Shown here: positions 1 through 12,448 of the stretch, piece after piece
How positions within the stretch are numbered: position 1 is the stretch's first letter
Layout of the letters: every line of letters starts with the position of its first letter
IMG/VR virus record: IMGVR_UViG_2648501165_000019
Length of the DNA stretch: 12,448 nt
Reading direction: 5' to 3' (one strand)
DNA from: a virus
Lineage: Duplodnaviria > Heunggongvirae > Uroviricota > Caudoviricetes
The notes under the pieces: model-generated
Database searches by the model: none
The model's input: the letters and a program-made list of their open reading frames with translations, nothing else
What the model was told of the DNA's origin: nothing
Position numbers and translations under genes: made by a program

Positions 1-1461
1 ATGAAAAAATTACTGCGTCTTTTTTTCCCGCTCTCACTGCGGGTACGTTTTCTGTTGGCAACGGCTGCGGTAGTACTGGTGCTTTCGCTTGCCTACGGAA
101 TGGTCGCGCTGATCGGTTATAGCGTCAGTTTCGATAAAACTACGTTTCGGCTGTTACGTGGCGAGAGCAATCTGTTCTATACCCTTGCGAAGTGGGAAAA
201 CAATAAGTTGCATGTCGAGTTACCCGAAAATATCGACAAGCAAAGCCCCACCATGACGCTAATTTATGATGAGAACGGGCAGCTTTTATGGGCGCAACGT
301 GACGTGCCCTGGCTGATGAAGATGATCCAGCCTGACTGGCTGAAATCGAATGGTTTTCATGAAATTGAAGCGGATGTTAACGATACCAGCCTCTTGCTGA
401 GTGGAGATCATTCGATACAGCAACAGTTGCAGGAAGTGCGGGAAGATGATGACGACGCGGAGATGACCCACTCGGTGGCAGTAAACGTCTACCCGGCAAC
501 ATCGCGGATGCCAAAATTAACCATTGTGGTGGTGGATACCATTCCGGTGGAGCTAAAAAGTTCCTATATGGTCTGGAGCTGGTTTATCTATGTGCTCTCA
601 GCCAATCTGCTGTTAGTGATCCCGCTGCTGTGGGTCGCCGCCTGGTGGAGTTTACGCCCCATCGAAGCCCTGGCAAAAGAAGTCCGCGAACTGGAAGAAC
701 ATAACCGCGAATTGCTCAATCCAGCCACAACGCGAGAACTGACCAGTCTGGTACGAAACCTGAACCGATTGTTAAAAAGTGAACGCGAACGTTACGACAA
801 ATACCGTACGACGCTCACCGACCTGACCCATAGTCTGAAAACGCCACTGGCGGTGCTGCAAAGTACGCTGCGTTCTCTGCGTAGTGAAAAGATGAGCGTC
901 AGTGATGCTGAGCCGGTAATGCTGGAGCAAATCAGCCGCATTTCACAGCAAATTGGCTACTACCTGCATCGTGCCAGTATGCGCGGCGGGACATTGCTCA
1001 GCCGCGAGCTGCATCCGGTCGCCCCACTGCTGGACAATCTCACCTCAGCGCTGAACAAAGTGTATCAACGCAAAGGGGTCAATATCTCTCTCGATATTTC
1101 GCCAGAGATCAGCTTTGTCGGTGAGCAGAACGATTTTGTCGAGGTGATGGGCAACGTGCTGGATAATGCCTGTAAATATTGCCTCGAGTTTGTCGAAATT
1201 TCTGCAAGGCAAACCGACGAGCATCTCTATATTGTGGTCGAGGATGATGGCCCCGGTATTCCATTAAGCAAGCGAGAGGTCATTTTCGACCGTGGTCAAC
1301 GGGTTGATACTTTACGCCCTGGGCAAGGTGTAGGGCTGGCGGTAGCCCGCGAAATCACCGAGCAATATGAGGGTAAAATCGTCGCCGGAGAGAGCATGCT
1401 GGGCGGTGCGCGGATGGAGGTGATTTTTGGTCGCCAGCATTCTGCGCCGAAAGATGAATAA
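1..1461 (+). CDS. phoQ: Sensor histidine kinase PhoQ (PhoP/PhoQ two-component system), complete 486 aa
   Basis: Full-length ORF with ATG at 1 and stop at 1461. Two N-terminal hydrophobic segments, periplasmic acidic patch (EDDDDAEM), HAMP-like region, His-containing dimerisation region ([12 protein letters not shown]) and C-terminal ATPase motifs ([15 protein letters not shown]). Matches E. coli PhoQ as I recall it. Confidence 0.95.
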
Positions 1462-1909
1462 ATATGTCCTTTTATCACCACAGCAAGGCAACCCATTGAT
1501 TTAATTAAACAACCCACACTGCAAAAAGTGCTAAAAACAGCAAATTGACTACACCATTAACTACACCGTTCGGTGCACTGTATGAAACAACGTGGAACAA
1601 ATAGACACAAGAAATATACAGGCGGGTAATCTTTCCNNNNNNNNNNNNNCCATAACGGGGCTACCGGATTTTTTTTCCGGTTAACTGTTAATCAGGCTGG
1701 TGGGTTTTACCTGTTCGGTAGGTGTTATGATTATCGTAATACCTTTCCCCCAGTGGGGTAAAAGCTCCAACCGTAACGATGTTCGTTGTGGTTGCCTTGA
1801 TGGTCTGCGTGGTCATTATGACCATTCAGAATATGAAGGGTGACGCTTCCGACTTCCTCAAATTGAGGTTTCCGAAAATATCAGCGGGTTAGCGATTAAT
1901 CTGACCATT

Positions 1910-1932
1910 AATTAAACTACGAAAATTTCGTA
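1910..1932 (+). repeat. 23-bp near-perfect palindrome between phoQ and the island, function unknown
   Basis: AAACTACGAAA-A-TTTCGTAGTTT. AT-rich with no flanking U-tract, so more likely a protein-binding dyad than a terminator. Confidence 0.4.
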
Positions 1933-2024
1933 GTTTGTGAATATATTCCGGCCTTCTGATTAACAGTCCTCAGATGTGAGGGATGTAGCCAGCGCAATTT
2001 TGCGTTATCGGGAATATCAGCAAG

Positions 2025-2306
2025 TTACCGCCGCAGCCGTTCCGGCTTCTTCCAGTGGTACGTTATTTTTTCTTTCTCCCGATACAGTTCAACGCGGCGA
2101 TTGTAGGCCAGCATTTCAAGAACGCGGTTCCGTATGTTGCGCATATCAACGCCATTAAGTTCTATACCATCACGGCGCATCACTTCCGCTACAACACGCA
2201 CATAATTTTCAGCGGTCACGCTGTCCGGCTGTGTGGCCTGTTCGTCATGCTGCTGGCTGATTCCGGCGACGCGGCGGATTAATCCCAGTAGTTCGGCTTC
2301 TGTCAT
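2025..2306 (-). CDS. Hypothetical protein (93 aa), last gene of the packaging module
   Basis: ATG at 2306-2304 preceded by a GGGGG Shine-Dalgarno-like run 4 nt upstream; same orientation as terS. No family recognised. Confidence 0.5.
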   Translation of the reverse strand: MTEAELLGLIRRVAGISQQHDEQATQPDSVTAENYVRVVAEVMRRDGIELNGVDMRNIRNRVLEMLAYNRRVELYREKEKITYHWKKPERLRR

Positions 2307-2340
2307 TGTGCCCCCATCGCTCTGATAGTCTGGTGTCGTC

Positions 2341-2545
2341 GGGTCCTTCCTGGAATTATGGCCCGTTACGGGGCGGCGACCTCGCGGTTTTTATCTGTTT
2401 ATGAGAATTTTCCGGCAAAAGTCAGATCCGATCTTCTTCTCTGTAACAGACTGTTTAACAATGAAAATATTAAAAAAAAGAAAGGATCTGACACGAGGCA
2501 TTTTAGCCAGAAAATGCCATTATCAGATCCTTTCTCATTTTTGTT
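2341..2545 (+). other. cos site copy A: complete lambda-type cos with cosQ-like, cosN and cosB-like R3/R2/R1 elements
   Basis: 2341-2370 GGGTCCTTCCTGGAATTATGGCCCGTTACG resembles the lambda right end (GGGTCCTTTCCGGTGATCCGACAGGTTACG). 2371-2382 GGGCGGCGACCT is identical to the lambda 12-nt cohesive end. 2383-2420 CGCGGTTTTTATCTGTTTATGAGAATTTTCCGG parallels lambda CGCGGGTTTTCGCTATTTATGAAAATTTTCCGG. R-like repeats with a GATCC core in direct/inverted/direct order: 2423-2443, 2477-2498, 2524-2543. Inverted repeat GGCATTTTAGCCAGAAAATGCC at 2497-2518. Confidence 0.8.
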
Positions 2546-2562
2546 CAATAATTGCGCGTCTG

Positions 2563-3105
2563 TTACTCGCCTTTCTTCTGTAGCAACTTTTCCGGTACGT
2601 TTCCGGTTGTTTCTTTCAAGTAATCAGCCAGTATCTGTGGGAGGTTGTCGGCAACTCTGGCACTGGCATTACAGGCTTTAACCACTTCCCTTTTAAGCCT
2701 GTCCAGCATGGCGGGGGTAATCTGTGGGAAGCTCCTTTGCATAGTAAGCGGGAGGCTGTCCATGATTGATGAAATCTGACTCGCCAGCTTTGAAAGCGCG
2801 TACAGGCAAAACTCAGTATCAATCACGTCACCGCGATCGCGATCGTTTTTAAGTTCCTGCGCCTCTGCCTGTGCTGTCAGTAATCTGATCCTGACTCGTA
2901 AAAGTTCATCATCGTCAATCTCGCCTTTGTCGTTTATAAGCTGGCTAATTGCATTGTTAACCCTATTTTCTATCACGCTGGCAACATCATAAAACGCCTC
3001 ACGGCCTTTACGCTCAACGGGAGTTACTCCCCACTTGTCGAACGCTGTCGCACTTACACGGCAGCTTTTCGCCATGTTTTTTTTGTTCATCAGATGAGAT
3101 TTCAT
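2563..3105 (-). CDS. terS: Terminase small subunit, lambda Nu1-like (180 aa)
   Basis: Length and sequence parallel lambda Nu1 as recalled, for example RLLTAQAEAQELKNDRDRGDVIDTEFCLYALSKLASQISSIMDSLPLTMQRSFP versus lambda RLTRAQADAQELKNARDSAEVVETAFCTFVLSRIAGEIASILDGLPLSVQRRFP. Lies immediately downstream of cos copy B in the lambda cos-Nu1 arrangement. Start could be Met1 (3105) or Met6 (3090). Confidence 0.85.
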   Translation of the reverse strand: MKSHLMNKKNMAKSCRVSATAFDKWGVTPVERKGREAFYDVASVIENRVNNAISQLINDKGEIDDDELLRVRIRLLTAQAEAQELKNDRDRGDVIDTEFCLYALSKLASQISSIMDSLPLTMQRSFPQITPAMLDRLKREVVKACNASARVADNLPQILADYLKETTGNVPEKLLQKKGE

Positions 3106-3257
3106 TAATACACCAACTTAATTACTGCTTCAGGTTGGTGTATTGCTTGCATCTTTCCCTTTTCATTCATAAAGATAGATCAAACAACAAAACCACCACC
3201 CTGAAAAGGCTCATAAATAGCGAAAATCCGCGAGGTCGCCGCCCCGTAACGGGCCAT
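3106..3257 (-). other. cos site copy B (inverted relative to copy A): cosN plus a short, diverged cosB directly upstream of terS
   Basis: 3228-3257 is the exact reverse complement of 2358-2387 (30/30, ATGGCCCGTTACGGGGCGGCGACCTCGCGG); cosN on the minus strand is 3244-3233. Minus-strand continuation ATTTTCGCTATTTATGAG matches the lambda post-cosN sequence. Further toward terS the lambda-like R elements are replaced by GGTGGTGG (3200-3193), CACCAACC (3140-3133) and GTTGGTG (3117-3111). The position where cosQ would lie is occupied by N10 (3258-3267) and a terminator. Confidence 0.75.
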
Positions 3258-3267
3258 NNNNNNNNNN

Positions 3268-3290
3268 TAAAAAAGCCGGATTTCTCCGGC
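3268..3290 (-). terminator. Rho-independent terminator, copy 1 of a conserved hairpin family
   Basis: Minus strand reads GCCGGAGAAATCCGGC followed by TTTTTT: 6-bp GC-rich stem, GAAA loop, U-tract. Sits 7 nt after the stop of the 137-aa gene. Confidence 0.7.
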
Positions 3291-3296
3291 CTTGTC

Positions 3297-3710
3297 TCAG
3301 ATGGTTTTCAGTATGCGATCGATGTCGCCGTCATCGCCCTGGTTTCTGCCATCGTATGCCATGCCAGCTGATACGGCTTGCGGGCTGTGCATGTCCATAA
3401 AGTTTTCAAAGGCTGCGGTAAGTTCCGGCGCAACCTTCGGACGTTCCTGCTCTATGGTCATGCTAAGGATGCTTTTAGCCGTACCAACATCGATACAAGG
3501 CACGTTTGCCATTGCACGCAACAGCGGCTGATAGTCTTTATGCTCATGAAGCGCCATAATCGCATCAGCGCGCGGCTTGTCCTGCTCTTCCAGTTTGTTT
3601 AGTTGATATACGGCCTCATAGGTTGATAAACCTCTGTCAGCCATTGCCCGCGCTTCGACTTTAAATTTACTCGCCAGCGGTAGCGTCATGATGCTTTCAT
3701 TCGTTGCCAT
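3297..3710 (-). CDS. Hypothetical protein (137 aa) downstream of the decoration gene
   Basis: ATG at 3710-3708 with GGGGG Shine-Dalgarno-like run 4 nt upstream; acidic C-terminal region. No family recognised. Confidence 0.6.
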   Translation of the reverse strand: MATNESIMTLPLASKFKVEARAMADRGLSTYEAVYQLNKLEEQDKPRADAIMALHEHKDYQPLLRAMANVPCIDVGTAKSILSMTIEQERPKVAPELTAAFENFMDMHSPQAVSAGMAYDGRNQGDDGDIDRILKTI

Positions 3711-3722
3711 CGTTCCCCCTGC

Positions 3723-4058
3723 TTATCGGGCCAGCGGCTGAACGGATACGCCGGAACCCGCAAAGGCGGCGCATTTTTTCGCATCGGTGTCGACGCTCTC
3801 AGGCCAGTTAACGGCGGCAATATTGAATATCCCCGTCTTGTAACACTGTGCTGATTTCTGCTTTGACGTGTCCACAGGGTACGAGGTCAGATAAACAGCC
3901 TTGCCAGATTCCTGACCATCCCACGGCTTAAACTCGCCATTGTCTGCCAGCATCAGCGGGGTAAATTCCTGAATAACGCCAGCATCAGCGGCAAAATGTA
4001 CCAACGTCGTGGATACCTGCTGACTGCCTGCAAATAACTCAATGTATGGAGTGTCCAT
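3723..4058 (-). CDS. Head decoration protein, lambda gpD-like (111 aa)
   Basis: TPLMLADNGEFKPWDG, YKTGIFNIAAVNWPE and KKCAAFAGSGVSV parallel lambda gpD TPLMLDTSSRKLVAWDG, YKSGTFRYEDVLWPE and KKRTAFAGTAISIV (recalled). GGGGGG Shine-Dalgarno-like run upstream; start lies 13 nt after the capsid gene stop. Confidence 0.8.
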   Translation of the reverse strand: MDTPYIELFAGSQQVSTTLVHFAADAGVIQEFTPLMLADNGEFKPWDGQESGKAVYLTSYPVDTSKQKSAQCYKTGIFNIAAVNWPESVDTDAKKCAAFAGSGVSVQPLAR

Positions 4059-4070
4059 AGAATCCCCCCG

Positions 4071-5126
4071 TTAACCAATTTTGACGGTAACAAATTTGCG
4101 AATATCTGCCGGTACCGGCTGCGGTGCACTGTGTGTCTGCACGTACTCAATCGCCGGATCGCCGTCCTCAATCCAGTTTTTCGGGTAAAACATGTTTTGT
4201 GTTGCGCCCGTTCTTACCGCTTCCTGATCCATTATCGCACCATAGGCCACCAGCCCTTTATTGTTGGTGTTACCCAGGACCAGCAAATCAGGCTCAAGGA
4301 AATATTTTTCGGTACCATCGCTGTCAGTGTATTTGCCGGAATAGACGATAAGGGCCAGATCACCAAGATAGCCTTTAAAGCTCACCACTTCGCCCAGGTT
4401 TTTACAGGCCAGTTCGGCGGCGGATTCTGAACCACGGGAAAGATCGTACAGCTCACGGAATTTTTTAAAGCTGCGTAATGTGCGCCATACCTCAGCGCCC
4501 ATAATCATGACGTTTGCGGGGCAACCAGCCTGATCAGCATAAAGCTCGATGTCATAGATTGGGTCGTGCATGTCTTTATCCTGCTCGGACCATTTTTTAC
4601 CCTTGGCCTGCTCTATGATGCAGTTTTCCGGTATTTTCCAGTCGATTTCATAGCGTTCTATGCCTTCGCCCTCAATGATGTTTTTTCCGGTCGTTACCGC
4701 ATTCACCGCCAGCCATTCCACGCGTGCCTTAATGGCGTTTATCTGGCGGCGCATGTTGCCAGTAATCAGGCGCATACGGCGATAGGTAGGGTCGTTAAGC
4801 TGTGCCGGATCTTCTCCAGCCATGCGCATGATGGTTTTCGTTGGATCGATTTCGTGCTTTGGCTTCATGTAGCCAGGTTTGATTGTGCTGGTTTCGTACC
4901 CTTTATCGCGCTGAACCTGGCTACCCACCATAGGCGAACAAAACGCCGACATGGTGACTTCTTCAATGTCCAGGGTATCCAGCATGATGTTTTGCGTGCT
5001 GAATGTCGCCACGTTCGGGAAAAACAGCGTGGTAAACAGAGGGCTGAATTTAAAATCCGCAATATCCCCGCGATTCAGGTACATGAAAAGCTGGTTAGTG
5101 TTAAGTGCCGTTGCTTTGCCTGCCAT
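4071..5126 (-). CDS. Major capsid protein, lambda gpE-like (351 aa)
   Basis: Colinear similarity to lambda gpE over the whole length (recalled): PGYMKPKHEIDP vs PGYVKPKHEVNP; DPAQLNDPTYRRMR vs DPQNLADPAYRRRR; FKGYLGDLALIVYSGKYTD vs YKGMYGDVAIVVYSGQYVE; LLVLGNTNNKGLVAYGAIMD vs TMVLGNTQARGLRTYGCIQD; YPKNWIEDGDPAIEY vs YPKNWVTTGDPAREF. Confidence 0.9.
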   Translation of the reverse strand: MAGKATALNTNQLFMYLNRGDIADFKFSPLFTTLFFPNVATFSTQNIMLDTLDIEEVTMSAFCSPMVGSQVQRDKGYETSTIKPGYMKPKHEIDPTKTIMRMAGEDPAQLNDPTYRRMRLITGNMRRQINAIKARVEWLAVNAVTTGKNIIEGEGIERYEIDWKIPENCIIEQAKGKKWSEQDKDMHDPIYDIELYADQAGCPANVMIMGAEVWRTLRSFKKFRELYDLSRGSESAAELACKNLGEVVSFKGYLGDLALIVYSGKYTDSDGTEKYFLEPDLLVLGNTNNKGLVAYGAIMDQEAVRTGATQNMFYPKNWIEDGDPAIEYVQTHSAPQPVPADIRKFVTVKIG

Positions 5127-5365
5127 TATTCACCCCCATAATTTTTATGCATCCCAAGCGCCGCAAGTAAATAAGAGCGTACAAGTGAACCTATCGACGG
5201 CTCCGGCGTCATCAGCGGATCCAGTCCAGCCGCAACGCCAGCTTCATAGTTTTTTTTGTGGCGCTGCTTGAGCACCTCCACGATTTCGGGGCTTATGTAC
5301 ACCGAAACACCGCCTTTTTTCTCTTCAGCCATAGTAAGAAATTCCTCTTCGACTAAAAAAATCAT
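5126..5365 (-). CDS. Small hypothetical protein translationally coupled to the capsid gene (79 aa, or 68 aa from an alternative ATG at 5332)
   Basis: Its stop TAA overlaps the capsid ATG (TAATG). Neither candidate start has a strong ribosome-binding site, so the start is uncertain. No family recognised. Confidence 0.45.
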   Translation of the reverse strand: MIFLVEEEFLTMAEEKKGGVSVYISPEIVEVLKQRHKKNYEAGVAAGLDPLMTPEPSIGSLVRSYLLAALGMHKNYGGE

Positions 5366-5366
5366 A

Positions 5367-5416
5367 ACTGGATGTTTATCCAGTCCTGATTATAATCAGA
5401 ATTGCATTTTATGCAA
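5367..5416 (-). promoter_or_regulatory. Candidate regulated promoter of the head operon: near-consensus sigma70 elements embedded in three adjacent palindromes
   Basis: On the minus strand, -35 TTGCAT (5416-5411), 16-bp spacer, -10 TATAAT (5394-5389). The -35 lies inside palindrome TTGCATTTTATGCAA (5402-5416), the -10 inside CTGATTATAATCAG (5386-5399), and ACTGGAT-GTTT-ATCCAGT (5367-5384) covers the predicted start site. Confidence 0.5.
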
Positions 5417-5496
5417 TGATATTGAGTTATGTTGCAAATTATGAAATGATTATCCCGATCACGAACGCCAGTGCATCCAAAAACCTCATATGCAAA

Positions 5497-5535
5497 AGCC
5501 CGATAAGAACCCTCTGACCTTATCGGGCTTTTTTT
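5497..5535 (+). terminator. Hairpin terminator, possibly bidirectional
   Basis: AGCCCGATAAG, 11-nt loop, CTTATCGGGCT (11-bp stem) followed by TTTTTT on the plus strand. An A-run precedes it, so the minus strand also sees a weaker U-rich tail. Confidence 0.55.
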
Positions 5536-5541
5536 GGGCGC

Positions 5542-5563
5542 AAAAAAGCCGGATTGCTCCGGC
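5542..5563 (-). terminator. Rho-independent terminator, copy 2 of the conserved hairpin family
   Basis: Minus strand GCCGGAGCAATCCGGC followed by TTTTTT; lies after the 74-aa gene. Confidence 0.7.
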
Positions 5564-5583
5564 TATGTGTGCTGTGTGCTGGC

Positions 5584-5808
5584 TCAGTCTCTGATCTCTT
5601 TCAGAAATTCTATCAATGCATCTATCTGTTCAGGATTTACCGCCAGCATTTCACCGGATAGAGCACATCTCACAAAACCATGCTGATCCTTTTCAATCAG
5701 TGCGCCCGTCTCCAGGAATGCGCGGTAATCATTGATGCTCATCGTCTCCATGTTGTCAGCATGGTATTTATCACGCTGTTTTAATATCTCATCAAATTTC
5801 ATCGGCAT
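5584..5808 (-). CDS. Hypothetical protein (74 aa)
   Basis: ATG at 5808-5806 with AGAGGA ribosome-binding site about 8 nt upstream; bracketed by terminator copies 3 and 2. No family recognised. Confidence 0.5.
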   Translation of the reverse strand: MPMKFDEILKQRDKYHADNMETMSINDYRAFLETGALIEKDQHGFVRCALSGEMLAVNPEQIDALIEFLKEIRD

Positions 5809-5903
5809 TGTTTTTTTCCTCTGTTGTGTCTGTTTGTTTCAGATAGTAACTATGCCTGACCGTGACGAAAACCCGGTAATGCGCCATACCGTTTCAACTG
5901 GTG

Positions 5904-5926
5904 CAAAAAAAGCCGGATTTCTCCGG
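5904..5926 (-). terminator. Rho-independent terminator, copy 3 of the conserved hairpin family
   Basis: Minus strand GCCGGAGAAATCCGGC followed by TTTTTTT; lies 9 nt after the stop of the PerC-like gene. Confidence 0.7.
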
Positions 5927-5934
5927 CTGTTTGA

Positions 5935-6207
5935 TTAGCTGTCCTGGTAATTGCGCCATATTTCATCACCAGCACCATCTATACCCATTTCGGCATAAGT
6001 GCGATCGACTGCCTTTTTCAGGTCTCCGAAATTATCCGGCGGCTCCGGTGCCCTCTGTGCCTTCCTTGAACATTCCAGCCGTCGCATCGTGATGTGATGC
6101 CGTTCCTTGTCTGTCTCCACCAGCTGCATGACTTCACCCCATCGCGCCGCCGCCCTCCGGTAAAAGCCTTTCGCCTCCAGTTCCTCCGCTATGCGGTCAT
6201 GTACCAT
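5935..6207 (-). CDS. Small putative transcriptional activator, PerC-like (90 aa from ATG at 6207)
   Basis: The longer frame to 6327 starts with GTG and overlaps the SSB gene. The ATG at 6207 follows the SSB stop with a GGGGGTG ribosome-binding site. Motif AEELEAKGFYRRAAARWGEVM resembles the signature I recall for PerC/Pch regulators; this is from memory and of moderate strength. Confidence 0.45.
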   Translation of the reverse strand: MVHDRIAEELEAKGFYRRAAARWGEVMQLVETDKERHHITMRRLECSRKAQRAPEPPDNFGDLKKAVDRTYAEMGIDGAGDEIWRNYQDS

Positions 6208-6217
6208 CGTCACCCCC

Positions 6218-6628
6218 TCAGAACGAAATATCATCACCGTAAGGGTCATCGCCTCCCGCTGGTGGCTGATTACCCTGTGTGCCTGTGGTTTTGCGTCTGT
6301 TCCCGCCTGGACGTGCCGCGCGGGCACTGATTACGCTGTCTGCGATAACCTGCCAGCCCTGCCGCGTTTCTCCGTTCTGTCCGGTCCACTGGCTTACCTG
6401 CATCGTGCCGGATACGCTGGCAACATCGCCTTTTTGATGTTTAGCCAGGAAGTCGGCCTGTTTGCCAAATGCGATGACCGATAACCATAACGTCGCCTGT
6501 CCGTCCTGTGCCTGGCTGCATGGCAAAGATACCGCCATACGCGCCAGCGTCATCGGTGTGCCCTTGCTGGTCTGTTTTACCTGCGGGTCGTCCACCAGCC
6601 GCCCGTAAGCGGCTATCTGTGCCGTCAT
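6218..6628 (-). CDS. Single-stranded DNA-binding protein (136 aa)
   Basis: OB-fold region parallels E. coli SSB (WLSVIAFGKQADFLAKHQKGDVASVSGTMQVSQWTGQNGETRQGWQVIA vs [50 protein letters not shown]). Gly/Pro-rich linker and acidic C-terminal tail DDPYGDDISF (E. coli SSB ends DDDIPF). ATGA start/stop overlap with the upstream gene. Confidence 0.85.
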   Translation of the reverse strand: MTAQIAAYGRLVDDPQVKQTSKGTPMTLARMAVSLPCSQAQDGQATLWLSVIAFGKQADFLAKHQKGDVASVSGTMQVSQWTGQNGETRQGWQVIADSVISARAARPGGNRRKTTGTQGNQPPAGGDDPYGDDISF

Positions 6629-6876
6629 AATTCCACCTCTCCGGTTTTAACGTTGATGGTTGTTACCTGTTCCGCTTCGGCAATCTCCCGTTCTGTCAGC
6701 GTGGCAAAGTTTGCCGCCGCCGTGGTCATGAATGCGCTTATCAGGTCGGGATGTTCCTTCGCGTATCCTTCCCGCGTGTGGCGGTCTATCGTTCTGATTG
6801 CCACCTTTAAGGTGTGCTCAGTCATGTCTAACGCTTTATATTTTGGCTCTGTTCTGTCTCTGCGTTTTTGGGTCAT
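6625..6876 (-). CDS. Hypothetical protein (83 aa from ATG at 6876)
   Basis: The ORF-track frame extends to 6906 but that start is GTG and lies inside the iteron array. The ATG at 6876 has a GAGG ribosome-binding site 9 nt upstream. Stop overlaps the SSB start (ATGA). Confidence 0.4.
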   Translation of the reverse strand: MTQKRRDRTEPKYKALDMTEHTLKVAIRTIDRHTREGYAKEHPDLISAFMTTAAANFATLTEREIAEAEQVTTINVKTGEVEL

Positions 6877-6885
6877 TTCTCGCAA

Positions 6886-7078
6886 CCTCTCACTTTTTCG
6901 CCTCACTTTTTCAAGCGTCTCACTTCGTCGCAGTTGGGATTTTCGGTTTTTCTATGTGTGTGTTTCATAAGTATTTTTTTACCCCTCACTTTTGAGGATG
7001 TATACAGGTCGAAAAGTGAGGGAGAGCGGGCTAATTTTGGCCCTCTTTCTATCCCCCTCGCTTTTGCTCCTCACTTTT
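6886..7078 (-). repeat. Iteron array, putative replication origin, immediately 3' of the helicase gene
   Basis: Seven copies of a CCTCACTTTT-type decamer: 6889-6897, 6901-6910, 6918-6927, 6984-6993, 7056-7065, 7069-7078, plus one inverted copy at 7011-7024. AT-rich spacer around 6961-6981. Confidence 0.6.
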
Positions 7079-8477
7079 ATAGCGGCGCTACATCATCCCC
7101 ATCGATACGAATAACCCCATCTTTTTCCAGCTTGTACAGCCAGCGCCGGAAGTTTTTCATTTCATACCCCAGCTTTTTCATGTCATCACGTAACAGCGGG
7201 ATCGTGCACTTGTCGCCGTTCTGTGTGCGTGAACGGATGCCCCCCCATAGCGCGGTATGGTTTTTCGTCTTGTTCCCTGCCTCCTCGATGCGCTCCAGTT
7301 CAACAGGAGGGCGCGGATCATCCACCACCACCAGCGACGTGATTAATTCACCGTCAGCGTCGGTAAAAAGCTCCACCACGCGTAAGTCATATGCGGCTTC
7401 TTTGAGTTCCTCCGCGTCCTTCATTTTGGTGCATGAGATAACCAGCGCTTCGCTTCCTGCGTCCTCCCTGCGTATCCGGTATTCAGCATCCAGCGAAGCA
7501 CGAAATGCACTGGAACCGCGCGCGCCTTTCGTCTCATCCTTGCCGGAATGGTGAACCACCAGCACCGTGGCCCCTGTGCGTCGTTTCAGTTCGTCACAAC
7601 CACGGATAAACGCCCCCATATCACGGGAATCATTTTCATCATTCCCACCAAAGCAACGCGCCAGCGTATCCAGAATAATCATGCGTACAGGTTTACCCGT
7701 TTCCCGCTCCACCTGACGGGCAGCGATAACCATTTCATCAACATCAAGCGGGGCAGCCGGAAAGATGGGGCGGTTTACCAGATACAGATTTTTCACCTGC
7801 TCATCGTGCACAACCTCCCAGGCTTTTACACGACGCGGAACACCTATACCGCCTTCACCAACCACATAGAGAACCGCACCATGTGCAACCCTGCGGCCTC
7901 CCCACTGGCGACCAGTGGCAACATGGCACGCCCACGATCCGGCAAGGAATGATTTATAGGACCCGCTAGCCCCGTATATGCTGCATAGCGATACCGCCGG
8001 AATAATCCCCTTAACCACGTAATCCAGTTGCGTGTCGTATCCGGTAGATCCAACGCTCATCGGTAGCGTGGTTTTTCGCTGGTGGTTTTTTTCTTCCGCC
8101 GGCTCTTTCCCGCGCACCCGTTCCAGGTATTCGCGCCAGTTCTCCCGCATATGGCTGTGCATCCCTTCGGGGTAATAATTCGCATCAGTTACACCCGCCG
8201 CCGCCAGCTTGTGCGCAATGGCATTAATATTTGATGGCCTGATGTGGCCTGCCTTGTACAGCCGGACACAATAGCGCCCCTCGTCGATGATTCTCAGGTC
8301 TGCCAGTTCATCCAGTTGATCATCAGCCAGCACAACGGGAGGCACATTATCGCCAGCCAGTCGCCCGTCCTGTTCCTGCCACTGTTTCGCATGTGCCCAG
8401 GCATCACTACCCGCAAAAATAATGACTTCGGTCATCTTGTCGTAAGGCTGTTTTTTTAAGTTCGGTGCGCTTTTCAT
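7077..8477 (-). CDS. Replication protein with RecA-like (RepA/DnaB-type) ATPase domain, putative helicase/initiator (466 aa)
   Basis: Walker A GASGSYKS (aa 169-176), Walker B-like MIILDTLARCFGGNDEND, and VLVVHHSGK motif typical of RepA-like replicative ATPases. N-terminal region of about 160 aa unassigned. AGGGG ribosome-binding site 6 nt upstream; ATGA overlap with the upstream gene. Confidence 0.7.
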   Translation of the reverse strand: MKSAPNLKKQPYDKMTEVIIFAGSDAWAHAKQWQEQDGRLAGDNVPPVVLADDQLDELADLRIIDEGRYCVRLYKAGHIRPSNINAIAHKLAAAGVTDANYYPEGMHSHMRENWREYLERVRGKEPAEEKNHQRKTTLPMSVGSTGYDTQLDYVVKGIIPAVSLCSIYGASGSYKSFLAGSWACHVATGRQWGGRRVAHGAVLYVVGEGGIGVPRRVKAWEVVHDEQVKNLYLVNRPIFPAAPLDVDEMVIAARQVERETGKPVRMIILDTLARCFGGNDENDSRDMGAFIRGCDELKRRTGATVLVVHHSGKDETKGARGSSAFRASLDAEYRIRREDAGSEALVISCTKMKDAEELKEAAYDLRVVELFTDADGELITSLVVVDDPRPPVELERIEEAGNKTKNHTALWGGIRSRTQNGDKCTIPLLRDDMKKLGYEMKNFRRWLYKLEKDGVIRIDGDDVAPL

Positions 8478-8773
8478 TTCTTGCCCCTGAATCCGTTAAC
8501 CATGGTTTTCAGCTTCTGGATGTTTGCCCGTGCCCTGGCGTTGCTGGTGGGCACGTTATGCGGCGCGGTCTGTACCAGAGAAAAATCACGCCGGAACTGA
8601 TAAACAGGCATCACGCAATCATATTCGTAACCTTCACGGCGGTAGGTTACGCGCCGTTCTTCCACGCCCTTAATCATTACCGTGCCGCCGTACTGGTCGC
8701 GGTAAATATCACCGCGCGTAAATTTAGGGTGAGTGTTGCCACTGGCAGTTAAGCCAGAATATTTAAGTTTCAT
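8474..8773 (-). CDS. Hypothetical protein (99 aa)
   Basis: ATG with GGAGAA ribosome-binding site 8 nt upstream; translationally coupled to the helicase gene. No family recognised. Confidence 0.5.
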   Translation of the reverse strand: MKLKYSGLTASGNTHPKFTRGDIYRDQYGGTVMIKGVEERRVTYRREGYEYDCVMPVYQFRRDFSLVQTAPHNVPTSNARARANIQKLKTMVNGFRGKK

Positions 8774-8778
8774 TATTT

Positions 8779-9012
8779 TTATTCTCCGGTGTGCTGTTCT
8801 TTATATCTGTCGTGCAATAGATCTATTTCTTGCAGTTCCATTATTACAGGCTCAAGAAGCGTTATTAATGCCGTGGCAATTCTTGATTTTTGTTTGTCGC
8901 GTTCATTGTCGCCAAGTGTTTCAAGCCATATGCGCAATATTTCCATCATGTTTTCACTGTGAGAAAGTGCAAGAAATGCGCGGTCTATTGTTTGGTGGTA
9001 AATATCACGCAT
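8779..9012 (-). CDS. Hypothetical protein (77 aa)
   Basis: ATG at 9012 with GAGGA ribosome-binding site; overlaps the upstream gene by 8 nt. No family recognised. Confidence 0.5.
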   Translation of the reverse strand: MRDIYHQTIDRAFLALSHSENMMEILRIWLETLGDNERDKQKSRIATALITLLEPVIMELQEIDLLHDRYKEQHTGE

Positions 9013-9469
9013 GGCTTACATCCTCAGGAAATTTTCTTCTATAACGCGCCTCTGCCACATATTCCGCATAATCGGCGGCGATATTCAGTACATCAAGCCC
9101 CGTTGATTTATATTCTCTCGTGGAAAGTAAGAAAAAAGCCGCTCTAATAAGTTCTGGCATTGACGAAAGCGCATCAGCCGCATCATCAGGAACGCCGGAA
9201 AATTCCTGTTTCAGGGAATTAAAACGATCATCACGCATAACCCCCCCATTTTCACAATCAGCAATCAGGATAGCTTTGGCCTCATTCAGCGCCGTATCAG
9301 CACTAAATTGCATGACAGCCAGTGAGTGAGGAACGAAAGCACCGGCATATTCTGTTTCGCTGGTGGCGTGCTTATGTGCCCTGTCCGCGATAACAGAAAT
9401 ATCAATCAGCGCGTGCATCAGCGTTTTGATGGCTTCGGCGGCTGCGTCCGGTGTGGTTTTATTGTGCAT
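9005..9469 (-). CDS. Hypothetical protein (154 aa)
   Basis: ATG at 9469 with AGGGGA ribosome-binding site 6 nt upstream; overlapping gene chain. No family recognised. Confidence 0.55.
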   Translation of the reverse strand: MHNKTTPDAAAEAIKTLMHALIDISVIADRAHKHATSETEYAGAFVPHSLAVMQFSADTALNEAKAILIADCENGGVMRDDRFNSLKQEFSGVPDDAADALSSMPELIRAAFFLLSTREYKSTGLDVLNIAADYAEYVAEARYRRKFPEDVSHA

Positions 9470-9671
9470 AAAGCATCCCCTGAATATTCGTGTTAATCAT
9501 TCCGGCACGTTTTGTGATTTCCTGTAATGATTCCCTTGTGGCGACAATTGCTTCATCTGGTAAGTGGTAATTACACACCACGCGACCTTTATCCACATTG
9601 ACCAGTAGCTGCCCTGTGAATTTCTCACGAAACTGAATGCGGTTAAGGTCAGTAAGTGACAGATTAATCAT
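9459..9671 (-). CDS. Hypothetical protein (70 aa from ATG at 9671)
   Basis: Strong ribosome-binding site AGGAGGT 5 nt upstream of the internal ATG; the longer frame to 9713 lacks one. Overlaps the upstream gene by 8 nt. Confidence 0.5.
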   Translation of the reverse strand: MINLSLTDLNRIQFREKFTGQLLVNVDKGRVVCNYHLPDEAIVATRESLQEITKRAGMINTNIQGMLYAQ

Positions 9672-9861
9672 GGCGCACCTCCTGACGAATACGGGCGGCA
9701 AATACAGCAACACAACCGGACGGGCAACGGTTACGCGCTTCGCGTTCCGTCCAGGCGGTTACGTGGATGATTTGAGATTCTCCGGCACTCAGTGCCAGAA
9801 AACGCCACACAAAGGCCGTTTGTGTGTGTACAAGGTGTGGTATATGATTTACGGCAACCAT
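9664..9861 (-). CDS. Hypothetical small protein (65 aa), first gene of the leftward early operon
   Basis: ATG at 9861 preceded by AGGAG with a 5-nt spacer. It is the 3' part of a long spurious frame (9664-10608) in the ORF track. Contains a CPSGC motif. No family recognised. Confidence 0.45.
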   Translation of the reverse strand: MVAVNHIPHLVHTQTAFVWRFLALSAGESQIIHVTAWTEREARNRCPSGCVAVFAARIRQEVRHD

Positions 9862-9923
9862 AACGGCTCCTAGTTTACGTTGTTGGTTAGACGCCCCGTA
9901 TGTGTTCCCAGCACTGCGGGGCG

Positions 9924-9994
9924 TTGATTTTTGTGTAATGGCAAGTACAATGGTAATTACCATGTAGGTATAGTAATAAAGGGTAATTACCATG
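9924..9994 (+). promoter_or_regulatory. Divergent control region: sigma70-like promoter for the RHH gene with two palindromic operators
   Basis: -35 TTGATT (9924-9929), 16-bp spacer, -10 TACAAT (9946-9951). Operator 1 ATGGTAATTACCAT (9950-9963, perfect 14-bp palindrome) overlaps the -10 and start site. Operator 2 GGTAATTACC (9982-9991) overlaps the RHH start codon. Centre-to-centre spacing is 30 bp. Confidence 0.6.
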
Positions 9995-10165
9995 TCAACA
10001 CCATTAGAAAAACGTTCGCCTCCATACCAAATGCGATTACCGGAAGACTTCAGAGCGCAGCTAGAAGAAGCAGCTAAGGCCGATGGCGACACATCTTTAG
10101 CCACTTGGATTAAACGCGTTCTCCGCAAAGAATTACAGCAACGCGGCATAGAACCCAAAGGATAA
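9992..10165 (+). CDS. Ribbon-helix-helix (Arc/Mnt-like) DNA-binding regulator, 57 aa; not in the supplied ORF track because it is under 60 aa
   Basis: Translation MSTPLEKRSPPYQMRLPEDFRAQLEEAAKADGDTSLATWIKRVLRKELQQRGIEPKG. The segment YQMRLPEDFRAQLEEAAKADGDTSLATWIKRVL fits the Arc-type beta-strand/helix/helix pattern. Divergent from the minus-strand operon and overlapped by the palindromic operators. Confidence 0.65.
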   Translation: MSTPLEKRSPPYQMRLPEDFRAQLEEAAKADGDTSLATWIKRVLRKELQQRGIEPKG

Positions 10166-10207
10166 AAACTATCAGCGCCGTGGTGTGAGGTATTACGGCG
10201 CATTGCT

Positions 10208-10396
10208 ATGCAGGACAACACAATGACCGATAAAGAATTGACCAAAACATTATCACCGGCACGGAAAAGACGGCGCAGAAAGATAGAGCATGAATCAGAA
10301 AGATTCGCGCCATGTGCTTTTGCCCTTGAGCAATTCCTTAAAGAGTACAGGGAAACGCGCCCATTGCAGGTATGGCAACGAACTGAACCAGACTGA
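10208..10396 (+). CDS. Possible small basic protein (62 aa) downstream of the RHH gene; weak call
   Basis: ORF lies between the RHH gene and the plus-strand terminator at 10490-10520. No convincing ribosome-binding site; Arg/Lys-rich centre. Confidence 0.25.
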   Translation: MQDNTMTDKELTKTLSPARKRRRRKIEHESERFAPCAFALEQFLKEYRETRPLQVWQRTEPD

Positions 10397-10489
10397 TAGC
10401 ATTGCCCACCAGCCTGATAGCGGCTATCATCCCCGTGCTTATGTTTGGGATCATATACACATAAGGCGCAGCGGGTTATCTGTTCAGAA

Positions 10490-10520
10490 AGGCGGCTCCA
10501 TTTCGGGGCCGCTTTTTTTA
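10490..10520 (+). terminator. Rho-independent terminator ending the rightward RHH transcript
   Basis: GCGGCTCC, ATTTC loop, GGGGCCGC (8-bp stem with one G-U pair) followed by TTTTTTT. Confidence 0.6.
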
Positions 10521-10665
10521 TGCCTGAAAAACCCCAATTTTGTGGTTTTCCAGTCTCACCAGGGCGAACGAATCCCCGCCCACGTTCTGGCGTATATTCA
10601 ATCTTCATGGTTATAGCTCTGTGTTCAGATGATTGATGTGTGGCGGCTGTGTGCCGCCAGCGTGA

Positions 10666-10854
10666 TTAATGAACTGCCTTGCAGCTATCCTTCCAGGCCA
10701 GAACCTCGGATAAAGACCAGCCAACGGAACGACCGCCAAGTTTACGACGTGATGGGAATTGTCCGGCCTTTTCCAGGCGGTAGCGACACGTACGGCTAAG
10801 GCCGGTTAGTTTTTCGCATTCTTTTTCACGTATAAACCGATCAGTGCTTAACAC
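10666..10854 (-). CDS. alpA: AlpA-family transcriptional regulator / putative excision activator (62 aa)
   Basis: LTGLSRTCRYRLEKAGQFPSRRKLGGRSVGWSLSEVLAW matches the AlpA helix-turn-helix signature as recalled. The start codon is GTG (10854-10852) with an AAGGGGG ribosome-binding site 5 nt upstream. Same orientation as int, as in P4-like and PICI-type elements. Confidence 0.8.
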   Translation of the reverse strand: MLSTDRFIREKECEKLTGLSRTCRYRLEKAGQFPSRRKLGGRSVGWSLSEVLAWKDSCKAVH

Positions 10855-11125
10855 TATTGCCCCCTTTCGTTTCTTAAAGAGTCATCAGGTGTCTTATTGT
10901 GTCGTATTGTTCCCGCTAGAGTGATGAATGGCAAATACTGAGGATGTATGATTTACAGAAAATGAAAAAGTAAGAATAAAATCTTTTAAATTCATGTTAA
11001 TACAAAGGCATAAAATATTGTTCCATGCCTTTTTTCTCGCTCTTTAAAGAGTGATTCGCTAGTGTATAAAAAACCAGTAACACATTAAAAATCAGCTACT
11101 TATAAATCCGTACGCTTTTTCGCCT

Positions 11126-11201
11126 CTTGTTCGTAGTTGTTCCACATTGTTGCTCATTGTTGCACGTTGTATCTGTTCGCATATCCAGTATGCGCATACT
11201 G
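11126..11201 (-). repeat. Helically phased TTGTT repeats plus a 14-bp palindrome in the int-alpA intergenic region
   Basis: TTGTT recurs at roughly 10-bp intervals across 11126-11180 (CTTGTTCGTAGTTGTTCCACATTGTTGCTCATTGTTGCACGTTGT), followed by the perfect palindrome AGTATGCGCATACT at 11188-11201. Confidence 0.5.
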
Positions 11202-11218
11202 AAAAAACACGAAAAAAA

Positions 11219-12448
11219 TTATTTTCTTCTGGCTACTGGTAGCGTGGTTACGTTTTCATGTGTTCCCGCCAGTATCCCTAACCGCTCCGTCCACATATCC
11301 AGCGCATTGCGTTTCGCATCCAGATAACGGGAATGATTATAAACTCGCTGCATTCCTGGCATCTGGTGGCCTGTAAGCTGCTCCACGACATGCGGATCAA
11401 CGCCTAAATCGTTCAGCATGGTTGTAAAGGTGCGCCGGATGTCATGCAGTGACCAGTGAGGGTGATTAAGCCTCCTGTGCGCTAATCTTCCATACTGCGA
11501 TACGCTGGCCTCCTGTTTCACTTCCCCCAGCAATAAGCCCGTGTGCCTGTTCTGCTCCACCAGCTGCGTGATGAACGGCAGTATTGCTTCCGGTATAGGC
11601 CGGAATATGGCTACCTTCGTTTTGCTGTGCTCCTTCGGAACGGTCCAGAGCATTTCGGTAAAATCCCACTCGCTGATCTCCGATAACCTCAGTTCTACCG
11701 TCCGGCATCCGAACACAATCAGGAGGCGGATTAACGCGATGTAGTAGGGGGAGAATATTTTTTTGTCCAGTGCCTGCAATAATTCGCCCAGTTCTTTGGT
11801 GCTTAAGACACGCTCGCTTATATCCGGTTTTTTCCCAACGTCCGCCACACTCATATCATCAAGAACGTTGCTGATTGCATAGCGCCGCCTCCGGCAGAAC
11901 TTAAGCGCCTGTTTGCACGTCTGTAGCAAGAATCCGGCAGTAACAGGCGTTCGCTTTGCCACCTGGTCAAAACAGGCCAGCCAGTGCCGTAGCTCGCATT
12001 TATCCAGCGGCATAGCACCAATGTGCTGTATTACGTGATTATTAAGGCGCTTTTTCAGGGCGGCATAATCCACGCGGTTTTCCTTTGCGTACGACTCAAG
12101 CCAGTAGGTGAGCGCATCGCCAACCGTTACCGGCTTTAACGCTTCCTGTACGGTGTAATTAAGCTCATGACGTGGATTTTTCCCCTCTGCCAGCCATGCG
12201 CGACACTGGGCGGCTTTTTCCCTGGCTGATTTCAGGCTCAGATCAGGATAATTTCCCAGCTTAATGCGTTCCGGTGGTGCCCCCCTTCCCGTTCCGGCCC
12301 TGTAAGTGAAATACCAGGTTAAAAGGCCACTGGTTGAATGCCTGACGCTCAGGTTTCCACCGTCATTAAGAAAGGCTGTTTTTTGGGCGGGTGTGCCGTT
12401 GATTTTCCTCAGCTGTGTATCGCTCAGTTTGTTAAGTGCTCTGCTCAT
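11219..12448 (-). CDS. int: Tyrosine recombinase, P4-type integrase (409 aa); start codon is the last three bases of the window
   Basis: C-terminal catalytic region with HDIRRTFTT, LTGH and RVYNHSRY (candidate catalytic Tyr). N-terminal region with the DGG...W.F.YR pattern of P4-type arm-binding domains. Confidence 0.9.
   Translation of the reverse strand: MSRALNKLSDTQLRKINGTPAQKTAFLNDGGNLSVRHSTSGLLTWYFTYRAGTGRGAPPERIKLGNYPDLSLKSAREKAAQCRAWLAEGKNPRHELNYTVQEALKPVTVGDALTYWLESYAKENRVDYAALKKRLNNHVIQHIGAMPLDKCELRHWLACFDQVAKRTPVTAGFLLQTCKQALKFCRRRRYAISNVLDDMSVADVGKKPDISERVLSTKELGELLQALDKKIFSPYYIALIRLLIVFGCRTVELRLSEISEWDFTEMLWTVPKEHSKTKVAIFRPIPEAILPFITQLVEQNRHTGLLLGEVKQEASVSQYGRLAHRRLNHPHWSLHDIRRTFTTMLNDLGVDPHVVEQLTGHQMPGMQRVYNHSRYLDAKRNALDMWTERLGILAGTHENVTTLPVARRK

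Follow-up and report, generated by a model that had tools for sequence, protein, structure and literature searches.

Several described phage satellites bear on the locus analysed here. First, EcCICFT073 is the prototype Gram-negative cos PICI; lambda, phi80 and a resident prophage can each induce it and bring about its transfer via its cos sites (PMC6092414, PMC6739421). Its alpA is induced in a helper-dependent manner, the role of AlpA in induction having been demonstrated (PMC6092414); it carries a replication module with an origin, and it requires the helper terS, the helper TerS being retargeted by Rpp (PMC6739421). Of its cos sites, that upstream of rpp, with the same orientation, is essential. 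Second, the cf-PICI EcCIEDL933 (Sp7, CP-933C or O-island 51 of O157:H7 Sakai and EDL933), likewise induced in an AlpA-dependent manner, forms its own small capsids and needs tails only; its complete head/packaging module of 15.4-15.5 kb comprises an HK97-family capsid protein, protease, portal, connectors, HNH, TerS and TerL. Finally, the SaPIs, a lineage unrelated in sequence, include TerS-encoding pac elements, whose TerS redirects the helper TerL, and cos elements such as SaPIbov5, which carry a helper cos site and sometimes a capsid-protein homologue such as Ccm.

The window, i.e., the whole 12,448-nucleotide stretch of DNA analysed (IMG/VR record IMGVR_UViG_2648501165_000019), consists of phoQ followed by an 11.2-kb island (Table 1). 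This block is a genuine helper-dependent phage satellite, the E. coli PICI EcCIRM12579, already catalogued in Table S1 of Fillol-Salom et al. 2018 (PMC6092414) as an 11.2-kb element at ycfD-phoQ with att GGACATATTT and the accessory genes rgdR and perC. The same table lists this island also for O157:H7 EC4115/TW14359 and O145:H28 strains, and EcCIRM12579 is a catalogue entry only, without experimental study. The original prediction, a compact satellite in need of a lambdoid helper, was right but not new, because EcCIRM12579 had already been published; the possibility it left open of an undescribed family is closed, since the family, E/D-type genes and two cos sites included, was described in 2018-2019. 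Almost all the features that the prediction named occur in the window. The whole block is 99.7-99.8% identical to O55:H7 and O157:H7 E. coli genomes, with 99.7% identity to RM12579 (NC_017656.1) over the whole queried block. Differences from EcCIRM12579 are at strain level only; for example, cos1 has a (GGT)n run in its cosB whose length is not that found in CB9615. We estimate at about 90% the probability that the locus represents the EcCICFT073 family of Gram-negative PICIs in complete and intact form, essentially as EcCIRM12579, with a P4-type integrase, the roxA (ycfD)-phoQ attachment site and the life cycle proposed below.

In near-identical E. coli genomes, the genes on either side of the island are phoQ and roxA (ycfD), and no TerL, portal, tail or lysis gene follows beyond it. 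A full prophage extending past the window is excluded because the integrase directly precedes roxA in these genomes, as in CB9615. The start of the island, first placed at 2025, is in fact the left att core, located by comparing the empty site of K-12 and the right junction of CB9615; it is the reverse complement of the published core (Table S1, PMC6092414). The att core forms a direct repeat with a spacing of 11,213 nt (locus L001), whose right-hand copy lies about 190 nt past the window; the integrase start codon is at the window edge. Two copies of a 75-nt repeat (8044-8118 and 19024-19098 in L001) are probably integrase arm sites. Two N runs in the window hide 51 nt (1638-1650) and 18 nt (3259-3268), the latter masking the cosQ of cos1.

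Table 1. Features of the window, in order of position.
Feature	Coordinates	Strand	Evidence or remark
phoQ	1..1461	+	Chromosomal flank outside the island; ORF; phoQ annotation in CB9615, CFT073 and K-12
Left att core AAATATGTCC	1460..1469	+	Overlaps phoQ stop codon
Arm-type repeat, 75 nt	1543..1617	+	Second copy 76% identical, adjoins integrase start beyond the window
ORF93, final island gene	2025..2306	-	Conserved; phrog_1561 E 3e-58
cos2 (cosQ and cosN)	2340..2387	+	Exact 23-nt core; aligned with lambda cos
cosB of cos2	2388..2560	+	Lambda-like layout: R3, IHF-site region, R2, R1
Nu1-type TerS, full length	2563..3105	-	Pfam Phage_Nu1 E 3e-23
cos1 (cosN 3228-3250 and cosQ)	3228..3268	-	Upstream of TerS, same orientation
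Terminator-like hairpin GCCGGAGAAATCCGGCTTTTTT	3269..3290	-	3 matches, 0 expected; others at 5542-5563 and 5906-5927
ORF137 (c1501 of EcCICFT073)	3297..3710	-	phrog_1999 E 4e-67, phrog_53 E 6e-9
Lambda D-like decoration protein (c1500)	3723..4058	-	Pfam HDPD E 5e-18
Lambda E-like major capsid protein (c1499)	4071..5126	-	Pfam Phage_cap_E E 5.5e-50
Small conserved ORF, 68 aa (RefSeq)	5126..5332	-	Just upstream of capsid gene; phrog_3255
ORF74	5584..5808	-	phrog_1957
PerC-family regulator	5935..6207	-	Pfam PerC E 1e-42; RefSeq boundaries
SSB, single-strand DNA-binding protein	6218..6628	-	Pfam SSB E 2e-16
Replication origin, AAGTGAGR iterons	6888..7076	.	Two sets around AT-rich stretch, directly 3' of helicase gene
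RepA-family helicase/initiator (RecA fold)	7077..8477	-	AAA_25 E 2e-43
RgdR (DUF4222, RGD motif)	8474..8773	-	Pfam DUF4222 E 1.6e-24
Small early ORFs (77, 154, 84 aa) and Icd-like gene	8779..9860	-	Icd-like about 9663-9860
Divergent control region	9924..9998	.	Back-to-back promoter-like sites, two palindromic operators
Oppositely oriented pair ORF57 and ORF62	9992..10396	+	ORF57 9992-10165, ORF62 10208-10396
AlpA activator	10666..10854	-	E 5e-17
P4-type tyrosine integrase	11219..12448	-	Arm-DNA-bind_3 E 5e-18, Phage_integrase E 1.5e-16

The backbone is that of EcCICFT073, with which the island has in common its att site, its gene order and the same pair of inverted lambda-type cosQ/cosN sites; eight proteins are 88-98% identical, i.e., integrase (97%), AlpA (94%), RgdR (93%, C1493 of CFT073), SSB (98%), capsid, decoration, ORF137 and ORF93 (88%; dN/dS 0.15). 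With EcCIEDL933 it shares the att site, int, RgdR, SSB, PchE and the last ORF, ORF93 being also the final gene of Sakai Sp7. A P4-type integrase, AlpA (P4 ORF88-like), an Icd-like gene and helper dependence are common to the island and P4, from which it differs by its replication protein and by cos sites of lambda rather than P2 type. As anticipated for Sid and Psu, no family search of the island proteins matched Sid, Psu or Delta.

The replication module called originally is present. Six AAGTGAGR iterons occur within the origin against 0.56 expected, a number reached in 0 of 200 shuffles, and the layout is that described for Gram-negative PICI origins (PMC6092414); EcCICFT073 has an origin of the same kind, its iterons directly adjoining the 3' side of the replication gene. 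Its primase is replaced here by a RepA-type helicase, the N-terminal 122 aa of which are 62% identical to the EcCICFT073 replication protein. The expected RHH switch is represented by the Arc/RHH-like ORF57 (PHROG 228 'Arc-like repressor', E 1.5e-6) with two palindromic operators, ATGGTAATTACCAT, at 9950-9963 and 9981-9994, the second overlapping the ORF57 ATG. ORF57 also matches YlcI/YnfO at E 1.4e-3, below the family cut-off, and CFT073 has a YlcI/YnfO-family gene at the position of the ORF57/ORF62 pair; ORF62 is 96% identical to a 57-aa CFT073 protein. RgdR, a regulator of type III secretion and motility (PMC3378721, PMC10877973), and the PerC homologue, which corresponds in family and position to pchE of Sakai Sp7, are accessory host regulators.

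It is extremely improbable that the island is a decaying cryptic prophage remnant, even though the occupant of the site in EDL933 and Sakai (CP-933C/Sp7) was formerly annotated as a degraded P4-like prophage (PMC3378721). The one Icd-like segment that PGAP calls a pseudogene lies antisense to a conserved small regulator gene pair. The 11.2-kb architecture is constant across hundreds of genomes, at least 80% of the block being found in 362, and purifying selection acts on int, alpA and SSB (dN/dS 0.05-0.08) as well as on the E-like (0.13) and D-like (0.15) genes. Att repeats, origin, cos sites and regulators are all intact, and the sibling with 88-98% protein identity is mobile by experiment.

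Both predicted cos sites hold an exact 23-nt lambda cosN core (0 expected), at 2365-2387 (+) and in inverted orientation at 3228-3250 (-), and they share a 76-nt inverted repeat. Their cosQ/cosN are nearly identical to those of lambda, the cohesive-end sequence of cos2 being GGGCGGCGACCT (2371-2382). The cosB of cos2 carries three R sites of the form TCAGATCC(G/T)(A/T)TCT at 2422-2434 (+), 2479-2491 (-) and 2523-2535 (+). Counted from the cohesive end, R3 occupies bp 52-64, within the range canonical for lambda (bp 48-65; PMC9026076), whereas the R-site sequence differs, CAGATCC in the island and CGTTTCC in lambda; no close match to this cosB was found among phages of the collection searched.

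Between the cos sites, EcCICFT073 has rppA and its cosB, whereas the island has a full-length Nu1-type TerS, at the rppA position, and a lambda-style R3-I1-R2-R1 cosB. This TerS, correctly called Nu1-like, is 36% identical to lambda Nu1 (residues 6-166 against 3-180); the C-terminal half is conserved, whereas the N-terminal part, which binds DNA, has diverged. Its nearest phage relative is N15 gp1 (44%), no phage TerS exceeding 44%. Its identity as an Rpp was considered and rejected, as it has no PDB match to RppC whereas RppA matches RppC at E 5e-31. We infer that the R sites of the island itself (TCAGATCC...) are recognised by the N-terminal domain of this TerS and that the conserved C-terminal half brings in the helper TerL, following the logic of TerS-encoding SaPIs, whose TerS is of pac type; with only 36-44% identity to phage TerS, its fit with the TerL of a given helper is assumed. 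Which cos site serves in the island is uncertain, because the cosB of cos2, which bears the R sites, runs toward the TerS gene from its 3' side, contrary to the arrangement in lambda, and the sibling relies on the site that precedes rpp in the same orientation. In 2018, two E. coli islands encoding a TerS of this or another type (from IHE3034 and 18098) showed no transfer from their native strains. As marks of candidate helpers, lambda-type cosQ/cosN occur in 4629 of 5426 genomes, at 5-9 places in those that bear the island.

Compared with EcCIEDL933, the head/packaging genes here are limited to the E-like, D-like, Nu3-C-terminal-like and TerS genes. Those for TerL, portal, protease, tail and lysis are absent from the window according to the ORF list and Pfam searches, as originally stated, and neither Pfam searches of the window nor the annotation of near-identical genomes yielded portal, protease, head-completion or TerL genes. 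Relative to lambda, the island lacks A, W, B, the protease, FI, FII, tail and lysis genes, E precedes D, and cos is present as two inverted sites. The E-like and D-like assignments both hold: the capsid protein is 43% identical to lambda E, full length relative to it, and 96.6% identical to the CFT073 protein, and the decoration protein is 35.5% identical to lambda D and 98% to the CFT073 protein. The contrast drawn with HK97 stands for the sequence family but not beyond it. The crystal structure of a near-identical protein is available as PDB 3BQW, which the capsid protein matches at E 9e-232. The original claim that a scaffold is missing does not strictly hold because ORF137, judged from its profile matches, shares homology with the lambda Nu3/gpC scaffold, namely with its C-terminal domain: lambda Nu3 residues 117-200 match phrog_1999 at E 2.7e-26, as do residues 365-501 of the gpC-like protein of CFT073 prophage 4 (E 1.5e-68), with whose C-terminus ORF137 is 37% identical over 83 aa. 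Its counterpart c1501 has a length of 137 aa.

These genes raise the question of whether the island builds or co-assembles its own shell, its E-, D- and Nu3-like proteins forming, with its natural helper, satellite heads that are possibly smaller; the original prediction implied head building by the E/D genes. The three genes are conserved and intact, and 598 genomes carry the E/D pair at full length; Sakai and EDL933 bear a complete capsid module at the same att site on a shared backbone, and in SaPIbov5 (Ccm) and PmCI172 capsid homologues are tied to small heads. We nevertheless consider such a shell quite unlikely. The portal, protease, head-completion and TerL genes are lacking, EcCICFT073 with lambda packaged phage-sized DNA only, deletion of c1499 or c1500 left both interference and transfer unchanged, and transfer frequency remained high with tetA inserted in c1501. 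Ccm causes small capsids, whereas the E. coli sibling shows no change of size. The three genes are conserved and, in the sibling and with the helpers tested, dispensable for transfer and interference. Such conservation, with purifying selection on the E- and D-like genes and no effect seen with lambda or with the prophages resident in CFT073, could also mean that they are tools of interference or host range rather than building blocks. They would then disrupt or alter head assembly in certain phages other than those tried so far, or permit the use of helpers with incompatible capsid or decoration proteins. Several interference functions per PICI are common, but the interference of the sibling against lambda maps wholly to rppA and no known defence-system model was matched (ORF137 being the sole protein of the module scanned); we consider this role unlikely.

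For the island as a classical PICI, we propose the following life cycle. A lambdoid helper, induced or infecting, would turn on alpA, as shown in the sibling. The island would then excise and replicate from its own origin by means of its RepA-type helicase, iterons and SSB. The resulting concatemer would be cut at the lambda-type cosN by the helper TerL, and the DNA would enter helper-made heads and tails as multimers, four island copies amounting to 44.9 kb, i.e., 92% of the lambda genome. Packaging recognition would be the island-specific step, ensured here by its own Nu1-type TerS and in EcCICFT073 by the retargeting of the helper TerS by Rpp. Should the island instead form its own shell, the portal and protease of the helper would be used, with the island TerS directing packaging, and the island would stand midway between the classical and the capsid-forming PICIs.

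The island beside phoQ is the published PICI EcCIRM12579, which supports the helper-dependent satellite put forward in the original prediction. The block matches at full length, with 99.7-99.8% identity, loci in E. coli O55:H7, O157:H7 and related genomes. The match in strain RM12579 (99.7% identity, 100% coverage) is the EcCIRM12579 locus itself, listed in Table S1 of Fillol-Salom et al. (2018, ISME J, PMC6092414) as O55:H7 RM12579, NC_017656.1 1438155-1449376, 11.2 kb, with the att sequence GGACATATTT, integration at ycfD-phoQ and the accessory genes rdgR and perC. The same island is catalogued for O157:H7 EC4115/TW14359, O145:H28 strains and CB9615 (PMC6092414 supplement). A [quoted passage not shown] as well as "two cosN sequences" are already mentioned in PMC6092414; the element and its family, lambda E/D-type genes and double cos included, are already known, having been published in 2018-2019.

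Comparison with related genomes, which had been suggested as a check on the att sites, revealed the direct repeats that bound the island. Set against the empty K-12 site and the right junction, the att core is AAATATGTCC at 1460-1469, overlapping the phoQ stop codon, and its published form is GGACATATTT. A second copy lies 11,213 nt away in the 99.7%-identical locus of O55:H7 strain CB9615, the right copy being outside the window. The start proposed at 2025 must therefore be moved about 560 nt upstream, and the island ends about 190 nt past the window. In CB9615, phoQ flanks one side, and on the other roxA (ycfD), pepT and potABCD come straight after the integrase. A full prophage continuing past the window would place terminase, portal and tail genes beyond the integrase; these are absent and roxA is found there instead, which rules out this alternative. 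The tRNA scan of the window found no tRNA gene, hence the att site is not one. The 75-nt direct repeats just inside the island ends both contain ACTACACC(A/G)TTAACTACACCG and are probably integrase arm-binding sites.

The stretch of about 560 nt beside the att core (1462-2024) carries no annotated gene and is partly conserved in CFT073; a search of Rfam at gathering thresholds detected no RNA family anywhere in the window, this stretch before ORF93 included. Runs of N at 1638-1650 and 3259-3268 stand for 51 and 18 nt, respectively, present in CB9615 and CFT073, and the second run covers cosQ at the cos site lying upstream of terS.

Features of the island and its surroundings, with amino acid identity to the sibling island EcCICFT073 where available
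Feature	Window position	Strand	Identity to EcCICFT073	Remark
phoQ	1-1461	+		nearly all other window genes on minus strand
75-nt direct repeats	1543-1617 (other copy: CB9615 locus L001, 19024-19098)			76% identical; inside each island end
45-aa ORF	1688-1825	-		within stretch 1462-2024, which has no annotated gene
ORF93			88%	
Nu1-family small terminase subunit (TerS)	2563-3105			family search
Terminator-like hairpins GCCGGAG(A/C)AATCCGGCTTTTTT	3269-3290, 5542-5563, 5906-5927	-		three, near-identical; follow ORF137, ORF74 and the PerC gene
ORF137 (c1501)	3297-3710	-	97%	downstream of D-like gene; phrog_1999, E 4e-67
Lambda D-family decoration protein	3723-4058		98%	family search
Lambda E-family major capsid protein	4071-5126		96.6%	family search
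SSB	6218-6628		98%	family search
RepA/RecA-fold AAA_25 helicase	7077-8477			family search
Control region	9924-9998			between Icd-like early operon and oppositely oriented ORF57/ORF62 pair
AlpA	10666-10854		94%	family search
P4-type tyrosine integrase	11219-12448		97%	family search
RgdR			93%	

Family searches bore out the predicted gene list (integrase, AlpA, helicase, SSB, TerS, E-like and D-like proteins), and DUF4222 and PerC-family proteins are also encoded in the block. Both cos sites were recovered as well, the cosN core occurring twice, together with six AAGTGAGR iterons, where 0.56 would be expected across the window; all six fall within the 190 nt adjoining the 3' end of the helicase gene, arranged as two sets flanking an AT-rich stretch. 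Taken with the features listed for Gram-negative PICIs in PMC6092414, the island is a discrete element of the 10-15 kb class bounded by att direct repeats and inserted at roxA/ycfD-phoQ, a PICI-specific integration site; it has an integrase and an AlpA-family activator at one end with genes mostly in one direction, an AAA_25 helicase with iterons, and lambda-type cosQ/cosN with its own TerS as expected of borrowed packaging. Neither lysis nor tail genes nor a complete head/packaging set appeared among its ORFs, in the family searches or in the CB9615 annotation.

Other classes of element are ruled out on gene content or conservation. A P4-like satellite would carry Sid, Psu, Delta or Epsilon, and no such families emerged from Pfam, PHROG and NCBIfam scans; moreover, the cos sites are lambda-type, not P2-type. 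Capsid-forming PICIs are defined by the presence of major capsid, protease, portal, head-tail connectors, HNH, TerS and TerL genes together, of which module this island has only E-like, D-like, Nu3-C-terminal-like and TerS genes. A defective lambdoid prophage, which would show decay and variable truncation, is excluded by the uniform architecture (at least 80% of the block is present in 362 genomes), by purifying selection on the int, alpA, SSB, E-like and D-like genes and by the intact att, origin and cos sequences. PADLOC, applied to ten proteins (nine hypothetical ORFs and the helicase), returned no defence-system match.

A divergent control region with back-to-back promoter-like sites lies at 9924-9998. 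Two ATGGTAATTACCAT palindromes at 9950-9963 and 9981-9994, the second overlapping the ORF57 start codon, are likely operators. ORF57 resembles Arc/RHH regulators (PHROG 228, E 1.5e-6; YlcI/YnfO matched weakly), and its partner ORF62 is 96% identical to a CFT073 protein; the RHH switch of the original prediction would fit ORF57 and this operator layout. A generic promoter/terminator scan reported little beyond the promoter pair and missed the repeated hairpins, which divide the late half of the island into units. The 314-aa ORF at 9664-10608(-) was rejected as a real protein, only its C-terminal ~50 residues being Icd-like and the rest antisense to ORF57/ORF62; in PGAP a portion is marked as an Icd-like pseudogene, and its Sakai equivalent was formerly annotated as a 247-aa protein. 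The 154-aa ORF at 9005-9469(-) corresponds to two separate genes (~73-79 aa each) in CB9615 and CFT073, and a PHROG family spans the fused form end to end.

The packaging region is one place where the island departs from its prototype. The 23-nt lambda cosN core GTTACGGGGCGGCGACCTCGCGG occurs twice in inverted orientation, at 2365-2387(+) and 3228-3250(-), none being expected by chance. The ~840 nt between these cores differ from EcCICFT073, and identity resumes exactly at the cos cores. Positions 2388-3227, comprising terS or rppA and both cosB regions, are swapped as one unit between islands otherwise 88-98% identical. On this comparison, the segment between the two inverted cos sites appears to behave as an exchangeable specificity module. 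Where EcCICFT073 has rppA, the present island encodes a 180-aa protein that aligns from end to end with lambda Nu1 at 36% identity. Conservation is seen in the central and C-terminal part, described in the literature as the part of Nu1 that binds the large subunit; the N-terminal winged-helix part has diverged. Rpp proteins, by comparison, are 139-154 aa long, lack a TerL-binding tail and retarget the helper TerS. A PDB sequence search with the island TerS gave no significant match, and none to RppC at E up to 1, which rules out close kinship to RppC; RppA matches RppC at E 5e-31. An Rpp-type cos PICI is thus excluded, the 180-aa protein aligning with Nu1 at full length. Among a 50,697-record collection, no phage TerS was more than 44% identical to that of the island, the best being N15 gp1.

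The cosB of the site cos2 (core at 2365-2387) carries three TCAGATCC(G/T)(A/T)TCT sites at 2422-2434(+), 2479-2491(-) and 2523-2535(+). Its layout is that of lambda, with R3 at bp 52-64 from the cohesive end, the canonical lambda position, and an A/T-rich stretch among the R-like sites where lambda has its IHF site. No close match to this cosB was found among phages. Given a Nu1-like TerS with a conserved C-terminal half and this lambda-style cosB, packaging may be SaPI-like: the island TerS would read island-specific R sites and recruit the helper TerL to the shared cosN. Oddly, the R-site-bearing cosB points into the 3' end of terS, and no such R repeats accompany the other cos site, which lies upstream of terS, shares its orientation and is the counterpart of cos1, the site essential in EcCICFT073. 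In the cosB of this upstream site, at ~3190-3200, the (GGT)n run varies in length (GGTGGTGG vs GGTGGTGGTGGTGG in CB9615); the complementary CACCACCACCAC lies near there in EcCICFT073 cos1, within the segment put forward as the R3 site of Rpp. An 11-nt inverted repeat, AATACACCAAC ... GTTGGTGTATT, occupies 3107-3144, immediately upstream of the terS start codon. Of 5426 complete E. coli genomes, 766 have terS and 97 have rppA by megablast at roughly ≥85% identity, a threshold that the more divergent rppC would escape; the Nu1-type variant of packaging is the commoner of the two by this measure.

EcCICFT073, which serves as a model system, occupies the same att site, and the eight of its proteins given in the table are 88-98% identical to those of the window island. 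For this sibling only, helper-dependent induction, high-frequency transfer and helper interference were shown (PMC6092414, PMC6739421). Its alpA is induced by a helper (lambda, phi80 or CFT073 prophage 4), and both induction and transfer depend on AlpA; the island has a working replication gene and origin, and transfer needs the cos sites and the helper terS (PMC6092414). Rpp (c1503) is responsible for both interference and preferential packaging, forming with the helper TerS a heterocomplex that is retargeted to the island cosB at cos1 (PMC6739421; discussed by Murialdo and Feiss 2022). The replication proteins differ, EcCICFT073 having a 584-aa primase and the window island a 466-aa RepA-type helicase, the two being related only over the first 122 residues (62% identity). 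All packaged DNA of EcCICFT073 is phage-sized, indicating that multimers fill normal heads. Lambda packaging is limited to ~78-105% of genome length. We expect tetramers in a lambda-sized head, since four island copies amount to 44,852 bp (92% of lambda's 48,502 bp) and three to only 33.6 kb. Skipping of two cos sites is spoken of in the 2018 paper (PMC6092414). Lambda-type cosQ/cosN is present in 4629 of 5426 E. coli genomes, with 5-9 such places in island-bearing ones, so candidate helpers are usually resident.

In Sakai and EDL933, the same att site holds a different element, Sp7/CP-933C/O-island 51, the capsid-forming PICI EcCIEDL933. It has int, RgdR, SSB, PchE and the last ORF in common with the window island and differs in having a full set of HK97-family head and terminase genes (Sakai locus L007, 2212-17672). 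The site thus accommodates a single backbone on which replication, packaging and head modules can be exchanged. Where the RgdR literature speaks of "O-island 51", it means another module variant than the island described here. RgdR is the DUF4222 protein and has been characterised as regulating type III secretion and motility, and the PerC homologue agrees in family and position with pchE of Sakai Sp7; both accessory genes are known EHEC virulence regulators.

Finally, the head genes include a member that the original prediction had not recognized when it stated that no scaffold or protease was encoded. Besides its phrog_1999 match, ORF137 matches the C-terminal end of a gpC-type "head maturation protease" profile (E 6e-9). 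The same phrog_1999 is matched by residues 117-200 of lambda Nu3 (E 2.7e-26) and by residues 365-501 of the gpC-like protein of CFT073 prophage 4 (E 1.5e-68), with whose C-terminus ORF137 shares 37% identity over 83 residues (BLAST). By these profile and BLAST matches ORF137, annotated as hypothetical or "head-tail connector", is homologous to the last ~85 residues of the lambda Nu3/gpC scaffold. The island therefore encodes this C-terminal part as a separate protein, which lacks the protease domain. Large protein searches recovered almost only close E. coli copies of ORF137, the single remote match (P0041, 195 aa) being itself Nu3-like; a PDB search found nothing, and an AlphaFold2 model from a shallow alignment is all helical with low confidence (pLDDT 45.6). 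The NCBI name "phage head-tail connector protein", attached to some copies, was not reproduced in Pfam, NCBIfam or PHROGs.

The E/D pair is present at full length in 598 genomes, and a crystal structure exists for a near-identical homologue of the capsid protein (PDB 3BQW). Compared with CFT073, dN/dS is 0.13 for the E-like and 0.15 for the D-like gene, denoting purifying selection, and 0.55 for ORF137, a value drawn from ten substitutions only. In EcCICFT073, deletion of c1499 or c1500 left interference and transfer unchanged with the helpers tried, and the tetA marker of high-frequency transfer was placed in c1501, the 137-aa gene (PMC6092414). We consider it rather improbable that the E-like, D-like and Nu3-C-terminal-like trio, with the island TerS and cosB, would constitute a working partial head module with a natural helper other than lambda or phi80, assembling satellite-specific or chimeric shells on helper portals. 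Reading ORF137 as a Nu3 C-terminal homologue brings the role of the E/D-type genes in these islands into sharper focus. Were such a module to operate, the island would be a functional intermediate between classical and capsid-forming PICIs, at the same att site and on a common backbone.

Follow-up and report, generated by a model that had tools for sequence, protein, structure and literature searches.

Organization of the phoQ-adjacent island

The window (the whole stretch of 12,448 nucleotides analyzed here) contains phoQ followed by a phage satellite (PICI) of approximately 11 kb. The island is a classical Gram-negative PICI of the EcCICFT073 type, with a Nu1-type terS in place of rppA between two inverted cos copies. 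EcCICFT073 is a close relative integrated at the identical site beside phoQ, and its gene order (c1498-E-D-c1501-cos1-[rpp/terS]-cos2-c1505) matches that of the window, but it carries rppA where the window island has a gene for a full-length Nu1-type small terminase (2563–3105, minus strand; Pfam Phage_Nu1, 3e-23). The window TerS shares 36% identity with lambda Nu1 over 180 aa; similarity to RppA was not found, and its use as a query in a sequence search of the PDB yielded chance matches only. One cosN copy lies in canonical orientation upstream of terS (3233–3244, minus strand; exact GGGCGGCGACCT, chance expectation 0.04) and corresponds to cos1 of EcCICFT073, and a second, inverted copy, corresponding to cos2, lies on the other side of terS (2371–2382, plus strand). 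Both sites have been described in EcCICFT073 (PMC6739421), and the arrangement in CFT073 is the same as in the window. The island carries neither an S49 protease gene nor FII.

A preliminary description of this region had singled out two genes, for proteins of 137 and 93 residues, both with good ribosome-binding sites. The two ORFs are present exactly as described, on the minus strand, at 3297–3710 (137 aa) and 2025–2306 (93 aa), and RefSeq annotates the same CDS in identical islands. The first starts 12 nt after the stop codon of a head decoration gene and is preceded by AGGGGGA (3714–3720, minus strand), 3 nt before its ATG; the second follows terS and the inverted cosN copy and is preceded by GGGGG (2311–2315, minus strand), 4 nt before its ATG, both ribosome-binding sites being read from the sequence. 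The proteins are 97% (137 aa) and 88% (93 aa) identical to c1501 and c1505 of CFT073, whose c-numbers were fixed by mapping published primers. Identity, synteny and the shared attachment site establish the two ORFs as orthologues of c1501 and c1505, which published work on EcCICFT073 lists simply as hypothetical.

The 137-residue protein is homologous to the C-terminal region of gpC/Nu3

The 137-aa protein belongs to PHROG phrog_1999, a family of unknown function, and has no match in Pfam (E up to 0.1), NCBIfam (E up to 1) or PADLOC. The proposal that it has no recognizable family nevertheless does not stand, as the entire protein, N-terminal repeat included, can be aligned with the ~135 C-terminal residues of lambdoid gpC/Nu3. 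The phrog_53 profile matched it at C-terminal positions 496–567 of 583 (E 6e-9), and tblastn with the protein recovered 'protease C / scaffolding Nu3' of PhiR12 phages and gpC of Gifsy-1 (E 4e-5). In BLASTP, residues 49–131 aligned with residues 416–493 of 501 of gpC (39% identity, E 3e-11), and there was a second repeat hit; hhalign against the gpC C-terminal region gave a probability of 97.2% (E 3.9e-11). The nearest relative found among phages, with 37% identity, was the gpC encoded by the prophage that lies next to icd in CFT073, and direct BLASTP against lambda C/Nu3 was not significant.

The protein contains two helical repeats (about residues 5–37 and 49–83), which align with phage repeats 2 and 3 and share the consensus IMAL.E....LA..P...V..A..IL, also given as RIMAL.EA....LA..P.MTV..AR.IL. 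They are followed by a conserved C-terminal tail, F..FM..HSP.AV, in which F101, M105, S109 and P110 are invariant in the alignment with gpC C-termini. The AF2 model is all-helical, with pLDDT >90 for roughly residues 1–80; a Foldseek search of the PDB with this model returned nothing below E 0.3, and no solved Nu3 structure exists for comparison.

By homology, the 137-aa protein is a stand-alone scaffolding protein of Nu3 type, and this assignment, drawn from sequence comparison, puts a name to c1501, a hypothetical gene of the best-studied Gram-negative PICI. The protein shares its repeat unit, conserved tail, and helical and acidic character with lambda Nu3 and the C-terminus of lambdoid gpC, and in both cases the gene lies beside head genes of D and E type. 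There are differences: lambda Nu3 is nested in the protease gene through an internal in-frame start, whereas the 137-aa gene does not lie in frame inside the 3' part of a protease gene C and stands alone after the decoration gene; Nu3 precedes E and D in lambda, whereas here the order is E, D, Nu3-like; the 501-aa type of gpC has three repeats and the 137-aa protein two; and identity to the nearest phage version is 37–39%, with lambda's own version undetected by BLASTP. Lambda Nu3 is reported to interact with the portal gpB, the protease gpC, the capsid protein gpE and itself, and in lambda it is needed for proheads to assemble correctly and leaves them before DNA is packaged (PMC3224144). By homology with Nu3, a portal-interacting role, one of those put forward in the preliminary description, is plausible for the 137-aa protein.

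Capsid, decoration and Nu3-like genes form a shell block

Upstream of the 137-aa gene, on the same strand, lie a gene for a gpD-like head decoration protein (3723–4058, minus strand; c1500 orthologue; Pfam HDPD, 5e-18) and one for a gpE-like major capsid protein (4071–5126, minus strand; c1499 orthologue; Pfam Phage_cap_E, 5.5e-50), which is presumably what the scaffold acts on. The gpE-like protein is 97% identical to c1499, 45% to E of the helper prophage and 43% to lambda E, and the gpD-like protein is 98% identical to CFT073 c1500 and 44% to D of the helper prophage. A small ORF (5126–5332, minus strand; c1498 orthologue, phrog_3255) travels with the block, and in IMG/VR loci such ORFs are found together with E, D and the Nu3-like gene. 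At the other end, directly after the 137-aa gene and just before cos1, we found a terminator-like hairpin with a U-run (3268–3295, minus strand; RNA fold −14.1 kcal/mol, z −4.0). Sequences that resemble this hairpin are also present near 5547–5567 and 5911–5931.

E, D and the Nu3-like gene occur together in 42 of the 48 IMG/VR loci of E/D type. Compared with the icd-adjacent prophage of CFT073, E is 45% identical, D 44% and the Nu3-like protein 37%; when two PICI lineages are compared with each other, the corresponding values are 64%, 50% and 29%, and a distant PICI lineage keeps a Nu3-like protein, 27–29% identical, at the same position. The capsid, decoration and Nu3-like genes are thus a co-diverging three-gene shell block closed by a terminator. 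With the scaffold assigned, these islands are seen to combine genes for scaffold, capsid and cement and not merely to carry a stray capsid homologue.

The 137-aa gene was found in 596 of 5426 complete E. coli genomes, with the ORF intact in 591 of the 596, and is under purifying selection (pairwise dN/dS 0.18–0.55 across lineages). Natural variants exist: in one, an in-frame deletion lies between the two repeats; in some islands most of the gene is deleted (L028, L039 and L048), and in others an unrelated gene occupies its position.

The 93-residue protein is encoded by a PICI backbone gene

For the 93-aa protein, the earlier judgment that it has no recognizable family holds, in that no relative of known function was found. 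It belongs to PHROG phrog_1561, a family of unknown function, and matches nothing in Pfam, NCBIfam or PADLOC. Its gene was detected in 1567 of the 5426 complete E. coli genomes and is under purifying selection (pairwise dN/dS 0.08–0.54). In all loci examined, no further gene lies between it and the attachment site, whatever lies upstream. This terminal position is kept in helper-embedded and capsid-forming PICIs (cf-PICIs) as well as in classical PICIs, whether these have a TerS, Rpp, DUF1441 or protease-capsid fusion module. One of the cf-PICIs is EcCIEDL933, whose terminal gene, directly after terL, is an orthologue. In 80 IMG/VR loci, the gene immediately upstream encoded TerS (30 loci), cf-PICI TerL (24), RppA (14), a Nu3-like protein (5), a protease-capsid fusion (5), SSB (1) or an unclassified product (1). 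The placement of the 93-aa gene inside the packaging module was thus not borne out, as the gene also ends PICIs with quite different packaging genes; it is a gene of the PICI backbone. It is a single conserved gene common to classical, helper-embedded and capsid-forming PICIs, and could be employed as a boundary marker for delimiting such islands.

When the regions upstream of the gene were aligned, the ribosome-binding site was the sole sequence conserved between architectures, and because of this we consider that the gene is probably expressed by read-through of whichever late operon precedes it. The inverted cosN copy is missing from other architectures that retain the gene, and in a promoter scan sites were no more frequent than expected by chance.

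The protein ends in a conserved C-terminal motif, Y.W(K/R)KPERLRR (the tail is also written Y.W.KKPERLRR), which is present in cf-PICI-like elements of Klebsiella too, and its charge is split between an acidic N-terminal half (pI 4.9) and a basic C-terminal half (pI 10.3). The AF2 model consists of three helices, and Foldseek searches with it against the PDB and BFVD gave nothing below E 0.3. HMMER against 1.84 billion representatives produced 39 matches, mainly fragments and close enterobacterial relatives, together with a few low-complexity giants and one 86-aa homologue with 44% identity; an informative fusion was absent among them. A scan of genome contigs gave a single Shigella locus.

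Comparison with Rpp and FI

Both proteins had been put forward, by position, as candidate factors interfering with the helper or interacting with terminase or portal, for example functional counterparts of the PICI protein Rpp or of lambda FI. Rpp (PDB 6HLK/6HN7), whose gene related islands carry in this region, consists of a winged-helix N-domain and a helical dimerization domain, to which sequence homology is absent in both ORFs. Neither ORF matches PDB sequences (E up to 10), and Foldseek against the PDB was empty; as a control, an RppA query recovered RppC 6HLK at 5e-31. The profile and structure searches returned the Nu3 match of the 137-aa protein by profile and no fold match for either protein. 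The rpp gene lies directly downstream of the functional cos, where phages have terS; in the window this position, after cos1, is occupied by the full-length TerS and not by either ORF. With regard to FI, BLASTP to the lambda protein was not significant, and there was no match to FI of the helper prophage and no Pfam match.

Published experiments on EcCICFT073 argue against interference with the helper. When each of c1499–c1507 was expressed from pBAD18, only c1503 (rppA) reduced lambda plaques (PMC6739421); thus Rpp blocks lambda, whereas the c1501 and c1505 orthologues have no lambda-blocking phenotype when expressed. Packaging and transduction still occur for islands deleted for c1504–c1507, and also when c1498–c1501 are removed in addition, so that both genes are missing (PMC10460865). 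The two proteins are counterparts of neither Rpp nor FI, and current models of satellite packaging are unchanged by either assignment. The observations of the preliminary description are partly confirmed, and its interpretation is supported in part.

Possible roles of the shell block

Taking the two genes together, we lean slightly towards a reading in which the 137-aa protein is the Nu3-type scaffold of the shell block, the 93-aa gene belongs to the backbone, and neither acts as an Rpp or FI counterpart. In such a scaffold, the repeats of the 137-aa protein would self-associate and the tail would dock on the capsid protein of the island itself, at its inner face, and possibly also on the portal/protease initiator of the helper, so that island capsid subunits could be chaperoned into proheads that use helper portal, protease and terminase. 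Satellite head-assembly proteins that work with helper head components are exemplified by CpmB of SaPIs (an internal scaffold), Ccm of SaPIbov5 (a capsid-protein homologue) and Sid of P4 (an external scaffold), and Ccm provides a precedent for a capsid-protein homologue borne by a satellite (PMC6092414). In contrast to the remodelling proteins of SaPIs and P4, no small capsids were seen for EcCICFT073 with the block intact: with c1498–c1501 present there was no monomer-size DNA band, and packaging is described as taking place in full-size heads (PMC6092414), and for this reason size redirection is not shown for such islands. The strains designated 'c1501::tetA' have an intact c1501, as tetA was inserted, according to the published primers, just behind the stop codon.

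Deletion of c1499 or c1500 in EcCICFT073 left transfer and interference unaltered (PMC6092414), and this dispensability, along with the natural islands in which the 137-aa gene is largely deleted, internally deleted in frame or swapped for an unrelated gene, could indicate that the block is a functionless, slowly decaying remnant of a phage or of a capsid-forming ancestor. We regard decay as unlikely in view of the dN/dS values and the intact ORF in nearly all carrier genomes, the retention of a Nu3-like protein at the same position in the distant PICI lineage, and the co-occurrence of the three genes in IMG/VR loci. The question that is sharpened by these data is why a shell kit unneeded for laboratory transfer is kept in ~11% of complete E. 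coli genomes.

Alternatively, the 137-aa protein could be a dominant-negative decoy that rivals helper gpC/Nu3 for portal or capsid subunits and spoils prohead assembly or maturation of the helper, an activity with which the extent of the homology would agree: it coincides with the stretch that gpC and Nu3 have in common, and the S49 protease part is missing. pBAD18-c1501 did not reduce lambda plaques, and deletion of rppA alone restored lambda plating almost fully with c1501 intact on the island (PMC6739421). As the nearest phage relative found is gpC of the icd-adjacent prophage and not that of lambda, the target in the published test with lambda may have been non-cognate. Nevertheless, identity even to the prophage gpC tail is just 37%, and divergence of the 137-aa protein tracks the island's own capsid gene, as expected of a capsid partner and not of a mimic of the helper scaffold; a decoy is thus very unlikely. 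The designation of some homologues as head-tail connectors by NCBI is a source label only, with no Pfam or NCBIfam match behind it.

Possible roles of the 93-residue protein

Position and charge allow no more than a guess at what the 93-aa protein does. With low confidence, we suggest that it could be an adaptor made late, with a target that all of these islands share, for instance a host factor, integrase/attP or the DNA transactions of the island itself; this target would then not be the terminase or capsid of one particular helper.

It could instead be a terminase-associated packaging accessory, either an FI analogue or a co-factor of TerS/TerL, made in step with the preceding terminase or Rpp gene. 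In most architectures its immediate upstream neighbour is TerS, Rpp, DUF1441 or TerL, with gaps of 13–14 nt after cf-PICI TerL and 2 nt after DUF1441 and a 4-nt TerL overlap in a Klebsiella element, and the gene would be expressed with the late operon. However, the gene is also retained where the protease-capsid fusion or the Nu3-like gene precedes it, and after SSB in an island without packaging genes, and its conservation extends across helpers whose terminases are unrelated. Its product does not resemble FI, gpW or the N-terminus of TerL, lambda- and phi80-mediated packaging is still efficient after deletion of c1504–c1507 (PMC10460865), and pBAD18-c1505 leaves lambda unaffected (PMC6739421). 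Taken together, these data make a packaging accessory quite unlikely.

Control of recombination directionality or of int expression, in which a basic protein made late could prevent re-integration or modulate Int, appears similarly doubtful. The gene always adjoins the attachment site at the end opposite int, and once the island is excised, attP and int come directly after it in the same orientation; cf-PICI-like genomes that are packaged or circular have it immediately upstream of int. It is common to islands that share the int-alpA-pri backbone and nothing else, and the C-terminal half of its product is basic. On the other hand, linkage alone could account for this co-occurrence, the protein has no similarity to known excisionases, and AlpA already serves a Xis/Vis-like role in these islands (PMC6092414). 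Moreover, c1504–c1507 deletion mutants still excise, transfer and integrate, with transfer at about 1e6–1e7 per ml (PMC10460865).

Three further assignments were rejected. A relationship to the head-tail joining protein gpW, considered since the gene follows terL in cf-PICIs, gave an hmmsearch E of 0.11 and an hhalign probability of 0.4%, and a TerL N-terminus remnant found no similarity. Mutation of the 'hypothetical gene 1792' severely cut transfer in a published cf-PICI study, but this gene is not the 93-aa homologue: when locus tags are counted from capsid gene 1786, 1792 maps to the small ORF between HNH and terS.

Relationship to capsid-forming PICIs

A bolder possibility, which we hold to be rather improbable, is that the shell kit builds satellite-specific heads on the portal, protease and terminase of the natural helper (not lambda or phi80), with the 93-aa protein a universal backbone factor of enterobacterial PICIs whose role is hidden in laboratory transfer assays. 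If true, EcCICFT073-type islands would be a functional intermediate between capsid-stealing and capsid-forming PICIs. The latter, as represented by EcCIEDL933, have their own capsid shell genes and share both the backbone and the phoQ site with the window island. They carry a full head and packaging set of HK97 type (capsid, protease, portal, connectors, HNH, TerS and TerL), whereas the window island encodes capsid, decoration, scaffold and TerS only, all of lambda type.

Coding status and genomic setting of the two ORFs

Both ORFs lie on the minus strand where the preliminary description had correctly placed them (137 aa, 3297-3710; 93 aa, 2025-2306), in the context that it gave, and the RefSeq calls are identical. 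The 137-aa gene starts 12 nt past the stop codon of the decoration gene and is preceded by AGGGGGA, while the ATG of the 93-aa gene is located 4 nt after a GGGGG run. Of 5426 complete E. coli genomes, 596 carry the 137-aa gene and 1567 the 93-aa gene, and pairwise dN/dS values between diverged copies range from 0.18 to 0.55 for the former and from 0.08 to 0.54 for the latter. Both are real genes under constraint.

Following the 3' part of phoQ (1-1461), the island carries called genes, all on the minus strand, for an integrase, AlpA, a RepA-type helicase/primase, SSB, PerC, a gpE-type major capsid protein, a gpD-type decoration protein, the 137-aa protein, a Nu1-type TerS and the 93-aa protein. 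In O157/O55 strains and other E. coli, near-identical islands fill the phoQ-roxA interval, and EcCICFT073, the model PICI of E. coli CFT073, occupies the same site, with the order c1498, capsid c1499, decoration c1500, 137-aa gene, cos, rppA, second inverted cos and 93-aa gene. Mapping of published cloning primers onto the CFT073 sequence identified the 137-aa gene as c1501 (97% protein identity to the window copy) and the 93-aa gene as c1505 (88%). Both genes are already known and have featured in experiments as anonymous ORFs.

The two islands differ mainly in the cassette between their cos copies. An exact lambda-type cosN pair in inverted orientation (2371-2382, plus strand, and 3233-3244, minus strand) flanks terS (2563-3105, minus strand) in the window, whereas this inverted pair, known from the literature as cos1 and cos2, surrounds rppA in EcCICFT073. 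The window TerS shows 36% identity to lambda Nu1 over 180 residues, is a full-length homologue of it, and is unrelated to RppA. This arrangement indicates that a cos-bounded cassette was swapped between Nu1-type TerS and Rpp; among IMG/VR relatives, its place is taken by TerS in 30 loci and by RppA in 14.

A small ORF 5' of the capsid gene (5126-5365, minus strand), orthologous to c1498 and matching phrog_3255 (unknown function), accompanies the block of capsid, decoration and 137-aa genes; its RefSeq start is an internal ATG (68 aa). The window contains N runs at 1637-1649 (13 bases), near the phoQ-side end of the island, and at 3258-3267 (10 bases), between cos1 and the hairpin that follows the 137-aa gene. 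The CFT073 counterpart can be read from the published primers and from a compared locus, L005.

A predicted Nu3-type scaffold

Neither protein had been assigned to a recognisable family. This holds for Pfam, NCBIfam and PADLOC, but phage profiles do reveal a family for the 137-aa protein. In PHROGs, its residues 47-119 align to positions 496-567 of the 583-position 'head maturation protease' profile (E 6e-9), and tblastn against phage genomes gave matches at the 3' end of 'protease C / scaffolding domain Nu3' genes of E. coli lambdoid phages, as well as in Gifsy-1 gpC. Residues 49-131 are 39% identical to residues 416-493 of one 501-aa gpC (E 3e-11), with a second, weaker match on the preceding repeat. 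This region of phage gpC consists of tandem RIMA.EEAKGRE.LA..LA..P.MTVE.AR.IL units, after which come an F..FM..HSP.AV tail and an acidic end; in lambda C/Nu3 the repeat unit is present, but the tail only in degenerate form. The 137-aa protein carries two units (about 5-37 and 49-83) and the tail, and thus can be aligned from end to end with the C-terminal ~135 residues of gpC. Profile-profile comparison of its family with gpC C-termini gave a probability of 97.2% (E 3.9e-11), direct BLASTP to lambda C/Nu3 or FI was not significant, and in cq9, a strain with another PICI lineage, a 141-aa protein in the matching slot keeps the motifs at only 27-29% identity. Judged by this homology, the 137-aa protein is a Nu3-type scaffold. 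In a limited literature search, we found no published assignment of c1501 to this family.

A natural in-frame deletion variant of 93 aa (P0028) lacks exactly the segment between the two Nu3 units. The AlphaFold model is all-helical, with block-mean pLDDT >90 for roughly residues 11-80, lower values beyond ~80 and a disordered stretch at about 109-127; we found no solved structure resembling it. Some homologues are labelled 'connector' by NCBI, and no connector family matches the protein.

The capsid, decoration and Nu3-like genes as a block

Compared with their counterparts in the lambdoid prophage beside icd in CFT073, the window capsid, decoration and Nu3-like proteins show 45%, 44% and 37% identity, and the values against the cq9 lineage are 64%, 50% and 29%; by these comparisons, the three genes diverge together. 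A strong hairpin with a U-run directly 3' of the 137-aa gene (-14.1 kcal/mol, z -4.0) closes the block just 5' of cos1. It is one of three minus-strand hairpins of related sequence (GCCGGA-loop-TCCGGC, with T-runs), which follow the 137-aa gene (hairpin at 3268-3295), the 74-aa ORF at 5584-5808 (about 5547-5567) and the PerC gene (about 5911-5931) and resemble a terminator module used repeatedly to split the late region into short units.

The reported partners of lambda Nu3 are the portal B, the protease C, the capsid protein E and Nu3 itself (PMC3224144). By homology, the 137-aa protein would be expected to self-associate and to bind a gpE-type capsid protein, and the co-divergence of the block suggests that its client may be the island's own capsid protein. 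The earlier proposal of a portal-interacting factor may stand for this protein only in the sense of its Nu3 homology.

Most of the 137-aa gene is lost in three of 48 sampled loci with gpE/gpD-type genes (L028, L039 and L048, IMG/VR), where short N- and/or C-terminal remnants persist between the decoration-like gene and terS and the capsid, decoration, terS and 93-aa genes are all intact. Three further loci of the 48 (L055, L057 and L092, IMG/VR), from a lineage whose decoration gene is 54% identical, carry in this slot an unrelated ~127-aa ORF (about 5800-6180 of L055), not Nu3-like, which by eye resembles an AlpA/MerR-type helix-turn-helix protein.

A conserved end gene in different PICI architectures

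The 93-aa protein has no relative in Pfam, NCBIfam, PADLOC or PDB, and a full HMMER search returned only close enterobacterial relatives and fragments. AF2 predicts three helices (mean pLDDT 73), and neither PDB nor BFVD yielded a meaningful match to this fold. The N-terminal half of the protein is variable, with an acidic pI of 4.9; the C-terminal half is conserved, has a basic pI of 10.3 and carries Y.W(K/R)KPERLRR at its end.

Regardless of its upstream neighbour, the gene is always the final one at the int-distal end of the island, ahead of the attachment site. That neighbour is TerS or Rpp in islands with gpE/gpD-type genes, DUF1441 (gap of 2 nt) in one island that has a protease-capsid fusion gene, the fusion gene itself in others, and TerL (13-14-nt gap) in capsid-forming PICIs, including their prototype EcCIEDL933. 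In a minimal island that carries no capsid or packaging genes (L050, an IMG/VR locus of 7282 bases), it comes directly after int, primase and SSB, and in a helper-embedded PICI within a prophage terL (L008, E. coli O121 RM8352, NZ_CP028110.1) a 93-aa homologue is terminal, next to the interrupted terL. Klebsiella elements resembling capsid-forming PICIs have shorter homologues (62-65 aa) between terL and int. EcCIEDL933 (L095, EDL933, NZ_CP008957.1 1686234-1700260) occupies the phoQ-roxA site, as do the window island and EcCICFT073, and has the SSB-PerC segment and terminal 93-aa gene in common, but its head and packaging block is wholly different, of HK97 type.

Upstream similarity between architectures ends about 20 nt before the ATG, and the gene, which has no conserved promoter of its own, is probably transcribed by read-through of the late operon. 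The inverted cos copy beside it in the window is not a constant neighbour elsewhere. The terminal position of the 93-aa gene in all these island types argues for a backbone function that they share, not tied to one terminase or capsid type. As alternatives, a role as terminase accessory or in recombination control can be proposed for the protein, each with low confidence. In a limited literature search, we found no published description of c1505 as an end gene conserved across classical, helper-embedded and capsid-forming PICIs.

Published phenotypes of the orthologues

Both proteins had been likened to the PICI protein Rpp and to lambda FI. These analogies do not hold, whether judged by sequence, by position or by the phenotypes published for the orthologues. 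The genes c1499-c1507 were cloned individually in pBAD18, and c1503 (rppA) was the only one to reduce lambda plaques (PMC6739421). Deletion of c1499 or c1500 left both transfer and interference unchanged, and strains with the c1501::tetA marker lacked the monomer-size DNA band, the island being described as packaged in full-size heads (PMC6092414); in this marker tetA lies immediately 3' of the c1501 stop codon, so the block is intact in marked strains. With lambda or phi80, EcCICFT073 carrying cat in place of c1504-c1507 was transferred at about 1e6-1e7 per ml, and a rebuilt island in which melA had taken the place of c1498-c1501 and cat that of c1504-c1507 was still packaged and transduced (PMC10460865). 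Thus, laboratory transfer requires neither orthologue, and neither by itself blocks lambda.

Follow-up and report, generated by a model that had tools for sequence, protein, structure and literature searches.

Results

Organization of the Island and Its terS Cassette

The window, that is, the whole 12,448-nucleotide stretch of a Caudoviricetes record (IMGVR_UViG_2648501165_000019), belongs to the EcCICFT073 family of phage-inducible chromosomal islands (PICIs). In complete genomes, the island sits between phoQ and roxA and encodes, in order, an integrase, an AlpA-like HTH protein, an Icd-like protein, a RepA helicase, SSB, PerC, a capsid E-like protein, a decoration D-like protein, p137, TerS, and p93. 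EcCICFT073 of E. coli CFT073, the model PICI of Gram-negative bacteria, has the same phoQ-roxA site and the same gene order. The flanks of the two islands are 90%–96% identical up to a pair of inverted arms, while the interior between the arms is unrelated.

Within the arms lies terS (2563–3105, minus strand), which takes the place held by rppA in EcCICFT073 and encodes a full-length small terminase of 180 aa of the Nu1/N15 gp1 type. The cassette has a conserved neighbor on each side, p93 (2025–2306, minus strand; 93 aa, phrog_1561) next to copy A and p137 (3297–3710, minus strand; 137 aa) next to copy B. The latter closes the capsid-like operon, and the C terminus of its product is similar to that of a head maturation protease. 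PDB sequence searches returned no match for p93 or p137.

An earlier note on this DNA had described a 30-bp inverted pair containing the lambda cohesive end, at 2358–2387 and 3228–3257. The pair is present there and is longer than was described. The arms extend over 58 nt (2358–2415 and 3200–3257) with 88% complementarity, and their outermost 30 nt are identical; the next longest inverted repeat of the window spans only 27 nt at 81%. The 12-nt cohesive end itself, GGGCGGCGACCT, has exactly two matches, at 2371–2382 on the plus strand and at 3233–3244 on the minus strand, where ∼0.04 matches would be expected by chance; none of 200 shuffled sequences contained two. Both runs of Ns could be filled from complete genomes, among them CB9615 and OkiPb01711: the 10 Ns at 3258–3267 stand for 18 nt, AATTCCAGGAAGGACCCG, and the 13 Ns at 1638–1650 for 51 nt. 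Because AATTCCAGGAAGGACCCG is the reverse complement of 2340–2357, the perfect repeat reaches 48 nt and the whole arm ∼76 nt. Each arm also contains a cosQ-like GGGTCCT, that of copy B being visible only in the complete-genome copies, as it is masked by the N run here. Both copies are lambda-type cos sites, as had been proposed. The same paired layout recurs in 386 complete E. coli genomes, counted as those with at least 80% coverage of positions 1500–3600 of the window.

The Distal Site, Copy A

The arm of copy A (2340–2415, plus strand) lies at the position of cos2 in EcCICFT073. It contains the cosQ-like sequence (2341–2347), cosN (2371–2382), and a conserved TTTATGA..TTTTCC block, and is followed by a cosB region of lambda-like layout (2421–2542, plus strand). 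This region is composed of R3 (2421–2438, plus strand, GTCAGATCCGATCTTCTT), an A/T-rich I1-like spacer, R2 (2475–2492, plus strand, AAAAAGAAAGGATCTGAC), and R1 (2523–2542, plus strand). In an alignment with lambdoid cos regions, copy A is collinear with the cos sites of lambda and SerU-LTIIb from cosQ through R1. The cosQ sequence and the R3-I1-R2-R1 layout expected from the earlier note are therefore borne out, but the R elements are not those of lambda: they contain CAGATCC/GGATCTG where lambda has GTTTCC/GGAAAC. The lambdoid phage SerU-LTIIb carries near-identical R3, R2, and R1 elements directly upstream of its own terS. Cos sites of the SerU type are rare (38–43 of 5426 complete E. coli genomes) and lie in complete prophages, beside terS-terL in ordinary lambda-like head modules; E. 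coli 41 and UMNF18 each have a prophage of the SerU-LTIIb type. On this comparison, copy A has the make-up of a complete phage-type cos (cosQ, cosN, R3, I1, R2, and R1) with SerU-LTIIb-like R elements. Searches of phages and prophages found none that combines a lambda-type cosN with a CAGATCC-type cosB, so that copy A of this island may have no cognate helper. An exact scan of IMG/VR with the R2 16-mer likewise found no non-island phage contig with the cosB of copy A; 32 of its 57 matches stand without partner R elements and look fortuitous.

Copy A abuts the 3′ end of terS. In contrast to lambda, no Nu1 gene follows it, and the end of terS is met head-on. When read on the minus strand, R2-R1 together with a U8 tract forms a terminator-like hairpin 3′ of terS (−39 kcal/mol, z = −6.4). 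Given the strength of this hairpin, this part of copy A may act in the termination of terS, in addition to or in place of a cosB function, and R2-R1 could be merely a terS terminator. A scan of the cassette with promoter and terminator consensus sequences gave nothing informative.

The Proximal Site, Copy B, and the Island TerS

Copy B (arm at 3200–3267, minus strand) corresponds in position to cos1 and stands in the canonical arrangement, with cos followed by terS. Its cosN is at 3233–3244, and its cosQ is masked by the N run (3258–3267). The two copies have only cosQ, cosN, and the TTTATGA block in common. Where copy A has a full R3-I1-R2-R1, the putative satellite-specific cosB of copy B (3108–3199, minus strand) consists of an N15-like R3 region (3178–3194, reading GGTTTTGTTGTTTGATC on the minus strand) and a different inverted repeat, ACACCAAC/GTTGGTGT (3110–3117 and 3134–3141), shortly before the start of terS. 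At about 3195–3203 there is also a variable (GGT)n tract.

The gene flanked by the two copies, taken in the earlier note for that of the small terminase, belongs to the Nu1 family. Its product matches Pfam PF07471 (3e-23, 82.6 bits against a cut-off of 30) and phrog_57 (8e-53, residues 1–174). The family match is full length, covering the N-terminal winged-helix domain as well as the C-terminal half. The best phage relative is gp1 of N15, with 44% identity over 90% of the length. A 12-residue insertion in the C-terminal half, ETTGNVPEKLxQ, is present neither in lambda Nu1 nor in N15 gp1. The possibility that terS encodes an Rpp protein was also considered. It is ruled out, as a BLASTP comparison with RppA showed no similarity and the PDB contains no sequence match; RppA, unlike the island TerS, matches RppC (6hlk) at 5e-31.

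Relation to EcCICFT073 and Other Systems

The earlier note could point to no established reason for two inverted cos sites ∼870 bp apart in a cos-packaged genome. The arrangement is not new: the two sites correspond to cos1 (copy B) and cos2 (copy A) of EcCICFT073 (Fillol-Salom et al., 2018, PMC6092414; Fillol-Salom et al., 2019, PMC6739421; reviewed in Murialdo and Feiss, 2022, PMC9026076), here in a catalogued but uncharacterized member of the TerS type. In EcCICFT073, two inverted cosN sequences bracket the 144-aa rppA, within lambda-type cosQ-cosN arms of ∼77 nt; the published sequences place cos1 proximal to rpp and cos2 distal to it (Figure S1A of Fillol-Salom et al., 2019). Each of the two sites is functional when cloned, and transfer of EcCICFT073 by lambda and phi80 is lowered by deletion of cos1, raised by deletion of cos2, and abolished by deletion of both (Fillol-Salom et al., 2018). 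Cloned PICI cos sites perform poorly with lambda and phi80 (Fillol-Salom et al., 2018). The cosB of cos1 is recognized by the RppA-TerS heterodimer (Fillol-Salom et al., 2019), and Rpp proteins are described as being without the C-terminal TerL-binding region (Murialdo and Feiss, 2022). In the main texts of the 2018 and 2019 papers the word “inverted” is absent, as is “orientation” from the former, and a full-text literature search found no paper on the inversion of PICI cos cassettes.

The island described here differs from EcCICFT073 in both cosB regions, the proximal one being N15-like and the distal one SerU-LTIIb-like, and in its cargo, which is a 180-aa TerS of the Nu1/N15 type in place of an RppA that has no TerL-binding C-terminal region. 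The predicted mechanism differs accordingly in the two islands, with TerL recruited directly here and through an Rpp-TerS heterodimer in EcCICFT073. The natural helper of EcCICFT073 is prophage 4, and the inner block of cos2 is almost exactly that of the cos of this prophage; the cos2 repeats, CATGTCCGG/CCGGACATG, differ by one base from its phage-21-type R elements.

EcCIIHE3034 is an island of the same type with the same neighbor genes, and its TerS (WP_000835278.1) is 98% identical to that of the window; it is integrated between cspD and clpS rather than at phoQ-roxA. EcCIIHE3034 and EcCI18098 were catalogued as TerS-encoding E. coli PICIs in 2018, and their cos sites are absent from the main text (Fillol-Salom et al., 2018). 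As neither was transferred in the test made in that study, they were left uncharacterized.

In lambda, cosQ, cosN, I2, and a cosB made up of R3-I1-R2-R1 are followed by Nu1. Both copies here have an identical cosN, but there are two inverted sites 0.86 kb apart as opposed to the single site of lambda. In N15, cosB is reduced to the equivalent of R3, and the corresponding position in copy B is occupied by a GTTGTTGTTT-type sequence; the cosN of copy B, however, is of the lambda type and not the GGGCGGCGTCCG of N15, and N15 gp1 is without the 12-aa C-terminal insertion. Two putative cos sites have also been mentioned for the staphylococcal island SaPIbov4 (Fillol-Salom et al., 2018), likewise a satellite, but its sequence is unrelated, its helpers are HNH-dependent cos phages, and the likeness is one of description only. 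A gene-bearing segment found in both orientations between inverted repeats is also characteristic of the Hin, Gin, and Cin systems and of shufflons. Unlike in these systems, the repeats here are cos sites, there is no dedicated invertase, and inversion appears to be rare and may come from general recombination or terminase cutting.

Inversion and Exchange of the Cassette

Five complete genomes match a synthetic flipped junction of the terS-type cassette end to end and in one piece. In PM4-5 and 2014C-4587, terS lies on the strand opposite to the capsid genes, p137, and p93, and the entire arm-to-arm interior aligns in reverse with both flanks aligned forward. TUM1886 and PM4-5 have the same TerS protein accession in opposite orientations; their interiors are 98.2% identical, and their flanks 93% and 87%. 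Among genomes with the rppA-type cassette, the flipped junction was found in 25 and the orientation of CFT073 in 64. In WP4-S17-ESBL-08, the island again occupies the phoQ site, but the identical RppA is encoded on the opposite strand, and the interior, 99.4% identical, is reversed. The orientation of p93 and p137 is unchanged in genomes with a flipped cassette. Since the outer half of each arm goes with the flank and the inner half with the cassette, the exchange took place within ∼27 bp that include cosN. On these alignments, it is at the arms that inversion and replacement of the cassette have occurred in natural isolates.

Inversion looks rare and not switch-like. The 25 flipped rppA-type genomes score identically and probably go back to one ancestral event, and no flipped relative was found among the 80 in IMG/VR. 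CFT073 (four assemblies), Nissle 1917, and ATCC 25922 (many each) show one orientation per strain. The cassette holds only terS, no invertase was found in or beside it, and the sole recombinase is the integrase of the island, ∼8 kb away. In some islands, this one included, the outer arm halves are identical, which points to gene conversion between the arms and thus favors ordinary homologous recombination. The suggestion that the terS segment is invertible consequently holds on an evolutionary scale but not for a fast switch.

Conservation and Loss of the Second cos in the Family

The island TerS proteins are mosaics, in which a DNA-binding domain of either the N15 type or the lambda/21 type is joined to a conserved C-terminal half. 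The N15-type domain goes with a proximal cosB of the form GGTTTTGTTGTT..ACACCAAC (GTTGTT/ACACCAAC) and the lambda/21-type domain with a proximal CATGTCGG cosB, with no exception in either case among the loci examined. The CATGTCGG cosB resembles that of phage 21, and at one locus (L013) the proximal cosB matches phage 21 cosB. As far as sequence comparison can show, the proximal cosB and the DNA-binding domain of TerS change type together, and copy B, its cosB, and terS form one unit. The distal cosB does not follow the island TerS, as the same one accompanies both domain types.

In a first census, two inverted arms surrounded terS or rppA in 30 of 31 loci, a figure that is biased because the IMG/VR members had been picked by the distal R2 16-mer. 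An unbiased sample of 80 IMG/VR loci was therefore drawn via the TerS protein, and 73 of these could be evaluated. Downstream of terS, a full distal cos-like arm was present in 37 of the 73, a remnant in 10, no distal arm in 24, and another arrangement in 2. In nine of the ten remnants, the stop codon of terS is fused to an outer half-arm that is cut inside cosN. These counts indicate that the paired layout is common and old, yet dispensable. A scan of species-representative genomes with p137 found no relative, so the census across species rests on IMG/VR.

Some loci have heterotypic arms, with different cosN-position sequences in the proximal and distal arms (for example, L049, L053, L023, L135, and L142). 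The combinations include a proximal lambda-type sequence with a distal SerU-like GGGGGTAGCCATACGCGC, and GGGCGGCAGACG with other types. These alternative sequences are assigned to cos only by their position and their resemblance to SerU-type prophages. When phages were searched with a type 2 cos arm, the phage-21-like cosB part matched and the cosN-position sequence did not; the latter is consequently backed only by prophages of the SerU-LTIIb type. What is new in comparison with the published pair is that the cassette is found flipped (5 terS-type and 25 rppA-type genomes) or replaced, and that the second cos is often lost.

Discussion

A Model for the Two cos Sites

The reading that best accounts for these observations, to which we assign a probability of roughly 0.6, is that the island has one satellite-specific cos and one phage-type cos, and that the packaging module can be inverted and exchanged by virtue of its inverted arms. 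The module would be the ∼0.94-kb cassette between the two inverted lambda-type cosQ-cosN copies. The island TerS would bind the cosB of copy B, as suggested by the way in which DNA-binding domain and proximal cosB change together across the loci, and its Nu1-like C-terminal half would recruit the large terminase of the helper, which would cut the cosN of copy B. Concatemeric island DNA would then be packaged toward terS. Copy A may provide an independent second entry for a helper terminase of other specificity, with packaging in the opposite direction, and probably widens the helper range or serves as a backup; its R2-R1 hairpin may in addition terminate terS transcription. Recombination between the arms, or cutting of both sites followed by rejoining, could flip or swap the module with both cos sites kept, because the arms are inverted repeats centered on cosN.

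We infer the split of function between the two copies from sequence comparison. Among the four options raised in the earlier note, the one in which one site serves a helper terminase and the other the satellite TerS appears to be the best supported by these comparisons. Packaging in either direction, also suggested there, would agree by analogy with the finding that both cos sites of EcCICFT073 are functional (Fillol-Salom et al., 2018). For this particular island, the functional split is weakened by the fact that the combination of cosN and cosB in copy A was found in no phage.

It is quite improbable, in our estimate, that the shuffling agent is the helper terminase, cutting the cos-bounded cassette at both cosN sites so that it is rejoined either way or swapped. 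By analogy with the geometry of lambda cos cleavage, such cutting would yield a fragment that carries the same 12-nt cohesive end twice and flanks with identical, complementary ends. With the same end on both termini of the fragment, rejoining would be possible in either orientation. Among co-replicating satellites and phages, this would amount to a natural restriction-and-ligation reaction. The ∼27-bp interval of exchange, the closer similarity of the cassettes than of the flanks, and a replacement of rpp by terS exactly at the arms are all compatible with it. Ordinary homologous recombination in the same identical stretch accounts for this evidence equally well.

Alternative Explanations

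Against the functional split, copy A and cos2 may be leftover scars of imported phage cos-terS or cos-rpp modules, with no specific helper, an explanation that we regard as possible though unlikely. Weak, cosB-independent packaging by any cosQ-cosN would then be tolerated, and the hairpin would be kept only as a terminator of terS. Such an origin would fit the frequent loss of the distal site, which is gone from 24 of the 73 loci and reduced in 10 to remnants cut inside cosN, as well as the terminator-like R2-R1 with its U8 tract and a combination of cosN and cosB seen in no phage. The rise in EcCICFT073 transfer upon loss of cos2 and the poor performance of cloned PICI cos sites with lambda and phi80 (Fillol-Salom et al., 2018) point the same way. 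It does not readily explain why a complete and well-spaced cosQ-cosN-R3-I1-R2-R1 is kept in many diverged islands, with varied cosN types and with rpp as well as terS as cargo, or why some distal cosN-position sequences differ from the proximal ones and resemble those of real SerU-type prophages. A further point against this explanation is that it took the deletion of both sites to abolish the transfer of EcCICFT073 (Fillol-Salom et al., 2018).

Two further explanations concern the inverted layout. The cassette could be a programmed, phase-variable switch, which would either turn terS or rpp on and off, the gene running with the capsid operon or antisense to it, or else change the direction of packaging. 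Both orientations do occur among natural isolates, the breakpoints lying in the arms, and near-identical EcCICFT073-type islands at phoQ differ only in orientation (interior 99.4%). A switch would, however, be expected neither to be without an invertase in or next to the cassette nor to stand in a single orientation in CFT073 (4 assemblies), Nissle 1917, and ATCC 25922. Flipped cassettes are, moreover, scarce (none of 80 IMG/VR relatives; 5 terS-type genomes as against 386 in the native orientation), and the identical scores of the 25 flipped rppA-type genomes suggest one inherited event. Taken together, these points leave programmed switching very doubtful. An inverted copy created by misassembly at the N runs was another of the original suggestions. 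The N run does abut copy B, and a perfect inverted repeat of 48 bp can break short-read assemblies. A misjoin is nevertheless refuted for the architecture by the occurrence of the layout in 386 complete genomes, CB9615 and OkiPb01711 included, and the homologous pair of CFT073 was verified experimentally (Fillol-Salom et al., 2018); we consider an artifact to have practically no chance of being correct. For this scaffolded window, the 0.84-kb interior is taken in the orientation of the assembly.

Implications

The preferred reading, one satellite-specific and one phage-type cos within an exchangeable module, bears on how these islands spread. PICIs move virulence and defense genes at high frequency through hijacked phage packaging, and the helper phages that are able to mobilize an island depend on the cos sites of the island and on its TerS or Rpp. 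The discoverers of these islands asked why some of them carry two cos sites and acknowledged this as an open question. The present comparisons recast it in terms of a site for the island's own TerS, a phage-type site that would be of other specificity, and arms that allow inversion, exchange, and loss. They also single out a class of cos-type PICIs that have a full-length TerS with a distinctive C terminus in place of Rpp, which implies a hijacking mechanism unlike the published Rpp-TerS heterodimer. The co-variation of the proximal cosB with the TerS DNA-binding domain, the SerU-LTIIb-like distal cos, the heterotypic arms, the flips and swaps of the cassette, and the loss of the second cos are described here as new features of the family. 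Shuffling of cos-bounded cassettes, if true, would diversify the combinations of cosB, TerS, and Rpp specificities and, with them, the range of helpers that these islands can use.

Variation at the Two cos Sites

In several related islands the distal cos site has been lost or replaced. In IMG/VR loci L112-L116 and L118-L121, the distal arm is cut off inside the nicking site, cosN, and its outer half is joined directly to the stop codon of the small terminase gene (terS), the junction reading ..GGGGCGGCG|GTTA. In these islands the second cos has been deleted naturally, and one end of the deletion falls within the nicking site. A different rearrangement is seen in a relative with an identical TerS, represented by IMG/VR loci L037 and L073, where foreign DNA directly follows R2-R1 in place of the distal arm and R3, and the hairpin alone remains. 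At a guess, the foreign DNA may be an insertion sequence.

The proximal site, copy B, varies in spacing. A (GGT)n/G-run tract lies between its cosN and the R3-like region (about 3195-3203 in the window), and the length of this tract differs among islands, including L002 and many IMG/VR loci; in the complete E. coli genome CB9615, it is 6 nt longer. This variation alters the cosN-to-R3 spacing of copy B, a distance reported to be critical in lambda.

Neither N run in the window keeps the true length. Compared with complete genomes, the 13 Ns at 1638-1650 stand for 51 nt of real sequence and the 10 Ns at 3258-3267 for 18 nt. The latter run adjoins the 48-bp perfect inverted repeat, as would be expected if a short-read assembly had broken at such a repeat.

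Terminase and Capsid-Related Genes

The island TerS proteins (window, L013, L053, and L095) have in common an insertion of 12 aa, ETTGNVPEKLxQ, close to the C terminus (2563-2620); it is missing from lambda Nu1 and N15 gp1. The region is the counterpart of the TerL-binding end of Nu1. In the single-cos relatives, the TerS C terminus is different and ends ..NVPEKLQPNKDK.

The island encodes neither a portal protein nor a large terminase. Its capsid-related region (3297-5365) contains a gene for an E-like major capsid protein at 4071-5126, one for a D-like decoration protein at 3723-4058, and one for a protein of 137 aa that is similar at its C terminus to a head maturation protease (scaffold or Nu3-like). 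The order of these genes is unusual.

Repeated Motifs and a PerC-Family Gene

A 28-nt hairpin-forming motif, AAAAAAGCCGGATTTCTCCGGC.., follows a minus-strand gene at each of three sites (3269-3296, 5542-5569, and 5906-5933), and the copies resemble an intrinsic-terminator family. Another motif, TTTTNCNCCTCACTTTT, is 17 nt long and occurs three times at spacings of 83-85 nt (6867-7078). Its copies lie 3′ of the RepA-helicase gene (7077-8477) in its direction of transcription and just within the next minus-strand ORF (6625-6906), at the 5′ end of that ORF. They may be replication-origin iterons.

The island also carries a PerC-family transcriptional activator (5935-6327; PF06069, 1e-42). PerC/Pch proteins regulate virulence loci of pathogenic E. 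coli.

Follow-up and report, generated by a model that had tools for sequence, protein, structure and literature searches.

Two convergent cos sites that share their cosQ and cosN sequences, and that differ in the class of their cosB, were found around a Nu1-type terS gene in the packaging module analysed here (positions 2341-3257 of a stretch of 12,448 nucleotides, hereafter the window). Its recognition boxes place the cosB of the distal site (copy A) in the Gifsy-1/SerU-LTIIb class. The cosB of the proximal site (copy B) was assigned to the N15 class, and the neighbouring terS (2563-3105, minus strand) encodes an N15-type TerS. It is probable that the two sites are read by different proteins, copy B by the TerS of the satellite and copy A by the terminase of a helper. 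By its arrangement the cos pair is a homologue of the published cos1 and cos2 of EcCICFT073, so that the arrangement itself has been known since 2018. What is new here is that both recognition classes can be named and that the swapping of one of them between near-identical satellites can be seen.

Judging by its genes and location, the region is a packaging module, and the element to which it belongs is a cos-type phage satellite, a PICI of the EcCICFT073 family. The annotation of an identical genome and that of CFT073 agreed in the terminal integrase, the att repeats, the replication module, the order of the packaging genes and the integration site, which lies between phoQ and roxA. The satellite is probably an element of the O157 O-island-51 type. 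A 21-bp att direct repeat, ACTACACCATTAACTACACCG, marks its left end at 1548-1568 (plus strand). The same sequence occurs at positions 9511 and 20483 of L001, and the right-hand partner lies past the window, downstream of int. From the positions of this repeat, both cos sites are located inside the element.

The distal cos is adjoined by orf93 (2025-2306, minus strand), a small conserved gene without a Pfam match, homologues of which were found at the equivalent position in CFT073, in L018 and L028, and in Nissle. A search of the genome contigs with orf93 gave one locus, a Shigella element, in which a TerL-like gene precedes the homologue. A second conserved gene, orf137 (3297-3710, minus strand), lies upstream of the proximal cos, and its CFT073 homologue is equally placed. 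Between orf137 and copy B, a terminator-like hairpin with a T run was read by eye at 3268-3291 (minus strand, GGCCGGAGAAATCCGGCTTTTTTA). This hairpin was absent from the list given by a terminator scan of the module, and the counts of the promoter and terminator scans of the module were not above those of shuffled sequences. The promoter-like matches in the module were located only between R2 and the stop codon of terS, in copy A. The ten N at 3258-3267 are a mask that stands for 18 real bases. L001 reads ...GGCCATAATTCCAGGAAGGACCCGTAAAAAA at this place, and the masked bases are AATTCCAGGAAGGACCCG in NZ_CP157165, a 100%-identical genome. The unmasked sequence contains the cosQ heptamer, and copy B therefore has this element too.

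The cosN sequence GGGCGGCGACCT is present at 2371-2382 (plus strand; bp 1-12 of copy A) and at 3233-3244 (minus strand; bp 1 of copy B is position 3244), within an inverted repeat of 58 nucleotides (2358-2415 and 3200-3257) whose arms are 88% complementary. After unmasking, the perfect repeat arm was 48 bp long, 31 bp upstream of cosN and 17 bp counted from its first base. The preliminary description had stated that copy B keeps only 17 bp. Perfect identity does end there, and the two copies still match at 26 of 37 positions up to bp 49, so that the similarity continues in a weaker form. The cosB regions share no common motif (3/16 matches at R3, 6/16 at R2 and 4/16 at R1). The earlier claim of two cos copies with unlike cosB families was thus borne out.

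As a lambda-type cos we accepted a 12-nucleotide cohesive end related to GGGCGGCGACCT with a cosQ heptamer about 30 bp upstream. Copy A shows both features: its cosN is identical to that of lambda and 434 at 12 of 12 positions, and the heptamer GGGTCCT at 2341-2347 (plus strand) takes up the position that it has with respect to cosN in lambda-like phages. Downstream, copy A could be aligned without gaps to the annotated cosB of phage 434. R3, a box of the Gifsy-1 class (2420-2435, plus strand, AGTCAGATCCGATCTT), is in register with the 434 R3 (bp 50-65) and matches it at 10 of 16 positions. R2, which is inverted (2478-2493, minus strand; AAGAAAGGATCTGACA on the plus strand), and R1 (2521-2536, plus strand, TATCAGATCCTTTCTC) are in register with bp 108-123 and bp 151-166, with 13 and 12 matches out of 16, respectively. 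Between R3 and R2, at the position of the lambda I1 site, lies an IHF-like site (2444-2456, minus strand, AAACAGTCTGTTA) with one mismatch to WATCARNNNNTTR; it occupies bp 74-86, the annotated position of the 434 I1, and matches it at 10 of 13 positions. The spacers after R3, in contrast, match those of 434 at only about 25-60%. All three R cores read CAGATCC where lambda and 434 have CGTTTCC. The motif CAGATCCKWTCT occurs at 2423-2434 (plus), 2479-2490 (minus) and 2524-2535 (plus), that is, three times against 0.14 expected, and none of 200 shuffled sequences reached three. The register and the motif statistics bear out the proposal of three GATCC-core elements in direct, inverted and direct order with lambda-like spacing. 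The lambda-like inverted repeat described between R2 and R1 is likewise real (2497-2518, plus strand, GGCATTTT-AGCCAG-AAAATGCC), and at the equivalent place other family members show inverted repeats that are A/T-rich but differ in sequence.

The CAGATCC family of R boxes was also found in Gifsy-1, in SerU-LTIIb and in the E. coli prophages L010 and L011. A comparison of seven such cos sites showed variation in cosN and in the spacers but none in the R boxes; the E. coli lambdoid prophages of the class have the same cosN as copy A. These facts place the cosB of copy A in the Gifsy-1/SerU-LTIIb class. Neither a Nu1 gene in like orientation nor a Nu1 remnant was found directly after copy A, where terS, which runs antisense, has its stop codon within about 26 bp of R1.

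The cosB of copy B was compared with that of N15, the class of which is defined by a GGTTGTTGTT core near bp 48-59 and which occurs either in a simple form (a single R3 and a remote rR2 in the gene) or in the Monarch form (R3, IHF site, R2 and R1). The R3 of copy B (3182-3200, minus strand, bp 45-63, GGTGGTGGTTTTGTTGTTT) is similar to the N15 R3 established by experiment, GAGGTTGTTGTT at bp 48-59, with an offset of 3 bp. Within it, bp 45-55 read GGTGGTGGTTT and bp 53-63 read TTTTGTTGTTT, and both differ from the core by two mismatches. The first 150 bp of copy B contain six matches to the N15-like motif against 0.54 in shuffled sequences, none of 500 of which reached this number. The R3 block is kept across nine relatives, with 12 of 18 columns invariant. 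An inverted element at 3133-3145 (minus strand, CAATACACCAACC) is a putative R2-like partner. It lies at bp 102-112 in inverted orientation, differs at two positions from the core of the N15 R3, and is kept as CAATACACCMAC in eight of nine TerS-type satellites (E. coli, those with Enterobacter-type and Citrobacter-type proteins, and a metagenome). R3 and this partner are conserved in relatives whose TerS identity is 48-97%, with a lower limit also given as 57%.

The third element (3107-3117, minus strand, bp 127-137, GTTGGTGTATT) is R1-like in the O157/Nissle lineage. With 3134-3144 it makes up an inverted repeat of 11 bp without mismatches. The likely ribosome-binding region of terS overlaps with this element, which stands where N15 has CTGGTGAGGGAATATG, immediately ahead of the start codon. 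In relatives, it is degenerate or absent. GGTGGTG or GTTGGTG occurs at 3194-3200 (minus), 3134-3140 (plus) and 3111-3117 (minus), so that three of the nine matches in the window fall within 90 bp. The preliminary description had named a repeat family in direct, inverted and direct order in copy B and had taken lack of conservation of the GGTGGTG-type repeats in homologous elements as evidence against its reading. The order was found as described and R3 and the inverted partner proved to be conserved, but the third repeat was not. Nor does GGTGGTGG alone appear to be the determinant of copy B, since the conserved unit is a longer block, GGTGGTGGTKTTGTTGTT.

No IHF-like site with at most one mismatch was found in copy B, and no convincing rR2 was seen inside the terS gene. 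The R3 core lies at distances from cosN that vary by 3-9 bp among the relatives and in comparison with N15; in lambda, the spacing between cosN and R3 is critical. Both the missing IHF-like site and this variation count against the favoured explanation. It should be added that a search of phage DNA had at first led us to read the cosB of copy B as satellite-only, and that this reading was dropped after the protein search linked TerS to N15.

The product of terS, a protein of 180 residues, matched the Pfam family Phage_Nu1 (PF07471) with an E-value of 3e-23 and 82.6 bits (cut-off 30), and hhalign against phage Nu1 proteins gave 100%, colinear over residues 6-180. Its identity to N15 gp1 is 44% over residues 5-166, also colinear. 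The recognition segment reads SATAFDKWGV in the satellite TerS and SVQAFDKWGV in N15, as expected of an N15-type protein. A profile match to the DNA-binding domain of lambda TerS (6hn7_B) was obtained with E=0.0045, and towards its C-terminus the protein is similar to Nu1 proteins of the lambda/PhiR5/PhiR12 class. The protein was also considered as a candidate Rpp and rejected: phmmer gave no PDB match and the hhalign probability against RppA was 0.05%. RppC and its PDB complex were matched by TerS only via the lambda TerS chain. An AlphaFold2 model built from a 19-sequence alignment was unusable, since its mean pLDDT was 54 and the first 43 residues scored below 50.

Both cosB were also compared with those of related satellites. 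Between the satellites of O157 and Nissle, identity is 95-100% across terS and copy B (99.6% DNA identity in the 3' half of terS) and only about 50% within 2424-2543. In Nissle 1917, the stretch of copy A from R3 to R1 alone is replaced by boxes of the 21 type, and the boundaries of the swap coincide with R3 and R1. The distal cosB has thus been exchanged as a cassette of about 120 bp between near-identical satellites. L030 likewise has 21-type boxes at its distal site, that of L028 matches the cos regions of mEp460-like phages, and over 179 bp the cos2 of CFT073 shows 93% identity with the cos of the PhiR12 phages, the similarity ending before Nu1. In all cases examined, the sequence of the distal site is that of a complete phage-type cos, and at least four specificity classes can be distinguished. 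Among the 60 genomes listed as carriers of a 21-type distal cosB, 53 show a second matching place, a candidate prophage cos. Nissle also hosts a 21-type prophage, and in Nissle, ATCC 25922, IHE3034 and UM146 the prophage cos and the start of Nu1 are 100% identical to those of CFT073 phage 4. At the proximal site, L009 is informative. Its TerS has an N-terminal domain of the 21 type and its proximal cosB is likewise of the 21 type, so that the class of the proximal cosB goes with that of the DNA-binding domain encoded beside it.

On these grounds, the following scheme would seem to be reasonable. The satellite's own TerS would bind copy B through the N15-class R3 and its inverted partner, and the C-terminus of TerS would recruit the large terminase of the helper to cut the cosN of copy B. 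Packaging of concatemers from copy B would then run through terS, orf93, att and int. The unmodified terminase of a Gifsy-1-class helper would read copy A directly and package in the opposite direction. The distal cosB cassettes would presumably be exchanged by recombination with phage cos regions. Neither the lambda nor the 21 terminase packages N15-cos DNA, and a site of the copy B type would therefore be private to the satellite. An earlier suggestion that one site is read by a helper protein and the other by the satellite TerS is in keeping with the fit of each cosB to a known class and with the comparative evidence. A strict division of one protein to one site is, however, not assured, because the N15-type terminase packages lambda DNA also (Feiss et al. 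2015, PMC4669245), and TerS may thus act beyond copy B.

A promiscuous N15-type TerS might even serve both sites together with the helper TerL. We regard this as highly unlikely, given that the cosB of the two copies have no motif in common. The N15 terminase does not package 21-type DNA, yet the near-identical TerS of Nissle adjoins a 21-type distal cosB. Moreover, the distal cosB was swapped without a change of TerS, so that the distal site would be matched to something else. Copy A could also be a recombination scar from phage cos regions, neutral or mildly costly and unused for spread. The cos2 of EcCICFT073 is dispensable and its deletion does not reduce transfer but increases lambda-mediated transfer, although the helpers tried there were not cognate for cos2. 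In the O157 genomes, no cognate resident prophage was seen: neither a second CAGATCC-type cosB nor, in the search for a resident helper, a second DNA match to the 3' half of terS was found. Relatives of the Enterobacter and Citrobacter types have the proximal cos only, and the 93% identity of the CFT073 cos2 to a phage cos indicates recent acquisition. The dispensability of cos2, the missing second cosB and these relatives count against the favoured explanation as well. A scar nevertheless appears unlikely, since R3, I1, R2 and R1 of copy A are all intact and in register, and no R box varies between copies whose other parts differ by 15-50%, three satellite copies (O157, L009 and L012) included. 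The four specificity classes, each present as complete sites in different satellites, and swap boundaries that run from R3 to R1 argue in the same direction, and cos2 functions as a cos site on a plasmid.

The convergent orientation of the two sites, from which double cutting frees just an 860-bp fragment, would also suit a decoy, a copy A that draws the helper terminase to satellite DNA, or to cutting there, and lowers helper packaging. PICIs generally interfere with helper packaging, and a replicating satellite that carries a helper-type cosB would be a competitor for Nu1. Packaging from copy A would still give the full-length satellite from concatemers, however, and decoy and transfer are inseparable by sequence; we consider a mere decoy very improbable. 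Lateral transduction from the inverted cos pair was considered and rejected, as cos phages are stated not to perform it and unterminated packaging would give dead particles.

Beyond the reading of copy B by TerS and of copy A by a helper terminase, we tentatively suggest a two-key system, in which a private cos for the satellite's own TerS or Rpp is combined with an inverted cos whose cosB is exchanged again and again to fit the local lambdoid phages. If this is true, the satellite could be packaged either by hijacking the large terminase of a helper or by the unmodified helper enzyme, giving a wider helper range, and the cos2 of EcCICFT073 would be explained. The papers describing E. coli PICIs left the role of cos2 open and called its cosB completely divergent from phage cosB. 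The distal-site classes and their swapping turn the reason for having two cos sites into a question answerable by the plasmid transduction assays of EcCICFT073. They also bear on which phages can mobilise the islands, which carry virulence regulators, in O157:H7, Nissle 1917 and uropathogenic strains. In addition, the present element adds a cos-type satellite that supplies its own N15-class TerS instead of Rpp.

Among known systems, cf-PICIs encode TerL, portal, protease and connectors; the present element differs in that no TerL, portal or protease is annotated, and only genes for a major capsid E-like protein, a gpD-like protein and TerS were annotated or detected. It resembles the pac-type SaPIs, for which redirection of helper packaging by a satellite small terminase is established (PMC6092414, PMC6739421), but packaging here would be of the cos type, not headful. 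Like Gifsy-1, copy A has R3, I1, R2 and R1 in the lambda register with CAGATCC boxes; unlike Gifsy-1, it adjoins the 3' end of an antisense terS with no Nu1 gene after it, and its cosN is that of lambda. With N15 the satellite shares a colinear TerS with a near-identical AFDKWGV segment and an R3 with a GGTTGTTGTT-like core at about equal distance from cosN, and the possible inverted R2-like and direct R1-like elements recall the tripartite cosB of the Monarch prophage group (Feiss et al. 2015, PMC4669245; Murialdo & Feiss 2022, PMC9026076). It differs from N15 in being a satellite and in having no TerL gene, in the additional conserved GGTGGTGG ahead of the core, in the lack of an IHF-like site and of a clear rR2 inside the gene in copy B, and in two positions of the recognition segment. 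The closest correspondence is with EcCICFT073. The chromosomal site, the gene order and the flanking genes (capsid E-like, gpD-like, orf137 and orf93) are the same, and in both elements two inverted lambda-like cosQ/cosN sites with unlike cosB enclose the gene of a winged-helix DNA-binding protein. Of the published sequences, cos.1 matches the proximal site and cos.2 the distal one. Both function as cos sites in plasmid transduction assays (Fillol-Salom 2018 ISME J, PMC6092414), and the cosB of cos1 is recognised by RppA-TerS, that is, via the satellite's own DNA-binding protein (2019 Mol Cell, PMC6739421). Where EcCICFT073 encodes a 144-residue Rpp that heterodimerises with the helper TerS, the present element has a Nu1 homologue, a full-length N15-type TerS with a C-terminal region. 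At the proximal site, the cosB is of an N15-like kind here and contains a ACCACCACC element there, and the distal cosB is of the Gifsy-1 class here and of the PhiR12 class there.

The E. coli chromosomes that match the window at 100% identity, for example NZ_CP157165, place it within an element of roughly 11 kb between phoQ and roxA, the ends of which carry a 21-bp direct repeat (window 1548-1568, with the second copy downstream of int). In the annotation of NZ_CP157165, the element encodes a tyrosine integrase, Icd-like and PerC-family proteins, a RepA-family helicase, SSB, a lambda-E-like major capsid protein, a gpD-like decoration protein, a 137-aa ORF (orf137), a 'terminase small subunit' (terS) and a 93-aa ORF (orf93). 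At least 80% of the stretch 2000-3258 is present in about 550 complete E. coli genomes. Two runs of N stand for real sequence in NZ_CP157165: the run at 1637-1649 for 50 bp, and the run at 3258-3267 for 18 bases, which include the cosQ heptamer of copy B.

Both cos copies of the preliminary description were found. Copy A (the distal site; cosN 2371-2382, plus strand) and copy B (the proximal site; cosN 3233-3244, minus strand) are inverted and convergent, 860 bp apart, and flank terS (2563-3105, minus strand). Since the mask at 3258-3267 hides the cosQ of copy B, the window understates the length of the inverted repeat. With the masked bases restored, the perfect arm measures 48 bp, consisting of cosQ, cosN and five further bases. 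The statement that the identity of the copies stops 17 bp from the cosN start holds for the perfect match, cosN plus five bases, whereas a weaker similarity runs on to bp 49 (counted, as below, from the first base of cosN). EcCICFT073, the satellite of E. coli CFT073, has the same chromosomal site and the same flanking genes. Its two cos sites have been described and tested, and each functions as a cos on a plasmid (Fillol-Salom et al., PMC6092414, PMC6739421). In the published supplementary sequences, cos.1 is the site immediately upstream of rppA and cos.2 the inverted site downstream; copy B is therefore the homologue of cos1, and copy A that of cos2.

Judged by its sequence, copy A has every part of a phage-type cos and belongs to the Gifsy-1 class. 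Its three CAGATCC boxes, in direct/inverted/direct order as first described, compare with 0.14 expected, and 0 of 200 shuffles reached three. When copy A, numbered with the start of cosN (2371) as bp 1, was superimposed without gaps on the phage 434 record, the annotated R3, I1, R2 and R1 fell in register within 2420-2536, bearing out the proposed lambda-like spacing. Matches were 10/16 in R3, 10/13 in I1, 13/16 in R2 and 12/16 in R1, with the spacers mostly about 30% matching. The same three bases differ from 434 in every R box (CGTTTCC to CAGATCC), which suggests a concerted change of specificity. The I1 position holds an IHF-like sequence. The comparison with lambdoid phages of the same species, also proposed in the preliminary description, showed that the boxes are not confined to satellites: they precede the Nu1 genes of Gifsy-1, of E. 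coli phage SerU-LTIIb and of lambdoid E. coli prophages. The prophage of this class in NZ_CP018991 has the lambda cosN and the usual order of lysis genes, cos, terS, terL and portal. Seven CAGATCC sites, three of satellites and four of phages, were aligned; they represent three cosN types, and vary in cosN and in the spacers but not in the R boxes. Related sites at 60-90% identity occur in about 270 further E. coli genomes; three were opened, and proved to be two lambdoid prophages and one satellite-site remnant. O157-type genomes showed no CAGATCC-type site beyond the satellite's own. A promoter-like match (TTGAAC, 18 nt, GATAAT) lies at 2519-2548 on the minus strand, between the terS stop and R1 of copy A, directed at orf93; such matches are no commoner in the packaging region than in shuffles.

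When the N-terminal 76 residues of the satellite TerS were searched against translated phage genomes, gp1 of phage N15 was found. The two proteins are 44% identical over their full length without large gaps, and both contain AFDKWGV. The profile of the satellite TerS family reaches the solved DNA-binding domain of lambda TerS (6hn7_B, E=0.0045); structure prediction for TerS gave no usable model. In N15, block mutations defined the critical terminase-binding site R3 as GAGGTTGTTGTT at bp 48-59, and scrambling of bp 54-59 caused a loss of about 100-fold. Copy B reads GGTGGTGGTTTTGTTGTTT at bp 45-63, and a scan with the N15 core placed direct matches at bp 45-55, 53-63 and 127-137 and an inverted one at bp 102-112. 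Six matches were counted in 150 bp, where shuffles gave 0.54 and none of 500 reached six. All three GKTGGTG elements previously listed for copy B are present, and their conservation in homologous elements was found for two of them. Across nine satellites (TerS 48-97% identical, Enterobacter- and Citrobacter-type proteins and one metagenomic element included), GGTGGTGGTKTTGTTGTT and the inverted CAATACACCMAC stand as conserved blocks amid variable surroundings. Only the O157/Nissle lineage has a perfect third element, which lies 2 bp ahead of the terS start codon, at a place where N15 has GGTGAGGGAATATG; this element probably belongs to the ribosome-binding region rather than being a conserved R1. 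These comparisons place the cosB of copy B in the N15 class, adjoining an N15-class TerS.

Directly upstream of the N15-like R3 there is a (GGT)n-type length polymorphism (window 3185-3205; proximal cos of the comparison loci L033, L018, L028 and L029), the O157 stretch being shorter by 6 bp than those of Nissle, L018 and L029 and by 3 bp than that of L028. With this polymorphism the distance from cosN to the R3 core of copy B changes by 3-9 bp among relatives. An IHF-like site was looked for in copy B and not found. In another relative (L009, NZ_CP091024, 3000-5000), TerS joins a 21-type N-terminal domain to a C-terminal half similar to that of the window TerS; its proximal cosB is 21-type, and its distal site has a CAGATCC cosB preceded by a SerU-type cosN. 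This pairing indicates that the proximal cosB follows the adjacent DNA-binding domain and that the distal cosB varies independently. Further upstream, the same locus has another cos-like sequence, its third (GGGTCCTCC...). Several relatives (L014, L018, L022-L026) have a gene other than orf137 immediately upstream of the proximal cos: it encodes an AlpA-family protein of 127 aa or, in the case of L014, a fusion of a ClpP/S49-type protease with an NfeD-like domain.

In relatives, too, the distal site is of phage type. The cosB of CFT073 cos2 was termed completely divergent from phage cosB in 2018 (PMC6092414). From cosN to the last R-like box, a stretch of 179 bp, cos2 shares 93% identity with the cos sequences of phages PhiR12_1 to PhiR12_5. 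The similarity stops just short of the PhiR12 Nu1, the N-terminal domain of which belongs to still another type. Two TerS-type satellites (L030 and that of Nissle 1917) have distal boxes of the 21-type, and the distal sites of L028, L029 and L018, whose cosN differs and whose boxes read ATGGGACA, match cos regions of mEp460-like phages. Between the Nissle 1917 and O157 satellites, identity is 95-100% across terS and copy B and 83-98% across orf93, but drops to about 50% precisely at window 2424-2543. This stretch spans R3 to R1 of copy A, and its Nissle counterpart contains CATGTCG boxes of the 21-type. Such a pattern indicates that the distal cosB has been exchanged as a cassette, independently, in near-isogenic satellites. 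Among the 60 listed genomes with the Nissle-type distal cosB, 53 have a second matching place, a putative prophage cos. In Nissle, ATCC 25922, IHE3034 and UM146 there is a prophage with cos and Nu1 start 100% identical to those of CFT073 phage 4, which has been published as an inducer of EcCICFT073. Because many of the listed genomes are clonal, this apparent co-residence of 21-type distal cosB and matching prophage is suggestive and not statistical evidence. The gene orf93 (window 2025-2306, minus strand; also in L013, L019 and L028, downstream of terS in the latter two) always adjoins the distal cos. ATGACC repeats at its start region number two in L018, five in L019 and three in L028, and a Shigella element has an orf93 homologue directly after a TerL-like gene.

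In lambda-like phages, TerS on the R boxes positions TerL for cosN nicking, and packaging runs from cosN through cosB (PMC4669245, PMC9026076). N15-cos DNA is not packaged by the lambda or 21 terminases (PMC4669245). The C-terminal part of the satellite TerS is like that of the lambda/PhiR5/PhiR12 class (LPxxLxxY) and unlike that of the 21 class. In the proposed mechanism, the satellite TerS would bind copy B and, through this part, bring a helper large terminase to the site. Copy A could be used by a Gifsy-1-class helper with its own terminase. Each route would take whole satellite units out of concatemers, and the two would package in opposite directions. We consider this two-route mechanism, taken as a whole, rather probable. 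It would seem highly improbable that one promiscuous N15-type TerS uses both sites.

Several observations are against the two-route mechanism or are left unexplained by it. CFT073 cos2 was dispensable with the helpers tested, which were non-cognate, and its deletion in EcCICFT073 led to higher lambda-mediated transfer (Fillol-Salom et al.); no cognate resident prophage was seen for copy A in O157 genomes; and Enterobacter/Citrobacter-type relatives are without a distal cos. A reading of copy A as a recombination scar without use is unlikely in our estimation, and its R boxes are those kept invariant among the aligned phage and satellite sites. We give little credence to the idea that copy A is a decoy serving interference. 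On the side of copy B, the two-route mechanism leaves unexplained the 3-9 bp shifts of the R3 core, the cosN-to-R3 spacing being critical in lambda, and the lack of a detected IHF-like site.

The dual cos layout, the satellite-specific reading of the proximal site and the N15 and Gifsy-1 cosB types have already been published. In the searchable literature we found no report that assigns both cosB regions of this TerS-type satellite to the N15 and Gifsy-1 classes, that recognises the distal site, CFT073 cos2 included, as a bona fide phage cos, that describes the cassette swap of the distal cosB, or that describes a cos-type PICI (phage satellite) with a full N15-class TerS replacing Rpp. In EcCICFT073, transfer by lambda and phi80 requires cos1 (Fillol-Salom et al.), the cosB of which is recognised by the RppA-TerS heterocomplex (PMC6739421). 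Rpp-type satellites have CACCACCACCAC at cos1 bp 54-65 (CFT073, L002 7600-7625), the reverse complement of GGTGGTGG, which precedes the N15-like core in copy B (window 3193-3200); the correspondence may be due to chance or to a common element. The gene between the cos sites encodes the 144-aa RppA in CFT073, whereas that of the window satellite encodes a 180-aa Nu1-family protein (Pfam Phage_Nu1, 3e-23), which is colinear with phage Nu1 proteins (hhalign 100%) and has no detectable similarity to RppA. The replication module differs too: where the window satellite has the annotated RepA-family helicase (466 aa; 7077-8477, minus strand), EcCICFT073 has a 584-aa primase-family protein.

What the first reader, a model, noticed from the sequence alone, without database searches (positions are those of the whole stretch)
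5367..5563. Head operon is gated by tandem terminators followed by a palindrome-rich promoter
Transcription coming from the replication genes meets a strong terminator (5542-5563) and a second hairpin (5497-5535). It is followed by a TTGCAT-16-TATAAT promoter whose -35, -10 and start site each sit inside a separate perfect palindrome. TTGCA(A/T) motifs recur further upstream at 5426-5455. This looks like a tightly controlled late switch, possibly read by a helper-encoded late regulator or by the island PerC-like protein.
Basis: seen in the sequence. Interest (0 to 1): 0.55.

Follow-up and report, generated by a model that had tools for sequence, protein, structure and literature searches.

The report
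Terminator-insulated capsid promoter with SOS box
Between the replication and capsid genes of an E. coli phage satellite (an EcCICFT073/OI-51-type PICI) lie real tandem terminators and a strongly conserved promoter, and the palindrome at its start site matches the binding site of the host SOS repressor LexA, so DNA damage rather than a phage late regulator may open the capsid operon.

Summary
All island genes are on the minus strand. The region contains a strong intrinsic terminator (T1, 5564-5541), a second hairpin (T2, 5535-5494), a TTGCAT-16-TATAAT promoter, and three abutting perfect 7-bp-arm palindromes (5417-5367). No shuffle reproduces the palindromes.

- **Start-site palindrome.** GACTGGATAAACATCCAGTT is a LexA/SOS-box match (CTG-N10-CAG). 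It closely resembles the ruvAB box, which I verified in K-12. It ties for best LexA score in the window, and its core is present in 79 of 80 relatives collected through the capsid protein, and in Salmonella islands.
- **Third terminator.** The same palindrome extends to a 14-bp stem plus a U-run (T3). Its left arm overlaps the -10 hexamer, so only read-through RNA should contain it.
- **T1.** It is one of three identical module-boundary terminators in the window.
- **T2.** It has its better U-tract on the opposite strand.
- **Upstream repeat.** A 21-bp block at about -69 to -49 is 95% conserved between E. coli and Salmonella (neutral sites 46%) and is repeated over the -35.
- **PerC.** It lies upstream in only 53 of 93 relatives.
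- **Phages.** No phage record shares the region.

Best reading: an insulated sigma-70 promoter gated by host LexA, as in SaPI operon I. This is untested experimentally.

The parts
5541..5564 (-). T1: intrinsic terminator closing the upstream (p74) gene. Stem-loop 5564-5547, U6 5546-5541.
   Evidence: Present after whichever gene lies upstream in the relatives, with compensated stem variants such as GCCGGGG/CCCCGGC in Salmonella. One of three identical copies in the window.
5494..5535 (.). T2: bidirectional hairpin terminator. A7, then a 10-bp stem (5528-5498), then U4 on the minus strand; U7 on the plus strand.
   Evidence: It travels with the capsid module. In Salmonella islands an unrelated GC-rich hairpin replaces it, with a U-rich tail only on the plus-equivalent strand.
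5431..5451 (-). U1: conserved upstream block AATCATTTCATAATTTGCAAC, at about -69 to -49.
   Evidence: 19 of 20 positions identical between E. coli and Salmonella, against 46% at capsid-gene third codon positions. Fixed 14-nt distance to the -35 in all variants. Present in 79 of 80 loci found through the capsid protein.
5401..5421 (-). U2: direct repeat of U1 (16 of 21). Contains palindrome 1 (5417-5401) and the -35 hexamer TTGCAT (5416-5411).
   Evidence: The palindrome is imperfect in most relatives (innermost pair unpaired in 40 of 53), but TTGC is invariant.
5386..5399 (.). Palindrome 2, CTGATTATAATCAG. It holds a perfect TATAAT on both strands (minus 5394-5389, plus 5391-5396).
   Evidence: TTGCNN-16-TATAAT is present in 80 of 80 loci found through the capsid protein.
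5366..5385 (.). LexA/SOS-box-like operator GACTGGATAAACATCCAGTT (palindrome 3 at 5384-5367). It covers about -3 to +17 of the inferred start.
5355..5391 (-). T3: extended hairpin AATCAgGACTGGAT/ATCCAGTTaTGATT (5391-5360) running into a U-run to 5355. A terminator for read-through RNA; its left arm overlaps the -10.
5126..5350 (-). RBS GAAGAGGAA (5350-5342) and the first gene of the capsid unit. This is a 68-aa protein starting at the ATG at 5332, not at 5365.
   Evidence: In most relatives the upstream ATG is followed by a stop (ATGATTTTTTAA). RefSeq annotates the 68-aa form.
3270..3290 (-). Third copy of the T1 terminator. It closes the capsid unit after the 137-aa gene.
5907..5927 (-). First copy of the T1 terminator, directly after the PerC gene.

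Best explanation
The region is an insulated, SOS-gated promoter for the capsid transcription unit of an EcCICFT073/OI-51-type PICI. That unit comprises the 68-aa protein, a gpE-like capsid protein, a gpD-like decoration protein and a 137-aa protein.

Proposed mechanism:
1. Transcripts from the AlpA-driven early/replication operon stop at repeated intrinsic terminators: the T1 copies at 5927-5907 and 5564-5541, backed up by T2 and T3.
2. The capsid unit therefore depends on its own sigma-70 promoter (TTGCAT-16-TATAAT, start near 5382).
3. Host LexA binds the CTG-N10-CAG box at 5385-5366 across the start site and keeps the promoter shut.
4. RecA-mediated LexA cleavage, the same signal that induces the helper prophage, opens it.
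5. RNA started at this promoter lacks the left arm of T3 and passes through. Read-through RNA from upstream contains the full 14-bp stem plus U-run and terminates.
6. The conserved U1/U2 repeat upstream of and over the weak -35 probably binds a further, unidentified factor that sets promoter strength.

Shown from sequence and comparison: the elements, their coordinates, their conservation and the LexA-box match.
Inferred: the transcription start, LexA binding, SOS inducibility, terminator efficiency and any role of U1/U2.
For: Context:
- The window is phoQ plus a minus-strand PICI with integrase, an AlpA-like regulator, a DUF4222 (RgdR-type) protein, a RepA helicase, SSB, PerC, Phage_cap_E, HDPD and a Nu1-like protein.
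- It corresponds to OI-51/CP-933C/Sp7 and to EcCICFT073 relatives (PMC6092414, PMC3378721).

Terminators.

Promoter:
- TTGCNN-16-TATAAT is present in 80 of 80 loci retrieved through the capsid protein alone and in Salmonella islands whose 68-aa protein is only 53-55% identical.
- E. coli versus Salmonella identity is 95% for U1, 81% for -35 through -10, and 85% for the box. It is 50% in the spacer between U1 and the -35, and 46% at capsid-gene third codon positions.

LexA box:
- Fifteen LexA boxes recalled from the literature were each found as exact sequences upstream of their genes in K-12.
- With a matrix built from those 15, the site scores a heterology index of 7.95 here, 6.04 in the commonest variant, 5.4 in the ATACAG variants and 7.5 in Salmonella. 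The verified boxes range from 2.0 to 9.5.
- In 127 kb of K-12, 13 of 14 sites scoring 9 or better are known boxes. Random sequence gives none in 3 Mb at this score.
- It is near-identical in its core to the ruvAB box CGCTGGATATCTATCCAGCA.
- In 954 kb of related loci, sites scoring 9 or better occur 88 times at this promoter. The 17 other hits are five closely related sequences; those located, here and in L002/L003, lie in the int-alpA region.
- The CTG-N10-CAG core is present in 79 of 80 capsid-ascertained loci.
- The arms are identical from E. coli to Salmonella while the 4-nt centre varies. Some variants change ATCCAG to ATACAG, which breaks the hairpin but improves the LexA match.

T3:
- 96% of cells are paired.
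- The commonest variant forms a perfect 14-bp stem (-17.7 kcal/mol) abutting U6.
- There is a compensated change, AATTAT...ATAATT, in L137/L151.

Precedent: SaPI operon I is controlled by LexA (Ubeda 2007, title as cited).
Against: - No experiment bears on this promoter. The start site is unmapped.
- The box is of the weaker CTGG...CCAG class, although ruvAB and cho share that class.
- My heterology index uses my own 15-site matrix, so it is not comparable with published thresholds.
- The conserved arms could instead be explained by the T3 hairpin or a 5' RNA stem.
- Most relatives are close (capsid protein 92-100% identical), and the left arm was fixed by the search pattern in the set. Real evolutionary depth comes only from three or four Salmonella-type loci.
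- A ciprofloxacin transcriptome of EDL933 places CP-933C among the elements carrying the few down-regulated phage genes. It does not report induction of its capsid genes, and the gene-level table was not readable.
- For EcCICFT073, alpA induction was reported to depend on the helper and not on SOS. That concerns a different promoter.
- A LexA-only gate would leave the operon shut during helper infection without DNA damage.
Confidence: 0.55

Rival explanations
1. Activator-dependent late switch. The weak -35 promoter needs a protein that binds the U1/U2 direct repeat at about -59 and -29. That protein could be island-encoded (AlpA, the DUF4222/RgdR protein, or PerC where present) or helper-encoded. 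The start-site palindrome would be secondary. This can coexist with LexA gating.
For: - U1 is the most conserved element (95% between E. coli and Salmonella) and sits at a fixed distance from the -35.
- U1 and U2 match at 16 of 21 positions, 30 bp apart (P about 0.0006).
- The -35 matches only 3 of 6 positions, and the 16-nt spacer is invariant.
- AlpA and DUF4222 genes are annotated in the E. coli relatives, and DUF4222 also in the Salmonella loci.
- RgdR and PerC are known promoter activators.
Against: - PerC lies upstream in only 53 of 93 loci.
- No other U-like motif occurs elsewhere in the window, including upstream of alpA, which AlpA autoactivates.
- The LEE1 promoter, which RgdR and PerC activate, shows no similarity to this promoter (60 of 200 shuffles score as well).
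- No phage record shares the region.
- No Ogr/Delta, CII or sigma-54 consensus is present.
- The U1/U2 repeat decays to 10-11 of 21 in Salmonella.
Confidence: 0.3
2. The palindromes act only as RNA structure. The start-site palindrome would be just the core of a third intrinsic terminator (T3) or a 5' stabilising hairpin. Its resemblance to a LexA box would be a by-product of being an AT-rich palindrome, and LexA would not bind.
For: - An extended 14-bp stem abuts a U-run.
- G.U wobbles fall on the coding-strand sense (8 and 12 sequences), and there are compensated changes.
- The scan flags it as terminator-like.
Against: - The inner arms show no covariation from E. coli to Salmonella, which fits base-specific recognition.
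- The ATACAG variants break a G-C pair yet improve the LexA score.
- The LexA match is ranked highly against verified boxes and is absent from random sequence.
- The box lies exactly over the inferred start site, a common location for LexA operators.
Confidence: 0.2
3. A divergent small-RNA unit. The palindromic -10 fires in both directions, and the plus strand yields an RNA of about 140 nt (about 5403-5541) that ends at T2. U1 would be its conserved single-stranded segment. T2 and U1 would then belong to this RNA rather than to the capsid promoter.
For: - A perfect TATAAT lies on both strands.
- T2 has U7 on the plus strand and only U4 on the minus strand.
- T1 and T2 are arranged like convergent terminators.
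- In Salmonella, T2 is replaced by an unrelated hairpin whose U-rich tail is on the plus-equivalent strand only.
- U1 is a 20-nt asymmetric conserved block.
Against: - The plus-strand -35 matches only 2-3 of 6 positions.
- No Rfam family matches.
- No Hfq-bound sRNA is listed for Sp7 in the EHEC CLIP tables.
- RefSeq annotates nothing there.
- There is no strand-consistent covariation in the palindrome-1 stem.
Confidence: 0.15
4. A Q-type or other helper antitermination target, analogous to lambda PR'-tR'. A constitutive promoter would be followed by a terminator that only helper-modified RNA polymerase passes.
For: - A perfect -10 is followed at once by a terminator-like hairpin with a U-run.
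- The island's capsid and Nu1-like genes and its cos site are lambda-type.
Against: - The left arm of T3 lies upstream of the inferred start, so locally started RNA cannot form the terminator.
- There is no sequence similarity to any phage late region.
- No boxA is present.
Confidence: 0.04

Closest known systems
LexA control of SaPI operon I, the packaging/capsid-remodelling operon of Staphylococcus aureus pathogenicity islands (Ubeda et al. 2007)
   Same: A phage satellite puts its morphogenesis and packaging genes under the host SOS repressor, separately from the master switch that senses the helper.
   Different: The host here is Gram-negative, with the E. coli-type CTG-N10-CAG box and lambda-type capsid genes. 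The island uses an AlpA activator rather than an Stl repressor. LexA binding is inferred here, not demonstrated.
E. coli ruvAB and cho SOS boxes (the CTGG...CCAG class)
   Same: The core CTGGAT-N4-ATCCAG is nearly identical to ruvAB CGCTGGATATCTATCCAGCA, verified in K-12. The score falls within the range of verified boxes.
   Different: The site lies in a mobile island, and it is embedded in a longer hairpin that doubles as a terminator.
EcCICFT073-type Gram-negative PICIs (Fillol-Salom 2018, 2019) and O-island 51/CP-933C (Flockhart 2012)
   Same: The same gene order and the same capsid (c1499-like), decoration (c1500-like) and Rpp/Nu1-like genes. AlpA is the helper-induced activator.
   Different: The papers read here describe no promoter, terminator or LexA control for the capsid module.
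Lambda PR'-tR' and P4 Psid/PLL late promoters
   Same: These are dedicated late promoters for morphogenesis genes, set apart from early transcription.
   Different: There is no qut-like similarity to phages, no TGT-N12-ACA site for Ogr/Delta, and the terminator overlaps the promoter instead of following it.
Symmetric bidirectional promoters (divergent transcription from palindromic -10 elements; recalled from my own knowledge, not checked in the library)
   Same: TGATTATAATCA carries TATAAT on both strands.
   Different: Only the minus direction has a TTG-type -35, and a plus-strand transcript is unproven.

Membership tests
Intrinsic (Rho-independent) terminator | GC-rich stem, short loop, and a U-tract directly 3' of the stem on the transcribed strand | tested here: met
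   T1 has 7 pairs (5 G-C), a 4-nt loop and U6. T3 in extended form has a 14-bp stem abutting U5-7. T2 meets the feature fully on the plus strand (U7) and only weakly on the minus strand (U4).
Intrinsic (Rho-independent) terminator | Termination of transcription in vivo or in vitro | not testable with these tools
   No term-seq or in vitro data available.
Sigma-70 promoter | -35 and -10 hexamers 16-18 bp apart | tested here: met
   The -10 is a perfect TATAAT, the -35 is TTGCAT (3 of 6, with the TTG kept), and the spacer is 16 nt. This holds in 80 of 80 capsid-ascertained relatives.
Sigma-70 promoter | A mapped transcription start | not testable with these tools
   The start near 5382 is inferred from the position of the -10.
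E. coli-type LexA (SOS) operator | CTG-N10-CAG core within a 20-bp near-palindrome | tested here: met
   CTGGATAAACATCCAG at 5383-5368 is the only match in 5340-5520. The core is present in 79 of 80 relatives.
E. coli-type LexA (SOS) operator | Score within the range of functional boxes and well above background | tested here: met
   Heterology index of 5.4-8.0 across most variants (9.85 in the L040-type variant), against 2.0-9.5 for 15 boxes verified in K-12. Random sequence gives none in 3 Mb.
E. coli-type LexA (SOS) operator | Overlap with the promoter or start site of the regulated gene | tested here: met
   The box starts 4 bp after the -10 and spans the inferred +1.
E. coli-type LexA (SOS) operator | LexA binding and RecA-dependent induction | not testable with these tools
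   No ChIP or EMSA data. The gene-level table of the one SOS transcriptome found was not held.
PerC-dependent promoter | The regulator co-occurs with its target | tested here: not met
   PerC lies within 1.5 kb upstream in 53 of 93 loci and is absent from L003-type and Salmonella islands. There is no similarity to the PerC-responsive LEE1 promoter.
P2 Ogr / P4 Delta-activated late promoter | TGT-N12-ACA dyad near -55 | tested here: not met
   No match on either strand in 5340-5520.
Lambdoid Q-dependent late promoter (PR'-qut-tR') | Homology to a helper late-promoter region, with a terminator downstream of the start | tested here: not met
   No phage record matches. The left arm of T3 lies upstream of the inferred start.
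Known small-RNA or cis-regulatory RNA family | A match to an Rfam covariance model | tested here: not met
   No hit at gathering score. The best sub-threshold hits are 14-18 bits against cut-offs of 37-208.

The most novel reading that the evidence does not exclude
The 14-bp palindrome around the -10 is a LexA-gated bidirectional promoter. On the minus strand it fires the capsid operon. On the plus strand it fires an SOS-induced small RNA of about 140 nt that ends at T2 and carries the ultra-conserved U1 block as its seed. The satellite would then answer DNA damage with both structural genes and a trans-acting riboregulator, possibly aimed at helper or host mRNAs. The same DNA also encodes a terminator (T3) that only read-through RNA can fold.
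Probability: 0.12. Interest if true: 0.65.

Novelty: new member of a known kind. Interest (0 to 1): 0.42.

Why it matters
Work on Gram-negative PICIs has centred on AlpA as the helper-induced master activator. The papers read here say nothing about how the capsid, decoration and packaging-side genes are timed.

If the capsid unit is cut off from the AlpA operon by terminators and opened by LexA cleavage, these satellites sense two signals independently: helper presence through AlpA and DNA damage through LexA. That would be convergent with SaPI operon I in staphylococci.

This would predict that SOS-inducing antibiotics directly raise expression of the satellite's capsid genes. In relatives these genes have been examined for interference with lambda (PMC6092414).

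The finding also gives a compact natural example of a promoter nested inside a terminator, which insulates it from upstream transcription. About 600 of 5,426 complete E. coli genomes carry this promoter, including O157:H7, Nissle 1917 and ATCC 25922.

Tried and rejected
- **Phage similarity.** blastn of 5333-5545 against 50,697 phage records gave one 26-nt chance hit, so the region is not a copy of a helper late promoter.
- **Genome collection.** A capsid-protein search of genome contigs found nothing. The DNA pattern there gave only chance hits in unrelated MAGs, so the species representatives lack the island.
- **Rfam.** Nothing at gathering score, and only weak chance hits at the permissive threshold (AgrB, AgvB and others).
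- **Esr41 or another EHEC sRNA at T2.** Esr41 is on SpLE1, and the Hfq-CLIP tables list no sRNA for Sp7.
- **PerC as regulator.** Co-occurrence fails.
- **LEE1 promoter resembling this promoter.** This would have explained why the island proteins RgdR and PerC activate LEE1. No similarity beyond shuffles was found.
- **Other consensus sites.** Ogr/Delta, lambda CII, sigma-54, CRP, FNR, IHF, extended -10 and boxA are all absent.
- **Palindrome 2 as a Fur-like or other operator.** The half-site spacing is wrong by eye. Its outer pair shows all four combinations across variants. Where palindrome 2 and T3 pairing conflict, T3 is kept.
- **An upstream tandem promoter, TTCATA-18-TATCAT**. Its -10 is not conserved.
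- **L132 as evidence that the promoter serves a second, HK97-type head module.** It is a single chimeric genome, joined at the CTGG of the box. The parental cf-PICI lacks T2, U1 and this promoter.
- **The 79-aa ORF from the ATG at 5365.** It is closed by a stop in most relatives, so the real start is 5332.
- **SOS transcriptome.** The supplement of the ciprofloxacin EDL933 paper was not held as text for the relevant genes.
Full report
**Context.** The window runs from phoQ (1-1461, plus strand) into a mobile island whose genes all lie on the minus strand. In order these are:
- integrase (12448-11219)
- a 62-aa AlpA-like HTH protein (10854-10666)
- a DUF4222 protein
- a RepA-family helicase (8477-7077)
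- SSB
- PerC (6207-5935)
- a 74-aa protein (5808-5584)
- a 68-aa protein
- a Phage_cap_E capsid protein (5126-4071)
- an HDPD decoration protein
- a 137-aa protein
- a Nu1-like small terminase/Rpp-type protein (3105-2563)

The same DNA is found at 99-100% identity in O157:H7 genomes next to phoQ. It corresponds to O-island 51/CP-933C/Sp7, which Fillol-Salom et al. group with the EcCICFT073-type PICIs (PMC6092414, PMC3378721). The finding is therefore the boundary between the replication module and the capsid module of a known satellite family. It must be read on the minus strand.

- T1 is AGCCGGAGCAATCCGGCT (5564-5547) followed by T6. It folds at -15.9 kcal/mol with z = -5.0.
- T2 is A7-GCCCGATAAG...CTTATCGGGC-T4 (5535-5494). 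It folds at -21.8 kcal/mol.
- The promoter is TTGCAT (5416-5411), a 16-nt spacer and TATAAT (5394-5389).
- Three perfect palindromes with 7-bp arms abut one another at 5417-5401, 5399-5386 and 5384-5367. They cover 49 of 61 bases. None of 5,000 shuffles covers as much, and three or more such palindromes arise in 0.04-0.2% of shuffles.
- The upstream TTGCAA is part of a 21-bp direct repeat. U1 (AATCATTTCATAATTTGCAAC, 5451-5431) and U2 (TATCATTGCATAAAATGCAAT, 5421-5401) match at 16 of 21 positions and lie 30 bp apart (P about 0.0006).

**Terminators and modularity.**
- T1 is not unique. Identical copies (GCCGGAGNAATCCGGCTTTTT) sit after PerC (5927-5907), after the 74-aa gene (5563-5543) and after the 137-aa gene (3290-3270); chance expectation is zero.
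The capsid unit is closed before the Nu1-like gene.
- In relatives the gene upstream of the region varies among the 74-aa gene, PerC, SSB and others. It always ends in a T1-type hairpin, with compensated stems in Salmonella.
- Megablast hits break exactly between T1 and T2. T1 thus belongs to the upstream cassette, and T2 belongs to the capsid module.
- T2 has U7 on the plus strand and U4 on the minus strand. In Salmonella islands it is replaced by an unrelated GC-rich hairpin whose U-rich tail lies only on the plus-equivalent strand. T2 is therefore at least as much a terminator for plus-strand transcription as a back-up for T1.

**Conservation.** I collected relatives in four ways:
- by BLAST (L001-L003)
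- through the 68-aa protein (L004-L009, L239)
- by DNA pattern
- through the capsid protein alone, which does not presuppose the promoter

In the capsid-ascertained set, 80 of 80 loci have TTGCNN-16-TATAAT, 79 of 80 have the CTG-N10-CAG core at the start site, and 79 of 80 have U1. These are close relatives, so depth comes from the Salmonella islands, where the 68-aa protein is 53-55% identical and the capsid protein 67-68%.

Identity between E. coli and Salmonella:

| Segment | Identity |
|---|---|
| U1 | 95% |
| -35 through -10 | 81% |
| Start-site box | 85% |
| Spacer between U1 and the -35 | 50% |
| Capsid-gene third codon positions | 46% |

The three blocks are therefore under purifying selection while the DNA between them is not.

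**The start-site palindrome as a LexA operator.** GACTGGATAAACATCCAGTT has the E. coli SOS-box core CTG-N10-CAG. It is the only such match in 5340-5520.
- Rather than rely on memory, I fetched K-12 regions and confirmed that 15 recalled LexA boxes occur as exact sequences upstream of their genes. These are recA, lexA (two), uvrA/ssb, uvrB, sulA, umuDC, dinG, recN (three), ruvAB, cho and ydjM (two).
- The ruvAB box, CGCTGGATATCTATCCAGCA, shares CTGGAT-N4-ATCCAG with the island site.
- With a symmetrised matrix from these 15 boxes, the verified boxes score a heterology index of 2.0-9.5. The island site scores 7.95 here, 6.04 in the commonest variant, 5.4 in the ATACAG variants and 7.5 in Salmonella. 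Leaving ruvAB and cho out of the matrix changes little.
- In 127 kb of K-12, 13 of the 14 sites scoring 9 or better are known boxes. A 3-Mb random sequence gives none at 7.95 or better.
- In 954 kb of related island DNA, sites scoring 9 or better fall 88 times at this promoter. The 17 others are five closely related sequences; the copies I located, in this window and in L002/L003, lie in the int-alpA region.
- The arms are identical from E. coli to Salmonella while the central four bases vary. A few variants replace ATCCAG with ATACAG, which breaks a stem pair but moves towards the LexA consensus. That pattern fits base-specific protein recognition better than an RNA stem.
- The box begins 4 bp after the -10 and spans the inferred start, where many LexA operators sit.
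- The closest precedent is the LexA-controlled operon I of SaPIs. None of the Gram-negative PICI papers in the library mentions LexA control.

**A third terminator nested in the promoter.** The palindrome extends outwards to AATCAgGACTGGAT/ATCCAGTTaTGATT (5391-5360), which runs straight into a U-run.
- The window version folds at -13.8 kcal/mol.
- The commonest variant forms a perfect 14-bp stem at -17.7 kcal/mol.
- Across 53 distinct variants, 96% of cells pair. The variable positions give G.U wobbles on the coding-strand sense.
- L137 and L151 carry a compensated C-G to U-A change, AATTAT...ATAATT.
- Where this pairing conflicts with palindrome 2, the pairing is kept and the palindrome is lost.
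- The left arm overlaps the -10. RNA started about 7 nt downstream should therefore lack it and keep only a 7-bp 5' hairpin separated from the U-run. Read-through RNA should contain the whole terminator. This step is inference, but it explains why the outer arms and the U-run are conserved.

**Who else reads the promoter.** The weak -35, the invariant 16-nt spacer and the conserved, phased U1/U2 repeat suggest an additional factor.
- PerC is a poor candidate. It lies upstream in only 53 of 93 loci.
- The idea that the LEE1 promoter resembles this promoter, which would explain why the island proteins PerC and RgdR activate LEE1, failed.
- No U-like motif occurs near alpA.
- No phage record shares the region, and no Ogr/Delta, CII, sigma-54 or boxA consensus is present.
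- The factor stays unidentified. AlpA and the DUF4222/RgdR protein remain possible only because both genes are annotated in the E. coli relatives, and DUF4222 also in the Salmonella loci.

**A plus-strand transcript.** Palindrome 2 carries TATAAT on both strands. Together with the plus-strand bias of T2 and the asymmetric, highly conserved U1, this allows a divergent RNA of about 140 nt (5403-5541). Against it:
- the plus-strand -35 is poor
- Rfam finds nothing
- the EHEC Hfq-CLIP tables list no sRNA in Sp7
- nothing is annotated there

I keep it as the most novel reading, at about 12-15%.

**Verdict.** The best-supported mechanism is host LexA gating of a terminator-insulated sigma-70 promoter, possibly with an unidentified factor at U1/U2. 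It is a new member of known kinds (an SOS-regulated promoter, and satellite morphogenesis genes under LexA). It is moderately interesting because it is directly testable and would add a second, helper-independent input to Gram-negative PICI regulation.

Noticed in passing
window 3270-3290, 5543-5563, 5907-5927 (minus strand): Three identical copies of one terminator (GCCGGAGNAATCCGGCTTTTT) close three successive cassettes: PerC, the 74-aa gene and the capsid unit. They look like module-boundary repeats that could drive cassette exchange. The 74-aa gene plus its terminator is absent from many relatives.
   Followed up: partly
window 2358-2415 and 3200-3257: A 58-nt inverted repeat (88% complementary) flanks the Nu1-like/Rpp-type gene. 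Each arm carries a lambda-type cosN sequence (GGGCGGCGACCT), so the island has two cos-like sites in opposite orientation, 784 nt apart.
   Followed up: partly
window 11060-11079 and 11171-11190 (int-alpA spacer); also L002 and L003: Two further LexA-box-like sites lie between the integrase and alpA. TACTGGTTTTTTATACACTA scores a heterology index of 7.7 but has CAC in place of CAG; TACTGGATATGCGAACAGAT scores 11.4. Different but equally LexA-like sequences lie near the integrase end of L002 and L003 (AGCTGTACAGAAAACCAGTA), and related ones occur in other relatives (AACTGTACAAAAAACCAGTA). Published work says alpA induction is helper-dependent, not SOS-dependent.
   Followed up: partly
window 11186-11201: A perfect 16-bp palindrome, CAGTATGCGCATACTG, lies just after the integrase stop codon and overlaps one of the LexA-like sites.
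   Followed up: no
L003 6236-6410 (also L038, L094, L132, L238): Some relatives carry an insert of about 170 bp between T1 and T2. It contains a 19-codon ORF (MMVVVNFRSTSLQADKKAR) ending at T2, possibly a small toxin-like or leader peptide.
   Followed up: no
L132 2420-2735 (E. coli JNEC-KY176): A single genome carries a chimera in which T2, U1, the -35 and the -10 of this promoter are fused to the leader of an HK97-type capsid/protease/portal module from a capsid-forming PICI. The junction is at the CTGG of the LexA-like box. The parental element (L156, O157:H7 PA20) has T1 but a different promoter region.
   Followed up: yes
window 5365-5333: The 79-aa ORF listed from the ATG at 5365 is open only because this variant has T7. 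Most relatives have T6, which gives ATGATTTTTTAA (a stop). The real start is the ATG at 5332, behind the RBS GAAGAGGAA.
   Followed up: yes
window 1637 onwards and 3258-3267: The window contains 23 ambiguous bases in two runs. The run at 3258-3267 replaces about 18 nt of real sequence seen in L001 (cgggtccttcctggaatt), directly between the third terminator copy and a cos-like arm.
   Followed up: partly
L128 2339-2358 (K-12 1226338, minC-ycgJ spacer): ACCTGTTTAAATATCCAGTA scores as well as verified LexA boxes (heterology index 6.1) but was not on my list of known boxes.
   Followed up: no

Follow-up and report, generated by a model that had tools for sequence, protein, structure and literature searches.

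The stretch of DNA analysed here, called the window (12,448 bases), is 99.9-100% identical to chromosomes of E. coli O157:H7, for example those of EC4115 and UTAK-1, and carries an island located between phoQ and roxA/pepT. In EC4115 this island (1535498-1546717, 11.2 kb) is one of the PICIs in Table S1 of Fillol-Salom et al. 2018 (PMC6092414), which agrees with the PICI identity suggested by an earlier, sequence-only reading of this DNA. All genes of the island are on the minus strand. They encode an integrase, a small HTH (AlpA-type) regulator, Icd-like proteins, a DUF4222 protein, a helicase, an 83-aa protein, a single-strand DNA-binding protein (SSB), a PerC-family regulator, a lambda E-like capsid protein, a D-like decoration protein and a small terminase. 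The size of the island, its integrase, its AlpA-type regulator, the single direction of its genes and the presence of replication and packaging/interference functions are those of a Gram-negative PICI, an element of about 10-15 kb at a location that prophages do not use. The genes that matter most for what follows are these:

7077-8477, minus strand: rep, coding for a 466-aa RepA-family helicase (RecA-fold, SF4-like), the proposed initiator-helicase
6625-6876, minus strand: conserved 83-aa gene of unassigned function (phrog_1231), which follows the putative origin in islands with all three types of rep gene
6218-6628, minus strand: gene of the island single-strand DNA-binding protein (Pfam SSB, E 1.7e-16)
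2563-3105: small terminase (TerS) gene

Three other parts of the island deserve mention. The gene for the PerC-family transcriptional activator occupies 5935-6327 (Pfam E 1.2e-42). Homologues of PerC encoded by PICIs reportedly act on the LEE pathogenicity island, and amplification of the island could shift the dosage of the PerC regulator and of virulence genes in O157:H7. Positions 9664-10608 form a single 314-codon open reading frame in the window, whereas the annotation of EC4115 divides the equivalent stretch into a short gene and a truncated pseudogene, both Icd-like. The most A+T-rich spot of the window (10950-11200, up to 85% in 40 bp) is situated between the gene of the small HTH regulator (10666-10854) and the integrase gene (11219-12448), and is presumably a regulatory region of the island.

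The 200-bp intergenic gap between the rep stop codon (7077-7079) and the start of the next gene at 6876 (gap 6877-7076) is occupied by an array of short repeats. A motif scan for CCTCACTTTT with at most one mismatch finds six matches in the window, all of them inside 6888-7078 (a span of 191 bp), five on the plus strand and one on the opposite strand (7012-7021). A seventh copy, TCTCACTTCG at 6918-6927, has three mismatches over the 10 bases and keeps the CTCACTT core, so that the total is seven CTCACTT-core repeats, one of them inverted. Read along the direction of transcription, the unit is AAAAGTGAGG. The array consists of the following elements:

7069-7078, minus strand: iteron 1, AAAAGTGAGG on the rep strand, sharing two bases with the rep stop codon
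7056-7065, minus strand: iteron 2, AAAAGCGAGG, with one mismatch
7012-7021, plus strand: iteron 3, the sole inverted copy, AAAAGTGAGG on the plus strand
6999-7006: TGTATACA palindrome enclosed by the inverted pair (iterons 3 and 4), where melting may nucleate
6984-6993, minus strand: iteron 4, AAAAGTGAGG on the rep strand, pairing with the inverted iteron 3
6938-6982: A+T-rich stretch, 73% A+T and structure-free as a single strand, the proposed unwinding element
6918-6927, minus strand: iteron 5, degenerate, CGAAGTGAGA on the rep strand with its core intact
6901-6910, minus strand: iteron 6, AAAAGTGAGG
6888-6897, minus strand: iteron 7, AAAAGTGAGA, 11 nt before the ATG of the next gene

Along the direction of transcription, the rep stop codon is thus followed by two good copies (7078-7056), a decayed third copy, the inverted pair (7021-7012 and 6993-6984), the A+T-rich stretch (6982-6938) and three more copies (6927-6888). 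In other words, a set of four copies (6984-7078) and a set of three (6888-6927) flank positions 6938-6982. All copies except that at 7012-7021 have the same orientation, and about the centre of the TGTATACA palindrome the iterons of the two sides face each other. The seven copies of the window compare with up to 10-14 in its relatives, the third rep-proximal copy being decayed here. The seven repeats, one inverted, within about 190 bp that the sequence-only reading had described are therefore there, as six good matches and the degenerate copy at 6918-6927, and so is its overlap of the array with the end of the preceding gene, two bases of iteron 1 (7069-7078) belonging to the stop codon (7077-7079). 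The A+T-rich stretch that it had placed in the middle of the array is real but moderate.

The clustering is not random. The expected number of CCTCACTTTT matches is 0.82, and none of 200 dinucleotide-preserving shuffles of the sequence reached the observed six. That the array is a chance or neutral low-complexity cluster without function has a practically negligible probability: the shortness of the repeat unit is all that speaks for it, and apart from the shuffles it is already refuted by the comparative data described below, where the positions of the repeats are kept across genera while their sequence changes in concert.

Several other signals were looked for in and around the gap. The G+C content falls to 44.5% in the intergenic region, compared with 55-59% in the flanking genes. 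The richest 40-mer of the A+T-rich stretch (75% A+T) is at the 99th percentile of the window, and about seven other 40-mers of the window equal or exceed it. As a single strand, the arms of the inverted pair could fold into a stem of 11 bp (delta G -9.7 kcal/mol, z -5.1). No DnaA box with at most one mismatch occurs in 6877-7076, and the two found elsewhere in the window are at chance level. A promoter and terminator scan of 6700-7250 detected no sigma-70-like promoter on either strand and one weak terminator-like hairpin on the non-coding (plus) strand, which is within chance expectation. An Rfam search of the whole window matched no family. A sequence search with the origin DNA found no match in phage genomes, and hence there is no sign of a helper phage that shares these iterons. 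The final copy of the array, AAAAGTGAGAGG on the rep strand, contains GAGAGG and stops 11 nt short of the ATG at 6876. It may also serve the 83-aa gene as a ribosome-binding site, in which case binding of Rep could affect translation or expression of that gene.

The product of rep is labelled 'helicase RepA family protein' in RefSeq. Residues 148-315 match Pfam AAA_25 (E 2.4e-43), and the core matches RSF1010 RepA (1g8y, E 0.0056). The full-length AlphaFold2 model has an overall pLDDT of 64.5 and a poor ATPase core. Because the core is poorly modelled, a Foldseek search with the entire model yielded RecA-fold proteins (RadA/Rad51, probability 1.0) and otherwise noise. No replication protein family other than this RepA-like helicase core was detected in the island, and no recognisable active primase is encoded by it. 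The N-terminal domain (residues 1-126, window 8100-8477) matches no Pfam family and bears a weak resemblance to part of the phage primase family phrog_864. Two unrelated versions of this domain recombine freely with the same helicase core, and in the Xenorhabdus Rep, which has 680 aa, the N-terminus is longer.

The C-terminal part of Rep behaves differently in prediction from the poorly modelled core. Residues 400-466 have a pLDDT of 84-92 in the AlphaFold2 model and form a helix-helix-helix-hairpin, with helices at 405-419, 426-435 and 443-452 and strands at 456-459 and 462-465. The domain becomes visible to Foldseek only if it is modelled alone (pLDDT 78). The top PDB match is then the winged-helix domain of MCM8 (6l0o, probability 0.98, TM about 0.6), followed by winged helices of IclR, MarR, IdeR and SelB; the E-values are weak, as expected with a 75-residue query. 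Individual Rep homologues have weak Pfam MarR and HTH_Crp_2 matches at the C-terminus, and a profile of this region gave sub-threshold matches against the PDB (Crp/Fnr-type HTH, E 0.2), which are suggestive but unusable alone. On the strength of the models we are confident that the C-terminal domain folds as a winged helix. Two features within rep are of interest here:

7080-7280, minus strand: predicted C-terminal winged-helix domain of Rep (residues ~400-466), the proposed iteron-binding domain
7152-7154, minus strand: codon of Asn442, which caps the recognition helix at its N-terminus and is proposed to determine the specificity for the variable base of the iteron

The organization of the array can be compared among 160 loci with Rep relatives, collected from one genome per species and from IMG/VR, for each of which the 260 bp past the rep stop codon were extracted. 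Every relative examined has the repeats in the same places. The layout recurs in Escherichia, Xenorhabdus, Pantoea, Pectobacterium, Morganella and Kosakonia: copies begin at the stop codon, an inverted pair lies about 60-73 nt downstream, and an A-rich stretch and a distal set follow. The inverted pair is found in 124 of the 131 unique origins, and in 119 of these 124 a TATA(C/T)A-type core, irrespective of the iteron class, is located between its arms. The repeat itself differs by lineage, being AAAAGTGAGG, AAAAGTGGGG, AAGTGGGGG or TAAGTGCGGCA, with most copies of an origin changed together.

The identity of the variable base follows residue 442 of Rep, which lies in the context K441-N442-F443-R444-R445-W446 and caps the N-terminus of the predicted third (recognition) helix. 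Among the 131 unique Rep/origin pairs, 126 are callable, that is, have at least three scorable iterons, and in all 126 the residue predicts the base. Asn is accompanied by A (GTGAG) in 51 of 51 pairs, His by G (GTGGG) in 42 of 42, Lys by G (GTGGG) in 26 of 26, and Ser by C (GTGCG) in 7 of 7. The mutual information between column 442 and the iteron class is 1.24 bits, which is the full entropy, and that of the next best column is 0.675. No other among the 330 columns of the alignment predicts the class fully. Within the closely related E. coli-type subset, column 442 is again the sole full predictor (0.995 versus 0.39 bits). The plasmid pKp_Goe_795-4, which lies outside the set from which the rule was derived, provides an independent check: its Rep has Ser at the position of residue 442, and its iterons are TAAGTGCGGCA in the same layout.

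The codons of the winged helix are less than 200 bp from the origin, and for this reason the covariation could partly reflect co-inheritance. Direct recognition is suggested by three observations: 1) a single column is fully informative; 2) this column is at the start of the recognition helix; 3) near-isogenic pairs differ there. In one such pair (L119 and L121), the last 62 residues of the two proteins differ at two positions, N442H and one other, and most of the iterons have A in one locus and G in the other. L005/L125 and L146/L152 are comparable pairs on other sequence backgrounds. Parsimony on a neighbour-joining tree requires at least 12 changes of state, part of which are surely due to recombination rather than mutation. 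Recombination, or module swapping, can be viewed directly in L162. Over its full length, the Rep of this locus is 65% identical to that of the window, but the two agree in all of the last 74 residues, and the origin of L162 is essentially that of the window with a few substitutions. The N-terminal domain was considered as the determinant of specificity and is excluded, since both of its unrelated types occur with both iteron classes. From the perfect covariation between residue and base we infer that the winged helix of Rep would recognize the iterons.

A few loci depart from the common pattern. Xenorhabdus beddingii (L008:3583-4010), alone among the 131 unique loci, has two complete origin-like arrays in tandem behind one rep gene. 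The first consists of GTGAGG iterons, which fit the Asn-class Rep of this locus. The second (about 3808-4010) has GTGGGG/ATGGGG iterons, typical of the His/Lys class, together with an inverted pair and TATATA core of its own, and represents an orphan origin for another Rep or else a relic of recombination. Two E. coli-type loci from IMG/VR (L121 and L123) contain hybrid origins in the 260 bp past the rep stop codon. Their Reps are of the Asn class, their rep-proximal iterons and inverted pair are GTGAGG, and most of their distal copies are GTGGGG and resemble those of the near-identical, His-class L119. This arrangement points to recombination with breakpoints inside the origin, or to a specificity switch caught at an intermediate stage.

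The element pKp_Goe_795-4 mentioned above (CP018459.1, K. pneumoniae, L168) was deposited as a circular plasmid of 16,971 bp. It contains an integrase gene, capsid, head-tail adaptor and terminase genes, a gene annotated as tape measure and a Rep of the type found in the window, which is of the Ser class with GTGCGGCA iterons. It is a capsid-forming PICI-like island and not an ordinary plasmid, and it may be an excised, replicating island that was caught by the assembly. Its deposition as a circular plasmid indicates that elements with this Rep may occur as episomes.

Islands that are syntenic with that of the window show what the repeats belong to. EcCICFT073 and EcCIEDL933 share with the window the upstream DUF4222 gene, the downstream gene of 83-85 aa, SSB and PerC, and the slots compared (window 6877-8477, L006:6374-8876 for EcCIEDL933 and L007:2242-4284 for EcCICFT073) are located at the same chromosomal site. 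The rep genes of the three islands are mutually unrelated. That of EcCICFT073 encodes a D5_N/DUF5906/Pox_D5 protein (SF3, D5-like), and the repeats of its gap are GGTAGA(C/T)AG. That of EcCIEDL933 encodes a DUF927 protein with an HTH_56 tail (DUF927/Cch type), and the same gap has at least 11 TGCGGGTTA repeats. One slot in near-identical islands thus accepts at least three unrelated cassettes of helicase and origin. The iterons differ with rep and not with the neighbouring genes, which means that iterons and rep move as one cassette. As far as these sequences tell, phage satellites evidently exchange their replication modules as units of the rep C-terminus and ori.

These comparisons bear on two other functions that the repeats might have. 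They could be operators, or part of a promoter, for some other regulator of the downstream operon, such as AlpA, the DUF4222 protein, PerC, the 83-aa protein or a helper-phage protein. An intergenic site ahead of an operon would suit this function, and repeated sites are typical of operators. No sigma-70-like promoter was found on either strand, however, unrelated repeats accompany the same downstream genes and a DUF4222-type upstream gene when the rep gene is a different one, and a column of Rep is the sole protein column that tracks the repeat sequence, all of which makes an operator very improbable. The repeats could also be a packaging signal for the small terminase (2563-3105), in the form of cosB R-like sites or a pac site, as the island encodes TerS and terminase small subunits bind repeated sites (lambda cosB). 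Yet an element with the window's type of rep and a different packaging module and TerS (L005) retains the iteron architecture, and the iterons match its class of Rep. The same architecture adjoins rep in an element with an HK97-type full packaging module (L002) and in the Klebsiella element pKp_Goe_795-4. As the repeats, moreover, track a residue of Rep, a packaging signal is extremely improbable.

The array is most probably the vegetative replication origin (ori) of an EcCICFT073-like PICI, a reading of the sequence to which we give a probability of roughly 0.85. Its basis is the repeats, their non-random clustering, the conservation of their positions, their linkage to rep, the predicted winged helix and the residue-base covariation. 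PICI and SaPI origins have iteron sets around an A+T-rich region directly 3' of rep (PMC6092414, PMC9371898). The SaPI ori in particular comprises 6-12 iterons right after the rep ORF and a central A+T-rich region (Qiao et al. 2022, PMC9371898), with at least two iterons per side in opposed directions (PMC9371898), and the SaPI Reps bind the iterons just downstream of rep with a C-terminal winged helix and load themselves without a loader (PMC9371898). In the window, the array is located immediately 3' of the initiator gene, two sets of short iterons flank the A+T-rich region, and the helicase is predicted to have a C-terminal winged helix, whose recognition of the iterons would follow from the covariation.

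The sequence-only reading had already proposed a putative origin here, by analogy with the rep-then-iterons layout of SaPIs/PICIs. This proposal is now supported computationally by layout, gene identities and comparative data, and the layout is a functional one in EcCICFT073, a syntenic island in which it occupies the corresponding slot. The RecA-like nature of the replication gene (Pfam AAA_25, RSF1010 RepA 1g8y, RadA/Rad51 fold) and the island-encoded SSB (Pfam SSB, E 1.7e-16) are borne out as well. The repeats of the homologues are not only in place, they also co-vary with the DNA-binding domain of Rep.

Alternatively, the iterons might be Rep sites used for control, by titration, 'handcuffing' or a block of read-through into the SSB/PerC/capsid operon, with the origin located elsewhere. 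The covariation ties the repeats to Rep, and not to initiation as such. The array is positioned between rep and co-directional downstream genes, with its last copy 11 nt from an ATG, and plasmid iterons serve both initiation and copy control. The absence of any further iteron copy outside 6888-7078 in the window (scan with at most one mismatch) means, however, that no alternative origin with these sites exists there, and the array has a structure-free A+T-rich stretch and a conserved TATA palindrome within it. The rep-ori segment of EcCICFT073 maintains a plasmid, and deletion of its rep or ori impairs maintenance (PMC6092414), so that the region equivalent to the array is needed for this function. 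Control in place of initiation is therefore rather improbable. The two roles are not mutually exclusive.

If the array is the origin, replication may be envisaged to proceed as follows. After induction and excision of the island, the C-terminal winged helix of Rep would bind the AAAAGTGAGG iterons, Asn442 at the start of the recognition helix reading the A of GTGAG. Rep molecules on the inverted pair (6984-7021) and on the iteron sets close to rep (7056-7078) and distal to it (6888-6927) would distort the DNA, which would then open at the TATA palindrome TGTATACA and the adjoining 73% A+T stretch (6938-6982). Rep would assemble there as the replicative helicase, loading itself, and the SSB of the island would coat the opened strands. 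Host primase and polymerase III would complete the replisome. The host primase is expected because no active primase is recognisable in the island, and a 5'-3' polarity is expected for Rep because its motor is RepA/DnaB-like. We infer the binding of Rep, the opening of the DNA and self-loading by analogy with the SaPI Reps, and replication at the array is equally putative.

An origin next to rep is an expected feature of PICIs, known in the field since 2007 and 2018, and adds little. The kind of origin is already known for PICIs, the EC4115 island is already catalogued, and the iteron of the window may already be drawn in Fig. 2a of PMC6092414. No earlier description was found in the literature consulted of a RecA-fold Rep as a PICI initiator or of the rule that links residue 442 to the iteron base. 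The odds are about even that a RecA-fold helicase with a winged helix is a self-loading PICI initiator whose specificity is set by a code of one residue and one base at residue 442. In this code, Asn would select A, His or Lys G, and Ser C, at position 4 of the GTGNG core. If so, Rep would be a third, non-homologous motor in the role known for SF3 and MCM-like Reps, N442H together with A-to-G changes of the iterons would make a new replicon specificity group, and the hybrid (L121, L123) and tandem (L008) origins would be intermediates of specificity switches. The covariation of Asn/His/Lys/Ser with A/G/G/C is a testable rule for the joint change of initiator and origin specificity, and it bears on the compatibility of satellites, on the cross-activation of co-resident islands and on the design of orthogonal replicons.

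The proposed initiator and origin can be compared with several known replicons. Plasmid initiators of the Rep_3 type (RK2 TrfA, pPS10 RepA, F RepE) resemble Rep as proposed here in that winged helices bind direct repeats beside an A+T-rich unwinding element. These initiators have no helicase domain, and host DnaB is recruited via DnaA boxes. A DnaA-dependent Rep_3 plasmid origin was rejected, given that Pfam finds no Rep_3 match and 6877-7076 contains no DnaA box with at most one mismatch.

The IncQ plasmid RSF1010 has a homologous RepA helicase core, and its origin also consists of iterons and an A+T-rich region. There the work is divided between RepC, which binds the iterons, RepA, which unwinds the DNA, and RepB', which primes; the iterons are 20 bp long, and ssi hairpins are present. 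The helicase of the window, unlike RSF1010 RepA, carries its own predicted winged helix, and the island has no homologue of RepB or RepC. An IncQ replicon was rejected on this ground, as the RepA-like helicase core is all that is shared and neither RepC nor RepB' was detected in the island.

P4, likewise a phage satellite of enterobacteria, has an alpha protein that unites a helicase with C-terminal origin binding to short repeated sites. Alpha differs from Rep in being a primase with an SF3 helicase, and P4 uses two separated cis sites, ori and crr. Neither alpha nor its sites have sequence similarity to the Rep or the iterons of the window. The SaPI Rep/ori systems share with the window a self-contained initiator-helicase and a C-terminal winged helix that reads the iterons (both as predicted here), iterons directly after rep and an A+T-rich centre. 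The SaPI Reps are, in contrast, AAA+ (SF3/MCM-like) 3'-5' helicases of Gram-positive hosts, often accompanied by a primase that is either separate or fused, and the SaPI iterons are opposed on the two sides, whereas all but one of those in the window are co-oriented.

EcCICFT073 belongs to the same family of islands as that of the window. Its origin has been probed by experiment, that of the window being predicted from sequence. The two differ in the initiator, which is a 584-aa SF3 Rep (D5_N/DUF5906/Pox_D5) in EcCICFT073 and a RecA-fold RepA-type protein in the window, and in the iteron, GGTAGA(C/T)AG compared with AAAAGTGAGG. They agree in the order of their genes (DUF4222, rep, gap, the 83-85-aa gene, SSB, PerC and the lambda E/D-like capsid genes) and in the position of the origin (putative in the window), which in both islands occupies the same gap just 3' of rep and has iterons in both orientations around an A+T-rich centre.

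Follow-up and report, generated by a model that had tools for sequence, protein, structure and literature searches.

The window, as we call the whole 12,448-nt stretch of DNA analysed here, carries five small genes, ORF1 to ORF5, between a divergent switch gene and a replication gene. All five lie on the minus strand and encode proteins of 65, 70, 154, 77 and 99 aa from ATG starts, preceded by purine-rich Shine-Dalgarno sequences (TAGGAG, AGGAGG, GGGGA, GAGGA and GGAGAA, from ORF1 to ORF5). PGAP calls exactly the same five coding sequences in a 100%-identical O157:H7 genome, and coordinates, ATGs and Shine-Dalgarno sequences likewise agree with the original prediction of five small ORFs with good ribosome-binding sites. 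The overlaps of 4–11 nt that it described were found at four of the five junctions: ORF1/ORF2, ORF2/ORF3 and ORF3/ORF4 overlap by 8, 11 and 8 nt, and ORF5 overlaps the replication gene by the 4 nt of an ATGA, but ORF4 and ORF5 are separated by a 5-nt spacer.

All five ORFs match PHROG families, with E-values of 1e-23 to 3e-92. Uncorrected pN/pS values against diverged islands are below 1 for ORF1, ORF3, ORF4 and ORF5, and that of ORF2 is 0.53 from a single informative pair. Across 12 islands the chain is built from seven protein families and the junction geometry recurs. Gene order is the same in all 12, running from an Icd-like gene through one to four variable cassettes to a gene of the ORF4 family, an RgdR-family gene (ORF5) and the replication gene, which the ORF5-family gene always overlaps by ATGA, whatever the type of replication gene. 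In the operon, a fixed frame encloses a variable middle, whose cassette slot is filled here by ORF2 and ORF3. Conservation across related islands, at stake in the original prediction, is complete for ORF1, the ORF4 family and ORF5 (12/12 each) and partial for ORF2 (4/12) and the ORF3 modules (8/12). Together, the PGAP calls, the PHROG, NCBIfam and Pfam matches, the pN/pS values below 1 and the recurring junctions argue that the chain is more than chance. Its genes form a co-oriented, closely packed early operon between the divergent switch and the replication gene, as had been proposed, and are probably translationally coupled.

The island around the chain

A genome comparison places the stretch between phoQ and roxA in O157:H7 chromosomes, with 100% identity. 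The earlier assignment to a phage satellite holds: by gene order and site, the element is a phage-inducible chromosomal island (PICI) of the EcCICFT073 type at the roxA/phoQ site of E. coli O157:H7. PICIs are laid out from an integrase at one end through a co-oriented alpA and a replication module to a short packaging module, within about 10–15 kb and with no lysis or tail genes. Here, the Gram-negative PICI genes int, alpA, RepA-type helicase, SSB and PerC lie between phoQ and roxA, followed by a packaging set of lambda E-, D- and Nu3-like proteins with a Nu1-like small terminase; profile searches and annotation found no tail or lysis families in the island. The roxA-phoQ attachment site is common to EcCICFT073 and Sakai Sp7/EcCIEDL933, and a P4-type tyrosine integrase gene at the roxA-proximal end (positions 11219–12448, minus strand; PF13356 and PF00589) encodes a protein that shares 97–99.5% identity with the EcCICFT073 and Sakai Sp7 integrases.

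The replication gene (7077–8477, minus strand) encodes a 466-aa RepA-family helicase with an AAA_25 domain (PF13481 at 2.4e-43; phrog_2850), named 'helicase RepA family protein' by PGAP. Upstream of the chain lies alpA (10666–10854, minus strand), encoding an AlpA-family regulator (PF05930 at 5.4e-17). AlpA is the helper-activated master activator in Gram-negative PICIs (PMC6092414, PMC11773190). In the sister islands EcCICFT073 and EcCIEDL933, and only there, experiments have shown induction by a helper phage via alpA and high-frequency transfer in helper particles. The island type is already described, as are the families of ORF1 and ORF5; just the three middle genes, ORF2 to ORF4, belong to no described family.

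Switch, leader and the frame running into ORF1

The switch gene (9992–10165, plus strand) encodes a candidate ribbon-helix-helix repressor of the Arc-like YlcI/YnfO family, matching the Arc-like repressor family phrog_228 at 1.5e-6, with weak matches below cut-off to NF041551 (0.0014; 18.7 bits, cut-off 30) and Pfam Arc (0.038; 14.3 bits, cut-off 20.4). Its relatives are annotated YlcI/YnfO, and the gene has no PGAP annotation in this strain. Downstream, on the same strand, an ORF for a basic 62-aa protein (10208–10396; phrog_21027 at 3e-16) is 97% conserved in several islands. Two perfect palindromes GGTAATTACC, candidate operators 30 nt apart, occupy positions 9952–9961 and 9982–9991; with one mismatch allowed, three matches to GGTAATTACC were found against 0.27 expected by chance. 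The same pair stands at equal spacing beside the same repressor gene in islands L002 and L015, and the gene itself differs from theirs by 24 synonymous changes and one non-synonymous change. The repressor gene and its two palindromes travel as one module.

Interleaved with both palindromes is a sigma-70-like candidate promoter of the chain (9970–9998, minus strand), with TTGACA and TACTAT separated by 17 nt, a candidate by consensus match only (10 of 12 consensus matches). A conserved leader hairpin follows upstream of ORF1 (9891–9924, minus strand), comprising eight pairs, two of them with compensatory changes, among nine sequences. The motif CUUCUAACC that comes after the hairpin is kept in all nine and the base after it varies. 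No Rfam family matches the hairpin, and no complementary partner of the conserved leader motif was found within the window.

The first gene of the chain, ORF1 (9664–9861, minus strand), was covered by the earlier statement that none of the five is recognisable, as was ORF5; that statement does not stand for either. ORF1 matches the whole of the 48-position model NF033153 (positions 1–48; 5.2e-18, 64.8 bits, cut-off 25), which the P4 kil/eta ORF matches at 7.8e-21, and an hhalign alignment of ORF1 with P4 Kil is colinear (E 0.0016). Judged by these matches, ORF1 is an Icd-like protein and shares its family, and its length of 65 aa, with Kil of phage P4. An Icd-like gene heads the chain in all 12 islands, and pN/pS for ORF1 ranges from 0 to 0.56. 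The family takes its name from P1 Icd, a host cell-division inhibitor.

ORF1 is not a free-standing gene. It closes a frame of 333 codons that has no interruption as far back as the stop of alpA, and the eta-like upstream extension of ORF1 (9862–10665, minus strand) comprises 268 stop-free codons with a first ATG at 10608. The extension is in the same frame as alpA, from which a single TAA divides it. Its 804 nt are free of stops, whereas the remaining two frames contain 22 and 12; over the 441 nt free of plus-strand genes the counts are none against 7 and 13. In-frame ATGs lie 314 and 65 codons before the ORF1 stop; the P4 frame has 217 open codons, with ATGs 199/198/197 and 65 codons from its stop. 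The nested eta/kil arrangement of P4, in which an Icd-like ORF of about 65 aa is the 3' end of a long frame starting at or near the end of alpA/vis, is therefore present here. The logic of P4 eta/kil has been described, such genes have been placed in PICIs, and a killing function has been reported for P4 Kil (PMC10111431).

The frame is likewise open in five further islands that differ in sequence (L004, L006, L012, L013 and L015). In 4 of the 13 islands checked (L002, L003, L005 and L010) the frame is interrupted or shifted, with 88–98 open codons each, so the long frame is not indispensable. Its upstream translation is rich in Cys, Ser and Arg and unlike a folded protein. The wobble positions of the frame coincide with those of the plus-strand genes, and substitution patterns are for that reason unable to show which strand is selected. 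The P4 immunity RNA parts, CI and seqA (Rfam families C4 and isrK), were absent in an Rfam search at E-values up to 1, so regulation must differ from that of P4.

Proposed working of the chain and competing readings

We consider it fairly probable that, in an EcCICFT073-type PICI, ORF1 to ORF5 lie promoter-proximally in the main operon and act as a coupled chain that sustains transcription into the replication gene. In the resting island, the divergent ribbon-helix-helix repressor would occupy the two palindromes within the chain promoter. When a helper phage turns on alpA, transcripts would extend from alpA over the eta-like frame, where they are antisense to the repressor gene, and on into the chain. 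Ribosomes may then be passed from gene to gene over the 4–11-nt overlaps, leaving the mRNA covered, and on the analogy of what is reported for P4 kil/eta, the covered mRNA would escape Rho termination ahead of the replication gene. ORF1 may act mainly as a translated leader. By analogy with P4 Kil and P1 Icd, its product is probably harmful to cell division or viability.

The middle of the chain is less readily placed. Family and sequence searches assigned ORF1 and ORF5 to families and left ORF2 to ORF4 without a match in PADLOC, Pfam, NCBIfam or PDB sequences. ORF2 (9459–9671, minus strand; phrog_340 at 1e-23) is a variable cassette of family F, 70 aa from its ATG; a GTG at 9713, which a mechanical listing takes as its start, is unnecessary. 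ORF3 (9005–9469, minus strand; phrog_2512 at 2.9e-92) encodes an acidic (pI 5.0), all-helical protein, whose AlphaFold2 model is poor (pLDDT 54). Half-length families match its N-terminal (phrog_5146) and C-terminal (phrog_24341) parts, and its counterpart in L002, L003 and CFT073 is a pair of overlapping genes; by this sequence comparison, ORF3 is a fusion of two modules of about 75 aa, residues 1–77 and M78–154. A scan of 1.84 billion representatives found just 61 clusters for it, mostly proteins of about 75 aa that match one half. ORF4 (8779–9012, minus strand; phrog_2196 at 1.2e-42) encodes an acidic 77-aa protein (pI 5.1) of family B, which always stands directly before the RgdR-like gene. 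It is 26% identical to Sakai ECs1580, and its 525 relatives, nearly all from E. coli, are all named hypothetical or prophage protein.

A possible but doubtful reading makes ORF2, the two ORF3 modules and families E and G small effectors against helper or host proteins, serving in sensing, derepression, interference or anti-phage and anti-defence functions. The cassettes vary in presence, occur split or fused and recombine freely, as such effectors might. They are confined to satellites of Enterobacteriaceae, and ORF2 and ORF3 had no homolog among 50,697 phage records. The rarity of ORF3 and the small, acidic products of ORF3 and ORF4 point the same way, as does P4 epsilon, a helper-derepression gene in the analogous slot with 8-nt overlaps. 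Against this, PADLOC-DB 2.0 models, at an E-value limit of 0.01, matched neither the replication gene nor any of the small ORFs screened, the five of the chain and four more, and BLASTP and hhalign gave no significant alignment for the two pairs compared, ORF3 with P4 orf151 and the RgdR family with P4 cnr. P4 epsilon, orf151 and cnr themselves match no NCBIfam family, and the same is true of ORF2 to ORF4. In Gram-negative PICIs, activation runs from the helper to alpA, not vice versa; pN/pS values of 0.2–0.6 are those of ordinary purifying selection and give no hint of an arms race; and the characterised interference of EcCICFT073 maps to its packaging module (Rpp). The searches neither support nor contradict a helper-directed role for ORF2 to ORF4, with which cassette variability and restriction to satellites are compatible.

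An extended form of this idea strikes us as unlikely. In it, E. coli satellites would exchange modules of about 60–80 aa (ORF2, the ORF3 halves, families E and G) at the slot that separates the Icd-like gene from the ORF4-RgdR pair, each module inhibiting or sensing a given helper-phage or host protein in the manner of P4 epsilon, so that the set fixes the helper range. In addition, the alpA-to-ORF1 frame, which crosses the repressor gene in antisense and keeps its wobble positions in register, would be a two-strand coding device, in which helper-induced read-through silences the repressor and shields the operon from Rho.

The coupled-chain reading that we favour also takes in ORF5 (8474–8773, minus strand), a basic 99-aa protein (pI 10.2) of the RgdR family with experimentally tested relatives, ECs1581 and C1493. 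It matches Pfam DUF4222 (PF13973) at 1.6e-24 over residues 16–68 (85.7 bits, cut-off 27) and is 81% identical to ECs1581/RgdR and 93% to CFT073 C1493. An RGD motif is present at residues 20–22 (R20, G21, D22); among relatives G21 and D22 are invariant and R20 varies, and in the RgdR of ED1a an R20C change abolishes activity. The AlphaFold2 core is a small five-stranded beta-barrel with a basic C-terminal helix. ECs1581 activates LEE1 and type III secretion, represses motility and binds DNA without LEE1 specificity (PMC3378721), C1493 represses motility in uropathogenic E. coli, and RgdR is encoded by all E. coli PICIs analysed (PMC6092414).

Such activities could suggest host-directed cargo outside the satellite life cycle, with the RgdR-like protein a virulence and motility regulator and the Icd-like protein a cell-division inhibitor, as its family name has it. 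Type III secretion, adherence and shedding from sheep all fall when rgdR or the entire island is deleted, C1493 represses motility as noted, and RgdR and PerC have been listed as accessory virulence genes (PMC6092414). We nevertheless hold this account to be quite improbable. RgdR-family genes are present in every island examined, those of commensal and LEE-negative strains included, always last in the chain and coupled to the replication gene, and identical RgdR proteins adjoin different replication proteins in different islands. DUF4222 genes of lambdoid phages from Klebsiella, Salmonella and Shigella likewise precede gene O: the one in L021, a lambdoid phage, shares 11 nt with the beginning of that replication gene, and several further records of lambdoid phages have a match that runs on into a gene annotated as replication protein O or primosomal protein. 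The lack of LEE1 specificity in DNA binding also speaks against it, as do the fixed operon place and translational coupling, atypical of morons, which as a rule carry a promoter and terminator of their own. Within the coupled chain, ORF5 would be a small basic DNA-binding regulator, and RgdR probably influences LEE genes and motility through cross-talk, its native place being the replication or expression module of the satellite. Deletion of rgdR has a phenotype even in uninduced cells (PMC3378721), so expression independent of the operon is possible.

That the ORFs are functionless chance frames or decayed cryptic-prophage remnants, as the first description of OI-51/Sp7-type islands as highly degraded cryptic prophages and the 'hypothetical protein' annotation of most genes might suggest, is refuted by the conservation data: family E-values reach 3e-92 with pN/pS below 1, conserved starts, Shine-Dalgarno sequences and overlaps recur across 12 islands, the region is matched at least partly in 1,463 of 5,426 complete E. 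coli genomes, and the sister islands are inducible with high-frequency mobilisation.

Related satellites and phages

In the P1 immI operon (c4 RNA, icd, ant), an Icd-family ORF reportedly heads a coupled chain, and its translation is said to be needed for the downstream genes. The island differs in having no C4 RNA detected with Rfam and in that its downstream genes are not antirepressors.

Closer in plan is the P4 left operon, with vis (orf88), eta/kil, epsilon, orf151, cnr (orf106) and alpha (Forti et al. 1999, via PMC10111431). In both elements an AlpA-like gene leads into a long frame ending in a 65-codon Icd-like ORF, followed by small ORFs with 8-nt overlaps and the replication gene, and both 65-aa proteins match NF033153. 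The replication proteins are of different types, and P4 orf151 and cnr have no detectable similarity to ORF3 and the RgdR family, respectively. No CI RNA or seqA-type element was detected with Rfam in the island, whose control appears to come from a candidate divergent protein repressor, which P4 lacks.

Sakai Sp7 (cf-PICI EcCIEDL933, O-island 51) occupies the same site and has the same chain layout. Its RgdR, ECs1581 (Flockhart et al. 2012, PMC3378721), resembles ORF5 in its 99 aa, its DUF4222, its RGD at 20–22 and its overlap with the following replication gene; core residues 20–68 hold one difference, and the N- and C-terminal residues diverge. Sp7 has a capsid-forming HK97-type module, whereas the island here has lambda-type capsid genes.

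The nearest relative is EcCICFT073 itself, the prototype Gram-negative PICI (Fillol-Salom et al. 2018, PMC6092414), at the same roxA(ycfD)-phoQ site. Its replication gene encodes a primase instead of a RepA-family helicase (only 62% identity over 125 aa), its Icd-like allele differs from ORF1 (46%), it lacks ORF2, ORF3 is represented by two separate genes, and the Nu1-like small terminase found here (180 aa) has no match in CFT073. Otherwise the two share their order from int and alpA through the divergent YlcI/YnfO gene, the Icd-like gene, small overlapping ORFs, DUF4222 and the replication gene to SSB, PerC, the lambda E-like capsid and the D-like decoration gene, with identities of 96–98% for the capsid-module proteins, 97% for the integrase and 93% for the RgdR-like protein.

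The five-gene chain and its variable middle

The chain lies on the minus strand and comprises ORF1 (9861..9664, 65 aa), ORF2 (9671..9459, 70 aa), ORF3 (9469..9005, 154 aa), ORF4 (9012..8779, 77 aa) and ORF5 (8773..8474, 99 aa), followed on the same strand by the replication gene (8477..7077), which encodes a 466-aa AAA_25/RepA-type helicase. Each ORF begins with ATG and is preceded by a purine-rich Shine-Dalgarno sequence. The same five CDS, and no others, are called by PGAP (NCBI) in an O157:H7 chromosome with 100% identity across the region, all five match PHROG families (E-values 1e-23 to 3e-92), and comparison with diverged islands gave uncorrected pN/pS values below 1 for the chain ORFs. 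These results confirm the five-ORF chain with ribosome-binding sites of the original prediction, and chance open reading frames are excluded as its explanation with very little doubt. The overlaps described there are present at the first three junctions (8, 11 and 8 nt, in order from ORF1), and ORF5 meets the helicase gene in an ATGA overlap, but ORF4 and ORF5 are separated by a 5-nt spacer. The view that none of the genes is recognisable did not hold, as ORF1 is Icd-like (NF033153) and ORF5 belongs to the DUF4222/RgdR family.

The comparison of chains took in 12 islands, a further 13 loci and the genome of P4; a scan of genome contigs with ORF5 gave only two loci, and complete E. coli genomes served as the source of diversity. 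Across the 12 islands, the chain proteins cluster into only seven families. An Icd-like gene stands first, the ORF4 family second to last, and the 300-nt RgdR gene last, with an ATGA overlap with the replication gene, in each of the islands (12/12). The slot between the Icd-like gene and the ORF4 family holds one to four cassettes; ORF3 modules occur there in 8 of the 12 islands and ORF2 in 4, and two other families supply the rest. Replication genes also differ in type among islands (RepA helicase, primase, DUF927 or DUF5906). RgdR proteins of identical sequence (WP_000770153, WP_000770163) accompany differing replication genes and ORF4 alleles that are 94% or 38% identical, which rules out co-variation of RgdR with either partner; the chain genes therefore recombine as independent cassettes.

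ORF3 is a fusion of two modules. Among 1.84 billion representatives, a profile search recovered only 61 clusters, most of them proteins of about 75 aa matching residues 1-77 or 78-154, and in several islands the two halves are separate overlapping genes. The AlphaFold2 model of ORF3 was unreliable (pLDDT 54) and too poor for a fold search. Its profile had no match among PDB sequences, its longer relatives carried no Pfam domain hinting at function, and similarity to P4 orf151 was not detectable. A PADLOC search returned no matches, ORF2, ORF3 and ORF4 had none in Pfam or NCBIfam, and ORF2 and ORF3 had none among 50,697 phage records. The combination of a fixed frame and a cassette slot singles out ORF2, ORF3 and ORF4 as candidates for helper-specific functions. 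Helper recognition or anti-phage activity had been proposed for the chain as a whole; the variable cassettes are the only part to which this idea can still apply, and we rate it as unlikely.

The Icd-like gene, its upstream frame and the switch

ORF1 scores 64.8 bits against the NCBIfam profile NF033153 ('host cell division inhibitor Icd-like protein'; cutoff 25). The same profile matches the phage P4 ORF annotated 'cI' (7.8e-21) within its last 50 residues. This P4 frame is open for 217 codons and contains in-frame ATGs 197-199 and 65 codons ahead of the stop, distances that reportedly equal the sizes of Eta and Kil described by Forti and colleagues in 1999. ORF1, at 65 aa, aligns colinearly with P4 Kil; the direct pairwise match is weak, but the relation is clearer once both are tested against NF033153. 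A search of PDB sequences with the Icd-like profile gave no match. The logic of the nested eta/kil pair is summarised in PMC10111431.

The frame that ends with ORF1 is free of stops for 333 codons. In the 804-nt interval between alpA and ORF1 the other two frames contain 22 and 12 stops and the ORF1 frame none, and alpA itself lies in frame with ORF1, its TAA (10668-10666) being the sole interruption of this frame across 9664-10854 on the minus strand. The alpA TAA and ORF1 are 268 codons apart, and the first ATG after the TAA, at 10608, opens a 314-aa ORF. PGAP labels part of this frame in the identical strain an 'incomplete Icd-like pseudogene', and conceptual translation of the upstream part gives a Cys/Ser/Arg-rich sequence unlike a folded protein. 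The same open frame was found in five further islands of differing sequence, and in four islands it is broken or shifted. A terminator-like hairpin with a T-rich tail (9806-9826, minus strand), spanning ORF1 codons 12-20, was dropped as a candidate because it is not kept in other Icd-like alleles; its T-run derives from conserved W-R-F codons.

Two plus-strand ORFs run antisense within the long frame, one encoding a 57-aa Arc-like ribbon-helix-helix protein of the YlcI/YnfO family (9992-10165), the repressor candidate, and the other a basic protein of 62 aa (10208-10396). Neither is annotated in the identical RefSeq genome. The third codon positions of both are in register with those of the long frame and, because these positions coincide, the 24:1 ratio of synonymous to non-synonymous changes at the repressor candidate, like pN/pS, does not distinguish which strand is selected; both strands could be coding at the two ORFs. 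Perfect GGTAATTACC palindromes lie at 9952-9961 and 9982-9991, 30 nt apart, the last ending 1 base before the ATG of the repressor candidate. Palindrome pair and gene move together, the pair recurring in islands L002 (4723-4762) and L015 (4860-4899). The YlcI/YnfO annotation of its relatives, the palindrome pair and the joint travel of gene and sites support a repressor role for the 57-aa protein. Where an island has another repressor allele, other repeated sites occupy these positions, a pattern suggesting that repressor and sites form exchangeable immunity modules. L002 and L015 each have two such modules in tandem.

A candidate chain-facing promoter (TTGACA-17-TACTAT) is interleaved with the palindromes. 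Downstream, a conserved leader hairpin (9924..9891, minus strand) and then a conserved CUUCUAACC motif lie just upstream of the ORF1 Shine-Dalgarno sequence. Hairpin and motif were found in 13 of 15 islands, with compensatory changes in two hairpin pairs. An Rfam scan of the entire window, leader hairpin included, gave no match at E up to 1, so that no C4, CI or isrK-type RNA is present; nor does the window contain a complementary partner for the leader motif.

RgdR and its coupling to the replication gene

ORF5 belongs to DUF4222, carries RGD at residues 20-22 and is 81% identical to ECs1581 and 93% identical to C1493 of CFT073. ECs1581 is RgdR, an activator of the LEE1 promoter and type III secretion and a repressor of motility; it binds DNA non-specifically and contributes to sheep colonisation. 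Activation of LEE1 and type III secretion and repression of motility are shared by C1493, and RgdR is present in every E. coli PICI analysed by Fillol-Salom et al. DUF4222 proteins also occur in 111 lambdoid phage records. In one such phage (L021), a 59-aa DUF4222 ORF (3980-4159) overlaps the start of replication gene O (4149-5132) by 11 nt. The RgdR family has no detectable similarity to P4 cnr.

Because RgdR is universally coupled to the initiator gene in the islands and DUF4222 proteins are found in lambdoid phages, RgdR is likely to be a DNA-binding factor linked to the replication or expression module. The coupling of the family to the replication gene in satellites and some lambdoid phages also argues that the effects of RgdR on LEE and motility are cross-talk from a native mobile-element role. 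A reading of RgdR and the Icd-like protein as a pure 'virulence moron' agrees with the experiments, but fits poorly with a universal, position-fixed and coupled arrangement in LEE-negative hosts and phages, and we consider it quite improbable.

The L021 DUF4222 ORF lies out of frame within the 3' half of a YmfM-like ORF (3804-4139; compare 2322-2677 in lambdoid phage L022), and SOS-inducible filamentation has been reported for ymfM of prophage e14 (bioRxiv 10.1101/2020.11.19.390815). Within ORF4, some 70 nt ahead of the RgdR-like gene, we noted a predicted promoter-like site (8840-8868, minus strand; TTAATA, 17 nt, TG-AATAAT), which could explain the rgdR-deletion phenotype in uninduced cells. 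Many O157:H7 strains carry an RgdR-family protein, a predicted regulator of type III secretion, on an EcCICFT073-like satellite, and the capsid-forming island in which RgdR was defined is not its carrier in those strains.

A proposed operon model and relation to known islands

We propose a model in which the main operon of the island has the chain as its proximal part. It starts from observed features, namely the gene identities, the fixed ends and variable middle, the tight junctions, the nested open frame and the arrangement of promoter and palindromes. In the resting state, the repressor would hold the chain promoter down. Upon helper-dependent alpA activation, alpA transcripts would cross the repressor gene in antisense and continue into the chain. 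Coupled translation, unbroken between the alpA stop and the replication gene, may then block Rho-dependent termination, as in P4 kil/eta, for which translation-suppressed termination has been reported (PMC10111431). The Icd-like product would probably harm division or viability, and RgdR would serve the replication/expression module as a DNA-binding factor, its LEE and motility effects then being cross-talk. The identities are near certain, the anti-termination step is perhaps correct, held at somewhat less than even confidence, and the whole package of identities and mechanism appears reasonably probable.

Published work already covers the island family, control by AlpA, RgdR, the Icd-like family and, in satellites, the P4 eta/kil logic. 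With the island type and the first and last gene families described and the genes in public annotation, our analysis changes little for the field. What it adds is modest: ORF1 of this island type is explicitly assigned to the Kil family; a frame with a single stop leads from alpA to ORF1, passing antisense to the repressor gene with the wobble positions of the two in register; the chain is described as a fixed frame around a slot; and the DUF4222-initiator linkage is common to islands and lambdoid phages.

The window begins at its left end with phoQ (1..1461) and ends with a P4-type integrase, after which roxA (ycfD) follows in the matching O157:H7 genome. The minus strand carries, in order, int, alpA, ORF1-5, the helicase gene, a 93-aa ORF, SSB, a PerC-family regulator, two small ORFs, a lambda E-like capsid, a D-like decoration protein, a Nu3-like protein and a Nu1-like small terminase, and the window contains no tail or lysis genes. 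This layout is that of Gram-negative phage-inducible chromosomal islands (PICIs). The PerC-family gene (5935-6207, minus strand), flanked by SSB and the packaging genes, encodes a protein 90% identical to PchE of Sakai Sp7; PICI-borne PerC homologs can activate or repress LEE1 (PMC11773190). The sole phage-collection record with an ORF1 homolog, L016 (LR881103.1, 'Escherichia phage vB_KppS-Ant', 16.5 kb), contains an integrase, a 324-aa ORF with an Icd-like domain at its end, two small ORFs, a primase, an HK97 capsid, a portal and a terminase, and looks like a capsid-forming satellite deposited under a phage name.

The island shares its site and gene order with the PICI prototype EcCICFT073. 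The proteins of the lambda-type packaging module (2563-5126, minus strand; E-like capsid, D-like decoration, Nu3-like) are 96-98% identical to those of EcCICFT073. The 180-aa Nu1-like small terminase has no CFT073 counterpart, a 144-aa ORF standing at that position there. Portal and large terminase genes are absent from the window's packaging module, so the island is not capsid-forming, in contrast to Sakai Sp7 at the same site. Identity with O-island 51/Sp7 was rejected, as Sp7 is a capsid-forming sister island whose RgdR, ECs1581, is the 81% relative of ORF5. Unlike the window, Sp7 (the capsid-forming EcCIEDL933) carries a head module of HK97 type, a DUF927 primase and other middle genes. 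The island is a mosaic sister of both EcCICFT073 and Sakai Sp7.

Follow-up and report, generated by a model that had tools for sequence, protein, structure and literature searches.

A predicted ribbon-helix-helix repressor and its paired palindromic operators form an exchangeable cassette in a Gram-negative phage-inducible chromosomal island

A 57-aa protein with an Arc-like ribbon-helix-helix (RHH) signature is a predicted DNA-binding protein, encoded beside two palindromes (O1 and O2) that lie on either side of the -10 element of PL, a leftward promoter close to consensus. The window, which is the whole stretch of 12,448 bp that was analysed, holds an element related to EcCICFT073, the prototype of the Gram-negative phage-inducible chromosomal islands (PICIs). 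The int-alpA pair, the primase/helicase module, the late genes and the specific, prophage-free att site by which Gram-negative PICIs are recognised were all found. The element is inserted at roxA/phoQ, as EcCICFT073 is, and its backbone is colinear and 82-97% identical outside the regulatory cassette. We consider it probable that the RHH protein acts as an Arc-like repressor on O1 and O2, silences the operon behind PL, regulates itself and belongs to an exchangeable, immunity-like module. The features at the centre of this model are given below, and all promoters here are predictions from a sequence scan.

9992-10165, plus strand: RHH gene, ATG start, 57 aa, product MSTPLEKRSPPYQMRLPEDFRAQLEEAAKADGDTSLATWIKRVLRKELQQRGIEPKG (ORF listing)
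9950-9963: operator O1, a perfect 14-bp palindrome, ATGGTAATTACCAT
9982-9991: operator O2, a perfect 10-bp palindrome, GGTAATTACC, downstream of the RHH Shine-Dalgarno sequence and directly before the ATG
9970-9998, minus strand: PL, predicted early leftward promoter, -35 TTGACA (9998-9993), 17-nt spacer, -10 TACTAT (9975-9970), score 10/12
9924-9951, plus strand: Prhh, predicted RHH promoter, -35 TTGATT (9924-9929), 16-nt spacer, -10 TACAAT (9946-9951), score 9/12

The preliminary description of this DNA had proposed the 57-aa ORF, which lies outside its ORF track and opposes the early operon, and comparison confirms it as a genuine conserved gene. Homologs of the protein (n=93, mostly 57 aa long) were found in Enterobacterales, Pasteurellaceae, Aeromonas, Oceanimonas and Gilliamella. 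The plus frame is open throughout all loci compared and its diversity by codon position is 0.244/0.131/0.558, position 2 being the most conserved, while the C-terminal tail RGIEPKG is invariant in the homolog alignment. Among 50,697 phage records just 4 have a homologous gene, and this RHH allele alone accounts for satellites in 454 or more of the 5,426 complete E. coli genomes, O157:H7 included.

In RefSeq, PGAP leaves the RHH ORF without annotation in O55:H7 CB9615 and in O157, and places a minus-strand 'Icd-like pseudogene' over the region instead. This pseudogene call is spurious, since 13 of 61 loci have stops in the antisense minus frame across the RHH gene. The RHH gene call corrects a systematic annotation error. 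The minus-strand 314-aa ORF (9664-10608) was rejected as coding upstream of 9861 on account of the same stops; its third codon positions are common with the RHH frame, which was also counted against it. No entry for the peptide turned up in the accessible part of the supplements to the O157:H7 Sakai Ribo-seq small-gene catalogue (PMC5597208), which probably did not treat the region as 'intergenic'. In the openly accessible literature we found no report of binding, transcript or phenotype for the 57-aa protein or any homolog, and no RHH, Arc, YlcI or DUF3950 regulator for PICIs or P4-like satellites.

The predicted layout of the protein is an N-terminal arm and β-strand at about residues 8-16 followed by helices at residues 18-31 and 36-50, which in the model matches the Arc/MetJ topology (β-strand, helix A, helix B, ~45 residues). 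PHROG 228, 'Arc-like repressor', matched residues 6-55 (E=1.5e-6), and hhalign placed the protein in register with P22 Arc (E=0.002), with PQYQMRLP opposite PQFNLRWP; the Pfam Arc model (PF03869) gave 14.3 bits, under its gathering score of 20.4 bits. The AF2 model (pLDDT 78) has both helices after an extended N-terminus and lacks the β-strand, which a monomer is not expected to form. When the PDB was searched with Foldseek, about 45 of the top 50 neighbours were RHH proteins, including AmrZ, Arc, CopG, NikR and ParG, with an rmsd of ~1-2 Å over 35-38 residues and E-values of ~1 because the protein is so short. A PDB sequence search with the family profile returned designed helical-repeat proteins only, which are spurious. 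The protein falls outside the YlcI/YnfO family (NCBIfam NF041551; 18.7 bits, E=0.0014, family cut-off 30), and hhalign with the EcCICFT073 member of that family gave E=0.2.

O1 and O2 have in common a 14-nt direct repeat, GGTAATTACCATGT, at 9951-9964 and 9982-9995, and they are separated by ~31 bp, about three helical turns. Since the only two exact copies of the 10-mer GGTAATTACC in the 12,448 bp are those within O1 and O2, the dyads are not a chance occurrence. Allowing up to two mismatches raised the count to 14, compared with an expectation of 4.75 and with fewer than 14 in each of 200 shuffles. It had been proposed that one palindrome covers the -10/start site of the RHH promoter and the other its start codon. 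The first placement holds, with O1 overlapping the last 2 nt of the -10 and the predicted start of Prhh. The second holds in part, as the O2 core abuts the ATG and only the extended 14-nt repeat includes it.

PL did not figure in the preliminary description, and it scores above the rightward promoter (10/12 vs 9/12). Its -35 sits within RHH codons 1-3, its spacer contains O2 and its predicted start, at ~9963, falls within O1. As Prhh is predicted to start at ~9958 on the opposite strand, the two promoters face each other. Of 56 distinct loci, 43 have a perfect TTGACA at the matching place, and in 40 PL scored at least 10/12. The end of the Prhh -10 was at the matching relative position in 28 of 56 loci, with scores mostly of 7-8/12. 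Autoregulation is therefore less secure, because Prhh is weak (7-9/12) and poorly kept in the class of loci with the dyad TGTAATTACA.

Two dyads were present at matching positions in ~50 distinct related loci, the one at the O1 position lying 27-34 bp from O2, and in the aligned loci both change together with the predicted N-terminal arm and β-strand of the RHH protein. Proteins with RSP[QP][YF]QMRL are accompanied by GGTAATTACC at both dyads, those with RSPQFPMRL by GGTATATACC and those with KTDQYQ[IL]RL by TGTAATTACA; GNPPFQFRL goes with GTGT[AC]ATTACAC at O1, the O2 of these loci being degenerate or mis-picked. A best-palindrome permutation test of the concordance between O1 and O2 gave p ~0.0004 for all loci and ~0.06 after de-duplication, with a picker that sometimes took the wrong dyad. 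It was replaced by a comparison of own and foreign cores, in which the O2 core of a locus matched its own O1 region at 8.84/10 and foreign cores matched at 6.74/10, the own core being better in 44 of 49 loci. The covariation could partly be linkage, because the protein and its operators are adjacent and co-inherited.

The neighbouring features are as follows.

9664-9861, minus strand: Icd-like small protein, 65 aa (NCBIfam NF033153, E=5.2e-18; CB9615 annotation)
9820-9848, plus strand: putative antisense-RNA promoter, TTGTGT (9820-9825), 17-nt spacer, TATGAT (9843-9848)
9890-9935, plus strand: conserved hairpin (9890-9925) and U-tract, intrinsic-terminator-like for a rightward RNA
10208-10396, plus strand: ORF2, a basic protein with a likely true start at M6 (10223), giving 57 aa; outside the swapped cassette
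10486-10518, plus strand: intrinsic terminator of the RHH-ORF2 transcript, -21.7 kcal/mol, z=-4.0, then U7
10666-10854, minus strand: alpA (Pfam PF05930, E=5.4e-17), converging on the RHH gene

Judged by alignment of near-identical islands, the regulator and its operators are a self-contained specificity cassette, at ~9930-10158, that is exchanged among them. Identity between the window and the sister island L074 is 95% as far as 9929 and 91% from 10159 onward, the intervening segment giving no alignment, and the conserved hairpin marks the left boundary (9929) of the swapped segment. Compared with EcCICFT073, ORF2 is 96-97% and alpA-int 88% identical, while the regulator and operators are unrelated. 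In sister islands the segment with the operators and small regulator is replaced by unrelated YlcI/YnfO or DUF3950 cassettes. The EcCICFT073 cassette has TTGACG, an 18-nt spacer and TATAGT, GTGGGCCACACCT occurring both within the spacer and at +1, and the L074 cassette has TGTGCGCACA dyads in the same promoter/operator geometry as in the window. RHH genes were found in PICI, cf-PICI-like and P4-like satellites, with the opposed regulator and the sites over the operon promoter in ~50 loci. Such exchange of a cassette between otherwise similar elements resembles that of lambdoid phage immunity regions.

The palindromes could instead be sites of AlpA, of integrase/Xis or of a host nucleoid protein, with the RHH protein binding elsewhere or nowhere, and their core, GTAATTAC, is AT-rich like many IHF- or Fis-type sites. 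We find this barely credible. The dyads of EcCICFT073 are wholly different despite its similar alpA and int, whereas the dyads of the window recur, together with its RHH class, in a P4-like satellite whose int and primase are unrelated. The exact 10-mer does not recur near int or alpA, and the covariation of both dyads with the RHH arm and strand also stands against another factor. Across the loci compared, the dyads track the small RHH protein and not the island backbone.

The same comparisons bear on the earlier suggestion that RHH and ORF2 are antitoxin and toxin, which would make them a type II pair autoregulated through the palindromes. The two genes are small and co-directional, lie 42 nt apart and have one common terminator, RHH antitoxins are among the structural neighbours and some databases auto-name homologs 'HicB family antitoxin'. 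However, ORF2 homologs were confined to E. coli and Shigella, and one was beside RHH in 0 of 60 non-E. coli loci; co-transcription is predicted in E. coli only. No co-directional downstream ORF of any family was conserved, the next gene usually being a convergent alpA, int or HTH gene. ORF2, which is 96% identical in EcCICFT073, also stands behind unrelated YlcI/YnfO or DUF3950 proteins and has no match to any toxin family. The RHH fold itself fills about residues 9-50, and the 7-residue tail after helix B leaves no toxin-binding domain. On these grounds the antitoxin reading was rejected as extremely unlikely.

The leftward operon behind PL begins with the Icd-like gene, followed by genes for a RepA-family helicase, SSB, PerC, capsid and terS. 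The hairpin at 9890-9925 has a plus-strand folding energy of -24.9 kcal/mol (z=-4.3) and 14 pairs (88.5% paired), 10 of them with compensatory changes; the count of 61 G.U to 9 A.C cells points to the plus strand. It is probably the terminator of a ~78-nt antisense RNA from ~9855 that would cover the Shine-Dalgarno sequence and start codon of the Icd-like gene. A TAnnnT ending 35-36 nt before an invariant TGGTYAGA keeps its position in many loci and in EcCICFT073, and the putative antisense-RNA promoter falls under the scan threshold in the window. As an Rfam scan of the whole window gave no match at E<=1, the leader hairpin is not a recognised C4, CI or IsrK RNA. A minus-strand terminator-like hairpin within the Icd-like ORF (9826-9806) was dropped as an attenuator, not being kept in other loci.

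Another possibility to weigh is that RHH mainly silences a toxic Icd-like division inhibitor, so that RHH, the antisense RNA and the Icd-like gene make up an addiction or stabilisation module and control of the remaining operon genes is incidental. The Icd-like gene is the first behind PL, the antisense-RNA-like element over its ribosome-binding site is conserved, and a degraded Erwinia remnant keeps only RHH and a small divergent ORF, amid toxin-antitoxin cargo. We nevertheless regard an addiction module as very unlikely. Icd-like toxicity is putative only, and the entire replication/packaging operon lies behind PL too. The swap between the window and L074 replaced the regulator while leaving the Icd-like gene and hairpin at 95% identity, which means that RHH is matched to its operators and not to Icd.

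In the repressor model that we prefer, an RHH dimer would bind each dyad, and occupancy of O1 and O2 would turn the leftward operon off and keep the satellite quiescent. Dimers of the Arc/MetJ superfamily place a two-stranded sheet in the major groove of a palindromic or pseudo-palindromic operator, a mode of binding on which the covariation of the dyads with arm and strand residues bears only indirectly. O1 also lies over the -10/start of the weaker Prhh, through which the repressor could limit its own synthesis. Comparative support for a repressor comes from the conserved gene, the fixed and co-changing dyads, the conserved PL and the swap of the unit between islands that are 91-97% identical. 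How the operon would be released is more speculative: transcription driven by AlpA could run into the RHH gene from its right-hand side, antisense to it, or RHH could be titrated by a helper-phage protein. The invariant RGIEPKG tail is, speculatively, a candidate interaction surface for such a protein. Read leftward from alpA, the terminator at 10486-10518 is much weaker (-12.3 kcal/mol, z=-1.5), and the presence or absence of a terminator between RHH and alpA is mixed across loci.

The preliminary description had RHH as the likely master switch, autoregulated. Its core stands, on comparative grounds, as a two-operator RHH repressor of the opposing early promoter and probably of its own promoter too. 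The word 'master' goes further than these grounds reach, as AlpA is required for the induction of EcCICFT073 and its overexpression is sufficient (PMC6092414). RHH could for this reason be at most one layer of control, and the repressor is not the sole determinant because AlpA overexpression alone induces EcCICFT073.

That the documented trigger is AlpA and not loss of a repressor would also suit a different use of the same binding, in which RHH represses PL from O1 and O2 as CopG-like feedback on copy number or timing after induction and has no part in quiescence. The regulated operon encodes a RepA-family helicase, primase and SSB, and CopG and ORF56-type RHH proteins are close structural neighbours. 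CopG (pMV158) and ORF56 (pRN1) are also alike in size and fold, and repress a replication operon. However, such genes are normally first in their own rep operon, and CopG shares a transcript with repB and has a single pseudo-symmetric binding element, whereas the gene here is opposed to the operon, has a promoter of its own and lies beside two dyads. The facing layout is that of maintenance repressors such as P22 Mnt, and the imm-like exchange of the cassette suggests that specificity between co-resident elements matters. We therefore consider copy control unlikely and retain the quiescence repressor as the preferred model.

The likeness to P22 extends to Arc and Mnt as small RHH proteins, to the β-strand motif in register with Arc, and to immI, where palindromic operators lie over a strong promoter and a weaker opposing one. 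The mnt repressor gene faces the operon that Mnt silences, as the RHH gene faces its operon here. In contrast, the 57-aa protein has no significant pairwise identity with Arc or Mnt and its Pfam Arc score is under threshold. P22 has one 21-bp operator where there are two separate 10-14-bp dyads here, an antirepressor is controlled there while this operon begins with the Icd-like and replication genes, and the host is a satellite and not a phage.

Stl of the Gram-positive islands, a large HTH protein, is unrelated to RHH in fold and sequence, but the position and presumed role of the RHH gene match it. Stl (Rpr) opposes the excision/replication operon of Gram-positive PICIs/SaPIs, with its sites between, and keeps the island silent (PMC6092414). 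Repression by Stl is lifted when a helper-phage protein binds it. Gram-negative PICIs differ in additionally needing the activator AlpA.

The P4 CI RNA and P1 C4 RNA immunity systems block early-operon expression (PMC10111431), as RHH is predicted to do. The RHH gene occupies the same slot, flanked in P4-like satellites by the alpA/vis homolog on one side and the Icd-like/alpha-primase operon on the other, and a structured small RNA adjoins the Icd-like start here as well. The effector here, however, is a predicted protein repressor, and the adjacent RNA is predicted to be cis-antisense, with no Rfam C4/isrK match. The YlcI/YnfO (NF041551) and DUF3950 small proteins, which occur in E. coli prophages as well as PICIs, have in EcCICFT073 and other E. 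coli PICIs the same slot, the same promoter/operator geometry and a short strand followed by two helices, but their sequence relation to RHH is at or below the detection limit and their repeats differ (GTGGGCCACACCT; TGTGCGCACA).

Gram-negative PICIs have been described as 'transcribed unidirectionally and rightward', and why Gram-positive and Gram-negative islands differ in induction 'is a mystery' (PMC6092414). The predicted operators over the main promoter suggest a repressor layer in elements thought to be run by an activator only. Here an island related to the prototype has a repressor-like gene that opposes the replication operon and mostly goes unannotated, with co-evolving operators on the promoter of that operon, and EcCICFT073 itself carries an analogous cassette. 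If the repressor role is true, satellite induction would need a derepression step besides AlpA, and the swappable cassettes would define satellite immunity groups.

A broader joint reading is tentative and, with all its parts, rather doubtful. The RHH, YlcI/YnfO and DUF3950 cassettes could supply the quiescence or 'immunity' repressor so far missing from Gram-negative satellites, covering PICIs, capsid-forming PICIs and a subset of P4-like elements, with a freely exchangeable module that would set heteroimmunity between co-resident satellites. The cassette and the cis-antisense RNA would then form a two-layer lock on the Icd-like/replication operon, which helper phages could open through AlpA-driven antisense read-through or a dedicated anti-repressor. 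If true, this would overturn the description of Gram-negative islands as unidirectional and purely activator-controlled.

The two palindromes and the 57-aa ORF behind them, as set out in the preliminary description, were confirmed in the sequence, and the exact 10-mer core occurs in the 12,448 bp of the window in two copies only, one in each dyad (O1 and O2). The features needed for the argument are as follows.

Features in and around the regulator region (coordinates, strand, feature)
9664-9861, minus: Icd-like gene, in the long minus-strand operon
9820-9848, plus: putative antisense-RNA promoter (TTGTGT, 17-nt spacer, TATGAT), at a conserved TAnnnT position
9890-9925, plus: hairpin, with a U-tract to 9935, directly left of the cassette
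9924-9929 and 9946-9951, plus: predicted RHH promoter (TTGATT, 16-nt spacer, TACAAT), 9/12 in the promoter scan
9950-9963: O1 dyad, ATGGTAATTACCAT, upstream of the RHH ORF
9982-9991: O2 dyad, GGTAATTACC, upstream of the RHH ORF
9998-9993 and 9975-9970, minus: predicted leftward promoter P_L (-35 TTGACA, 17-nt spacer, -10 TACTAT), 10/12 in the promoter scan
9992-10165, plus: RHH ORF, 57 aa, preceded by the two dyads
10208-10396, plus: ORF2, probable start 10223, basic, ~57 aa, PHROG 21027 (unknown function)
10666-10854, minus: alpA, between the integrase and the RHH region

The 57-aa feature is a real, conserved and mis-annotated gene. When 5.8 billion proteins were searched, 93 homologs came up, almost every one exactly 57 aa long, though some have 54-64 aa. 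They are spread over Escherichia, Salmonella, Enterobacter, Yersinia, Serratia, Xenorhabdus, Photorhabdus, Pantoea, Pectobacterium, Gilliamella, Pasteurella, Aeromonas and Oceanimonas. The family is nevertheless a compact one: of 1.84 billion cluster representatives, 37 match at E<=1e-3. Seventeen residues are invariant in the alignment, including all of LRKEL, RG and P55, and diversity at codon positions 1/2/3 was 0.244/0.131/0.558 in 61 gap-free nucleotide copies. Opposite lies a 314-aa ORF (9664-10608, minus), antisense to RHH, ORF2 and a terminator, which stops interrupt in 13 of the 61 related loci. Its frame is open fortuitously, since it has its third codon positions in common with the RHH frame. 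RefSeq calls the upstream part of this antisense ORF an 'Icd-like pseudogene' in O55:H7 CB9615 and O157, so that real plus-strand genes are hidden; the RHH gene is missing from both annotations.

The predicted fold of the protein is an Arc-like ribbon-helix-helix. The Pfam Arc match was sub-threshold (14.3 bits vs 20.4), PHROG 228 ('Arc-like repressor') matched residues 6-55 with E=1.5e-6, and hhalign placed RSPQYQMRLpEEf on KMPQFNLRWPREV of Arc (E=0.002). In the AF2 model (pLDDT 78) residues 18-31 and 36-50 form helices, and its best 50 PDB neighbours are nearly all RHH proteins at an rmsd of 1-2 A, with E-values of ~1 as the chain is so short, including AmrZ, CopA_SO, ORF56, Arc, MazE9, NikR, ParG, CopG and PutA.

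The dyads were compared in 60 loci from distinct species, with further loci added via exact-protein look-up. In almost all loci fetched the two dyads occupy fixed positions relative to the RHH coding sequence, centred ~-92 and -62/-59 nt relative to codon 20 and separated by 27-34 bp, and their sequence classes track the N-terminal arm and strand of the protein.

Arm/strand of RHH and the accompanying dyad core
RSP[QP][YF]QMRL: GGTAATTACC, with O1 variants GGTCATTACC and GGTCGTTACC
RSPQFPMRL: GGTATATACC
KTDQYQ[IL]RL: TGTAATTACA
KS[QT]QYQ[IL]RL (Pasteurellaceae): [AT]GTAATTACA
GNPPFQFRL: O1 core GTGT[AC]ATTACAC; O2 degenerate or mis-picked

In the first four classes the two sites share one core. 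A locus's own O2 core matched its O1 region at 8.84/10, compared with 6.74/10 for cores from other classes, and outscored them in 44 of 49 loci. A cruder O1-O2 permutation on de-duplicated loci gave p ~0.06, and part of the covariation signal could be explained by linkage alone. The comparison points to the dyads as the operators of RHH. The change of the dyad centre from AATT to ATAT appears to accompany changes at strand positions 12 and 13, and that of the outer base from G to T appears to accompany arm residues 8-10, which would fit a strand touching the dyad centre and an arm touching the flanks, as in Arc. A one-mismatch copy of the core (GGTAATTACA, 9566-9575) lies within an 84-aa ORF ~390 bp into the leftward operon; a single match of this kind is about the chance expectation.

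O2 occupies the spacer of P_L, and O1 lies over its predicted +1 near 9963. The -35 of P_L coincides with RHH codons 1-3 (ATG TCA A), which may be why the 'MS' of the protein is strongly conserved. A perfect TTGACA was found at the same offset in 43 of 56 distinct loci, and a predicted P_L of at least 10/12 in 40 of 56. The predicted RHH promoter, whose -10 adjoins O1, is weaker and less conserved. With predicted starts at ~9958 (plus) and ~9963 (minus) the promoters are face to face, each transcript crossing the opposing promoter, and occupied dyads should therefore block P_L and, via O1, limit RHH synthesis. It is likely that RHH binds the dyads and represses P_L.

The preliminary description had offered a second reading, in which RHH is the antitoxin of a pair with ORF2 as the toxin. 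This fails, since ORF2 or a homolog was found beside RHH in none of the 60 other loci. ORF2 is restricted to E. coli and Shigella, where it lies, 96% conserved, behind three unrelated regulators, and RHH has no domain beyond its fold. Clustering of downstream ORFs gave no conserved co-directional partner of RHH; what follows is usually an alpA, HTH or int gene in convergent orientation.

The window is an integrated element with phoQ (1-1461) at one end and a tyrosine integrase (11219-12448, minus) at the other, and RHH and its dyads are placed between alpA and a long minus-strand operon carrying the Icd-like gene, small ORFs, DUF4222, a RepA-family helicase, SSB, PerC, the major capsid protein, a decoration protein and terS. 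The roxA/phoQ insertion site and the backbone are shared with EcCICFT073, the prototype Gram-negative PICI. Masked N runs lie at 1637-1649 (13 bases), just past phoQ near the island end, and at 3258-3267 (10 bases), 5' to a 137-aa minus-strand ORF (3297-3710).

Against the CFT073 island, the ORF2 region is 97% identical, alpA-int 88% and 8112-9464 82%, whereas 9465-10172 is without similarity; its counterpart there encodes a 59-aa member of the YlcI/YnfO family and has two GTGGGCCACACCT repeats, which fall within the spacer and on the +1 of a predicted promoter (TTGACG, 18-nt spacer, TATAGT). A third allele, in L074 and many other loci, has a 65-aa DUF3950 protein and three TGTGCGCACA dyads in the same layout. 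Identity between the window and L074 is 95% as far as 9929 and 91% from 10159 onward, the replaced segment being just 9930-10158, which holds the putative operators, promoters and regulator. At least three interchangeable cassettes (Arc-like, YlcI/YnfO and DUF3950) share one slot in E. coli PICIs (window 9930-10158, L071:10473-10760, L074:2616-2936), with sharp breakpoints at the hairpin end and the regulator's stop codon, and each brings repeats of its own, placed within the spacer and over the +1 position of the leftward promoter. A P4-like satellite with an unrelated backbone (psu, ogr/delta, alpha-type primase) has this RHH class too, with the same dyads. The operators therefore track the small protein rather than AlpA, Int or the replication genes. 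Such joint travel of regulator and putative sites is the hallmark of specificity modules of the immunity type.

In a Pasteurella element resembling capsid-forming PICIs, RHH lies between alpA and a D5-type primase operon. An O111 island (L068:5259-6503) has a tandem pair of regulator modules: a 101-aa YlcI/YnfO protein adjoins the Icd-like gene, and the 57-aa RHH with its dyads lies further right, as does a 67-aa ORF. The arrangement resembles an immunity region that has been recombined or duplicated. In Erwinia (L065:7594-8171), all that is left of a degraded element is RHH plus a small divergent ORF, with RelB/ParE and HipBA toxin-antitoxin cargo on the flanks; the same protein recurs on ~97 contigs.

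RHH had also been proposed as the master switch. This was not borne out, because overexpression of AlpA, the activator in Gram-negative PICIs whose expression is triggered by helper phage, induces EcCICFT073 by itself (PMC6092414). That RHH is the satellites' principal quiescence determinant is doubtful. Read rightward, the terminator at 10486-10518 is strong (-21.7 kcal/mol, then U7); read leftward, it is weak (-12.3 kcal/mol). It is plausible, if speculative, that transcription initiated at alpA continues leftward across the convergent RHH gene; such read-through would silence RHH, freeing the operators.

The hairpin beside the cassette, also in EcCICFT073 and without an Rfam match, has compensatory changes in 10 of 14 pairs, and 88.5% of its cells are paired vs 35-56% in slid controls. 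The 61 G.U against 9 A.C cells indicate that it functions in a rightward RNA. The TAnnnT, whose position is conserved, ends 35-36 nt before an invariant TGGTYAGA, and together these elements predict a ~78-nt cis-antisense RNA over the Icd-like SD and start codon. If this RNA is real, the early operon has two locks.

The island also carries a PerC-family regulator gene (5935-6327, minus). A PerC homolog of the PICI EcCIMP1 was reported as a repressor of LEE expression (PMC11773190), and the gene may be relevant to the control of virulence in the O55/O157 lineage.

Later satellite surveys describe integration, Bro, replication and late zones and RNA immunity, and no RHH (PMC10111431; PMC11773190); no paper was found on the RHH protein, YlcI/YnfO or DUF3950 as satellite regulators. 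The molecular type is ordinary, an Arc-like repressor with putative operators. The context is not: judged from the compared loci, the RHH cassette adds a putative, unrecognised and exchangeable repressor layer to a well-studied class of satellites.
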